Positions 1 through 64,000 of a stretch of DNA of 64,000 bases are shown in pieces. Position 1 is the stretch's first letter. Each line of letters starts with the position of its first letter. A program made the translations under genes and the position numbers. A model generated the notes under the pieces. It saw only the letters and a list, made by a program, of their open reading frames with translations, did not search any database and was not told the origin of the DNA. The stretch is from Geosiphon pyriformis uo1 (lineage: Eukaryota; Fungi; Glomeromycota): the NCBI GenBank assembly GCA_016748015.1, contig JAAOMT010000213.1, positions 92,485 through 156,484 of the forward strand, in the 5' to 3' direction.

Positions 1-382
1 ACTTTTTATCCTCCACACTGATGCATCTGGTTATGGACTTGGTGCTGTTCTTTCCCAGAAAGATGAAGATAACAGAGAACACGCCATAGCATATGCCAAT
101 AGAACTCTTACACCAGCAGAAAGGAACTACTCAGTCACTGAACAAGAATGCTTAGCAGTAGTTTGGGCTACCAGCTACTGGGACAAATATCTTAAGGGTG
201 TAAAATTTTTGGTGGTAACAGATCACCAAGCTTTGGTTTGGCTATGCAACAAAAAAAACCTGGAACATAAATGGATAACTTGCTGGATACTCCACTTGGA
301 TGAATTTGACTATGACATTCAACACCACAAAGGAGCTAATCATCAAAATACTGATGCTCTCTCCAAACTTACCATCCAGTGA
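1..382 (+). pseudogene. RNase H C-terminus of A1 pol, ending DALSKLTIQ*
   Basis: Read directly from the sequence; TGA at 380-382. Confidence 0.85.
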
Positions 383-447
383 TAGTAAAACCCTCTCAAA
401 CCAAACCAACTTAATTATTTGTAACTTCTTCACAAACAAACACGATA

Positions 448-1760
448 ATGGACTTGGACAACTACTCTGCCTTAATTGAATTTTTGGGTAAAAGACAATA
501 CCTGCTGGACTATACTCGACAGCAAAGAGAACATTTGCACAAACAATCAAATTTCTATTTGATTTGCCAGAACCAGTTATATAAAAGAAATAAAAAAGAT
601 TCTGACCACCCCCAGAGAGTCATTAGATTTGAAAAAAGAGAAATTGTGATCTACAATATGCACACTGATCCATTAGCTGGACACTTTGGAAAAACAAAAA
701 CAATTCAGAAAACTTTAGCTCGTTATTATTGGCCTACCTTGAGAAAAGACATTGCTGAATACATCAAAACCTGTAATACCTGCCAAAGAAGAGAAAAACC
801 CAATTGCAAGGAAGATATCCATCCAATTTCTGTTGGTCAACCATTTAACAGAATTAGTATAGATGTTGTTGGACCTTTAACAATAACTCTTGATGGCAAC
901 AGATATATTATCACAGCTACTGACTATCTTACAAAGTGGGTAGAAGCAAGAGCCACCCCAGATTAAACAGCAGTCTCAATTGCCAATTTCATTTATAAAG
1001 ATATCATTTGTCACCATGGTTGCCCCAAAGAACTTTTATCTGACAGAGGAAGAGCTTTTCTCAGTACACTGGTTGAAGAACTTTGCAGAAAAATGGGAAT
1101 ACGTCATAACTCTCTTCCCCTTATCACCTCCAAACAAATAGCCTAGTGGAACATTTCAATAGAACACTATGTGAAACCCTAGCCAAAACCAGTGAAGAAA
1201 CCAACCTATGGGACAAAGTATTGCCTTCAGCTTTGTTCACCTACAGAACTGTGAATCATGACATAACAAGTTATGAACTCTTTTATTTGCTCTATGGACA
1301 AATGGCAACTCTACCAATAGAAATGGATATAGAAACAATATCTTTTAAAAAAATAACAATAGGAGATTACAAGGACATTTTGCAAAGAAGACTTGGTACC
1401 ATTCTTGACTCATTGGTAGAAGCATGGATAATTGCCTTTGAAAAGATAAAACAGTTCCAAGAGAAGCTCAAAAAGAAAAAGACTTATAAAACACTTTTCT
1501 TAAATATTGGTGATTTAGTTTTGGAATACTGTTCAGACAGAGACAATGTCTATGGTGATAAATTCTCCAGCCACTGGAAAGAACCTTTTATAGTCAACAA
1601 AGTTTTGAACAATGGTTCTTATATCTTACAAAATCAATATAGAACAATCTTCAATGATCACCCTGTTTATGGCATACGACTCAAGAAATATTACAAACAA
1701 CCTGATTGGTTACCTGTTGTGGTAATACCAACCCAAATGATCAGCAAAAATCAGATATAA
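448..1760 (+). pseudogene. Integrase of A1 (HHCC zinc finger, DDE core, GPF-type C-terminus), with one stop and one frameshift
   Basis: ORFs 448-966 and 1146-1760: HTDPLAGHFG..CNTCQ, IDVVGP, LSDRGRAF, EHFNRTL, WKEPF. Confidence 0.92.
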
Positions 1761-1801
1761 ATAAATGCACTATTCCCAAAACAGAGGTATCTTCAATCGA
1801 C

Positions 1802-2458
1802 ATGAACAATTATTTCCTGGATCAAAACATTCAAAACACTTTCTATACTCTTCATGAGTACTGGATTAAGAACTATCCAAATGCTACTCTGACTATCAGA
1901 AAACAAACCACCATAACAGACAACAGTGGAACTCATACTGTTATTAGACCAAAGAAAACAACTACCAGAAGAGAAAGAATTGGTAGCAAAATGGATAAAT
2001 ACCTGCTAGAAAGCATAACAGCAGCGATACTTTTACCTTTCAGCACAATTAGAAAAACGATACAAGAAATCTTGTCCATAGACAAAAACTTGTCATATGG
2101 AAGACAATTAAAACTCTATGGTTGTCTTAGTGAAATCATAGAAAACATAAAGCTCATGAAGAAAACAACTTCAGAGATACAAGGGGAAATTTTGGGCATT
2201 ATACGATTGAATGTCCCAAGAGTTTTGATCATTGCTAGAAGAGCCAGAACTCTTATACAAAGATTTGGTTTCTTGGATACAAAACTTATTTCACCTCAAG
2301 TATTATATACCCTATCCACAAAAGATTTCAACAAATTAGTTAGTTTTGAGTTAGACAAAACCCTTCACATAGACTATTCCATAAATAGCTTGATTTCACC
2401 AGAGCTCAATCTCTTTGGAGAAAATAATGTTATGGTTGAAACCCATAGTTTTTATTAG
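1802..2458 (+). CDS. Family A ORF3, 218 aa, unknown function; overlaps the PPT and ends in the 3' LTR
   Basis: Open from ATG 1802; same ORF in four other A copies in the window. Confidence 0.8.
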   Translation: MNNYFLDQNIQNTFYTLHEYWIKNYPNATLTIRKQTTITDNSGTHTVIRPKKTTTRRERIGSKMDKYLLESITAAILLPFSTIRKTIQEILSIDKNLSYGRQLKLYGCLSEIIENIKLMKKTTSEIQGEILGIIRLNVPRVLIIARRARTLIQRFGFLDTKLISPQVLYTLSTKDFNKLVSFELDKTLHIDYSINSLISPELNLFGENNVMVETHSFY

Positions 2459-3165
2459 TTATCACATGTATTAGACACTGATGTCATATAATTAGCCATC
2501 CTATTTTTAGATAGTAATTGTTGATCTGATCAATGACCTGACCATTGACCTGATCATTGACCTAATCATTGACCTGATTAATAACCTGATCATTGACTTG
2601 ATCGTTGACCTAATCATTGACCTAATTGTTGACGTAGTCATTGACCACTTTAGATAGCTATATAGGCAATGATTCCCTTAGCTATAGAATGACATGATCA
2701 AAGTAACAAAATAAACAATATTAATTACTTCCTTTCATAATCGCTTATTCTTCTTTCCTTACCTTCAAGTATTTACTTGTTGGCATTCACATACCTTATT
2801 TTTTCCCCTTCTTGATTTGTGTTTGTTAGAATTAGCCTGAGAAGCAATTGGCTTGCTCTTGTAATTCATTGAATAAAAAAATAATTGAAAAGCACAACAA
2901 TACCTGTTATTGATTCTAAGAATTGCCAAGTTGAAGCATAGAATAATAGCAGTGGTGTTATCTTGTTGACAATCATGGACTATTCCTTTACCTTCAGATT
3001 TAAGAAAAGATTAGTGACTGTGATTTTTATGAGACTGATTATGCACATTGAATTCCTACTTATTCAATTTGCTCCTTTTTTGTAATTACCTCTTTATTTA
3101 TTTCCATCACTATACAATACTGTTCTCCCTTGCTATCCATTAGCTTGTTACTCCAACTTGTAACA
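2428..3165 (+). repeat. 3' LTR of A1 (variant central part)
   Basis: TG..CA termini, purine tract GGAGAAAATAA before it, 12-bp TGACCTGATCAT array at about 2520-2647. Confidence 0.92.
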
Positions 3166-3967
3166 ATATCATCTGGCATCATGGCTGCTCCAGAGAACTT
3201 TTATTTGATAGAGGAAAAGTTTTCTTAGTACACTGGTTGAAAAACTTTGTAGAAAAATGGGAATACATCACAAACTTTTCTCTCCTTATTACTCCCAAAC
3301 AAATGGCCTAGTAGAACATTTTAATAGAACACTATGTGAAACTCTAGCCAAAACAAGTGAAGAAACAAACTTATGGGACAAAGTACTGTCTTCAGTTTTG
3401 TTTGCTTATAGAACTGTGAATTATGACATAACAAGTTATGAATTTTTTTATCTGCTCTATGGATGCATGGCAACACTACCAATAGAAACTGACATTGAGA
3501 CAATATCCTTTAAAGAGATCACAATAGCAAATTACAAAGACATTTTGCAAAGAAAACTTGATACCATTCTTGACTCATTGGTAGAAGCACAAATAGTTGC
3601 TTTTAAAAAGATAAAACAGTTTCAAGAAAAGCTTAAAAAAAAGAAAACCTATAAAACACTTTCTTTAAGTATTGGTAACTTGATATTAAAATACCATTCA
3701 AACAGAGACAATGTCTATGGTGATAAATTTTCTAACTGGTGAAAAGGACTCTTTATAGTCAACAAAGTTTTGAACAATAGTTCTTATATTCTTCAAAATC
3801 AATCCAGAACAATCTTTAATGATCAATCTGTTCACAGCATGCAACTTAATAAATATTATAAATGACTTGATTGGTTGTCTGTTGTGGTAATACTGACTCA
3901 AATGATCAACAAAAATCAAGTATAAATAAATGCACTAATTCCAAAACAGAGGTATCTTCAAATCAAC

Positions 3968-4624
3968 ATGAACAATTATTTTCTGGATCAAAACATTCAA
4001 AATACCTTCTATACTCTCCATGAGTATTGGATTAAAAACTATCCAAATGCTACTTTGACCATTGGAAAACAGACCACAATAACTGATAGCAGTGGAACAC
4101 ATACTGTTATTAGACCAAAGAAAACAACTACCAGAAGAGAAAGAATTGGTAGCAAAATGAATAAATATCTGCTAGAAAGTATAATAGCAGCAATACTCAT
4201 ACCCTTCACCACACTTGGAAAAACAATTAAAGAAATCTTACCCATAGACAAAAACTTGTCATATGGAAGACAACTAGAGCTCTATGGTTGTCTTGGTAAA
4301 ATCATAGATAACATAAAGCTCATGAAGAAAACAACTTCAAAGATACAGGCAGAAATTTTGGGCATTATACGATTAGATGTTCCAAAAGTTTTAATCATTG
4401 CTAGAAGAGCCAAAACTCTAATACAAAGATTTGGTCTCTTGGATACAAAACTTATTTTGCCTCAAGTATTATACACTCTATCTATAAAAAACTTCAATAA
4501 ATTAGTTAGCTTTGAATTAGATAAAACTCTTCAAATAGATTACACTATAAATAGCTTGATTTCACTGGAGCTCAATTTTTTTGGAGAGAATAATGTTACA
4601 GTTGAGACCTATACTTCTTATTAA
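3968..4624 (+). CDS. Family A ORF3 (copy A2), intact, 218 aa
   Basis: ORF track; colinear with 1802-2458. Confidence 0.8.
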   Translation: MNNYFLDQNIQNTFYTLHEYWIKNYPNATLTIGKQTTITDSSGTHTVIRPKKTTTRRERIGSKMNKYLLESIIAAILIPFTTLGKTIKEILPIDKNLSYGRQLELYGCLGKIIDNIKLMKKTTSKIQAEILGIIRLDVPKVLIIARRAKTLIQRFGLLDTKLILPQVLYTLSIKNFNKLVSFELDKTLQIDYTINSLISLELNFFGENNVTVETYTSY

Positions 4625-4663
4625 TTATCACATGTATTAGCCACTGGTGTCATATTGTTACGG

Positions 4664-5636
4664 TGTTACCGAAGGTTTTTGGTCTCTTTTCTGTAATGTT
4701 GTTGATACTTATTTGCTGTGAATTCACGTTTTCAGGAAGTAGTTGAACCTCTAATAACTGAATTTATCTTCAAATTATCTCCTATAATTTGAACTTGTTG
4801 GGCTTATGAGTGGAATGGCCAATTCCATGTCAGTTGCTTTATGTAGTTACGTTGTAGTAAACATCAACTCTTTCCCAGGAATTGCTTGTCTGGAAGCTCA
4901 CTAAAAATGTGTAGTTACTTTGCTGTGAAAGTCAACTCTTCTACAGGAATCTTGTCTGTAGGCTATCTTAATGATTGTAATAAGAAAAAAAAAGAAAAAT
5001 AAAAAAAATGTAAAAGAAATAGGATTTATCAAGGGAAACGTTTTCTATTCAGGCCTGGAATTACTAACAGTTTACTGAAATTGGTAGCTAATCAATTTCA
5101 AAATGTTAGTTGGGTTTTGGGGATTTTCTAAGTGCAATAATTAAAGAATTTGGTTTTTTTTTGATATTTATTTCTTTTTGTGTGTGTAGGAATGGTTCTA
5201 AGTGATAAATCTAAAGTAAGATATATTTTCTTGAAGAGAGAAGCTCTTCTTTTATACAACTTGTTATAACACTATTCTATGAACTTGAACTTTGTTATTT
5301 TCTACAATTTCGCTGAATTAAAGATACATTTCGGCAAACTACAAGTTATTTCGGCAAACTATTAGATATTTTGGTGAACTATCAATTATTTCGGTGAATT
5401 TCTATAAATTTCGGCAAACTTTTGAATGTTACATAGTTTGGGGTATTGTATAATTGATCATTGCAATTAGGTTACATTTGTGTTGTGTACAATTTAGAAT
5501 ATTAATTAAATGATAATTTCGGACATTTTTGCTAATGTAATAAGTGATCATTTGAAACGATAATATATGCTAATTAATGATAGGAATTATAAGATAATTT
5601 CATGCTAAATAATATCTCTAATTTCGTCTGGTAACA
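4664..5636 (-). repeat. 3' LTR of B
   Basis: Near-identical to 18721-19694; PPT GAGGAGGAGGTTA adjacent (5637-5649, minus strand). Confidence 0.95.
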
Positions 5637-6324
5637 TAACCTCCTCCTCAAAACTGAGCTCCATCGAAGTCCAAGTACTGTCTGTTATTTCCAGATAATA
5701 ATCCAAAATTATTGAAAAAATTTGGTCTGAAAATTGTTGAAATTTCAGTTCTGTAAGCTTTCCAATGTATTGGATCTTCAAAGGTTGAAAAATTGGGTTT
5801 TGTAATATGTTTTCACAGATGTGGAATAGGTCATAAAGTCTAAGAGCAGCTCTAAGCCTGTAGCGACTGTTTGTTGATCCAGCTGTTGTCTTGAATTCGT
5901 TGTGGAATTGTTTCTGAATAGCTTCTTTTGTGAGGTTTGCTGTTGTAAGTTCCAGTTTCCATTTGTAGAGTGTTTTTCCAATGTGAAAATATCTATAGAT
6001 TGGAGGATATTCAGTGTTTTCCTCATTGAGACACAGTTGAAGTTTTTGTTGAATTGTAGCATTTGGTGGAATACTAATCGGAGTGAGCATTAGGTTTTCT
6101 CTTAAAGCAAGCTTTAAAAGTTCTGGCAGGTGAATTCCAGTATAATTTCTTGTGTTCTTTCTATACGGGTGATATTTTCATAAATTTAGGGCTAATTTTG
6201 TAACTACTTCTGTTTGGGTATAATTTATGTGGTTTCCAGTAACAGTAATGGATAATTCGGGTATTGTTTTTAAAGCTAACATTAGTTTTTGGGATAATTG
6301 TTGAATGTTTTAAAGAATAGTCAT
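5605..6324 (-). pseudogene. Family B ORF3, about 239 codons with two in-frame stops explicable by C>T
   Basis: ATG at 6324 is in frame with ORF 5605-6090; motifs shared with ORF3 of A and C. Confidence 0.72.
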
Positions 6325-6441
6325 TATAAGCAATTTGAAAAATAAAAAAAATTATTTTTGGTGTATGAATTTTTATGTTATTTTTGTTTTGTTTTTGTGA
6401 GATTGTTTCTAAATTAGAAAAGAATAACTAGTAAAATTAAA

Positions 6442-7826
6442 TTAAGTGTTCAGGTTGGAAGGTTGTTCAATGACAACTATTGGTTCTAAGTTTTGGGGAA
6501 TATCTTCAGGACTGACCAAAGGAGAATGTGTACCAATTTGTGAAATTAATGGTTCAGGATTGTTTCTGAAGTGATAGTGTTTCAAACGATCTCCATGTGC
6601 GACTTTTGCTAGGATTTTGTCATCAAGTCTTAGCTTGTATGATCTGTTGCCTAGGACTTCATGGATAAAGAATGGTCCATCCCATTTATTTTCAAATTTT
6701 CCACTCCATTGTTTTTCAGCTTTAGTTCTGTGTAAGAGAACTTTGTTTCCAATTTTAAATTCATTGGTAACTGAAGGCAATTTGTCATCATGCCATTTTT
6801 TTTGTTGAGCTTGGGAGTGTTCAATATGGGTGGCTGCTATTTGTCATTTTCCTTCCAATGTGCTAAGCAGAGTGTAGGCTCTTTGCTGAAGCGTTTCTTG
6901 GAAATTGTTTTCATTGATCGGTTGTGCTGGGTATGTTTCCACTGTGAAATTAATTGGTAATGTTGCTGTTCTTCCATAAATTAAATCAAATGGTGTGTGT
7001 TTCGTGGTATCTTGTTTTAATGTTCTATATGCTAGTAACACTGATGGAATAAAGAGATCCCATTCTTGCTCAAAATCAGTTGAGACTTTGGCTAATGACT
7101 CACACAATGTTCTGTTAAAATGTTCTACAAGTTCATTTGTTTGTGGATGGTAGGGCAAAGACAGAGGTCTTTTGACATTGAATTATTCACAAATTTCTTG
7201 TATCAGGTTGTTCACAAAGTGTGTTCCCTGATCGGATAAAAGTTCAATTGGACATCCATGTCTATAAATGATGTCTTTGTAGATAAAATTTGCTATTGAT
7301 TTTGCATCTGCTTGTTGAATGGCTCTGGCTTCAGGCCATTTAGTAAGATAGTCTACAGCTACTGCAATATAACGGTTTCCTTGAGTGGTAATAAATAGTG
7401 GTCCGACTAAATCGATACCAACTTTGTCAAAAGGCTGTCCAACTTTGATTGGATTTAAAGGTTTTGTAGGGCGAGTTCCTCCTCTTTTTTGACAACTATC
7501 ACAAGATTTGACATATTCGTGAATGTCTTTTCTCATTCGAGGCCAATAGTAGTATTCTAGTATTTTTTGGGTGGTGCTATCTTTTCCGAAGTGTGCTGAT
7601 GAAGGATCTGAGTGCATATTGTATAAAATGGTCTCTTTTTCCTGTTCTTGTATTAATCTAAGTGGTTTGATTGGGTTTTTGGAATTTCGATAATAGATAA
7701 TGTTGTTGTGTAGAAAATATTGTTGGCTTGTTGTTGTAATTGATGTTTTTTGTCTGGGGACCAATCTGTTGGGATTGTTAATGTCTCTAAATATTGTTTG
7801 AGATTGTTGTAGTTTTCGGGGTTCAT
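6442..7826 (-). pseudogene. Integrase of B
   Basis: HSDPSSAHFG..CDSCQ, GIDLVGP, LLSDQGTHF, EHFNRTL, WDGPF. Confidence 0.92.
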
Positions 7827-7851
7827 TGTTTGTTGTTTTGATGCTGTTAGT

Positions 7852-9130
7852 TTAAATGGGTGTTGGTTTTGTTTTCTCATCTTGCCTTATTCTTGAGAGA
7901 CAATCAACGTTGGTGTGGAGTTTTCCTGGTTTGTGATGTACAATGTATTGGTAATTAGCTAAAAATCCTGTCCATCGGGTTTGTTTTGCATTCAGCTGGG
8001 TGTTTTTGTTTTGAAGCCATTTAAGTCCAATATTATCAGTGATAATATCGAATTCTTTGGGTTTGAGGTAAAGGTTGAAGTAATGTAGGGCCCAGATTAC
8101 TGCTGTGGTTTCTAATTCTGTTGTGGGGTAGTTCTTTTCGGCTGGCTTTAATGTTCTACTAGTATAAGCAATTACTCGCTCATTTCCATTGTCATCTAAC
8201 TGTGATAGGATGGCACCAAAGGCAGTATAAGAGGTGTCAGTTGCTAACCGGAATTGGTTGCTGAAGTCTGGGTAGGTGAGGATTGGAGCTGTTGTGAGTT
8301 TTTCCTTAAGTATCTCAAAGGCATTTTGGTGTTCTTCTGTCCATTTGTATTCGACATTTTTAGTAGTGAGTTGGTTGAGAGATTTTGCAATTTCTGAGAA
8401 TTTTTTGATGAATTTTTGGTAATAGGATGCTAATCCAATAAATCCTCTTAATTCTGTGGTATTTCGTGGAGTCTTGAAGTTTTTGACAGTACTGATTTTT
8501 CTGGAGTCTGGTTTAATTCTATCTTTGCTAACAATGTGACCAAGAAAAGCTAAACTTGTTTTTTTGAAGTAGCATTTTTCAATGTTCAGTTTCAATTCTG
8601 CTTTCCATAATCGTTGAAAAACTTCTCGCAGGTGAATTAAATGTAGCTCGAAAGATGGTGAATAAACATTAGTGTCATCAAGATAAACTACTACTGATTT
8701 CCAAAGGAGGCCTTTGTAAACAACATCCATGAGTCTTTGGAATGTTGCTGGTGCATTGCATAATCTAAAAGGCATTACATTGAACTCGTAATTTTCTCCT
8801 TGAGTGGTGAATGCTGTTTTGGGGTGGTTTTTGGGATCTATAGCAACTTGCCAGTATCCACTCTCTAAATCTAATGTTGAAAAGTATTTGGACTTTCCAA
8901 AGGCATCCAACATGTCATCAATTCAGGAAAGAGGGTAGGCATCCCCAATGGTGACACTGTTGAGTTGTCAGTAATCAACACAAAATCATATCTTTCCATT
9001 TTTCTTTTTAACTAGGACCACAGGTAAGGCCCATGGGCTCATTGATGATTGAATAAGCCCATTGTTAAGCATCCGTTGTACTTCTTCTCGGATAAATTGG
9101 TGACTTTCTGGAGCAACTCGGTAGGTTTGT
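7852..9130 (-). pseudogene. Reverse transcriptase and RNase H of B
   Basis: LDLESGYWQ, MPFRLCNAPATFQR, YLDD, LATDTS, EKNYPTTELE, ITDN. Confidence 0.95.
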
Positions 9131-9714
9131 TGTCACCTGGGTTTGGCATCTCCTGTATAGATTTGGTGTTGAACCAAATCAGTTCTTCCTAAGTCATTGT
9201 TGTTTTCGGCAAAGATATCAGCAAATTCTGCAATTAGTTCTTTGAGCTGGATCTGTTGTTGTGGTTCAAGTTGTCCCATGTTGATTCGAGATAGTTTTTT
9301 CATAACAACATGGTAGTTTTCAGAGCTAGGGTTTGGGTTGATTTTTGGTAGTGAATGTCCAATAATTTCAGAGAAATCAGGGACTGTTTGGGGTAATTCT
9401 TGTTGAAATATATTACTGTGAATAGCTCCAATTTCTAAATTATTTAATAAAATTATGAAATAATTATTGGGGTTGTAAAAAGTAACTCGGACTTTCTTTG
9501 TTCTTTCTGGAATATAAATGTTTGGGATCGAAATATTATGTTCTAAGCAGACTTGTTCATTGGACTCAAAAATTTGTTGTGTGGTTGTTGGCTTTGTGCA
9601 AGTGTAGATTTCCAGATGTTCTCCAAAGGGTGAGATAGTAATCAGTTGTAGAAGTCTAAGAATCTGGTGGGATTTGTTTTGTGTGTTAAGAGCTATATTA
9701 ACTGGAACTGTGAA

Positions 9715-10140
9715 TCGTCCAGTTGAACTAAAACCTTGGGTTCCTCTATCGCTTTTTCCTAATTGTTCTCTTTGATTGACTAGTTGCAAACCCAAAATGT
9801 TGATTAAGGGTAGGTAAATAGCTTGGGCAATTTTTTCAGCATGTTTGATCTTAAATGGTTTGTCAGTTTCATTTTGAAGCATTACTATTATGTCTCCAGT
9901 ATATCCAGCATCGATTATTCCTCATCTGACATTGATTCTTTTGCTTGCCAGAGAGGACCAGAAGGCAATTTGAACCATTGCTCCTGGCAGAATTTCGAGT
10001 GCAATTTTGAGGTTGATTTTTGTGAGAGATTTGGGTTTAAGAACAAGAGTATCCTTGCCTGGATATCTTAGGTCATATCCAGCATCAATTTCGTGTGCTT
10101 TTTCAGGTTTTATTTCTTGTCCGTTGTTGTTGAAGTATTT
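9715..10140 (-). pseudogene. dut: dUTPase domain in B polyprotein
   Basis: Motifs I-V: AGYDL, (R)SSLASK, IIDAGYTG, KIAQ, RGTQGFSSTG. Confidence 0.92.
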
Positions 10141-10259
10141 AAGTTGTAAGGCAGGCTGATTTTCGATAAGGTAGATGGGTGTTGTTTCAATTTCTTCCGT
10201 TTCTTCAGGTTCTCCAAATTCAATTTCATTCTCATCATTTTTGCTGGGCAAGGGGATAC

Positions 10260-10880
10260 TAAGAGCATAGCATTCAGAACACCATTGTTCATCACAAGAC
10301 ATAATGCATTCTTTACATAACCTAATGTTCATTTGCTCTAATCGTTGAATTTGAGCTTCTTGGGTTGGGTAGGTGTGACTTGCAATTTGGTGGTAGACTT
10401 CTACTTCATCTTCGTAATCGAATCCAGCTAATTCCATAGTGTATTCAATGTATTCTGCTTCCTTTATTTGACGAACATCTTCTTTGGTAGCTTCATTAAT
10501 TAATGCCATTGCTAAGTCAAAAATCATCTCAGCATCATGAAGGTAGTGATAAAGTTTGTTGAGAGCACTGTTGTATGCTGCATTAAAGGGTGTTCCTCTT
10601 TTTACTTTTTCTGAAATTGATAAAGCATATTGGCAGGTCTGATCGCAGATGCCTCCTCTCATTGCTATATCAATCCAATTGCATTTTTCTGGTAGCATAT
10701 TTCCACAAGTCAAACAAGGGGTGTTGTCCCATTTTCCGCTCTTTTTTATTAGATGGCCCCATTGCTCTCTGTGGCAAGCCTTACAGTAATAACAAGTATG
10801 ATTCTCATATTCTTTTTCAGGTGAAATGCAGGCTCCCATTGATGATAGTTTCTTGGGGCAGTCCTTATATTTAAGGGGAA
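10260..10880 (-). pseudogene. Cys-rich putative zinc-binding domain between protease and dUTPase (B)
   Basis: YYCKAC, PCLTCG, CDQTCQY, HYLHD, LCKEC..C..WCSEC; conserved in C and D. Confidence 0.7.
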
Positions 10881-12103
10881 TATAGGGGTGTTGTTTCCTT
10901 GGTTCGGGTTTTGAGTAAGGTATATTCCATTCAGAGGTTTCGGGTTTAGTGTGTGAGGTAAAATGTTCTTGTTCTGTTTCATCAGCCCAGTTGGACATTG
11001 ATCCAAGAGCCATGAATGTTTCAATTATCGGTTTTTCTTCTTCTGGTTTGAATTCAAAAGCTGGGGCTTTTTCAGAGCGTTTGTTGAATGTACCACAAAT
11101 GGCAGGTACCCAGACATGTTGTCCTTGGTAGGAGATTGTTAACTCTTGTGTTTTCCAATTCAGATTAGCATTGGCTTTTTGAAGCCAATTATTTCCGACG
11201 AGAGCTTGGTACTGGGGTGCATTGTTACGGTTTAAGAATTTAGCAAAAAGAATCATAAAAATAATACAAACTATTCAATCATAATATAGCACAGTAATAA
11301 TCTTAGAAAGGTAATGATTAACATAGTAGCAAACACCATCTTGCAATAGTGGCAAGCACCAGTTCACAATAGCAGCCAACACCAACTGGTGATAACAGCA
11401 AGCACCAGGTTGAAATATCAAAAAGAAAGTATTTTCTCGTAGAACTACAAACATGTATATATACAGTAGTTTTAATATTGGGAAAGAATCANNNNNNNNN
11501 NNNNNNNNNNNAGAAGACCCCAGACAGTGGGTAGATTTCAGTTCAGCCTCTGAGAAGGAGTACATAAACACACACAACAATCAAGAATTAAAGAATAACT
11601 TACATCGCAACAGTAAAAAGAAAGCCTTCAGTGTAACAGTGACATTATCACACAAATAGAATTGAGGAACTCATGAAAGACTGATTGCAATTAAAGCGGG
11701 ATATTAGCAATTAAATATAACAAGAAAACCATCCTGTAACATTTGGTAAACCCTACGAGGAAAGAAAATCAAAAAGGAAATAATAATTAGTAATAATTCA
11801 TTGCTAAAAAGGAAAAGACAAAAGTGGCGACAAAAACCCCTAATCTTACTGTTCTTGAATTCTGCCATGCTATTTACACACAAAATCAAAGTGATCTTGG
11901 ATTACCAGAAGGGTGTTGTCCAGCAGAATCTGCCCTCACTTATTATATCAACGCCAGAATAAATTTTCATATAGGAAAGGAAGAAGAACCACACGATGCA
12001 AAACTTGGATTGTATAGAGAATTATCACAATACACTACAAAAGAAGTAGCAGTAATAGCCGCNNNNNNNNNNNNNNNNNNNNGAATTAGAGGAAAACGAG
12101 GCT

Positions 12104-12530
12104 ATGTTCAGTGGAGCAGCATTGGACGAAAAACGCCCAATTACTGCTATGTATACGGAAGCCACTGTAAACAATACCCCAATCAAACTTATCTTAGACA
12201 GCGGATCCGCTGGAAGCATCATAACGCTTCAACTAGTAAACCAACTGGGTTTCAAAGTTGATCGTGCTGCGACGTCCCAAATCATAACAGCCGATGGAAG
12301 TACAAAGCTGCCTTATGGCAAAATCGACTCATTCCCTTTCGAAATTAACGGCATAGTAATACCTACGAAAGTATTAGTAATGGACGCTACACAATATCAA
12401 GCATTAGTAGGGAATGACTGGCTAACAAAAGCCAACGCCACCTTAGACTGGACCACCCAAGAGCTTCTGATCAATTATAATGGCCACCAGGCCAAAATTC
12501 CAGCCACCTGTGGCCACTTCCAAAAACCCA
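12104..12530 (+). pseudogene. Aspartic protease of D
   Basis: LILDSGSAGSII ... ALVGNDWL. Confidence 0.9.
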
Positions 12531-12885
12531 GCGCCAACCAAAGATCTACCTTCAAATTTGAGGAAAATCCAGCACTACCAGCCATCGAAACCTATCAGCT
12601 CTCTTAGGCTGATGACCAAAAAACAGGACTACCAGCCGTACCAACGTGGACCAGCGAAGAAAGATCCGAATGGAACCAGGTAAGTTCACGAAGAAACCAC
12701 CAGCGACGCAGACCAAAGCTAGAATGCTCGGTTTGCAAGAAGAAACTCTTGTCTATGACTGTGTGCAGCACACCAGACGAAGACCCAAGAAACCCCACCC
12801 ACTACTATTGTAACCATTGTAACAAAGAAAAATACGGTTACCCAGAAAGACACGGAAAATGGGANNNNNNNNNNNNNNNNNNNNG

Positions 12886-14323
12886 GGAGACATACCAATT
12901 ACAGGAGGATATTCATCACTATTCCAAAACCCTCTTTTTCAGCCAAAATTTAGAACAGGGTTTGAAAACCATGAAGAGAAGTCTGAATCAGAATCCGAAA
13001 AAGAGACCAGTGAAAAAACAATCACAAGACCAGTCACTGGAACAAGCAGCCAGTCCAGAAACCAAGAAACTCGTGATCAAGAGGAAGAACCGGATATAAG
13101 GGAAGCCACCTTTAGGAACGCTTAAGGAAATATCATCCCACCTCCTCTTAGACCAATAAACCCACCAGCAGAAAACGGCAATGAAATGACCACACCATAC
13201 ATTGCAAGACTAACAGATTTCTCAAGAGAGGAAGAAGAAATAGACGTGCACACATGGCTCAGAGAAGCACAAAAAGCCATCCAGGCAAATAACTGGAACA
13301 ACCAAAGAGCAATTTAAACATTACCTTTCTTTCTGAAAGGCACAGCCGACTCGTGGTATCAAAGCCTGGAAACAAAACCCATGAGCTTTGCCGAATTTAA
13401 AAATGCACTCCTGGAGTATTTTAGCGACCCAAACGCCGTAATCCAACTACAGAACGAATTCAATACTATCAAGCAAAATACCGGTGAAACTGTTACCCAA
13501 TATCTTGCTCGATTCAATTGAATTCGCCATCAGATTGAAGTGATTGAACAAGGATACTACACTGATCCTCAGGTTTTAAATCAGTTTATTAGAGGATTAA
13601 AAAGCAGCATTTTAGGAAAAGTACGCCCTGCCCACCCTAATTCCTTACCAGAAGCCGTTACGCTCGCCAGAGCTCTTGAATCGGCTGAGAAAGAAGCTAA
13701 CCATAGTCAAATGGTTAACATGGTAATGGAGGAAAATAAGACAGAAACATTAGAGAAAAGAGTAACGTGATTAGGGGAGGAACTCTCTAAGAAAATAGAA
13801 AGTTACCTCATCCCGGATCCGAGAAAAAATACATACCAACCACCCTAAAGACGCAGCCAGGAAGTCAGCGACAGTCGAAATAATCGCCCGTCGTGCCAGG
13901 AATTCAGAACAGAAACACGCGCCTGCCATTTTTGCAAACGCATAGGACATTTGATTAGTCAATGTCGAACGCGAATGATGCAGGAAGCACGCGAAAATAA
14001 TTACTACACACCACCCCAAATGCCCAGAAACCAGTACACACCAATACCATGCTAATATCCCACCACGTATCAAAATCAAGGAGCTTACCAGCAACAGCCC
14101 ATGATAGCCAACCCGAATTGGCATCCCGAGGCCTGAAATCAGCCCATGTGGAACCAGAACGCGTTGGTCCAGAGGAATCCAAACCGCGCCGGAACCAATC
14201 AGCAAACCAATCCAAACTACCAAAATTATCAACAAACTTACCTTAATATACCGGAAAACCTGATCATCGGAAACAATGACAGTAGAAACATAAACAGAAC
14301 CAAGAATTCCTCCAAATTGAGCC
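12886..14323 (+). pseudogene. Gag capsid and CCHC nucleocapsid of D
   Basis: HTWLREAQKAIQANNW, LPFFLKGTADSWY, QFIRGL, CHFC..H..C. Confidence 0.8.
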
Positions 14324-14829
14324 ANNNNNNNNNNNNNNNNNNNNCCAATACACGATCCTCATCTGTGACTGGGTAAGAGGAGGAACGCCGTTCGAAGCAG
14401 CATTCAACAGAGCGTTAAAAAGACTACAGCACTACCCACATGACGAGGACAAGTTGTACAACACCGCACAAGCCAAAGTAAGAGGAGGAACCACCGAAGA
14501 AATACGACGTTGGAAAGAGTCAGCCAAAGTAGCCGACGAAGTCGCCAGCTACAACATGTTCGACCCAGTGGACGAATTCCAGGACTACTACCAACAACTA
14601 TGCCCCACTCGACAAGAGCAAGAACAATACCTCTGCAAAAACTGTCTCATCCCATGCCAAAGTCAGTGCTGTGAAGAGTGTCAAGACAAAAGGGACTTAG
14701 AAAGAAAAATGGAAATTGAGAATCAGCAGTCTCAAAATCAATTAATAAATCAACAAGACTCACCTGACAGTCCCGAGTCAGAAAAATTTGTAGCCTATAC
14801 TGACCTAGAACAGGTGACCGACATCCGAT

Positions 14830-15250
14830 ACTTCGACAACGGGCACTTAGGAATAATACCCAAAAGAGCCCATTCAACCGACGCCGGATTCGATCTACGT
14901 TATCCGGAAGACCAATCCACAACGTTACCACCCAGGAGCATCACCAAAATCGACCTAAAATTAGCGGTTGAAATTCCGCCAGGAATAATGGTTCAAATGA
15001 CGTTGCGATCAAGCCTCGCGAAAAAAGGAATAAGCGTTCAAGGAGGAGTAATTGACTCCGGATACACTGGAAATTTGATGGTTTTGTTACAGAACAATTC
15101 AGAAAAGCCTTATACCATTGAATCTAAGGAAAAGATTGCACAAGCAATTTTCCTACCATTGGTAAAAATTGGGAAATTTGTGCCAGTGGAAAATCATGAG
15201 GAATTGTTACAAACAACGAGAGAAACTTTTGGTTTCGGATTGACAGGAAA
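14830..15250 (+). pseudogene. dut: dUTPase domain of D
   Basis: AGFDL, RSSLAKKG, GVIDSGYTG, KIAQ, RETFGFGLTG. Confidence 0.92.
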
Positions 15251-16399
15251 AGGAATTGAAGCAAATTTCACTGAAACAATAGAGGAAAAAGGTGAAGTAA
15301 TTAAAAATGAGCGGTCCATCATGCTCCTATCATATGGAAAATCAGAAATAAGAATAAAAAAGACAATTAAAGAAAAAGACCTAATATTTGAGCCCTACCC
15401 AGAAACTTGCCAACAGTTTCTCATAGGACTTACTAACCTTTTTATTCCAGCTGATAAAGCTCAATGGATAAAAATTCCTATCGCAAACACCACAGAAGAA
15501 CCCATCTACATTCCGGAAGATACCATCATTGGATACCTCGGAACGGAGCTAGAAAACGCGTCAACACCACAAGAAATTCTAAATTTCCCAGAAATCGCCC
15601 NNNNNNNNNNNNNNNNNNNNCCTAATCTTACTGTTCTTGAATTCTGCCATGCTATTTACACACAAAATCAAAGTGATCTTGGATTACCAGAAGGGTGTTG
15701 TCCAGCAGAATCTGCCCTCACTTATTATATCAACGCCAGAATAAATTTTCATATAGGAAAGGAAGAAGAACCACACGATGCAAAACTTGGATTGTATAGA
15801 GAATTATCACAATACACTACAAAAGAAGTAGCAGTAATAGCCGCAACTATTGTCAAAATCCATCGAGAAATTGAGCAATACACCAATGAAAATTTTCCAA
15901 TATCCACAGGAAACACTAGGGAACGCGCCAACAAAACCAAAGAAAATTTAGAAACTAATCAGGAAAGTAACCAGCAAAAACTAGAAACACCAGCTCAAAC
16001 GCCAAAGAAAACTGTCACTCAATCAATAAAGAAACAACGTATTTATTCACCAGAAGATAAATCNNNNNNNNNNNNNNNNNNNNNNNNNNNNNNNNNNNNC
16101 TAAAGACCATTAACATTCTGTGTTTCTAGATTAGAGAAACACATCAGGCAATTGCAAGGATAGCCTCAGAGAAGACCCCAGACAGTGGGTAGATTTCAGT
16201 TCAGCCTCTGAGAAGGAGTACATAAACACACACAACAATCAAGAATTAAAGAATAACTTACATCGCAACAGTAAAAAGAAAGCCTTCAGTATAACAGTGA
16301 CATTATCACACAAATAGAATTGAGGAACTCATGAAAGACTGATTGCAATTAAAGCGGGATATCAGCAATTAAATATAACAAGAAAACCATCCCATAACA

Positions 16400-18675
16400 G
16401 CGTTCATTACAAGAACTTTGACTGGAATGGTGATTCCATCAAGAGTGAATGGAAAATTGTCAATTTCTCCTACTGGGGTTTTTTTCATGCCATCAGCAGT
16501 GACAATTACTGTTTGAGCTGGTTGGTCGACATTTTTTTTCAACTGTTGCATTAACTGGTAAGTAATAATGCTTCCAGCAGATCCACTGTCTAGGATCAAG
16601 CGAATTGGCTTTCCTTCTACTTCAGCTTCTGTGTACATTGCAGTGATGGCTTTTTGCTCATTAGCTGCTGCATTGCTAAGCAAGAATGGTGATTCATTTG
16701 CTTCAAATTCAAAAGAAAAAGTATCAGAGAGATTGACGTTTTCAGCAATTTGGGCTGGTGGAATAGTAGTGTGGTTATGAGAAGGGTTTCGTTGTTATTG
16801 TGCTGCAGCTCTACCTTCCGAGAGTGCAGTATGGTGAAAATCCTGTTCTTCCAGCATTGTTAAATAACTGGGTTGAGTGTGGTAATAGTTGGGTCTTGGT
16901 TGAGTGGTATTTCAGGGAACCAATTGGTTGTTTGAACTGATTCTACTATTGTTTACTTGGTATTAGTTTTGTGGTGTGAATTGATTTTGTGTAATCAGTC
17001 TTTGAGCAGATACTTGATAATGTTGGGTGGGTGGTTGTTGGTGTTGCTGTTGGATTGGTTGTGGGGCAGGCTGATAATAGTTATTTTGGTATTGGGGTCT
17101 TGATGGATAGTAAGCTGGTGGTAATTGTTGATAATAAGATTGCTGTAGTGGAGAGTAACATTGATTACCCCTATTTTGTTGGTCTTGTTGCAGCTTTCTG
17201 CAATCTCTTTTCCAGTGGCCAGGGATTCTACAGTAATGGCAATTCTGGGGCTGGTTATTGGAAAGTGGTGCAAATTTATTTTGATTTCGTCTTTGGGGTG
17301 GTTGATATCTTTGGGGTTGTTGTTGTTGGTTGGTAAAATAGTTTTCGACCTTCTTTGTGAGTTGGTCAATTTTTTCTTCAGCTGCTGAGCTGGTTTTTCC
17401 AATTGCCAAATTTACAAGTTTTGTACAGTTGGCTTCTTCTATGGCCATTTCATATCTTTTCGCATGCTGTATGGCAGAGTTTAAATCTTCTGGCGTGTGT
17501 GGGCGAACCTTTTTAATTAGTTTATCTTTTAGGCCAGCAATAAATTGATCCAAGATTTGAGCATTGGAATAATAATCATTTGTTTCGAGTTGGCGAATTC
17601 ATCTGAGAAGTTTGTTGAATTTCCCAATATAAGTCATAACAGATTCGGAGGGTTCTTGTTTGATATTTCGAAAACGATTGCGAAGAGTGATAGAAGTATT
17701 ATTGTTAGTGAACTGTTCAAGGAAGGCTGCTTTGAAAGCATTTCAATCATTGAATGGGGCGGCAAGGTTTTCAAACCATTCTCCTGCTGTTCCTTTGAGA
17801 AAGTAGGGAATTGTTCTTAACATTCTGGCAGCATTCCATCCATTTGCATCTCCAGCTTTAGTAACTTGGTCGAGCCATTCTTGGGGACTGGTCTCAATAT
17901 CTTTCCCATTGAATTCAGAGATTTTTGCGATGTATGTTGTCATTTCGTTTTCTTCATTTTCACTGTCTATTGATTCTTTTTTGGCTATTTCAGAGTTGTT
18001 TTCTTTGTTTGCTGCTGTCTCAGAGTGTTCACTTTGATTTTCAGCTAGAAAATCAAGGAGATTGGAACTAGTTTGAAGGGGTTTTTGTTGTTTTGTGGAA
18101 CTTCTGAGTGATGTAAAATCTTCTGGTCTTACAAATTGATTCAAGGGTGAATTAGGTGTTTGTGCTTGTGCAAGTGAAGCTGGAAAAGGTGTAATAGTAA
18201 GTGGAAGTTTTGAACTGGTTCTTTGTTCAGGTGTTTGTAAATGTTTGGCAGTTGTTTTCGGTAGTGTTGGAGTATTTGGGGTGGTTCTTGAATATTGTTT
18301 TAATTTGTTTTTAACTTTGTTGCTTGTTTCTGTTTCCAATTCAAAGTCAATAGTGTATTGAGACTGCACTGGATATGTTTCTTCACAGTATTTGATAATG
18401 TTAAAATTAAGTTCATGAAAGTAAGTGACAAGTGTTTCACTATTAAGGTCTTCAGTTCCCAACTGTGAATAGTGTACTAAATTATTGTAAAGGTTGCTTC
18501 TAACTTCTGAGATATTATAATTTCCAAAAAGATAATTGTTGATGCGGTTTTCAATGTATTGGTATACTGATTTCTTGACAACTTCAATTCCGTCTGGAAT
18601 GTTGAATCTTTGCTTGCAGTGGGTGTAAATTGATTGGTAATACTCTAGAGTTGTTGTGTCTGGTGTGATTGCCAC
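16400..18675 (-). pseudogene. Gag and protease N-half of B, in one reading frame
   Basis: SPQEWLDQV, IPYFLKGTAGEWF, QFIAGL, CHYCRIPGHWKRDC, LILDSGS; ORFs starting at 18675, 17553 and 16683 share a frame. Confidence 0.9.
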
Positions 18676-18700
18676 TTTGAAGTTGTTTTTGCTGTGTTGT

Positions 18701-18720
18701 TTCCGTGGGAGAGCACCAAA
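18701..18720 (-). promoter_or_regulatory. Primer-binding site of B (TGGTGCTCTCCC)
   Basis: TGG 2 nt after the 5' LTR; similar to the PBS of C (TGGTGCTCTCTGTGAGG) and A. Confidence 0.75.
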
Positions 18721-19694
18721 TGTTACTGGAGGTTTTTGGTCTCTTTTCTGTAATGTTGTTAATACTTATTTGCTGTGAATTCACGTTTTCAGGAAGTAGT
18801 TGAACCTCCAATAACTGAATTTATCTTCAAATTATCTTCTATAATTTGAACTTGCCGGGCTTATGAGTGAAATAGCCAATTCCGTGCCAGTTGCTTTATG
18901 TAGTTACGTTGTAGTAAACGTCAACTCTTTCCCAGGAATTGCTCATCTGGAAGCTCACTAAAAATGTGTAGTTACTTTGCTATAAAAGTCAACTCTTCTA
19001 CAGAAATCTTGTCTGTAAGCTACCTTAATGATTGTAATAAGAAAAGAAAAGAAAAATAAAAGAAATGTAAAAGAAATAAGATTTTATCAAGGGAAACGTT
19101 TTCTATCCAGGCCTGGAGTTACTAACAGTTTACTGAAATTGGTAGCTAATCAATTTCAAAATGTTAGTTGGGTTTTGGGGATTTTCCAAGTGCAATAATT
19201 AAAGAATTTGGTTTTTTTTTGATATTTATTTCTTTTTGTGTGTGTAGAAATGGTTCTAAGTGATAAATCTAAAGTAAGATATATTTTCTTGAAAAGAGAA
19301 GCTCTTCTTTTATACAACTTGTTGTAACACTATTCTATGAACTTAAACTTTGCTATTTTCTACAATTTTGCTGAACTAAAGATACATTTCGGCAAACTAC
19401 AAGTTATTTTGGCAAACTATTAGATATTTCGGTGAACTATCAATTATTTCGGCAAATTTCTACAAATTTTGGCGAACTTTTGAATGTTACATAGTTTGGG
19501 GTATTGTATAATTGATCATTGCAATTAGGTTACATTTGTGTTGTGTACAATTTGGAATATTAATTAAATGATAATTTCGGACATTTTTGCTAATGTAATA
19601 AGTGATCATTTGAAATGATAATATATGCTAATTAATGATAGGAATTATAAGATAATTTTATGCTAAATAATATCTCTAATTTCGTCTGGTAACA
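18721..19694 (-). repeat. 5' LTR of B
   Basis: Matches 4664-5636; contains an array of about 20-bp ATTTCGGCAAACT units. Confidence 0.95.
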
Positions 19695-19885
19695 ATGGTT
19701 GAAACCCATAATTTTTATTAGTTATCACATGTATTAGTCACTGATGTTATATAATTAGCCACTTTATTTTTAGATAGTGATCATTGACCTGATCAATGAC
19801 CTGACTGTTGACCTAATCATTGACCTGATCATTAACCTGATCAATAACCTGATCATTGACTTAGTCATTGACCACTTTCAATAGC

Positions 19886-19892
19886 TATATAA
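19886..19892 (+). promoter_or_regulatory. Candidate TATA box of family A LTR
   Basis: TATATAA just downstream of the 12-bp array; similar motif at the same place in other A LTRs. Confidence 0.45.
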
Positions 19893-21908
19893 GCAATAAG
19901 TCTCTTAGCTGTAGAAAATCATCTCTTAAACAAGAATCAAATAAATAAAAATAACAACTTTCATCTCAATCACTCTCTTATCACTAATTTCCCTTTCCCT
20001 ACCTTCAAGTATCCAAACATCTTAGGATAAAAGATTACTTGTTGGCCTTTTCCTGTTTGAATAATTGTAGTATTTGAAGACTATTTGTATAAACATGACT
20101 GAAGAGCACAAGTTGATACCTGATATTGAATTCTAAGAGTGCCAATGTGAGACATAGAATTATACCAGCAGTTATCAATTGTTGACAGTACGGACTATCC
20201 CTCTATCTTCAGATTCCCTTGTTACCTTTTGAAAAGAATAGCAACTGAGATATTTTATAAGACTGATCTCGCACATTGAATCCATACTTATTTAATTCAC
20301 TCATTGAAGTTGAATCCCCTTTGATTATTCCCATCACTCTACAATCCTGTTCTCCCTTGCTATCCGTTAGCTTGTTACTCCAACCCGTAACAATATGATT
20401 AGCCACACTATTTTTAGAAAGTGATCATTGACCTGATCAATGACCTGACTGTTGACCTGACCGTTGATCTGATCAATGACCTGATTAATGACCTGATCAT
20501 TGACCTGATCATTGACCACTTTTGATAGTTATATAAGTAAAGAATCTCTTAACTGTAGAAAAGCATATAATAACAAGCATCTAAATAATTAAGAATAAAT
20601 AAAATAACAACTTTTATCTCAATTCTTCTCTTATCACTAATTTCTCTTTCTCTACCTTCAAGTATCTGAACATCTTAAAAATAAAAGATTACTTGTTGGT
20701 CTTTTCTTGACATATATAATTGTAGCATTTGAAAATTATTTGAATAAACGTGACTGAAAAGCACAAGTTGATACCTAATATTAAATTTTAAGAGTGCTGA
20801 TGTGAGGCATAGAATTATACTAGTGGTGATCAATTGTTGACAGTATAGATTATTCCTCTATCTTCAGATTTCCCAGTTACCTTTGAAAAGAATAGCGACT
20901 GAGATATTTTATGAGACTGATCTCACACATTGAATCCATACTCATTCAATTCACTCTTTAAAGTTGAATTCCTCTTTGATTATTTCCATCACTCTACAAT
21001 CCTGTTCTCTCTTGCTATCCATTAGCTTGTTACTCCAACCCATAACAATACCAAAGAAGAAGACACCAAAGACCAACAAATGTTTTCGCCAAGCTGGACT
21101 TGCTGATAACAGCAATATTATCCCTCTGATTTGTAAAGCCCAAGTGGCTGGTTACTTCATTGATCTGATCCTAGACAGTGGATCATCTGTTAGTGTAATT
21201 GCCAAACATTTTTTTGAAGCAATTGGCAGAAAAATTGATGAGTCTTCTACAAGACCAATGACTAACGTACATGGTGACAAGAAGAAAGGCCTAGGCATAG
21301 CCAAAGCTATTCCTGTTTGCATTAATAGTATCAGCATTGAAACAGATATAGAAGTATCTGAAGCAAAAGAGTACACTATCATTGTTGGTAATAAATGGCT
21401 TAAAAAAGCCAAAGCACTACTTAACTATGAACTTTGCAAGCTAACCATCAGATGTGGTAAGAAATCTATTGTGGTTAAATGCCGACATTGGACAACCCCT
21501 CTAGTATCCAAGCAGAACCAAAAAGAAAAACAATCAAATGAATCAGATAATGATGAGAGCAATGATAAAGAAGATCAAAAAGAACCAGAAGAAACTACTG
21601 AACTCACTTATACCATTTTCACCAACAATGGCAAGCCACTGGACAATGTTAAAGCTAACAAAGAAGGAATCATGGTAAATGGCAAGCTGATCTGCTGGCC
21701 CTACTATGATATTCTCAGAAAAACCTTTAACAAAAAACCTGCCAAGAAAGCAAAATACAGTTATTGGTGGCATGGCCCTTGTGCACAGTACTGGTGTAAT
21801 AAAACTTTGTATTTATCAAGTGATGAATGCAAATCCTGCCTAATCTATTATAAAGATTGGGAACCAATTAGCTTAATACCTCGAGAAGAACTTAAAGAGG
21901 TACAAAAG

Positions 21909-21910
<2 letters not shown>

Positions 21911-21972
<62 letters not shown>

Positions 21973-21992
21973 CATTTTTTTTTTTTTTTTTT

Positions 21993-22024
<32 letters not shown>

Positions 22025-22049
22025 NNNNNNNNNNNNNNNNNNNNGTTAA

Positions 22050-22080
<31 letters not shown>
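21911..22080. other. Long poly(T) spanning an N gap; poly(A) tail of unreliable length
   Basis: Homopolymer flanking 20 N. Confidence 0.8.
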
Positions 22081-22203
22081 GTTAATGTGTAGCTATGCTG
22101 GTCATTTATTAGTTATTCCACAGTAATGTGGCAGTTTCATAAAGCCAGCTCACCCAATAATACATATTACAAGATGCGGCTAACCACAAGTGAAAAGTCT
22201 TAA

Positions 22204-24461
22204 CTATATGCTAGTACTACCTTTGCTACCTAATGTATCAAACATATCTAATTCATACATCTTACCCATAATACATACAAGTTCATGACTACTCTTAACA
22301 AGACTGCTCATCTACTTAGCAGTCTGATCTGGATCGGACTTGATATTAGAGGATTGAATCTCCCATAACTTTATCATCACATCAAATATATCATTATAGA
22401 CTGAAAAATCTTTAACATTATCATCATCATCATCATCATTATCATTATCATCCATGTTTTCATCATCAGATATGTTATGGTGTATCTTCCCACTCCTCAA
22501 CTTAAGAGTCCCCACTTCCTTTTGCAGCATAGAAGCCATAGCACAAACAGCCTTAATTTGGTTTCCCAATTCAATCACACTTTCCTTCATTGCCTCAACC
22601 ATAACTGGTGGAGTAGACAATAATGTAGTAACCAATGCAACCAAAGAACCCACAGGCTCAACTATAGATTTGATCAACAAAGACAATTCACTAAGTTGGG
22701 TTTCCAGAGAAGCCAACCTAGCATTAACAGCAACATCTGAACCAAAGGAGACAACTGGCAACAGTGGCACCACAACTTTGAGGGAGGTACTGAAAACCAG
22801 ACCCGTATTAGCAGCAGCAGCAACAGAAGGAACCACAGAGGTGGCAGCTTTGGCATAAGATTTAGTTCCAACAAGAGACGACGACTTGAAAATGATGGGA
22901 CCACCAGCAGAATTAAAAGAGAGTTTGGGAGGGAGAGGTGGCAACACCTTACAGTTCACAGCCAAATGATCCAAACTTTGACATCTATAGCAGCGATGAC
23001 ATCCAGGAGTTTCCCACCAGATGCGGCAGCCACGTAAGGTACTGGTTTTTGAAACAGCAGCATTTAAAGATTCCAAAAAACCGAAGATCACTACTGCAAA
23101 GCATTGACATTGATAGGAATCAGGGGAGCAGGGAATGAAACATGTACTGCCACCAACTTGGAAGACCAGATCACTTATCTCAAATGCAGTGCAGCCAAAT
23201 AGAAGATTAACCAGCTTAGCTTTGAAAGCATCTCTTGAGGAAATAACCTCCTTTTGGTTGGCAATAGGAAGAATCTTAACACTATCTTTTCTGACCAACA
23301 CAGACCAATTAGAGAGAGCAGCAGCAGCAGAAAAAGTGTCCTTAAAATTAACCACAGCATATTGCCATAAGCCAGCAGACTTCAACTTAACAGAAGTGAC
23401 AACACCAAAAATGCCAAGAGCAGATTTGATGTCATCAGAAGAGGCACCCAAAGGTATATTGTGCAGTACAACTGACAAAGAAGGAGAAGAAACAGAGGCC
23501 ACTCCTGAAAACCGTGCAATCTTAAAAGTGGTCAAAAAAACCTCATCACCAATGGCCACCTTGGTAGCACTATTTAGACACTCCTAAGATGCAAATTCCA
23601 CACAGAACAACTTGATAGCATCTTGTGAAACTGATTTAAGTCCAATACAACCAGGCAACAACTGAAACAAAGAACTAAGCAAAGCTATCTTAATCTTAAA
23701 CATAGCACCAGGTACAAGATTGGAGGCCACCCAACCAGAAACCCTTTGACATCCATTCACATTTACCCAAGCACCAGCATCAGATACACCAGAAACTGGG
23801 AGGGGGGAACAGTTGATTCCATTTCCATCTGATCAGTCCAATCTTTGAGATCATCTGGATTGATGGACTGTTTTGCTACTGAGATTGGTAATGATCTGCC
23901 AGAGAGTACCACATTAGGCAACACAGCCAGTGGTTGATCTTGGTCTATCTTGGAAGATGTGCTGCTGCTGTTGCCATCCATATCAGGAATAGGGCTGGCT
24001 GCTGCTGTGGAGATCTTACTAAAGATCTCATCTGGAACCACAAAGGGGTTCAGTGTGACCATAGCAGTTGTGACTGCCTGCTGCTGTTTTTTGGGATTTT
24101 TTGCTTTTGCGGCCATTTGTAAAGCAGTAGTAGTAGAAGTAGTAGTGGGAGTGATAAGAGCAGGAAAGACCAACTTGTTGACTGGTCTGTTATTAAAAAT
24201 CTTTGGGCTCTTTGAAGTGGTAAAGACAACACAAGGACTAACCCAAGTGTGTCTTTTTGAAGGGACTTTGACTGGAGAAGAAATTGAACCAGAAGCCACT
24301 AAAGGCAGCTTATTACTATTATTTTTTAAAGGAAATGTTACCAGAACGTTTTGTCTAGCTGCTTCAATAACAGAGAGACTCTCTCATGTTGAAACTTTAT
24401 TAGTTACTATAGGAAAAGTAATGTTTGCAACTTTTTTACTCTTAACTCTATTTGTGGTCAT
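22204..24461 (-). pseudogene. LINE ORF1-like protein (RRMs, CCHC knuckle, coiled coil, acidic tract)
   Basis: LHNIPLG..FGVV..WQYAVVNF, CYRCQSLDHLAVNC, KSYA. Confidence 0.8.
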
Positions 24462-24581
24462 GAAATTTAGGAAAACAAGAGTTTTTTTCCATGTGGTGTA
24501 CAAAAGTCTTTTGAGAATGAACCACTTGAAATCCAATCATTAGTTATAGAACAATGAGAACCTTCCTCTAAAGAAAAAAAA

Positions 24582-25958
24582 ATGGACATTGAAAATCTGT
24601 TGGCTAGAAATAGCTCAGTTATCTCAAAAGAAGGTAATACCCTTGGACAAACTCATGTAATACAACACACTATTACTACCAAAGAAACTCACCCCATCTA
24701 TTTGAAGTCTTATCAATCCAATCAACATAATGATGAGTTTATCAAAAAAGAGATAAACCAGATGAAAGATTTTGGATTTATACAAGAAACCAAGAGTAAA
24801 TGGGCTTTTTCAGTTGTGGTGGTATCCGAGAAAGATGGAACCCTACACTTCTGTGTTGACTATCACAAACTAAATGCCATTACTATAAGAGACATGTACC
24901 CATTCCCCAAAATTGATACAATACTAGATAAATTCAATGGTGCTGTTTTCTTCTCAACCATTGACTTAACTGCTGGATTCTGGCAAGTAGAGATGGATCC
25001 AAAAAGCAGAAAAAAAACTGCTTTTATTACCAAGTATGGCACCTATGAATTTACTGTCATGCCTTTTGGTCTTACCAATGTTCCTTCCACCTTTCAATGC
25101 CTAATGGACAAAGTATTTGAATCAGTAAAAAAGAACTTTGTTCTGGTCTACTTAAATGACATAATAGTCTACTCAAAAACCTGGAATGAACACCTTGAAC
25201 ATTTACAGAAGGTTTTTGACCTGCTCAGAAATGCTGGTCTCAAGATAAACACAATCAAATCTTTTTTTGGACAACAATCCACCCAGTTCCTTGGTTATCT
25301 TATTACAAAAAATGGAATCTTCTTTGATCCAGCTAAAGTTGAAAAAGTTCAGAACATTAGACAACCAATGAATGTTTCTGAACTATGCTCTTTCCTTGGT
25401 TTGGCCTCTTACTATCACAAATTTATTAAGAATTTCTCTAAAATCACCTTTCCTCTCAATCAGCTACTCAGGAAAAATGTCAATTATCACTGAGACATTC
25501 ATCAACAAAAAGCTTTTGAATTTCTGAAGGAAAAACTTGTTACTGAACCAATTCTCAAACAACCTAATCTGAACCAATCTTTTATTCTCCATACTAATGC
25601 ATCTGGTTATAGACTTGGTACTGTCCTTTCACAGAAAAATGAAAATGGCAAAGAACATGCCATAGTATATGCCAGTAGATCCCTTACACCAGTAGAAAAG
25701 AACTATTCAGTTACTGAACAAGAATGTCTAGCAGTAGTTTGTGTTACCAACTACTGGGATCAATATCTTCTTGGTGCAAAATTCTTAGTGGTAATAGATT
25801 ATCAAGCTTTGGTTTGGCTGTGCAAAAAAAAGAAGTTGGAACACAAACAAATAACTTGCTGGATACTCCACTTGGATGAATTTGACTATGATATTCAATA
25901 CTGCAAAGAAGCAAATCATCAAAATGCCAACACTCTATCTAGACTTACCATCCAGTAA
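24582..25958 (+). pseudogene. RT and RNase H of A3
   Basis: FCVDYHKLN, IDLTAGFWQ, MPFGL, YLND; ends SRLTIQ*. Confidence 0.93.
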
Positions 25959-26579
25959 CAATACAATTTCTCAAACCAAACCAACTTAATTATATATAAT
26001 TCTTTCATAAACAAACACAATAATTGACTTGGACAACTACTCTGCCTTAATGGAATTTTTGGGTAAAAGACAATACCCACCAGAATACACTTGACAGCAA
26101 AGAGAACATTTGCACAAACAATCAAATTTCTATTTGATTCGCCAAAACAAATTATACAAAAAAAACAGAAAAGATCCTGATCACCTCCAGAGAATCATCA
26201 GATTTGAAGAAAAAGAAATTGTAATATACAATATGCATACTGATCCATTAGCTAGACACTTTGGAAAAACAAAAACAATTCAAAAAACTTTAGCTTGTTA
26301 TTATTGGCCTATCTTGGGAAAGAACATTGCTAAATACATCAAAACCTGTGACATCTGCCAAAGAAGAGGCAAACCCAATTACAAAGAAGATATCCATCCA
26401 ATCTCTGTTGGTCAACCATTTAACAAAATTGGTATAGATGTTATTGGACCTTTAACAATAACTCCTGATGGCAACAGATACATTATTACAGCTACCAACT
26501 ATCTTACAAAATGGGTAGAAGCAAGAGCCACCTTAGACCAAACAGCAGTCTCAATAGCCAATTTTATTTATGAAGATAT

Positions 26580-27258
26580 TATTACGGGTTGGAGTAACAA
26601 GCTAATGAATAGCAAGAAAGAACAGGATTGTAGGGTAATGGAAATAATCAAAAAAGAATTCAATCTTAAAGAGCGAATTGAATGAGTATAAATTCAATGT
26701 GCAAGATCAGTCTCATAAAATATCTCAGTTACTATTCTTTTCAAAGGTAACTAGGGAATCTGAAGGTAGAGAGATAGTCCGTACTGTCAACAATTAATCA
26801 CCACTGGTATAATTCTATGCCTTACATTGGCGCTTTTAGAATTCAATATCAGGTATCAACTTGTGCTTTTCAGTCACGTTTATTCAAATAATCTTCAAAT
26901 ACTACAATTATATATGTTAGGAAAAGGCCAACAAGTAATCTTTTATCCTAAGATGTTTGGATACTTGAAGGTAGAGAAAAAAAAATTAGCAATAAGAGAA
27001 TGATTGAGATAAAAGTTGTTGTTTTTATTTATTTGATTCTTGTCTGAGAGATGATTTTCTACAGCTAAGAGACTTATCACTTATATAGCTAATAAAAGTA
27101 GTCAACAACCAGGTCAATGACTAGGTCAATAATCAGGTCAATGGTCAGGTTATTGATCAAGTCAATGATCACTATCTAAAAATAGAGTGGCTAATTATAT
27201 GACATCAGTGGCTAATACATGTGATAACTAATAAAAATTATGAGTTTCAATCATAACA
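26580..27258 (-). repeat. Solo LTR of family A in the A3 integrase
   Basis: TSD ATAT at 26576-26579 and 27259-27262. Confidence 0.9.
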
Positions 27259-27617
27259 ATATCATTTGCCATCATGGCTGCCCCAAAAAACTTTTATCTG
27301 ATAGAGAAAGAGCTTTTCTCAGTATACTGATTGAAGAACTTTGCAGAAAAATAGGAATATGTTATAAACTTTCCTCCTCAAACAAATGGCTTAGTGGAAC
27401 ATTTCAATAGAACACTATGTGAAACTCTAACCAAAACCAGTGAAAAAACAAACTTATAGGACAAAGTACTGCCTTCTTTTTTTTTTTTTGTTAACATGTA
27501 GCTATGTTGGTCTTTTATTAGTTTAGCCATGCTCAAAGACACAGCTTTTTCATAAAGCCAACTCACCCAATAATCTAAATTACAAGATGTGGCTAATCAC
27601 AAAGTGGCTATGCCTAA

Positions 27618-30600
27618 CTACATGCTAGTATAACCAAAATTCTTAAGGGGTATCACACCATTACTTAAAGTAACTTTACTACCCAAAACATCAGTTATTA
27701 TCATATTACAACATTGAAATTCATCACTTATTTTAATATTGGAGTTATCACTACCCTTATCACTATTTCTAAGCAATTGGCATTTACTAGTCACTTGTAA
27801 TGGATTTTTCTTAATTCTGTTATCAATACTCATAATTTTTTCCCATTCAGTTTGTACCTTATAATGTTTCTTCTATAGTCTATTCCTTGCTTGAGTCACA
27901 GCCCATTTACACATCTTAATTAAGATATTATCATTAGCCTTCTGATCAATATCAGCAAAAGCATTGATTCTACCAAATTGCTCATTGATTAGTCCTTTGC
28001 ATAGTAGATCTATGTTGGGCATTGTCTTGATGTACTTATTAGACAGAACAACTCTTTTACTAGGGTCCAAAATTTTATGTTTCCCTCTTATAGCCTTTAA
28101 TAAACATCACATCCACTCATTCCTCACATCATCTATCAGCATCTTGCCCTTTTGAATATTCAGAGAGCATTCCCAAAAGTGTTGATTGGTTTCAACTTCT
28201 GTGTGGCATATTTTGCACAATTTGTTTTTATACACTAAAAGATATCTGTTGTATAGCACTTCTGCTGTTGGTAACATGTTGTAGAATGACTTCATAATAA
28301 ATGTACACATTGCTGAAGAACCAGCTGAGATGAAGCCTGATGACATTTTACCATCCCAGTTCTATACTTTGGTTGTGCTTTTCCAATCTACCCTTTGGTC
28401 CAAAATCCTTATTGTTTCTTGTACTTTGTCATTGTTCATCCAATTCAAGGCCAGTCTGTTGGCTCAGAAAATGTCTGATATTCAGATCTAACTCAACTCC
28501 TCTGTAATAGAGAATGTAACTAATGTTCTCAGCATTGTATGCCCACTCTACTGTGTCAAAAGTAGTAGCTTCTTTGGCTAGTTTGTCAGCCATCTCATTT
28601 TTAGATATACCTGTATGTGCAGCCACTTTGTTTATAATTAGATCAATTCTTTTTTCCCCTATCACTGCTTTAATTGCATTCCATGTGCACCAGTTAGGAG
28701 TTTTAAGCTGATTCCTAATAGACAAGGGATGATCTTTGAACAACTATTTTTGGGCTGTTGACATTACTGCCTGACTATCTGTGTTCAATGTCAATCTGCA
28801 TTTGTAAAGCACTGCTTCCAAACCCAATAATACTGCTTTTGCTTCAGTCTTTGTTGATAATAATGTTCCATTAACTGCTATACCAAAGTTGGCCTCTATT
28901 CTATGTGTAACAAAAGCAGCTGCTTCTTTAGCCTCCTCAGAACCAGCTTTTATCAGTAATCCATCTGTTAATATTTCTATTTCCTTTCTGAACCTTAACT
29001 TATCTCATACCTTCCTCCATTGTGGTAATAGAACATCAGGAATTTGGATGTAAATAAAGTTTCTTTGTATAGTATTTAGGTTATCTGGTATCTGGTAATC
29101 TATTTCGTGCATCCCTACTGCTTCACATTGGGCTATATTAATATTTCTGTGTTCATCCATAATGATTGTGAATTCTACAATCCTAAACTATTTGGGTATT
29201 CTACCACTGTCACTTTGTCTGTACTTCCTTGTAAAGTCCATTCATGTTATTAATAATCTGTCTTTGGTTTGAACCTAATGTAAATACAAAATGTTCTCTT
29301 TTCTCAGTAAACTTCTAACTTTAGTATAGGCTACACCTGGAGTTATGACTGTCTTAATTAAATGTGCATATGGTTTTGAGGATTCAGGCACCCCATATGT
29401 GTTACCAGAGCTTTTGAATGAGATGCTCCTTTCATCTATTATCTGCATAATGTTTGTTATTAGATTAACTCCTGGCTTAGATCATTCATTAATAGGATAT
29501 TCAAGTATACTGTAAGCTGACCATCTCTGTGCCTGCAAGTTAGTTAGTCTGATTTTTGTAGCCATCTCAGCAATATCATTACTGTTCAATCTAACCAACA
29601 AGTCTGTGATCTTGCTTTTTGCCTGTATGTCATCAATTTTGAATAATTTGTACAAAGATGTGTGATGTATAGCACTGGCTGGAAAATCTACTGAGAGATT
29701 TGCTTTTTTCTTTACAGTGGCTGAGATCTTTGAGTTCCATCTTTTGGCCCAACTATTTGGTATATAGGTTAATTGAGATCTAAATTCTATTGCTGGACTG
29801 AGTACACTGTTGAAAATATAAATCACCTGTTTTTCAGTGATGTGTTTTTTCCCAATAACCCCACACACTGCTTCAATGTTAGATTCTATCATATTCAGAC
29901 AGTCTTATTTTTTCCATTTGTTCGAATCCATACTCCCAAATATTGGATGCATATAGATGGGTCCAACAATCTTAAGGTTTGTTTGTTTGAACCAAATTTT
30001 AGTGGCTCAACTAACACTGATTTTCTCTTGGAAGGTCTGATCACTATTGTTTTAGTCTTATCTAAGTTGATCTTAATATCCACCATTCTAAAAAAGGAGC
30101 TGGCAGTGTTCAGAATACTCTGCATTCCTTGTCTTGAGTTAACTATTCATACTGTGTTATTAACAAAGACAAGGTGGTTTACTGATGCAATTAGGGATTG
30201 TGTGTCTGGTTGATTGTTCCACTTTTTCCATTCAGCTGTTAATTGGTATCCTTGGCTGTAATTTGCTTGTTTTACTTCACACAATAAGGGGTCATAGAAG
30301 ATTTTCTACATGATGGGTGAGCTTGTTTCCCTTTGATCTAATTCATCTTGTACTTGATATTTGTTACTTAACTCAAACTCAGTTATAATCTTATTACTTC
30401 TATTGTTGTGCATTAAGCCAAATAGCTTAGTAAACCTATTGTTTATTTTGATTCTCCTTAGTGCAGCTTTTATGGGTTTTCATCCCACTGAGTCATATGC
30501 CTTTTTCATGTCCTAAAATATAAACCAAGCCTCATTACCAAATTCTCTTGCATGCTTAGCAATGGCATTGATCACATAGATTGGCACTGCTGAAGATGTG

Positions 30601-32479
30601 TTTTTCAGAACTGAGGTGTTATAATCTTTTAAAACATTGTGGAGCTCACATGTTTTTGATATTCTTGCAGTTAAAATCTTTGTTAAGATCTTTTTAGTGC
30701 TTTCAATGAGTGTGATCAGCCTGGTGATGTCAATATTGCCACCCCATTCTTTTGGCTTTGGAATCAGTATGATCTGTGCTATTCTCCACTCCTCAGGCAT
30801 GTCTGCTGCTTCTATGCAAGCATTAAGCAATGTTCTCAGTTTAGACTTGGTATTAAGACCAAACTTCCTCCAAAGTTCAGCTTGTATGCCTGATGGGCCA
30901 GAGGCTTTGTTACAGGGTGTGTGGCTTAATGTGTAGTCAAATTTCTCAATTGTTATTTCAGCCATCACACCATTAAAGGCATTATCTGGGATGCTCTCTA
31001 TTGGCCTAAACCTGTGTTCCCAACTTTTCTATAGTTTAGGTTCAAGAATTTTTGTTTTAGTTTACCCTTGAGCTTTTTTGTTTACTAGCTTTTTGATATC
31101 ATCAGAATCATTATGAAATTTGCCTTCTTCTATAACATGGTCTAGTACTATCTTTTGTCTTTTCCTGTTTAGAATGCTTTTGATGATTGCTTCTTTGTTT
31201 AGCTCAAAGTTCTGTTGTTTTTTGATGATATTGTTCACTATCTGCTTTTGTTGTTGTAATCTGATCCTAGCACACAGTGTAGATCTGTATTTTTTTTTAT
31301 GCTTAGTAATTCAACAATAAGCTTATCTTTTGGGAGAGTCATCAGATATGTGTTAACTGTCTCAGGTTTCAATTGTTTTCATTTGGCCAATAGCTGCATA
31401 ACATTGTTATTATGCATATCTGCATTGTTTACTCTTATTTGTTTGATTATATCAGTGACAATCTTAACAAGTTTGTGATCCATGCATTTTTTTTTTGTGT
31501 GTGCAGATTGGGCTCCCACTTTCCTTTTTGGTAGGCACTCAGCAGCTTGTAACACAGTCTTTTTGATTATAAGTCACATCTGGTTTAAATCATTATTGCT
31601 GTTATCTACTGATTTTCTTTGTGCTTTATCTGTTAGTCAATCAATTTCTCTAGCATAGATCTCCCATTAGACTCCAAATGCTTTTTTAACATCAATCATA
31701 GTTGTGCTACACTTCTTTCTCCCAGTTTTAGATTTTTTAATGTCTGTCAAGATTCTATCAGATCGGATGATTGTTACCACTGCTTTGTAATCAGTGCTAA
31801 ATGATTCATTAACATCAATCACCCCAATATTTGTGACCAGTGAGGCTGTAATAACATCAGTAAACACATAATTCAATCTTCTTTGCACTCCATTTGATGC
31901 CCATGTATTGTTTGGATTGTTTACTGCATACATTCCATATATATCTACTAGATTCATCTGTTGCAGCAATATTGCAGTAGGATATTTTTTTCTTTTGTTT
32001 GTGGCAATTGTTTCTTCAAGTGATTTAGATGCCAGATCTTCATTCAAATCACCTGCCACTATGACAATTTCTTTGTTTTGTACAATGTCTGCTAAAAGCT
32101 TTCTGATCTCTTTTGCAACTGTCTTTTTAGTAGGTAATTTTGATGCAAGCATGTACAATCCAACTATGTATACACTTATTTTACCCCTAAATCTCAATAC
32201 CAGATGCAATAGTCTCCCTTAATAACTCCTGATCACTTCCACATGGTGAGTTCAACATTTTCTAACCAGTATGTCCACCCCAGTTCCCATTTGTTTCTTA
32301 GTGCTTAACTCCTAAAAGGCATGATATTCCTCAGTACCAAAAAACACCCCTTTTTCTTTAATTGAGATCAGTTTAATTTCTGTAATGACCATAAAATCAA
32401 ACTATTTGTCCTTAATCCAATGTAGTATTTCTTCAGCTTTGCCAGGATTGTTAAGTCTTTTAACATTAATAGTCCCTAT
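27618..32479 (-). pseudogene. LINE ORF2: APE endonuclease, RT, RNase H, C-terminal CCHC (N-terminal codons at 40969-41035)
   Basis: KIGTINV, AGDLN, LNYVF, STDY; KASGPSG, IILIPKP, DMKKAYDSV, FVNN (mutated FVDD), YLG; TDG, EAKAV, TDSQ, KVAAHTG..NEMADKLAK; CKIC..H..EC. Confidence 0.92.
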
Positions 32480-33090
32480 TGTTATGGGTTGAAGTAACAA
32501 GCTAACGGATAGCAAGGGAGAACAGGATTGTAGGATGATGGAAATAATCAAAGGGGATTCAACTTCAATGAGCAAATTGAATGAGTATGGATTCAATGTG
32601 CAAGATCAGTCTCATAAAATATCTCAGTTGCTATTCTTTTCAAAAGTAACTGGGGAATCTGAAAGTAGAAGAATAGTCCATACTGTCAACAATTGATCAC
32701 CACTAGTATAATTCTATGCCTTACATCAGTGCTCTTAGAATTCAATATCAGGTATCAACTTGTGCTTTTCAGTCATATTTATTCAAATAATCTTCAAATG
32801 CTACAATTATATACGTTAGGAAAAAGCCAACAAGTAATCTTTTATCCTAAGATGTTCAGATACTTGAAAGTAGGGAAAAGAAAATTAGTGATAAGAGAGT
32901 GATTGAGATGAAAGTTGTTATTTTTATTTATTTGATTCTTGTTTGAGAGATGATTTTCTACAGCTAAGAGACTTATTGCTTATATAGCTATTGAAAGTGG
33001 TCAATGATCAAGTCAATGATCAGGTCAATAATCACTATCTAAAAATAGAGTGGCTAATTATATGACATCAGTGACTAATACATGTAATAA

Positions 33091-33747
33091 CTAATAAAAA
33101 TTATGGGTTTCAACTGTAACATCATCCTCTCCAAAAAGATTGAGCTCCGGCAAAATCAAGTTATTTATAGGGTATTCTAATTAAAGGGTTTTGTCTAACT
33201 CAAAACTAACTAGTTTGTTGAAGTTTTTTGTGAATAGAGTATATAGTACTTGAGGCGAAATAAGCTTTGTATTCAAGAGACCAAATCTTTGTATAAGAGT
33301 TTTGGCTCTTCTTACAATGGTTAAAACTCTTGGGATATCTAAACGTATAATGCCCAAAATTTCCACTTGTATTTCTGAAGTTGTTTTCTTCATGAGCTTC
33401 ATTTCTTCTATGATTTCACCAAGACGACCATAGAGTTCTAGTTGTCTTCCATATGACAAGTTTTTGTCTATGGGCAAGATTTTCTTAATCATTTTTCCAA
33501 TTGTCATGGAAAGTGTAAGTATTGCTACTATTATGCTTTTTAGCAAATACTTATCCATTTTGCTACCAATTCTTTCTCTTCTGGTAGTGGTTTTCTTTGA
33601 TCTAATAACAGTATGTATTCCACTGTTATCAGTTATAGTGGTTTGTTTTCCAATGGTCAGAGTAGCATTTGGATAATTTTTGATCCAGTACTCATGGAGA
33701 GTATAGAAAGCGTTTTGAATGTTTTGATTTAGGAAATAATTGTTCAT
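33091..33747 (-). pseudogene. Family A ORF3 (copy A4), one premature stop
   Basis: 657 nt, same length as 1802-2458. Confidence 0.8.
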
Positions 33748-33788
33748 GTTAATTGAAGATACCTCTGTTTTGGAAATGGTGTATTTAT

Positions 33789-35102
33789 TTATATCTGATT
33801 TTTGTTGATCATTTGGGTCAGTATTACCACAACAGGTAACCAATCAGATCGTTTGTAATATTTCTTGAGTTGTGTGCCATGAACAGGGCGATCATTGAAG
33901 ATTGTTCCATATTAATCTTGTAAGATATAAGAACCATTGTTCAAAACTTTGTTGACTATAAAGGGTCCTTTCCACCGACTAGAGAATTTATCACCATAGA
34001 CATTGTTTTTGTTTGAACGGTATTCTAAAACTAAGTCACCAACACTTAAAGAAAGTGTTTTATATGTTTTCTTTTTCTTAAGCTTCCCTTGGAATTGTTT
34101 TATCTTTTTAAAGACAATTATCTGTGTTTCTACTAATAAGTTGAGAATGGTATCAAGTCTTCTTTGCAAAGTGTCTTTGTAATTCCCTATTGTTATTTCT
34201 TCAAAGGGTATTATCTCAATGTCAGTTTTTATTGGTAGAGTTGTCATTTGTCCATAGAGTAAAAAAAAGAGTTCATAACTTGTTATGTCATGATTCACAG
34301 TTTTATAAGCAAACAAAGCTGAAGACAGTACTTTGTCCCATAAGTTTGTTTCTTTGCTGGTTTTGGCTAGAGTTTCACATAGTGTTCTATTAAAATGTTC
34401 TACTAGGTCATTTGTTTGGGGATAATAAGGAGAGAAAAGTTTGTGACGTATTCCCATTTTTCTGCAAAGTTCTTTAACAAGTGTACTGAGAAAAGCTCTT
34501 CCTCTGTCAGATAAAAGTTCTTTGGGATAGCAATGGCAACAAATGATATCTTCATAAATGAAATTGGCTATTGAAACTACTGTTTGGTCTGAAGTGGCTC
34601 TTGCTTCTACCCACTTTGTAAGATAGTCGGTAGCTGTGATAATGTATCTGTTGTCATTAGGAGTTATTGTTAAAGGTCCAACAACATCTATACCAATTCT
34701 GTCAAAGAGTTGACCAACAGAGATTGGATGGATATCTTCTTTGCGATTGGGTTTTCTTCTTCTTTGGCAGATATCACAGGTTTTAATGTATTCAGCAATG
34801 TTTTTTCCCAAGGTAGGCCAATAATAACGAGCTAGAGTTTTCTGAATTGTTTTTGTTTTTCCAAAGTGTCCAGCTAATGGATCAGTGTGCATATTGTAGA
34901 TCACAATTTCTCTTTCTTCAAATCTGATAACTCTCTGGGGGTGGTTAAGATCTTTTCTATTTCTTTTATAAAGTTGGTTCTGGCAAATCAAATAGAAATT
35001 TGATTGTTTGTGCAAATGTTTTCTTTGTTGTTGTGTGTATTTTGGTGGGTATTGTTCTTTACCCAAAAATTCCATTAAGGCAGAGTAGTTGTCCAAGTCC
35101 AT
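33789..35102 (-). pseudogene. Integrase of A4
   Basis: ORF 33912-35174; HHCC, GIDVVGP, SDRGRAF, WKGPF. Confidence 0.93.
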
Positions 35103-35170
35103 TATCATGTTTGTCAAAAAGGAGAAATTACTAATAATTAAGTTTGGTTTGGTTTGAGAGGGTTGTTCTG

Positions 35171-37302
35171 TCACTAGATGGTAAGTCTGGAGAGAGCATC
35201 AGCGTTTTGATAATTAGCTTCTTTGCAATGTTGAATATCATAGTTGAATTCATCCAAGTGGAGTATCCAGCGAGTTATCCATTTGTGTTCTAGGTTTCTT
35301 TTGTTGCATAGCCAAATCAAAGCTTGGTAATCTGTTACCACCAAAAATTTCACAGTCTTAAGATATTTGTCTCAGTAACTGGTAGTCCAAACTACTGCTA
35401 AGCATTCTTGCTCAGTGACTGAGTAGTTCTTTTCTGCTGGTGTGAGAGTTCTACTGGCATATGCTACGGCATGTTTTCTACTATCTTCATCTTTTTGGGA
35501 AAGAACAACACCAAGTCCATAGCCAGATGCATCAGTATGGAGGATAAAAGGTCAATTCAGATTAGGTTGCATAAGGATGGGTTCTGTAACCAGTTTTTCC
35601 TTCAGAATTTCAAATGCTTTTTGTTGATAAGTGTCTCAGTGATAATTGATGTTTTTCCTAAGTAGCTAATTGAGAGGAGCGGTGATTTTGGAGAAATTCT
35701 TGACAAACTTGCAATAATAAGAGACCAAACCAAGAAAAGAGCATAGTTCATGAATATTCATTGGTTGTCTAATGTTTTGAACTTTTTCAATTTTGGCTGG
35801 ATCAGGGAAGATTCCATCTTTTGTAATAAAATGGCCAAAGAACTGGGTGGATTGACATCCAAAGAATGATTTGATTGGATTGATCTTGAGGCCAGCATTT
35901 CTAAGGAGGTCAAAAACCTTTTGCAAATGTTCAAGGTGTTCATCCCAGGTTTTTGAGTATACCATTATGTCGTCCAAGTAGACTAGAACAAAGTTTTTTT
36001 TTACTGATTCAAATACTTTGTCCATTAAGCATTGAAAGGTGGGAGGAGCATTTGTGAGACCAAAAGACATGACTGTGAATTTGTAGGTACCATACTTGGT
36101 GATGAAGGCAGTTTTCTTTCTGTTTTTTGGATCCATCTCTACTTGCCAGAATCCAGCAGTTAAGTCAATGGTTGAGAAGAAAGCAGCACCATAGAATTGG
36201 TCTAGCATTTCATTAATCTTGGGAAGTGAGTACATGTCTTTTTCAGTAATGGCATTTAATTGGCAATAGTCAACACAAAAGTGTAGAGTTCCTTCTTTCT
36301 TGGATTTCACTACAACTGGGAATGCCCATTCACTTTTGGTTTCCTGTATGAATCCAAGGTTTTTTATTCGGGTTATTTCCTTTTTGATAAACTTATTATT
36401 GCACTGGTTGGATTGATAGGGCTTCAAATGGATGGGGCAAGTTTCTCTGGTGATGATGGTGTGTTGTATCACATGTGTACGTCCAGAAGGTTCACCTTCT
36501 TTTGAGATAACTGGGCTGTTTCTAGCCAGCAGGTTTTCAATGTCTATCTTTTTTTCTTCTGGAGAGGGTTTTCTTTGTTCTACAACCACTAATTGGATTT
36601 CAGATGGTTCATTTTCAAAGGACTTTTGGACTTCTTTTATTTTCTCATGGGGTATCAAGCTGATTGGTTCTCAATCTTTGTAATAGATCAGGCAAGACAT
36701 GCATTCATCACTAGGAAAATACAATGGTTTGTCACACCAGCACCGAACATAAGGACCATGCCACCAATAACTGTATTTGGCTTTCTTGCCTGGCTTTCTG
36801 TCAAAGGTTCTTCTGAGCATGTCATAATAAGGCCAGCAGATCAGTTTGCTGTTGACAATGATTCCTTTTTTATCTGTCTTGACATTATCCAGTAGTTTGT
36901 TATTGCTGGTAAAGATAATATAGGCGAATTCAGCAGTTTCTTCTTGTTCTTTTTCTTCCTCACTTTCTTCATTATCTGATTCGTCTGATTCATTTTCTTC
37001 TGGGCTTTGCTTGAGTACTGGGGGAGTTGTCCAATGGCGACATTTAACCACAATGGGTTTCTCACCACATCTGATGGTTAGTTCACAGAGTTCATAATCA
37101 AGCAAAGCTTTTGCTTTCTTGAGCCATTTATTGCCAACAATGATGGTATATTCTTTTACTTCAGATACTTCCATATCAGTTTCAATGCTGATGTCATTGA
37201 TGCAGACAGGAATAGCTTTGGTTATGCTGAGCCCTTTCTTCTTATCACCATGTATATTGGTCATTAGTTGTGTGAATGGTTCATCAATTTTTCTACCAAT
37301 TG

Positions 37303-37364
<62 letters not shown>

Positions 37365-38700
37365 TTAACGTGTAGCCATACTGGTCTTTTATTAGTTTAG
37401 CCACACTTACAAAGCATGACTTTTTCATAAAGCCAACTCACTCAATAATCTAAATTACAAGATGTGGCTAACCACTAAGTGGTTATGCCTAACTACACAC
37501 TAGTATAACCAAATCTATGGGGTATTATACTATCACACATAGTACTCCTACCACAAAAAACATCAGTTAGTATACAATTACACTGTGTATAAATATCACC
37601 TACTTTGACTATGGGTTTACTACTAACTCTATCACTATTCCTTGAAATGCTATCTACACTGAAGCCACCAATAGGATTTCTCTTGACCCTATTATCAATA
37701 CCCATTGTTTTTTCCCATTCAGTTTGCAGTTTGCAATATTCTCCCCACAATCTATTCTTTGCTTGAATAACTGCCCACTTACACACCTCAATATTTTATT
37801 GCTAGTCCTTAAGTCAATATCAGAAAAGGTATTAATCCTTCCAAATTGCTTATTGACCAGTCTTTTATATAGCAGATCTACGTTAGGCATTGACATAATG
37901 TATTCTTTAGACAGTACAATCTTCTCATCAGTGTTTTGGACTATGCGTCCCCCTCTCACAGCCTCTGAAAGACACTGTATCCACTTATTTTTTACATCAT
38001 CAATCAGTGTCTTGCCCTTTTGGGTATTCAAAGAGCATTCCCAAAAGTGCCAGTTGGTTTCCACTTCCCTGTAACATGTCTTGCAAAGATTATTTAAGTA
38101 TACATGGGGACATTTGTTGTATAGCACCTCTGCTGTTGGCAGCATCTGCCAATTGCTTCAAGAAAGTGTTTAGCAATAACACTAACAGATGATCTACTGT
38201 TTAGGATCAAATCAATGAAGTAGCCAGCCACTTGGGCTTTGCAAATTAGAGGAGTGACACTGCTATTGTCAGCAAGTTCAGCTTAGTGAGGGCATTTGTT
38301 GGTTTTGGGTGTCTTTTTCTTTGGAATCAGAGATTTGCAAAGATCTTTTCTGAATTGTGGATGGGTCATCAATTGGCCAAAGATTATATGTGCTGGGGTT
38401 TCCATGAGGTCTTTGACAACAGAATAGGGGCCGGATTTTTGTACTATTTCTGGGGGTTCCAACTTTGGAGGGTTCTTGAAAACTTTGGCTTTTGGGGGCT
38501 CATTGTTGTCAGTGGTTAATGTAGAAGTTTTATTGGGGTCCAGAACGAAATCAACTTTGGCTTTCTTCTTCTTTCTTGTGAATTCAAAGGGGTTGATTGC
38601 TAGTTCATCCATGTCATGATCATCATTAGTTAAGTTAAAAGTGTAAAAAGGGTTTTTTTCTGGTTGGCTTGCACTCTCACCCTTTGGAGGTGTGCTTACC
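35171..38700 (-). pseudogene. PR-RT-RNase H of A4, interrupted by a truncated LINE
   Basis: ORFs 38283-38612, 36671-37264 and 35666-36658 (YLDD). Confidence 0.92.
37306..38144 (-). mobile_element. 5'-truncated LINE (ORF2 CCHC end, 3' UTR, poly(A))
   Basis: TSD TCT(A/G)CCAATTGCTT at 37292-37305 and 38145-38158; homologous to 27490-28278. Confidence 0.92.
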
Positions 38701-38708
38701 AGTTTAAA
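38665..38708 (-). promoter_or_regulatory. -1 ribosomal frameshift signal at the gag/pol junction of family A
   Basis: T TTA AAC in the gag frame two codons before the gag stop; pol is in the -1 frame; downstream GCAC-ACC..GGT..GTGC stem. Confidence 0.8.
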
Positions 38709-40252
38709 GACTGATAAACAGTGGCTTCAACTAGGGGATCTTCTCCAAAGAAATTGATGTTGGCATGATTGGGTCTTTGATTGGGGACATTGTTGTTGTT
38801 GTTGGGTCTGTTGTTTTGGTTGTCATTGTTTCTGGGAGCTAAAGGAGACAGTAGGAGATTGTTACAATCTCTTGAATAATGTTCAGTTAATCCACAACAA
38901 TAGCACACAGGTGGGCCACAATTTTGCTGTCTTTGATAGGGAGATTGCTGGGGCTGGTTAAAATGAGGTTCGTATCTAGGTCTTGGTGATTGCTGGTTAT
39001 CTCTGACTGCTTGTGCCAAAGGTTCTAATAACCGAGCAAGATTGGCTGTAAATCTATTAATTAATTGTTCATTTGGATCTTGAGTTTGGGCAGCAAAAAA
39101 AGCAGCAGCCATTTGAGGGGCAGGAGCCATGACAGGAGCAGAAGCAAAAACTAGAAGTGCAGATTCCAAATGTATTTTTTAGTTGTCTTCAATTCGTTGG
39201 ACAAGTTCAATGGCCATGTCCATTGTAGAGTTGTCTTTTAGGGCCAAGAGAGGCCAAAGAGCATAAGATAAATCGGTTCTCAATCCTTTTGTGAAGAAAT
39301 GAATTTTTTGTTCTTCTGTCTAGTTTCTCCAAGAGTCTACACATTTGATTAGCATTCTAATAGCTTTGGCATATTCAGTTACTACTTCTTCAGGGCCTTG
39401 AGTTCTTTTTTCTAATTCCATGCGCCATTTGGATATTAATATTGGGGTTCTGAACTTGGCCTCAAATTGGGTAGTGAAAGAGGTATTTTCTTCTCCAGCA
39501 TTGATTGGTGTCCATCTGATTATTCTGTGTTGAGCATTGGCATCTGTTTCTTGTGAGAACCAGATAGCAGGAGAGTCTTAGAGATAGCCACCAACAATTT
39601 GGAACTTGTATTCTTCATCATACTGGTTGGCTGTGGCAGCTCTCTCAAAATCATCTAACCATTCAATTGGATCTTGTGCATTACCTCTAAATAGTAGAAG
39701 TGGGATATTGTTTCTTCTTCTTAGAGCAATTTGTATACCTTGGAGGGTGGCCAAAATGTTTACTTGTATGGGGTCATTAGCCATTGGTTTAGGGGTAACT
39801 GTTTGTGTAGACGAGTCTGATTTGCTTAATAAAAAATTAAAAACAGGAGCAGTTTGGTAGCTTTCTTCTTCTGTTTCAAAGGGAGTTTCAGTTGCTTGAT
39901 GAGCAGCAATCCAAATGTGGATTTGATGATTCAGATATTCGAAATCAGGGGGCTGTTGTTTAAAGGTTGTAGAATATAAGAGCTGATTGATACTGTTGTT
40001 TCTTTCTTCAAAGTCATTTTCTAAATAAGCTTGGTCAAAGTAATAAGTTGTATAAGTTGTGTAAATTTCAGCTGAATGCTTATTCAGGAACCAGTTCCAA
40101 AAGTTTTGGAATTGTCTACTGGATTGTTCTTCAAGGGGGAAGCAGATCAAGCAAGAGGGCAGAGGATTAAGTTCAATGAAATCTAGGTCGTTTCTGTTGT
40201 GTGCTACAAAGTGTTCTTCTGATTGCTGTGGCAGATATGAGTAATCACTCAT
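38696..40252 (-). pseudogene. Gag of A4
   Basis: DPIEWLDDFERAATANQY, FTKGL, CYCCGLTEHYSRDC. Confidence 0.9.
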
Positions 40253-41024
40253 ACAATGAGGGAATAAGTGAATTTTGACAACCTCACAAGAAGCACTACT
40301 TTTATGTTATGGGTTGGAGTAACAAGCTAACAGATAGCAAAGGAGAACAGGATTGTAGGGTGATAGAAATAATCAAAGGGAATTCAACTTCAATGAGTGA
40401 ATTGAATGAGTATAAATTCAATGTGCGAGATCAGTCTCATAAAATATCTCAGTTGCTATTCTTTTTAAAGATAACTGGGGAATCTGAAGGTAGAAAGATA
40501 GTCCGTACTGTCAACAATTGATCACCATTGGTTTAATTCTATGCTTCACATCAGTGCTCTTAGAATTCAATATCAGGTATCAACTTGTGCTTTTCAGTCA
40601 TATTTATTCAAATAATCTTCAAATACTACAATTATATACATCAAAAAAAGACCAACAAGTAATCTTTTATTCTAAGATGTTCGGATACTTGAAGGTAGGA
40701 AAAGAAAAATTAGCAATAAGAGAGTGATTGAAATAAAAGTTGTTATTTTATTTATTTGATTCTTGTTTGAGAGATGATTTTCTACAGCTAAGAAACTTAT
40801 TGCTTATATAGCTATTGAAAGTGGTCAATGACCAGGTCAACGACTAGGTCAATGATCAGGTCAATAATCAGGTCAATGATTACTAACTAAAAATAGAGTG
40901 GCTAATTATATAATATTAGTGACTAATACATGTGATAACTAAAAAAAATATGGGTTTCAACCATAACATTATTTTCCAATTATTATTATCGGCAATGTTC
41001 TGTTTTAATTTGAAGTTAGATGTA

Positions 41025-43389
41025 CTATATATCATCTGTCTCCATAGATTTAGATTCTCCAGTCATAGCACCATTCTAGTTACCCTGTTTCTCTACTTGT
41101 TTTAGCAGTATCATAATAGGTTCCAGAGCTTTTTTGATTTCATTGATTTTTTTCTCTGGGTTGTATGCCTCTTCTTTCTTTTTTGAGTTATGTTTGGGGA
41201 ACATATCCTGTTTTGTTTCTCTATTACCCTCTTTTTTCTTTTTCTTTGATATGTGGCTTGGTGAGTTAGTTACCACTTTGTCTTCTTTTTTCTTTTTTAC
41301 TGTTACCCCAAGTTTGGAGGCCACAGCATTCAGCAGTTTGGCCATCTCATTTACCTGTTGTCTCAATTCATTAATTTCAGACTTCCATGGCTGTTCCGCT
41401 TCTTTCTTTTGTTGCTCTTCTTTGTTGTTTGTTTGTAAGCCTGCTTTTTGAAACCCACTTGGATTTGCATTGTTCTTATTATTAGATGTGTTTAGTGCCA
41501 CCATTTCAGCATATGATTTTCCCCCAAATGCCTTGATGGGTTCTTCTGATATATTCTTTCTGACATACAATTTGGCCAATCATATGTTATTGGTAACTTT
41601 CTTGGTATTTCCCTCCTTTTTCTTAAATAAAGTAGGGCATTTTGAAACCAAGTGTCCTATCTGATAACAAAAATAACATTCTTTAGCATTAATAGTTACC
41701 CAGTAAATCAGAGTGTTCCCAATTACCAAGGGCTTACTGGTAGCATTATAGCGACTGGCTTCACTATCAAACCCTATGTAAGCACAGCCTATTCTGGTGT
41801 AGTTTTTGCTAGTTCTTGGAATAAAGCAAGATCAGGCTTTGATTTGGTTTAAAGTGGTGCTCAGATAGTGAGCAGTACAGTTTTGTGGTAGGCCAACTAG
41901 CTTAGCTTCCCAGGTTTTTCTCTGCTCAATGATCTTTTGGGTACCTATTATTGAGTATATTTTAACTGTGTCTTTTCTGATTAGGGTTAACTATTGGTCC
42001 ACAGCTCTAGTCGTCTCTTCTTGGGTGTTGAATTCCACTACTGCTAACTGCCATTTTCCAGCCACTTTGATTTGGACTTTTTTTACCTTCCCAAATTCTT
42101 TCATGGCAGCTCCAACTTCTCTGTTAGAAATATCCAGGGGAATATCCTTAACTAAAACCTTTTTTTGACCAGCCATTTGATTGGCAATGCCATCAGTTAC
42201 TATCAAAAATAACTCAATATCCACCTCTGTCAAGATTTTCCTAGCTTGATCCCTTCTAGTGATTTGGGAGAAATCTATTCTGATTTCTTGGTTTCTCACC
42301 AACACAGCCTCCAAAAGGTAACTGACATCCCCCAACAGGTTGTAAATTCACCCCACCTTCTTTCCCATGTTTTTTTCTGATATGTTCACTATCTGCACAA
42401 ATAGAATATGTCTCTTAATGCCATAAACAATAGTCCTCCACTCTTTTTCTTGATTTGCTTCTATAGACATGGCGTTTTTCTCAGACAATCTATTACTCTT
42501 TTGGTTCAGACATGGGCTTGACATTCTGCTTGATAGACCCAATTTAGAATCTTCCATGTCTTCTGCAGTCTCTTCCAAATCACCTGTATTTCTGTTTGTC
42601 TCAAATGGATTGTCTATTTGCACGTCAGTTTTCTCTACAGATTTCCTTTTGTTGATCATGTCCAGGATTTCTGGGTTGCATTTTCTCAGAGCTGTTTCAA
42701 TCTGTGCTGTTCTCTTAACATTTTCAATAAGCAATTTAGATGGTCTATCCAATTTTTTCAGAGACTTTGAAGCCTCTTTTTTACCAGTTCAAGCTTCTAT
42801 TTGAAACTTATTACTGTTTCCTCCTTTGTTGAACATTGGTCACAAGACAAAATTGTTGGTCTGGTCTGTTGTTTTATCAATAAGTTCCTCTTCAATGACC
42901 TGGTTAAATCTTTTTGTTAGGCTTTTAACACTTATTTTTTCTAAGTGTCTGTATTTTTTATTGGGTTTTTCTTTTAGTCTGTTGCCTGTTAATGGAGAAA
43001 AGTCAGCTGCTTTTCGGTGTGAGACTGTTCTCTTTGATGTATTTGCAATTCTAAAAGATGTGTCATCTCTACTACTTGTGTTTATACTTTCAATTATTAT
43101 ACTGTTATGTTCAAATCTGAATGTGGATGTTGTAGGTCTTGTCTTTTCAACTGGTGTTTAGTTTAGTATGAATGTGTTATTTCCTTCCTTCTCTGTAATG
43201 ACAGTAGAATTTCCTTCCACTTGGTTTATATTCTTAATAGTATCTATGCTAGCACTTTTGTTCGTGACTGTTGTCACTTTGTTATTAGTATTGTTGTTAG
43301 ACACTTTAAAGTCTGTTATAATAATAATAAAGTGTACTTTAACTAAGGATATCTTTTAGCAAAAACTATTTTTCAAACTTTTAAGGCAT
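41025..43389 (-). pseudogene. LINE ORF1 (long low-complexity N-terminus, RRM, knuckle, coiled coil); start uncertain
   Basis: VLVKDIPLD..FGKV..WQLAVVEF, CYQIGHLVSKC, KSYA; stop overlaps the ORF2 ATG. Confidence 0.75.
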
Positions 43390-43580
43390 AGTAATTTATG
43401 TAGTAGCAGACAAAGAGAGAAAAAAGTTTTTTCCAAAGTACTGCCTTCAGCTTTGTTTGCTTATAGAACTGTGAATCATGACATAACAAGTTAGAATCTT
43501 TTTATCTGCTCTATGGATGCATGGCAACACTACCAATAGAAACTGATATTGAAACAATACTCTTTGAAGAGATCACAATA

Positions 43581-46035
43581 AGGAAAGCCAGGAGAAAAAT
43601 ACTCTTTCTCTCCTAAATTTCATAACCATGAATAGAGCTAAGAGTAAAAAAGTTGCAAATGTTACTTTTCCTATAGTGACTAATAAAGTTTCAACACAAG
43701 AAGGTTTCTCTGTTATTGAAGCAGCTAAACAAAACGTTCTGGCAACATTTTTTTTAAAAAATAATAGTAATAAGCTGCCTTTAGCAGCTTCTGGTTCATT
43801 TTCTTTATTTTTGACTGGTAGTTCTTTTCCAGTCAAAGTTCTTTCAAAAAGACACATTCAGATTAATCCTAATGTTGTCTCCACTACTTCAAAAAGCCCA
43901 AAGATTTTTAATAACAGACCAGTCAACAAGTTGGTCTTTTCTGCTCTCACCACTCTCACTATTACTTCTACTATTACTGCTTCACAAATGGCCATGAAAG
44001 CCAAAAATTCCAAAAAACAGCAGCAGGCAGTCACAACTGCTATAGTTACACCAAACTCCTTTGTGGTTTCAGATGAGATCTTCGGTAAGATTTCCACAGC
44101 AGCAGCCAGCCCTCTTCCTAATATGGACAGCAACAGCAGCAGCACATCTCCCAAGATGGGCCAAGATCAACTACTGGCTGTGTTGCCTGATATGGTACTC
44201 TCCAGCAGATCATTACCAATCCCAGTAGCAAAACAGTCCATCAATCCAAATAATCTCAAAGATTGGGCTGATCAGATGGAAATGGAATTAACTGTCCCTT
44301 CCCTAGTTTCTGGTGCTGCTGATGGTGGTGCTTGGGAAAATATGAATGGTCGTTAGAGGTTCTCTGGTTGGGTGGTCTCCAATCTAGTACCTGAAACTAT
44401 ATTCAAGATCAAAATAGCTCTGCTTGGTTCCTTGTTTCAGTTACTGCCTGGTTGTATTGGGCTTAAGTCAGTTTCACGAGATGCTGTTAAGTTGTTCTGT
44501 GTGGAATTTACATCTCAGAAGTGTCTAAATGATGCCACCAAAGTGGCCATCAGTAATGAGGTGTTTTTGACCACTCTTAAGATTACACAGTCTTTTGGTG
44601 TGGCCTCTGTTTCTTCCCCTTCCTTGTCAATTGCACTGCATAACATAACTTTGGGTACCTCTTCTAATGACATCAAAACTGCTTTTGGCATTTTTGGTGT
44701 TGTTACTTCTGTTAAATTGAAGCCTGTTGGCTTATGGCATTATGCTGTGGTTAATTTTAAGAACATTTTTTCTGCTGTTGCTGCTCTTTCTAACTGGTTT
44801 GTATTGGTCAGAAAAGATAGTGTTAGAATTCTTCCTGTTGCCAACCAAAAGGAAATTATTTCCTCAAGAGATATATTCAAAGCTAAGTTGGTCAATCTTC
44901 CATTTGGCTGTACTGCCTTTAAGATAAGTAATTTGGTCTCCCAAGTTGGTGGCCGTACATGTTTCATTCCTCACTTCTCTGAATCTTATTAATGTCAATG
45001 CTTTGCTATGGTTATTTTTGATTCTTTGGAATCTCTGAATGTTGCTGTGTTAAAAACTGGTATCTTGCATGGTTGTCACATCTGGTGGGAAACTCTTGGG
45101 TGTTGCCGCTGCTACAGGTGTCAAGACTTAAATCATTTGGCTGTAGACTGCAAAAAGTTGCCTCCTCTCTTACTTAAACTCTCTTTCAACACTTTTAGTG
45201 ACCCCAAAAATTTCAAATCTTCATTTGTTGGATCTAAATCTTATGCCAAGGCTGCTGCTTTTGTGGTTTCTTCTGATGCTGCTGCTGCTGATATGAAATT
45301 GGATCTTGGTGGTTTTCCCAAAGTTACAACATCTGTGTTGCTTGCTGTCTCCTTTGTTTTCAATACTGCTGTTGAATCTATGTTGGCTTCTCTTAAATCC
45401 CATTTTAGTAAATTATCTGTGTTGATTAAATCCTTAATTAAACCTGTTGGTGCTCTGGTTGCATTGGTTACCAAATTGCTGTCTACTCTATCTGCCATGA
45501 ATGTGTCAGTTAAAGAATGTGTAGATGAGTTGGCTAAGCAAAATAAAGGCTTGGCTGCTGTTACCATCATAATGCAGAAAAGATTAACATGTCTTGAGAC
45601 AATAAGTGAACGAATTTGCTTGGAGAATGGATCAGATGTTGATGATATAGTTAATGATGTTGATGATGATAATGATGAAGATAAAAATTTTTCAGTTTAT
45701 GATAACACCTTTGATATCATGATGCATCTATGAGAAGATTAGCCTTCCAGTATCAAATCCAGTCCTGATCAAACTGCTAAGTGGATAAGTAGTATGGTTA
45801 AGAATATTCATGAGCTTGTTAGCATTATGGGTAAGTTGTACGAATTAGAAATGTTTGATATATTAAGTAGCAAAGATAGTACTAGTGTGTAGTTAGAGCT
45901 TTCCACTAAGTAGTTAGCCATATCTTGTAAACTTTGTATTATTGGGTAAGTTGGTTTTATGAAAGCGCCAACTTTATTGTTAGACAAAACTAATAAACAA
46001 TCAGCATGGCTACATGTTAACATAAAAAAAAAAAA
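43581..46035 (+). mobile_element. ORF1-only non-LTR element, copy b
   Basis: TSD GAGATCACAATA at 43569-43580 and 46036-46047; poly(A) 46024-46035. Confidence 0.88.
43628..45892 (+). pseudogene. ORF1-like protein of copy b, 755 codons in one frame with four internal stops
   Basis: ORFs at 43628, 44372 and 45008 share a frame ending DSTSV*; RRM and CYRCQDLNHLAVDC. Confidence 0.82.
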
Positions 46036-46477
46036 GAGATCACAATAGAAAATTACAAAGACATTTTGCAAAAAAGACTTGGTATCATTCTTGACTCCTT
46101 GGTAGAAGCACAAATAATTGCTTTTGAAAAGATAAAACAGTTCCAAGAAAAGCTTAAAAAAAAGAAAACTTATAAAACACTCTCTTTAAGTATTGATAAC
46201 TTGGTATTGGAATACTGTTCAGATATAGACAATGTTTATGGTGATAAATTTTCTAACAACCCTTTATAGTCAACAAAGTTTTGAACAATGGTTCTTATAT
46301 TCTTCAAGATTAATCTGGAACAATCTTTAATAATCGTTTTATTCATGGTACACAACTCAAAAAATATCATAAATGACCTGATTGGCTGCTTGTTGTGGTA
46401 ATACCAACTCAAATAATCAGCAAGAATCAAGTATAAATAAATACATCATTCCCAAAACAGAGGTATCTTCAATCAAC

Positions 46478-47158
46478 ATGAACAATTATTTTCTGAATTA
46501 AACCATTCAAAATGCCTTCTATACTCTTCATGAGTATTGGATCAAAAACTATCCAAATGCTATTCTGACCATTGAAAAACAAACCACCATAATTGATAAC
46601 AATAAAACACATATTGTTATTAGACCAAAGAAAACCACTACCAGAAGAGAAAGAATTGGTAGTAAAATAGATAAATATCTGTTGGAAAGTATAACAGCAG
46701 CTATACTTTCATCTTCCAACACAATTGAAAAAACATTTCAAGAAATCTTATCCATAAACAAAAACTTGTTATATGGAAGGCAATTAGAACTCTATGGTTG
46801 CCTTGGTAAAATCATAGAGGATATGAAACTCATGAAAAAAACAACTTTAGAGATACAGACAGAAATTTTGGACATTATACAGTTAGATGTTCTAAGAATT
46901 TTAACTATTGCTAAAAAAGCCAAAACTCTAATACAAAGATTTGGTCTCTTGGATACAAAACTCATTTCGCCTCAAGTATTATATATCTTATTCACAAAAA
47001 ACTTTAACAAACTAGTTAGCTTTGAGTTAGATAAAACTCTTTCAATAGATTACATCATAAATAGCTTGATTTTGCCAAAGCTCAATCTCTTTGGAGAGGA
47101 TGATATTATGGTTAAAACTTATACTTCTTTATTAATTATCACATGTATTAGCCACTGA
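46478..47158 (+). pseudogene. Family A ORF3 (copy A3)
   Basis: Homologous to 1802-2458; one stop near the 5' end. Confidence 0.78.
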
Positions 47159-47772
47159 TGTCACATAAATTAGCTATTCTATTTTTATTAAGTGATCATT
47201 GACCTGATTATTGACCTAGTCATTGATCTGATCATTGACCACTTTTGACAGTTATATAAGTGATGAATCTCTTAGCTGTAGAAAGGCATATAAGAATCAA
47301 AAGAAATAAATAAATAAAATAATAACTTTTATCTTAATCTCTCTCTTATTGCTAATTTCCTTTTCCCTACTTTCAAGTATTTGAACATCTTAAAAATAAA
47401 AGATTACTTGTTAGTTATTTCTTACCCTTTTCCTGAAACATATAAGTGCAGCATTTGAAGATTATTGAATAAAACATGACTGAAGAGTACATTTGATATC
47501 TGATATTGAATTCTAAGAGCACTAACTTAAAGCATAGAATTATACCAGACATGATTATTTGTTGACAGTATGGACTATCCTTCTACCTTCAAATTTTTCA
47601 GTTACCTTTTGAAAAGAATAGTAACTGAGATATTTTATGAGACTGATTTCGCACATTGAATTTCTACTCATTTAATTCACTCTTTGAAGTTAAATTCCCT
47701 TTGATTATTTCCATTACCCTACAATCCTGTTCTCCCTTGCTATTCATTAGCTTGTTACTCCAACCCATAACA

Positions 47773-48371
47773 ATATGACATCAGTGGCTAATACATGTAA
47801 TAATTAATAAGAAGTATAGGTTTCAACCATAATATTATCCTCTCCAAAGAGATTAAGCTCTGGTGAAATCAAGCTATTTATGGTGTAATCTATTTGAAAA
47901 GTTTTATCTAACTCAAAGCTAACTAGTTTGTTGAAGTCTTTTGTGGATAGGGTATATAATACTTGAGGTGAAATGAGTTTTGTATCCAAGAGACCAAATC
48001 TTTGTATTAGAGTTTTGGCTCTTTTAGCAATAGTTAAAACTCTTGAGACATCTAATCCTATAATGCCCAAAATTTCTACCTGTATCTCTGAAGTTGTTTT
48101 CTTCATAAGTTTTATATTCTCTATGATTTCTCCAAGGTAACTATTGAGTTTTAATTGCCTTCTATATAACAAATTTTTGTTTATAAGAAAGATTTTTTGG
48201 ATTGTTTTTCCAATTGTGCTAGAAGGTAAGAGTATAGTGGTTGTTATATTTTCTAACAAATATTTATCCATTTTGCTACCAATTTTTTCTCTTCTGGTAG
48301 TGGTTTTCTTTGGTCTAATAACATTATGTGTTCTACTGTTATCAATTATGGTGGTTTGTTTTTCAATGGTC
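47773..48371 (-). mobile_element. Family A copy A6 fragment (ORF3 3' part, PPT, first 62 bp of 3' LTR); outermost host of the nest
   Basis: ORF 47804-48271; LTR broken at ATAT 47773-47776 by A3. Confidence 0.85.
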
Positions 48372-49628
48372 TTTTTTTTTTGTTAACATGTAGCCATATT
48401 GGTCATTTATTAATTATGTTTACAGTAATATGGCACTTTCATAAAGCCAGCTTACTCAATAATACAAAATCACAAGATGCATCCTCCAAGCAGGTCCACT
48501 CACATTTTTTTTCAAGGTGTGTTATTTTTTTTTGTATTATGGAAGCAACAGCAGCCAAGCCTTTATTTTGCTTAGCCAATTCAGCCACATTTTCCTTAAC
48601 TGATACATTCATGGCAGGTGGAGTAGACAGTAATTTGGTAACCAATACAACCAGAGCACCAACAGATTCAACCAAGAATTTTATCAACACAGACAGCTCA
48701 CTAAGATGGAATTTCAAAAAAGCCAGCCTAGATTCAACAGCAAAATTAGAAGCAGAAGAGACAACAGGCAACATAAGTATTGTAATTTTGGGAGGACCAC
48801 CAAAATCCAAGTTCATATCAGCAGCAGCAGCAACAAGAAAAACCACAAAGGCAGCAGCTTTGGCATAAAATTTAGATCCAGCAAATGAAGATTTGAAAAC
48901 TTTGGGGCCACCAAAAGTGTTGGGAGAGATTTTGGGTGGGAAAAGAGGTGATTTTTTGTAGTTCACAGCCAAATGATTTAAGTTTTAACACCTGTAACAG
49001 CAGCAACATCCAGAAGTTTCTCACCAGATGTGGCAATCATGCAAGGTACCAGTTTTTGGCACAGCAACATTCAAAAATTTTAAAGAATCAAAGATAACCA
49101 CAGCAAAGTATTGACATCAGTAAAATTCAGAGAAGTGAAGAATGAAACATGTATGGCCACCAACTTGGAAGACCAAATTACTTATCTCAAAGACAGTACA
49201 GCCAAAGAAAAGATTAACAAACTTAGTTTTAAAAGCATCTCTTGATGAAATAACATCATTTTGGTTGGTAACAGAGAGAATTCTAACACTGTCTTTCTTA
49301 ACCAGCACAGACTAGTGAATAAGAGCAACAGCAACAGAAGAAGTGTCTTTGAAATAAACTACAGCATATTGCCATAAACCAGCTGGCTTCAACTTGACTG
49401 AAGTGACAACACCAAACATGCCAAGAGCAGATTTGATGTTATCAGAAGAGGTACCCAAAGATACATCACAAAGTGCAACTGACAAAGAAGAAAAAGAGAC
49501 AGAGGTCATATCAAAAGACCATGCAATCTTAAGAGTGGTTAAAAAAACTTCATTACTAATGACCACTTTGGTGAAACCATTTAGATTTTTCTGAGATGCA
49601 AATTCTACACAAAACAACTTAATAGTAT
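48372..49628 (-). mobile_element. ORF1-only element copy c, 3' part with an internal deletion; interrupted by A5
   Basis: Poly(A), shared 3' tail, RRM and knuckle homologous to copies a and b. Confidence 0.82.
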
Positions 49629-52594
49629 TGTTATGGTTGAAACCCATATTTTTATTAGATATCACATGTATTAGCTACTGATGTCACATAATTAGCCACT
49701 CTATTTTTAGATAGTGATCATTGATCTGATCAATAACCTGACTGTTGACCTAATCATTGACCTGATTATTGACCTGATCAATGACCTGATCATTGACCTG
49801 ATCATTGATTTGATCATTGACCTAGTCATTGACCTGGTCATTGACCACTTTCATTAGCTATATAAGCAATGAGTTTTTTAGCTGTAGAAAATCATCTCTC
49901 AGACAAGAATCAAATAAATAAAAATAACAACTTTTATCTCAATCACTCTTTTATTGCTAATTTCCCTTTCTCTACCTTCAAGTATCTGAACATCTTAGGA
50001 TAAAAGATTACTTGTTGGCCTTTTCCTGACGTATATAATTGTAGTATTTGAAGATTATTTGAATAAACGTGACTGAAAAGCACAAGTTGATACCTGATAT
50101 TGAATTCTAAGAGTGCTGACATGAGGCATAGAATTATACCAGTAGTGATCAATTGTTGACAGTACAGACTATTCCTCTATCTTCAGATTCTCCAGTTATC
50201 TTTGAAAAGAATAGCAACTAAGATATTTTATGAGACTGATCTTGCACATTGAATCCATACTCATTCAATTCGCTCATTGAAGTTGAATCCCCTTTGATTA
50301 TTTCCATCATCCTACAATTCTGTTCTCCCTTGCTATCCATTAGCTTGTTACTCCAATCCATAACATAAAAGTAGTGCTTTTTGTGAGGTTGTCAAAATTT
50401 ACTTATTCCCTTATTGTATGGCTGATTGCTAATATCTGCCACAGCAATTAGAAAAACACTTTGCAGCACACAACAGAAACAACCTAGATTTCATTGAATT
50501 TAATCCTCTGCTCTCCTGCTTGATCTGCTTTTCCATTGAAGAACAATCCAGCAGACAATTCCAAGACTTTTGAAACTGGTTCCTGAATGAGCATTCAGCT
50601 GAAATCTACACAACTTATACAACCTATTACTTTGATCAAGCTTATTTTGAAGATAACTTTGAAGAAAGAAACAACAGTATTAATCAGCTTTTATATTCTA
50701 CAACCTTTAAACAACAGCCCCCTGATTTTGAATATTTGAATCATCAAATCTACATTTAGATTACTGCTCATCAATCAACAGTAACTCCCCTTAAAACAGA
50801 AGAAGAAAACTACCAAACAGCCCCTATTTTTGATCTCTTCTTAAGTGAATCAGAGCACTCCACACAAACAGTAACTCCTAAACCAATGGCCTAAGATCCA
50901 ATGCAAGTAAACATTCTGGCCGCCCTCCAAGGCATACAAACTGCTTTGGGACGAAGAAACAACACCCCACTATCTCTATTCAGAGATGATGCCCAAGATC
51001 CAATTGAATGATTGGATGATTTTGAAAGAGCAGCCACTGCAAACCAGTATGATAATGAATACAAGCTCCAAATCATTGGTGGCTATCTCCAAGACTCCCC
51101 TGCTACCTGGTTTTCACAAGAAACCAATGCTAGTGCTCAACAAAAAATTGTTAGATGGACCCCAGCAAATATTGGAGAAAACAACATCTTTTTTACTATC
51201 CGGTTTGAAAACAAATTCAGAACCCCCATCTTAATATCCAAATGACATATGGAATTAGAAAGAAGAATCCAAGGTCCTGGTAAAATTGTGACCGAATATG
51301 CCAAAGCAATCAGAAAACTCATCAAGTGTGTAGACTCTGGTAGAAATTAGACTGAAGAGCAAAAGATCCACTTCTTCACAAAAGGATTGGGAACTGATTT
51401 ATCGTATGCTCTTTGGCCTCTTTTGGCTTTAAAAGATAATCCTATCATGAATATGGCCATTGAACTTGCCCAAAGAATTGAAAACAATCAAAGAATGCAT
51501 TTGGGATCCACACTTCTAGTTTTTGCTCCTGCTTCTATTATGGCTTCTACTTCTCAAATGGTTGCTACTTCTTTTGCTGCCCAGACACAAGATCCAAATG
51601 AACAATTAATAGATAGACTTACAGCAAATCTTGCTCAGCTATTAAAACCATTAATCCAAGCAGTCAGAGATAACTAGCAATCACAAAGACCCAGATTTGA
51701 AAACCGTTTTAATCAGCTCTAGCAACTCCCTTACCAAAGACAGCAAAATTATGGCCCTCCTGTGTATTATAGATGTGGATTAACTAGACATTTCTCCAGA
51801 GATTGCAACAATCCTCCACTGCCTCCTCCAGCTCCCAGAAACAATGACAACCAAAACAACAGACCCAACAACAATGTCTCCAATCAAAAACCCAATCATG
51901 CTAACATCAATTTCTTTGGAGAGGATCCTCTAGTTGAAACTGGTAGATGCACCTCCAAAGGGTGAAAGTGCAAGCCAACCAGAAGAAAACCTTTTTTATG
52001 CTTTTAACTTAACTGATGATGACCATGACATGAATGAACTAGCAATCAACATCTCAGAACCAACCAGAAAAAAGAAGAAAGCCAAGGTTGATTTCGTTCT
52101 AAACCCCAACAAAGCCTCAACTTTTGCCGCTGATAACAATGAGCCACCAAAGATTAAAGTTTTTAAGAATCCTCCAAAGTTGGAACCCCCAGAAATTGTA
52201 CAAAAATCTGAACCCTATTCTGTTGTCAAAGATCTCATAGAAATCCCAGCACATATTACCTTTGGCCAGTTAATGACTCACCCACAGTTCAGAAAAGATC
52301 TTTGCAAATTCTTGATTCCAAAGAAGAAGACACCAAAAACCAACAAATGCTCTTGCCAAGCTGGACTTGCTGACAACAGCAATGTTATCTCTCTGATTTG
52401 TAAAGCCCAAGTGGCTGGATACTTCATTGACTTAATTCTGAACAGTGGATCATCTGTTAGTGTCATTGCCAAACACTTTTTGGAAGCAATTGGTAGAAAG
52501 ATTGATGAACCTTTCACCAGACCAATGACCAACATACATGGTGTTACCTGAGTAGAAAAACTGATCCAAAGTTATGAAGAAACGTGACCAAAAT

Positions 52595-52790
52595 GTGATA
52601 TAACACAGAATAATGCACAATAACGTTGGATAATGCATTATAACATTGGATAACATGTTATAATGCAGGATAACACAGAATAGTGCACAATAACATAGGA
52701 TAATGTGTTATAATGCAGGATAATACAGAATAACATGTAATAATATCAGATAATGTGTTATAACATAGGATAACTAGCAATAACATAGAA
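52595..52790 (+). repeat. 10-bp tandem array (TAACAC/TAATGC-type units) in the C LTR; repeated at about 61750-61960
   Basis: TAA recurs every 10 nt. Confidence 0.85.
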
Positions 52791-53700
52791 AAACAAAGCA
52801 ATAACAGAAACAACAAAGCAATAGCTAGTGATAGCGAGACAATTGAAAGCAATTCTATAAAACCAAAAGAATGTATAAAAGCAAGTAGTTGTAGAAGTGA
52901 GAAAAGACAGAGAAGAAAAAATAGATACGAACCTCTAGACCAGAAATTAAAATATCCATATCCCTTTATCCTTTATTATCTTCCCTATTTCATTTCCTGA
53001 AATAAACCAATTATTAAAAGAAATCAAAATCACGAATTCATGTTCTCAAACTTCATGGAATTTACGTGAATTAATCCTTGTCTCATACCTCCGTTCTAGA
53101 ACAGATGCTCTTAGCATAACCGTCTTGAACCTATTAACGATTTGGACCAATTGCTCTTGATCATGACAATTGACAATACTAATTTATTTTTTCTCTCTTT
53201 TCTTTTCTTTTCTTTTCTTTTTCTTTTTCTTTCTTTTTCTGTCTTATTTTTTGTGAAGCGGCAACATAGTAAAATTGACTGTCTGGGAATAGACTTTGTG
53301 ATAGTCTGGTAAAAGAGGAAAGCTCCCTCTAAGTTTTGGATATTAACATTATCTTGTTAGCTTACCAGAAGGGCGAAAAGACAATGCCAGACCCTAATGA
53401 CTGTGCTCGTTAGCTCAGAGAAGAAAGCTCACATTTACAAAAAACATTGCAATTGATGAAAAACAAACTCTGTGCTTTATAACCAAAAAACTCAATGAGT
53501 AAAATTCACATCCAGGAATAGATCTTCAGAGACTAATAATCAAGACTAAGCCAACAGAATTATGCAGAAGATGCATCATCAATAATTGAGAGCACCAAAC
53601 GTTACCATTTCCCATACCTACCAAGTTTACCTGTAACATTTGGTGCTCTCTGTGAGGTTATAAATCCACAGAGACAGAGCACTCCCAAAAATACATAAAA

Positions 53701-56700
53701 GTGGTGACTATTGGAACAATAAGAAAAGACCACTCTTCGTATGGAAAAGCACTATTTCAATACTTTCAAAAAGACCTAGGAATACCAGCAAGAACCACTT
53801 ATGCAGAAAGTGATTTTTGTAACTATATCAACACAAAAATCGACTGCTTGTTAGGCCACACAACTGATATAGGAAAACTTGGAGAACAAATCCATCAAAG
53901 CTTATTAGGGTACTCAACAGCCATAACTACCTGAGCAATTGCTGAAACTCTGTGCATAATCGATACAGACATTAAATATTACGTGACACAATGATTTCCT
54001 CAAGTACAACAACCAGTGGAATCTGACCCTGAGGAATACAAAAACAAATCCAACAACCCCATAACTGCCCAAGCCAAGTCCACAGTCAACAAGAAACCAA
54101 GAGTCCTCTTCCCAACAACTCCATCATACTATTAGACATCCCAAAATAGAATTGTATTCAACCCACCTCTGGAAACCCAATCGGAAACACCATGAACTCC
54201 TGGAAATTCACACTTTTGGAATCAATACAGTTGGACCAAATCACTAGGAAAATATGGATCACTGTTTGGAAATCTTACCCCAGCAGCCAGTCAAACAGAA
54301 GGAAACCCGTCAATTTGAGAACAGCCACCAGCACAAAATCTAGCAAAATCAGCATTTCCCCTGATGGAAAAAACAGCTATCTTACAACTTATTGGTTCAA
54401 GTGACAAAGGAAAGCAACCAGCATTAGCACCCAGAGAACACTCAAATACGTGGACACCAATCTCTTTAAACATAATTAGTAACACCCCACCCATTAACCG
54501 GATCATGGCTTACCAGGATATTGCTAAATTAGAAAAATTCTCTGGTGAAGAAGATAATGCATATTTTTGGATCGTGGATGCCAAGAAAGCAATTACTGCT
54601 AACGGTTAGATTGACGACCACACAGTTCAGGCACTGCTGTTTTTTCTGACCAAAACCGTCAATTCATAGTACCAGAGCCTGGCAAAGAAGCCTACCTCCT
54701 TTACCGAGTTTAAACTCGCATTTCTGCAATACTTCTGTGACCCCAATACATTAATCCAATTGCAAAATCAATTCAGCATAATTAAACAAAAAGATCACAA
54801 AGTAGTAACTACTTATCTTGGATGATTCAATCAAATTCTGCATCAAATATTAGCTATCAAAAGAGACTACTACACCATGGTGCAAGTTCTTAATCAATTC
54901 ATTAAAGGATTGCAGAATAATATTCTAAGATCTGTAAGACCCCGCCATCCAACCAGTTTACAAGATGCCATCACTCTTGCTCACGATTTTGAGTCTGCAA
55001 AACAAAAAGTGAACCATACCCAAGCCGTTAATTTAGCCATTAATGGAACCTCTGACGTCGATGCAAAGATAACCTAATTAAGTGAGAAACTAACTCAGAA
55101 AATTGAAGGATTCTTAGCCGGAACTACAGGAACTTACCAACCACCCCAATGAAGAGAAAATAACAACAACAGCAGATACTCATAGCAACAGAACTATTAG
55201 CAACAGCAACAACCTTGGAGATCTGATTCCCACAACTGCTACTACTGTCAGAAACCTGGACACATTGCCTGTGACTGCAGAAGGAAGATCATGGACCAAA
55301 ATCAAGGAAACCCATACCAGCAACCCAGATATCAGCAAAACATGGTACCCCAATATTCTATACCTTAGAATTAACCACCCTTATACACACAACAAGTCCT
55401 GTACACTCAACCACCACCCCAGAATTATTATCAACCACCACCAATAACACAAGCAATCCCTTACTATCAAACTTCCCCTTACAGCTCATCCAGACCTCAA
55501 GCTATAGACTATAATCAGGGATGGAGGAATTCTAACAACAATCAGGTGCAAACCAACAGTGGACTGTCTCGACCAATCCCTCGTGGTCCTGTCTAATCTT
55601 GACCAACACCAACTGGATACCCAAATCAAGCTTCCTATCTCAGTCTTATGGAAGACCAGAGTTTTGATAAATCTACATCTGTGGAAGAGAGGAATATAGA
55701 ACAAATCTCCCAACCTTCCAAGCAAACAAAAAGCAATATCCCACCAGTCACTATTACTGAAGACACCACCCTAGCCGCCATATTTCCTTTTGACATCGAT
55801 AATTTGAACACACATAGCCTTTTTAGTGGAGCAGCCATCAATCAGAATAAACCAATAATGGCCCTATACACTGATGCCAGAGTCGGAAAAATAGACATTA
55901 AATTAATCCTGGATAGTGGATCAGCTGGTAGCATAATCACGAAGCAGCTCATGAACCAACTAGGTCGCTGAGTAGACTATGCTGCTACTGCCCGGATTAT
56001 TACAGCGGATGAGAACACAAAAACCCTGATAGGAAAAATTGACAACTTCCCCTTTGAGATTAATGGAATCCAAATCCCTACCAAAGTACTCATCATGGAA
56101 GCTACTCAATATCAAGCTCTAGTAGGAAATGACTGGTTGTCAAAAGCCAATGCTACTCTCGACTGAAACACCCAAGAACTTCAACTCACGTTCAACGGAC
56201 AGCATGCCTGAGTCCCAGCTATGTGCAGGTACTTTAAAAACCAACGTACTGAGGAACCTCTTATTGAATTCGAAGACACATTAATGCCACCAACCATTGA
56301 GACCTATTAGGTTTCATGGGCAGATAATTATCAAACTGAACTACCCCTACTACCAACCTGAGAAGAAAAAGGAAAAAGCAGAGCTGAAAAAGAACCCCAA
56401 TCATCATCACTAGAATACGTAACCTTAGACCAAAGAAACTTATTTTACCAACTCCCAAGACTAATATGTGTCGATTGTGGAAAAAAACTATCCACTATGG
56501 GTACATGTATCAGGAACAATGAAGAATGGCCCACTGCCACCAAATACTATTGCAGGCCTTGTTTACTAAAAAGATTTGGATGACCAAAATAACAAGACAA
56601 GTGAGACCACACATCGTGCCTCGCATGTGGTGAAATCCTGCCAGATGAAGGACTCTGGAATGATGTGCCTGGCAGAGGAAAAACATGTGACGAGGCTTGT

Positions 56701-59490
56701 CAATACACCATATTAATCAACAATTGGGAATGAAAGGGAACCCCCATCAAGGACGCTTAGAAACGAGCACTCAACAGGCTAGACGGTTATCCACATGATG
56801 ACCACAAAATCTGGAGAATGGCAAGCGCCAAAACCGAAGGCACCACACCCGAAGAAATACGAGAAATTAAGGACAATTCTTGGACGCCCGAATATACTGA
56901 ACCCGACTACTCTGAGGATGATTTCTTCACAGATGACCCAGACACATTTCAGAACTGATATCAGGAATTGGCCCCAACTCGCGAGGAACAGAAGCAAAGG
57001 TTGGCCGATTTGAATACCAAACTATGCGATCACTGTTTGATCTCCTGTCACTTCTAGTACTGCAATAAATGTGATCTTATGTTCAATCCACCTCCAAGAA
57101 TACTGTTTCCAATCACCGAACTACCTGAATCCAAAGAAGAGGTATTGATCACCGAGGACATGTTATTTCAAGATCCAACTGAGGATACTGAAACAGAACA
57201 GTATTTCACGTATCCCGACCTATCCAAAGAATTAGAGCTAAAATGATATAGTGATAACGAGAAAAGAATCTGCCCTAAAAGAGTGCATAACACCAATGCT
57301 GGTTTCGACCTATGATACCCCAGACAATCACTTATCATTATAGCCCCACATTCCCTCGTAAAAATAGATCTTAAGATAGCATTAGAAATTTCTGTTAGTA
57401 CAATGGTACAAGTTGCCTCTTGATTTAGTCTAGCCAAGAAAGAAATCGACATAAAAGAAGGAATCATCGATGCTGATTACACAGGAAACATCATTGTAAT
57501 GCTACAAAACAATTCAGACAGACCCTACAAAATAAAATTACAAGAAAAGATTGCCCAAGCTATCTTCCTACCCCTAGTCAAAATACCCCAATTAAACCCG
57601 GTAACAACCTGAGAAGAGTTAGGCCTCACTGTCCGAAGAATCAATGGGTTTGGATCAAGTGGAAGAGGAAATGTACCAGTTAATTTCACAGAGGAAGACA
57701 GTGACCAGGTAAAATTTATCCACACCAACACCATCATCTCCATTCCCTCATACCAACAATACATCCTCAAAGTGAATCAAAAGATCCAAGATCAAGCATT
57801 ATTATTCGAAGCCAGTCCCGAAATCTGTTTTCTAGCCGATGTTGCTAATCTATACCTACCGGCCAAAGCCCATAAACACTTCAAAATCCCCATCCACAAC
57901 CCAACAGAAGATGTCATTGAAATCCTCGAAGAGACTCTCATTGGTTCCATATCTGCAGATAGTCAGAATCCTGAAAAACCCCAGTCCATTCTAGATTTTG
58001 CACAATTATTCTTATTCTGTGACATTATCTTACAAGTATGAAATTTGCCAAAAGAAAGTTACTTGTTCACACCAGAAGAAATCAATAAATTGAATTTAGG
58101 AAATTTAAGTACCCTGCAACAAATGCAACTCAAAGTTCTTCTGAATCAGTATGTCGATGTTTTTGCCAGCAAAAATGAGTTCAGATGCACCAACATCATG
58201 AAGCATCAAATTGATACAGGAAATGCTCGACCAATTAAGCAACAAGCTTACTATGTACTCCCATCTGGTGATAACCTAATTAAGCAAAAAGTGCAACAGA
58301 TGCTTGATAACAGCCTAATCAAAAAATCATTAAGCCCTTGGTCCTTGCCAGTAGTTTTGGTCACTAAGAAAAACAGGAAAGTGCAATTCTGTGTAGATTA
58401 TCGAAAACTAAATAGTGTCACGCGAGAAGATAGTTATCCTACTCCTTTCATCCAGGAAATTCTGGACAATCTAGGGAAAAAGAAATGGTTCTTGTCATTA
58501 GATTTAACAAGTGGTTACTGGCAAGTTGAAATGAACCCCAAAGACAAAAGAAAAACAGCGTTTATCACTCAAAATGAAAACTTCGAGTTTAATATAATGC
58601 CTTTTGGACTTTGTAATACTCCTGCCACATTTCAACGCCTGATGGATGTAGTATACAAAAGAATCCTTTGGAAATCAGTAGTAGTCTACCTAAATAACAC
58701 AAACATGTTCTCCGAAACATTCAAAGACCATTTGCTTCACCTGCAACAAGTCTTTGAATGCCTTTGTAGTGCTGAATTGAAACTCAATCCCGAGAAGTGC
58801 TTCTTTGGAAAAACCAAGTTAAAATTTCTAGGACATGTAATCGGCAAGGACGGAGTTAAACCCGATTCAGATAAAGTACAAAAAGTCAAGGATTTTCCAG
58901 CCCCAATCAACTTCAGAGAATTACGAGGATTTCTAGGATTAGCAGGATATTATCATTGATTTGTCAAAGGTTTCTCAAACATCACAAAACCACTCCATCA
59001 ATTGTTGTCCAAATACGTATTGTACTTGTGGAAGGAAGATCAACAGAAAGCATTCGACTATCTCAAGCAGTGATTGATCACATCCCCAATCCTGATTTAT
59101 CCAGATTTCACTAAACGGTTCATTGTCACTACGGATGCCTCGAAAAATGCTCTAGGAGCAGTCTTATCACAGATAGGACCAGACAATAGAGAACACCCAG
59201 TTGTCTATGCTAGTCGCAGCACAAGCCCAGCAGAAAAGAATTACAGCACAACAGATTTGGAATGTCTCACCATTTATTGGGCCATATAGACTTGGAAACA
59301 TTACCTCAGTTAACCATTTGACCTATATACTGACCACAAAGGACTTATTTGGTTACTCAACAATCCACAACTAGAAAAAAAATATGCGAGATGGAGTACT
59401 TATCTGCAACAATTCCCACTCAAAGTCCATTACAAGGAAAGATCCAAAAACACCAATGCTGACAGTTTGTCAAGGATGCCACAAACCTAA
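53701..59490 (+). pseudogene. C polyprotein gag-PR-Cys domain-dUTPase-RT-RNase H, single frame with many transition stops
   Basis: ORFs at 53701, 54364, 54877, 55648, 57772, 58045 and 59074 share a frame; CYYCQKPGHIACDC, LILDSGS, YLNN (mutated YLDD), VTTDAS. Confidence 0.92.
57250..57665 (+). pseudogene. dut: dUTPase domain of C
   Basis: AGFDL, SLAKK, IIDADYTG, KIAQ, NGFGSSG. Confidence 0.9.
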
Positions 59491-59500
59491 TCCCAGACCC

Positions 59501-60868
59501 ATAGACACACTCACTTATCAATGACTACATTAGTACCTATCAACACTACATTTCAAGAAGATATTTTCTCAACAGGAACAGAGTACCATACGAAAACAAG
59601 CCTGAAATTATTTTATTCAAGACAACCAACTATATTAACGAGAATGCCAAAACCACCCCAACCCACAATGACTAATCACGGACAGTAAAAAAGAAACTAT
59701 ACTATAAGGCATGCACTCAAATCTGACTGCAGAACACTTTAACAAAGACGCTACTCTTAAAAGAACACTAAACTTATACTATTGGCCAACAATGCACAAA
59801 GACATTTTCGAATACATGCTCAATTGTGACACATGTCAGCAAAGAGAAGGAGCAAGATCAACAGAACCATTTCAACTCATTCCAGTTGGAAATCCATTTG
59901 ATAGAATTGGGATTGATTTGGTTGGATCTCTTTCAATTACATCCCAAGGAAATCGTTATATCACTGTAGCCATAGACTATCTTACAAAATAACCAAAAGC
60001 CAGAGCAATCCAAGTGGCCGACGCCAAAACAGTCACCAAATTTGTGCATCAAGACCTAATTTGCTGACATAGATGTCTGAAAGAATTATTATCTGATCAG
60101 AGAACACACCTCATTAATAATACACTGACTGAACTAAGCCAATGGTTTGGAATAAAGAGACTCTTATTGTTACCATACCACCCACAAACGAACGGACTGG
60201 TAGAATGATTTAACAGAACACTGTGCGAAGCACTAGTAAAAATAAGTCATGAAAACAGACAAGAATGGGACTTATTCATACCTTCTGTACTCTTTGCATA
60301 CCAAACATTGAAACAAAATATGACTCAGTTCACACCATTCGAACTAGTCTATGGAAGAAAAGCTACGTTACCGATTGAATGAGTAATACCATCATACTCA
60401 ACAGAAACAATTAATGAAGAGAATTTTGAGGCTACCTTACACCAAAGAATGTACCAGTTAATAGAAACATTGGAAAACAATCAAAAAACAGCAGCTAACA
60501 ATATTAGTCACGCTCAAGAACGACAAAAAGAAAGACATGATAAACACCTATCAGAACAATCAATGGAATTCAAGATTGGAGACCAAGTACTGTTACATCA
60601 TACAAAAGCTAAAAAACAGTGGAGTGGAAAGTTTGACCCAAAGTGGGATGGTCCATTCCACATACACAAAGCATTAGGAAATAGAGCTTACAAATTACAA
60701 TTGGAAGACAGGATTTTAAAGAAAGTAGCACATGGAAATCGGTTAAAAATTTATCATGTAAAACAAGAATCATTGTCATCAGTACCTCAACTAGGAACAC
60801 AAATTTCATTAATCAGACCAGAAGATATACCATGAGATTTGGAACCAATCATCATTATCAAAACGTAG
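59501..60868 (+). pseudogene. Integrase of C
   Basis: HSNLTAEHF..CDTCQ, GIDLVG, WDGPF; 456 codons in one frame, different from the RNase H frame. Confidence 0.9.
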
Positions 60869-60948
60869 ACAATGGGCAGTAAATTAAATTGGAGAATTCA
60901 AATATATATAGCATCCGAAAAGCAGCAAGAAACAATAGAAATTTCAAC

Positions 60949-61682
60949 ATGGACCTTTCAGATTAAATTTTAAAATTATCTAAACAATTATTTGAAACAA
61001 TTCAAAAATTGACATCTCAAATAGAAATAACAATTAATAAAAAAAAGATATGATACAAAGATAAAAACAGGAGAGGGGAGGACAAGAGTTCAATTAGAAC
61101 TAAACGTTCCCTCTCCTACCCACTACCCGAAAGGCAATGTGGGAGGAAAAATTGCCTTCGGCAGGAAGTGGAAAAGAAGGAGGCAAAGAATGAGAAAAAG
61201 GTTACAAAAAAAGATACTTGGTTCCCAAGCTCAAAAAAATAAAAGAAGCTTTAGCTCATGGGACCAAACTTCCCAAAACAGGAGAGTAGACACCTGACAA
61301 CACCCAGGAATGGAAAGAAAGACTTTCTCCAGCTTATTGGTTCTACAAAATTGGAGAACAGCTTGACTTGAAAACACCATACAAAAACTTTAGCCAGAAA
61401 ATGTTCAACAAAGAAGCAATACAACAAGTAGAAAAATTTGTAGGAAAAAACAACCTGACCCTACATTACAAAGCAGCATACCAACTATACGCCATCTTCC
61501 AATATTGCCCAAATGTACTACTGAACAGATCAATGAAAACCATAATGGTTAACAGCATAGGACAAATAACCAATCAACAGTTTAAAGACCTACAAAAGGC
61601 AATACTCGAGGCAACAATTGAACATTACACAAATGAAGCCATGATAACAAATACATACAGTTTCACAGGAGCTCAATTTTAA
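60949..61682 (+). pseudogene. Family C ORF3 (frameshifted)
   Basis: YWFYKIGEQL and YKAAYQLYAIF..IGQITNQQFKDL align with B ORF3. Confidence 0.7.
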
Positions 61683-62368
61683 AAAGAGAGGGATAATGTT
61701 ACCCGAGTAGAAAAACCAATCCAAAGTTATGAAAAAACATGACCAAAACATGACATAACACAGAATAACGCGCAATAATATTAGATAACACGTTATAATG
61801 TTAGATAACACGTTATAACATTGGATAATGTGTTATAATGCAGGATAACACAGAATAGTGCGCAATAATGTAGGATAACGTGTTATAATGCAGGATAACA
61901 CAGAATAATATGTAATAACATCAGATAACGTGTTATAACATAGGATAACTAGTAATAACATAGAAAAACAAAGCAATAACAGAAACAACAAAGCAATAGC
62001 TAGCAATAGTGAGATAATTGAAAGCAATCCTGTAAAACCAAAAGAATGTATAAAAGCAAGTAGTTGTAGAAGTGAGAAAAGACAGAAAAGAAAAAATAGA
62101 TACGAACCTTTAAACCAGAAATTAAAATATCCATATCCCTTCATTCTTTATTATCTTCTCTATTTCATTTCTTGAAATAAACCAATTATTAAAAGAAATC
62201 AGAATCATGAATTCATGTTCTCGAACTTCATGGAATTTCCGTGAATTAATCCTTGTCTTGTACCTTTGTTCTAGAACAGATGCTCTTAGCATAACCACCT
62301 CGAACCTATTAACAATTTGGACCAATTGCTCTTGATCATGGCAATTGACAATACTAATTTATCTTTTC

Positions 62369-62402
<34 letters not shown>

Positions 62403-64000
62403 CTTTTTCTGTCTTATTTTTTGTGGAGCGGCAACATAGTAAAATCAACTGTCTGGGAATAGACTTTGTGATAGCCTGGTAAAAGAGGAAAGCTCCTCCT
62501 AAGTTTTGGATATTAACATTATCTTGTTAGCTTACCAGAAGGGCAAAAAAACAATGCCAGACCCTAACGACTGTGTTCATTAGCTCGAAGAAGAAAGCTC
62601 ACATTTATGAAAAACATTGCAATCAATGAAAGACAAACTCTGTGCCTTATAACCAAAAAACTCAATGGGTAAAATTCACATCTAGGAATAGACCTTTAGA
62701 GACTGATAATCAAGACTAAGCCAACAGAATTACGTGAAAGACGCATCATCAATAATTGAGAGCATCAAACGTTACCATTTCTCATATCCACTAAGTTTAC
62801 CCATAACAATGGTAACAAAAAGAAAGGACTGGGTATTGCCAAAGCTGTTCCTGTCTGCATTAATGGAATCAGCATTGAAACTGACATGGAAGTTTCTGAA
62901 GCCAAGAAATACACCATCATTGTTGGCAATAAATGGCTCAAGAAAGCAAAAACTTTGCTTGATTATGAACTTTGTGAATTAACCATTAGATGTGGTGAGA
63001 AACCCATTGTGGTTAAGTGTCACCATTGGACAACTCCCCCAGTACCCAAACAAAACCAAGAAGAAGAACAATTAGATAAATCAGATAATGAAGAGAGCGA
63101 TAAAAAAGAAGAACAAGAAAAGCAAGAAGAAACTGCTGAACTTGTCTATACCACCTTCACCAACAATGGCAAACCACTGGACAATGTTAAAGCAGACAAA
63201 GAAGGAATCATTGTAAATGGCAAGCTAATCTGCTGGACTTATTATGATATTCTTAGAAGAACCTTTGAAAAAAAACCTGGTAAGAAAGCCAAATACAGTT
63301 TTTGGTGGCATGGTTCTTGTGTCTGATGTTGGTGCAACAAACCCTTGTATTCTCCAAGCAATAAATGCAAATTATGCCTGATCTATTACAAAAATTGGGA
63401 ACCAATCAGTTTGATACCCAGAGAAGAATTGAAAGAAATACAGAATTCCTTTGAGAATGAACCATCTGAGATTCAATCACTGGCTATAGAACAAAAAAAA
63501 CCCTCCTCAGAAGAAAGAAAAATAGACATTGAAAATTTGCTGGCTAGAAATAGCCCAGTTATCTCCAAAGAAGGTGATACTCCTGGACATACTCATGTGA
63601 TACAACACACCATCACCACCAGAAAAACTCAACCCATTCATTTGAAGTCTTATCAATCTAATCGGCACAATAATGAGTTTATTAAGAAAGAGATAAACTG
63701 GATGAAAGAACTTGGATTTATACAAAAAACCAAGAGTGAATGGGCTTTCCCAGTTGTAGTGATATCTAAGAAAGGTGGAACACTACGCTTTTGTGTCAAC
63801 TACCACCAATTAAATGCCATCACTAAAAGAGACATATATCTACTTCCCAAAATTAATGCAATGTTAGACCAATTCAAAGATGCTGCTTTCTTCTCAACTA
63901 TTGACTTAACTGCTGAATTTTGACAAGTAGAGATGGATCCAGAAAGCAGAAAGAAAACTGCCTTTATCACCAAGTATGGCACCTATGAATTCACAGTTAT

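Follow-up and report, generated by a model that had tools for sequence, protein, structure and literature searches.

In textbook LTR retrotransposons and retroviruses, integrase enters the particle as part of Pol. In the window analyzed here, a 64,000-nt stretch of DNA, Ty3/gypsy-type copies carry a stop codon just after RNase H (RH), and integrase begins behind it. Is integrase a cistron of its own in these elements, and how would it then be made and delivered? Our answer to the first question is that integrase is very probably a separate cistron in these decayed LTR retrotransposons; the second can be answered only with less confidence.

Elements of the window

The window is a stack of decayed, nested LTR retrotransposons and LINE-like pieces, and all element copies in it carry transition damage. 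The closest named protein was a Geosiphon pyriformis model (90% alike across 45% of the query region), and Rhizophagus was among the named reverse transcriptase (RT) relatives, which makes a Glomeromycotina fungus, one like Geosiphon, the probable host. LTR elements make up 41% of the Geosiphon genome, according to the available part of PMC11952901. Element B spans 4664..19694 on the minus strand (LTRs 4664-5636 and 18721-19694; target site duplication [TSD] ACGG/ATGG). Its LTRs show 42 differences, every one a transition, and its interior contains nested material and N gaps. Element C lies at 52542..62808 on the plus strand (LTRs 52542-53638 and 61697-62808; TSD ATGG/ATGG). Both have two LTRs, 4-bp target duplications, a primer-binding site (PBS) starting with TGGTGCTCTC, and a polypurine tract (PPT); in C, the PPT precedes the 3' LTR, and gag, RT, and RH follow one another in order. 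Family A is present in several copies; the 3' LTR of copy A1 (2428..3165, plus strand) has TG..CA ends.

Three TSDs in the window are two-sided: ACGG/ATGG, ATGG/ATGG, and ATAT/ATAT. Those at 4660-4663, 19695-19698, 52538-52541, and 62809-62812 look CpG centred, like one Ginger1 target; the ATAT duplication does not. In opposite orientations, two A-family LTRs (at 3166 and at 26576-27262) occupy the same ATAT site of the integrase gene in other copies of the family, a site that may be a hot spot for insertion.

Junctions between RNase H and integrase

Five junctions from three families share one arrangement: a stop 4 to 12 codons past the D.LSR motif of RH, a G-poor spacer of 10 to 68 nt, and then integrase in another frame. 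In A1 (plus strand), RH forms the end of the pol frame (2..382; PF17917, E 3e-38) and stops at TGA 380-382. The spacer (383..447, 65 nt) is G poor, lacks ATG, and closes the integrase frame. The integrase ORF (448..1760) starts at ATG 448 and encodes a YPYY-type N terminus, HHCC, the DDE core, and a GPF tail; its decay amounts to one stop and one frame break. The A3 junction (25956..26025, plus strand) consists of TAA 25956-25958, a 64-nt spacer, and a start decayed to ATT at 26023. That of A4 (35100..35176, minus strand) has a TAG and a TGA stop, a 68-nt spacer, and ATG 35102. The A4 integrase ORF (33789..35102, minus strand), which contains one premature stop, served as search query. In B (junction 7824..7854, minus strand), TAA 7852-7854, read as TGA in most sample contigs, is followed by a 25-nt spacer and ATG 7826; the integrase ORF (6442..7826, minus strand) has a copy-specific 1-nt deletion near 7722 and two stops in the core. 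The C junction (59488..59503, plus strand) comprises TAA 59488-59490, a 10-nt spacer, and ATA 59501, from which integrase (59501..60868, plus strand) runs in a single frame with 11 decay stops to a TAG end.

All ten stop and start codons cited for these junctions in the preliminary description were found where it had placed them, and its spacer lengths (65, 64, 68, 25, and 10 nt) were borne out. Other wording needed refinement. A stop "a few codons" past D.LSR does not describe B, where the distance is 12 codons. TGA 35171-35173 of A4 is present as the orthologous stop, but the first in-frame stop is TAG 35174-76 directly ahead of it, a CAG in A1 and A3. Integrase does lie in another frame at the junctions, although the B copy of the window returns to the RH frame through its private deletion.

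Relative to RH, the integrase frame is -1 in A1 and A4, +1 in A3, B, and C, and 0 in L001, a metagenome locus described below. The integrase frame is closed within the spacer in A1 and A3 and open back across the stop for 28, 35, and 116 nt in A4, B, and C, respectively. As had been claimed for the A spacers, indels concentrate there: the alignment of A1, A3, and A4 has 5 gap runs in 68 spacer columns (about 3 indel events) compared to 0 in 939 flanking coding columns. The spacers contain 9 G in 232 nt, compared to 16 to 17% G in pol; with one spacer per family, the count is 5 G in 100 (p 7e-4 against 16%). Their predicted folding is weak (-0.6 to -8.5 kcal/mol per 70 to 80 nt, values without a shuffle control). 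None contains an out-of-frame ATG; a single in-frame one lies in A4, 6 nt ahead of the start. Premature stops number 13 per 1,727 RT-RH codons in four copies; at this rate, three independent families would each have one within 12 codons of D.LSR with a probability of about 7e-4, the frame change not yet counted.

Majority states of the junctions

We read majority states for families B and C from contigs of one DNA run, possibly the window's own sample. Two further runs, X2 and X3, yielded no contigs for this comparison. In C (1,909 contigs), position 59503 is G in 33,700 of 36,610 depth. This gives ATG, the original start that had been proposed for the ATA of the window copy. The TAA is unchanged and no indel reaches 15% among the best-supported 40 of 69 difference rows. 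In B (641 contigs, all 9 difference rows), position 7853 is altered in 43,460 of 45,516 depth, which turns TAA into TGA, still a stop; no change is listed at the integrase ATG. The 1-nt deletion of the B window copy is filled in 81,689 of 127,582 depth, so that most sample contigs lack it. A variant B subfamily is missing an AG in loose-end letters (6 contigs). A continuous RH-integrase frame in consensus sequences had been named as the observation that would speak against separate cistrons. Instead, a stop and an out-of-frame ATG are the majority state in both families; the layout stands, and the break at the junction is not a product of decay in these copies.

Relatives of the integrase

Four metagenome proteins, 58 to 66% alike, begin at the same Met, one of them a 438-aa protein without a break. 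In a separate search, we compared 1.84 billion representatives with HMMER and re-ranked the 150 proteins listed by best single domain. RH lies upstream in none of the best 27 of the 150 listed; the first fused protein has rank 28. Among these 27, 13 begin at profile column 1, 6 begin within 25 residues of it, and 8 are truncated at the N terminus. Metagenome gene callers always begin with M, a caveat on stand-alone starts. At residue 2, D, E, or N occurs in 21 of the 22 stand-alone integrases that begin at column 1, compared to 53 of 223 other proteins. Proteins with an N-terminal Met followed by D, E, or N are NatB substrates, and the enrichment is as expected of a real N terminus. The start Met is kept across integrases 32 to 74% alike. 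Some stand-alone matches may be Ginger DNA transposons; P0100 carries Ulp1.

A metagenome scan yielded one close locus among 30. In this decayed copy, L001, an RH-like tail is followed by TAA and, 30 nt later, by an in-frame ATG. DNA joining an RH-ending polyprotein to a stand-alone integrase came only from the window and from L001, the latter with 60 nt of upstream sequence. We infer that integrase follows the RH-ending polyproteins of other relatives as well. In the same scan, the heavily mutated control copies L003-L029 have scattered stops, yet RH and integrase share one frame. A search for longer integrase forms returned 3 distant conventional polyproteins only, which is weak evidence. 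There was no split-type locus in the scanned viral contigs or prokaryote genomes, and a phage collection gave a single weak transposase match and nothing else. The RT-bearing loci L031, L036-L040, L045, L046, and L115-L119 are fused controls. One of them, L031 (an IMG/VR contig), encodes gag, pol, integrase, and a membrane-anchored tail, presumably env-like, in a single frame of 2,387 codons. P0178, P0179, P0379, and P0380 are eukaryote-type clusters with members in one archaeal and one Bacillus metagenome bin; these members are probably misbinned contigs.

Relatives of the polyprotein

The RT search gave 4,403 matches, of which 120 were listed, ranked by RT score. The ranking used a corrected profile; RT domain cutting for control loci, polyprotein ends, and the quick tree used a profile with one mis-framed row. 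Among the best 17 of the 120 listed, 16 end 1 to 21 residues past the RH motif and 1 is cut inside RH. The best 30 comprise 21 that end after the motif, 4 fused, 2 cut, 2 with a non-integrase tail, and 1 without RH. The full set of 120 divides into 43 fused proteins, 27 that end after the motif, 31 with tails or endings of another kind, 16 without RH, and 3 that are cut. In one cluster, 11 of 12 members end at NADALSRL, 8 of them 1,321 aa long and located on contigs of 4.7 to 7 kb, and four Rhizophagus irregularis models on contigs of 95 to 816 kb end at NVDSLSRIR. On the strength of these two sets, we regard the polyprotein ends as real stops. In the relative P0223, Gag-Pol is one ORF of 1,321 aa. 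In a survey of relatives, as proposed in the preliminary description, intact-looking proteins agree with the break on both sides: integrases begin at the same Met, and polyproteins end at RH.

Of the 4 fused proteins among the best 30 RT matches, three are Rhizophagus clarus models (P0243, P0249, and P0251). Their sequence passes from RH "..YRK" straight into residue 3 of integrase and lacks NADALSR, a motif that we take to hold a conserved RH carboxylate. Their closest relative, P0232, keeps NADALSR and then stops. The R. clarus join is likely a predicted intron across the same break. A splice that fuses RH to integrase had been named as contrary evidence; these three models were its only sign, and polyproteins of other close relatives end at RH. 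A well-supported subgroup that includes R. irregularis (P0240, P0248, P0253, P0256, P0272, P0274, and P0281) carries a tail of 74 to 400 aa past RH, without integrase. The five tails scanned had no Pfam match.

Phylogeny of the two parts

The RT-RH tree contained 70 rows picked from the matches, 37 without integrase in pol (an R. clarus model counted among them) and 33 fused, and no named reference elements. RT-RH of the window copies groups among gypsy-type elements. B and C fall in a 26-row group (87/93), and A joins P0269 (92/94). In the quick tree, the split label changes once (SH 85). The careful tree needs 2 changes (1 to 3 across bootstraps, 22% of which have 1), compared to 23.5 in shuffles, with 0 of 500 as low. 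The separate-integrase trait is strongly clustered; we do not claim a single origin, since the careful tree needs 2 changes.

In the integrase tree (53 rows, with P0131 named as a fern protein), the window copies, stand-alone and Ulp1-bearing rows, four fused elements (P0109, P0126, P0110, and P0157), and plant-type rows, which we take to be Athila-like and Tat-like, form a single clade of 37 rows (100/99) whose backbone is poorly resolved. By sequence, this clade appears to match the YPYY group in the accessible text of Bao et al. (PMC2836005). The same text states that no Gypsy lineage clusters with Ginger1 and that the path between them is unclear.

Comparison with known systems

The elements resemble Ty3/gypsy members (Metaviridae, e.g., yeast Ty3) in TG..CA direct LTRs, PBS, PPT, and the order gag-PR-RT-RH-IN, and against the PDB, the integrase profile matches Ty3 Gag-Pol best (7q5b, E 1e-62). 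They differ in that a stop sets integrase apart as a separate ORF, and in having ORF3 and a 4-bp TSD. We class them as a Ty3/gypsy variant rather than as ordinary members because integrase is not cleaved from the RT-RH Pol polyprotein. Fungal element surveys, in the portions available, report elements of one or two ORFs and place integrase in pol (PMC2864245 and PMC3248453). The dUTPase-bearing fungal gypsy element PosPlaTy3-5, as described in part of PMC2864245, shares with B (Pfam match) and, judged by position, with C a dUTPase located between PR and RT; the description gives it one or two ORFs, none of them a separate integrase. A chromodomain, as in chromoviruses, had no match in P0001 or in the integrase tails of B and C.

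Read against the available text of Bao et al. 2010, which lists YPYY integrases in Ginger1 transposases, Athila/Tat, Cer1, Gypsy-1-I_RO, and DGLT-A (PMC2836005), the window integrase is by sequence of the YPYY type, with an N-terminal region ahead of the HHCC finger. Ginger1 is alike in its free-standing YPYY-HHCC-DDE-GPY/F ORF and in a TSD length of 4 bp. In contrast, the window copies are LTR elements with direct LTRs, RT, and RH and no 40- to 270-bp TIRs. The Ulp1/OTU tail of Ginger1 is absent from the window copies and P0001, and among relatives only P0100 has Ulp1. Ginger1 duplicates CCGG or CCGT/ACGG; of the three two-sided TSDs in the window, one has an ACGG flank, and the remaining flanks read ATGG or ATAT. 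Tat elements, in the part of PMC10508981 available, have an additional RH in a separate ORF, an accessory RH and not a DDE integrase. DIRS elements also have an enzyme outside pol, but it is a tyrosine recombinase. The literature that we searched, with subscription papers, supplements, Repbase, and GyDB outside its scope, nowhere describes a gypsy element whose DDE integrase has an ORF to itself.

ORF3

A third ORF follows integrase. In A1, it covers 1802..2458 (plus strand, 218 aa) and runs through the PPT into the 3' LTR; in A4, it lies at 33181..33747 (minus strand). That of B (5605..6324, minus strand, about 239 codons) has two decay stops and overlaps the 3' LTR, and that of C (60872..61682, plus strand) has one decay frameshift. 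The second junction of C reads TAG, 3 nt, ATG, and this ATG, 3 nt past the integrase stop, is likely the ORF3 start. ORF3 sequences of B and C are related (E 3e-11), and neither has detectable homology to that of A (profile probability 0.1). Of the lineage with the layout gag-pol(RT-RH), IN, and ORF3 that had been proposed, the separate integrase was upheld, whereas a common ORF3 was not detectable. ORF3 had no Pfam match, its Atlas matches, at 0.79 and at 0.93 (the latter with low recognition and 157 shared features), lacked credibility, and its predicted fold has a pLDDT of 39. ORF3 might help translation or packaging.

In both A and B, ORF3 crosses the PPT and extends about 31 nt into the 3' LTR (2428-2458 and 5605-5636). 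Five A copies (1802-2455, 3968-4621, 33184-33747, 46502-47134, and 47807-48364) contain 0 stops in 1,021 codons, compared to 13 in 1,727 for RT-RH of four copies.

Possible routes of integrase expression

The pol frame terminates right after RH, and we propose that a small share of 40S subunits would remain on the RNA. These would cross the unstructured, mostly AUG-free, G-poor spacer and initiate at the first AUG. Such reinitiation would yield little integrase relative to single-ORF Gag-Pol and require no protease cut. The new integrase would then bind its own template RNA, or RT, for packaging in cis, which is the weakest step. LINE-1 offers a likeness, with a long ORF, a stop, a short spacer (63 nt, compared to 64 to 68 nt in family A), and an essential second ORF; the part of PMC5972666 at hand proposes reinitiation across these 63 nt for ORF2 and describes reinitiation after a long ORF as very rare. 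LINE-1 and other cases of termination-reinitiation are non-LTR elements or RNA viruses, and the window junctions lack the UGGGA TURBS core in the last 150 nt of RH in all five window copies. For the whole statement, a separate integrase cistron together with reinitiation on the same full-length RNA, the chances appear evenly balanced.

The main competitor, a possible but less probable one, is a subgenomic RNA for the separate cistron, which would be produced either by splicing that joins a donor close to the 5' LTR with an acceptor at the RH end or by transcription from an internal promoter. Env genes are also made from spliced mRNA. So is foamy virus Pol, according to the available text of PMC3705302; foamy viruses resemble our elements in making an enzyme without Gag that needs its own packaging route, but there the whole PR-RT-IN Pol comes from spliced RNA, while here integrase alone is separate and RT stays with Gag. 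In each of the 6 junctions, a YAG precedes the start by 4 to 84 nt, an arrangement that is compatible with splicing and counts against reinitiation. In C, a CAG lies 4 nt ahead of the ATG and follows a CTAAT that resembles a branch site; a G-poor spacer would also suit a 5' UTR. However, about 3 YAG per 100 nt are expected by chance, the acceptor distance varies over that whole range, the variant B subfamily is missing the AG, no window copy joins the LTR or PBS directly to integrase, and the 3-nt gap ahead of C ORF3 leaves little room. We favor reinitiation over a subgenomic RNA because the spacers are short, free in length, G poor, weakly folded, and devoid of out-of-frame AUG, with no fixed acceptor position, and because of the second junction of C and the LINE-1 precedent. 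The remaining ways to a product would fuse the two parts. A regulated intron that excises the RH end, stop, and spacer would allow ordinary packaging, and the R. clarus models join their parts in this manner. This is improbable: the join deletes NADALSR, which P0232 keeps before it stops; over the last 150 nt of RH, B and C lack any GT donor of the pattern scanned for, and A has one only at the stop; the conserved Met and residue 2 would be needless; and related-family R. irregularis models stop at RH. A programmed frameshift or readthrough is slightly less probable still. It draws on the frame that is open across the stop in A4, B, and C and on L001, in frame behind a single TAA. Against it, three different frames would be required, the spacers of A1 and A3 close the integrase frame, no slippery heptamer is common to the stop regions, indels concentrate in the spacer, and the start Met is conserved across divergent integrases; recoding is thus unlikely. 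That the break merely reflects decay of ordinary fused elements is the least probable reading and is already largely refuted. All window copies carry transition damage, but B and C retain the break in their majority states, its coincidence by chance is about 7e-4, the heavily mutated controls L003-L029 retain a single RH-integrase frame, and open-reading relatives end at the same place.

A further alternative concerns delivery and can hold together with either reinitiation or splicing: integrase may never be packaged and would join the cDNA only once reverse transcription is complete, working in trans as a DNA transposase does. This is a doubtful reading. The protein starts at the YPYY motif common to Ginger1 transposases in the text seen of PMC2836005, the 37-row clade includes an integrase-Ulp1 protein, and DIRS recombinases occupy separate ORFs in the part of 10.64898/2026.05.21.726589 available. 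The same clade nevertheless contains the four fused elements, and its backbone lacks resolution. We consider it similarly unlikely that these copies belong to an old, large gypsy-type group whose integrase is an independent YPYY transposase outside Gag packaging and represents the missing Gypsy-Ginger1 intermediate.

Implications

With wide sequence-level support, the separate integrase ORF is a real feature and a variant form of Ty3/gypsy organization. Relatives from mycorrhizal fungi and the environment appear to share the layout, and the lineage appears to reach well beyond this genome. A successful group without the Pol-integrase link would mean that another way of delivery exists. If true, the proposal would entail either a new subgenomic RNA or one of the rare cases in which ribosomes reinitiate past a very long ORF. 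The layout makes the question testable in R. irregularis, for which Gypsy expression is reported in the accessible part of 10.1101/2021.03.30.436303. From an integrase that already has its own start codon, the step to a Ginger1 transposase or to a host gene such as GIN1 would be a short one. Judging by the R. clarus models, gene predictors appear to span the break with introns, and tools requiring a continuous pol would label intact members defective.

Additional features of the window

The dUTPase spots of the window, at 9133-10100 and 14850-15250, lie between PR and RT; in two relatives (from the set P0263, P0280, and P0245), dUTPase lies after RH, and one relative from this set has a NUDIX domain ahead of PR. 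A Cys/His-rich stretch of about 350 to 450 aa separates protease and dUTPase in B (9922-11274) and C (56300-57200); that of B had no Pfam match. No tRNA genes were found in the window. A further LTR-type family lies inside element B (11737-16103, plus strand) among N gaps, with a PBS variant TGGTAAACCC, a protease, and a dUTPase; its junction falls outside the window. LINE-like pieces at 22067-24489, 28400-32300, 43594-46035, and 48476-49628 encode an RRM with a zinc knuckle and an endonuclease.
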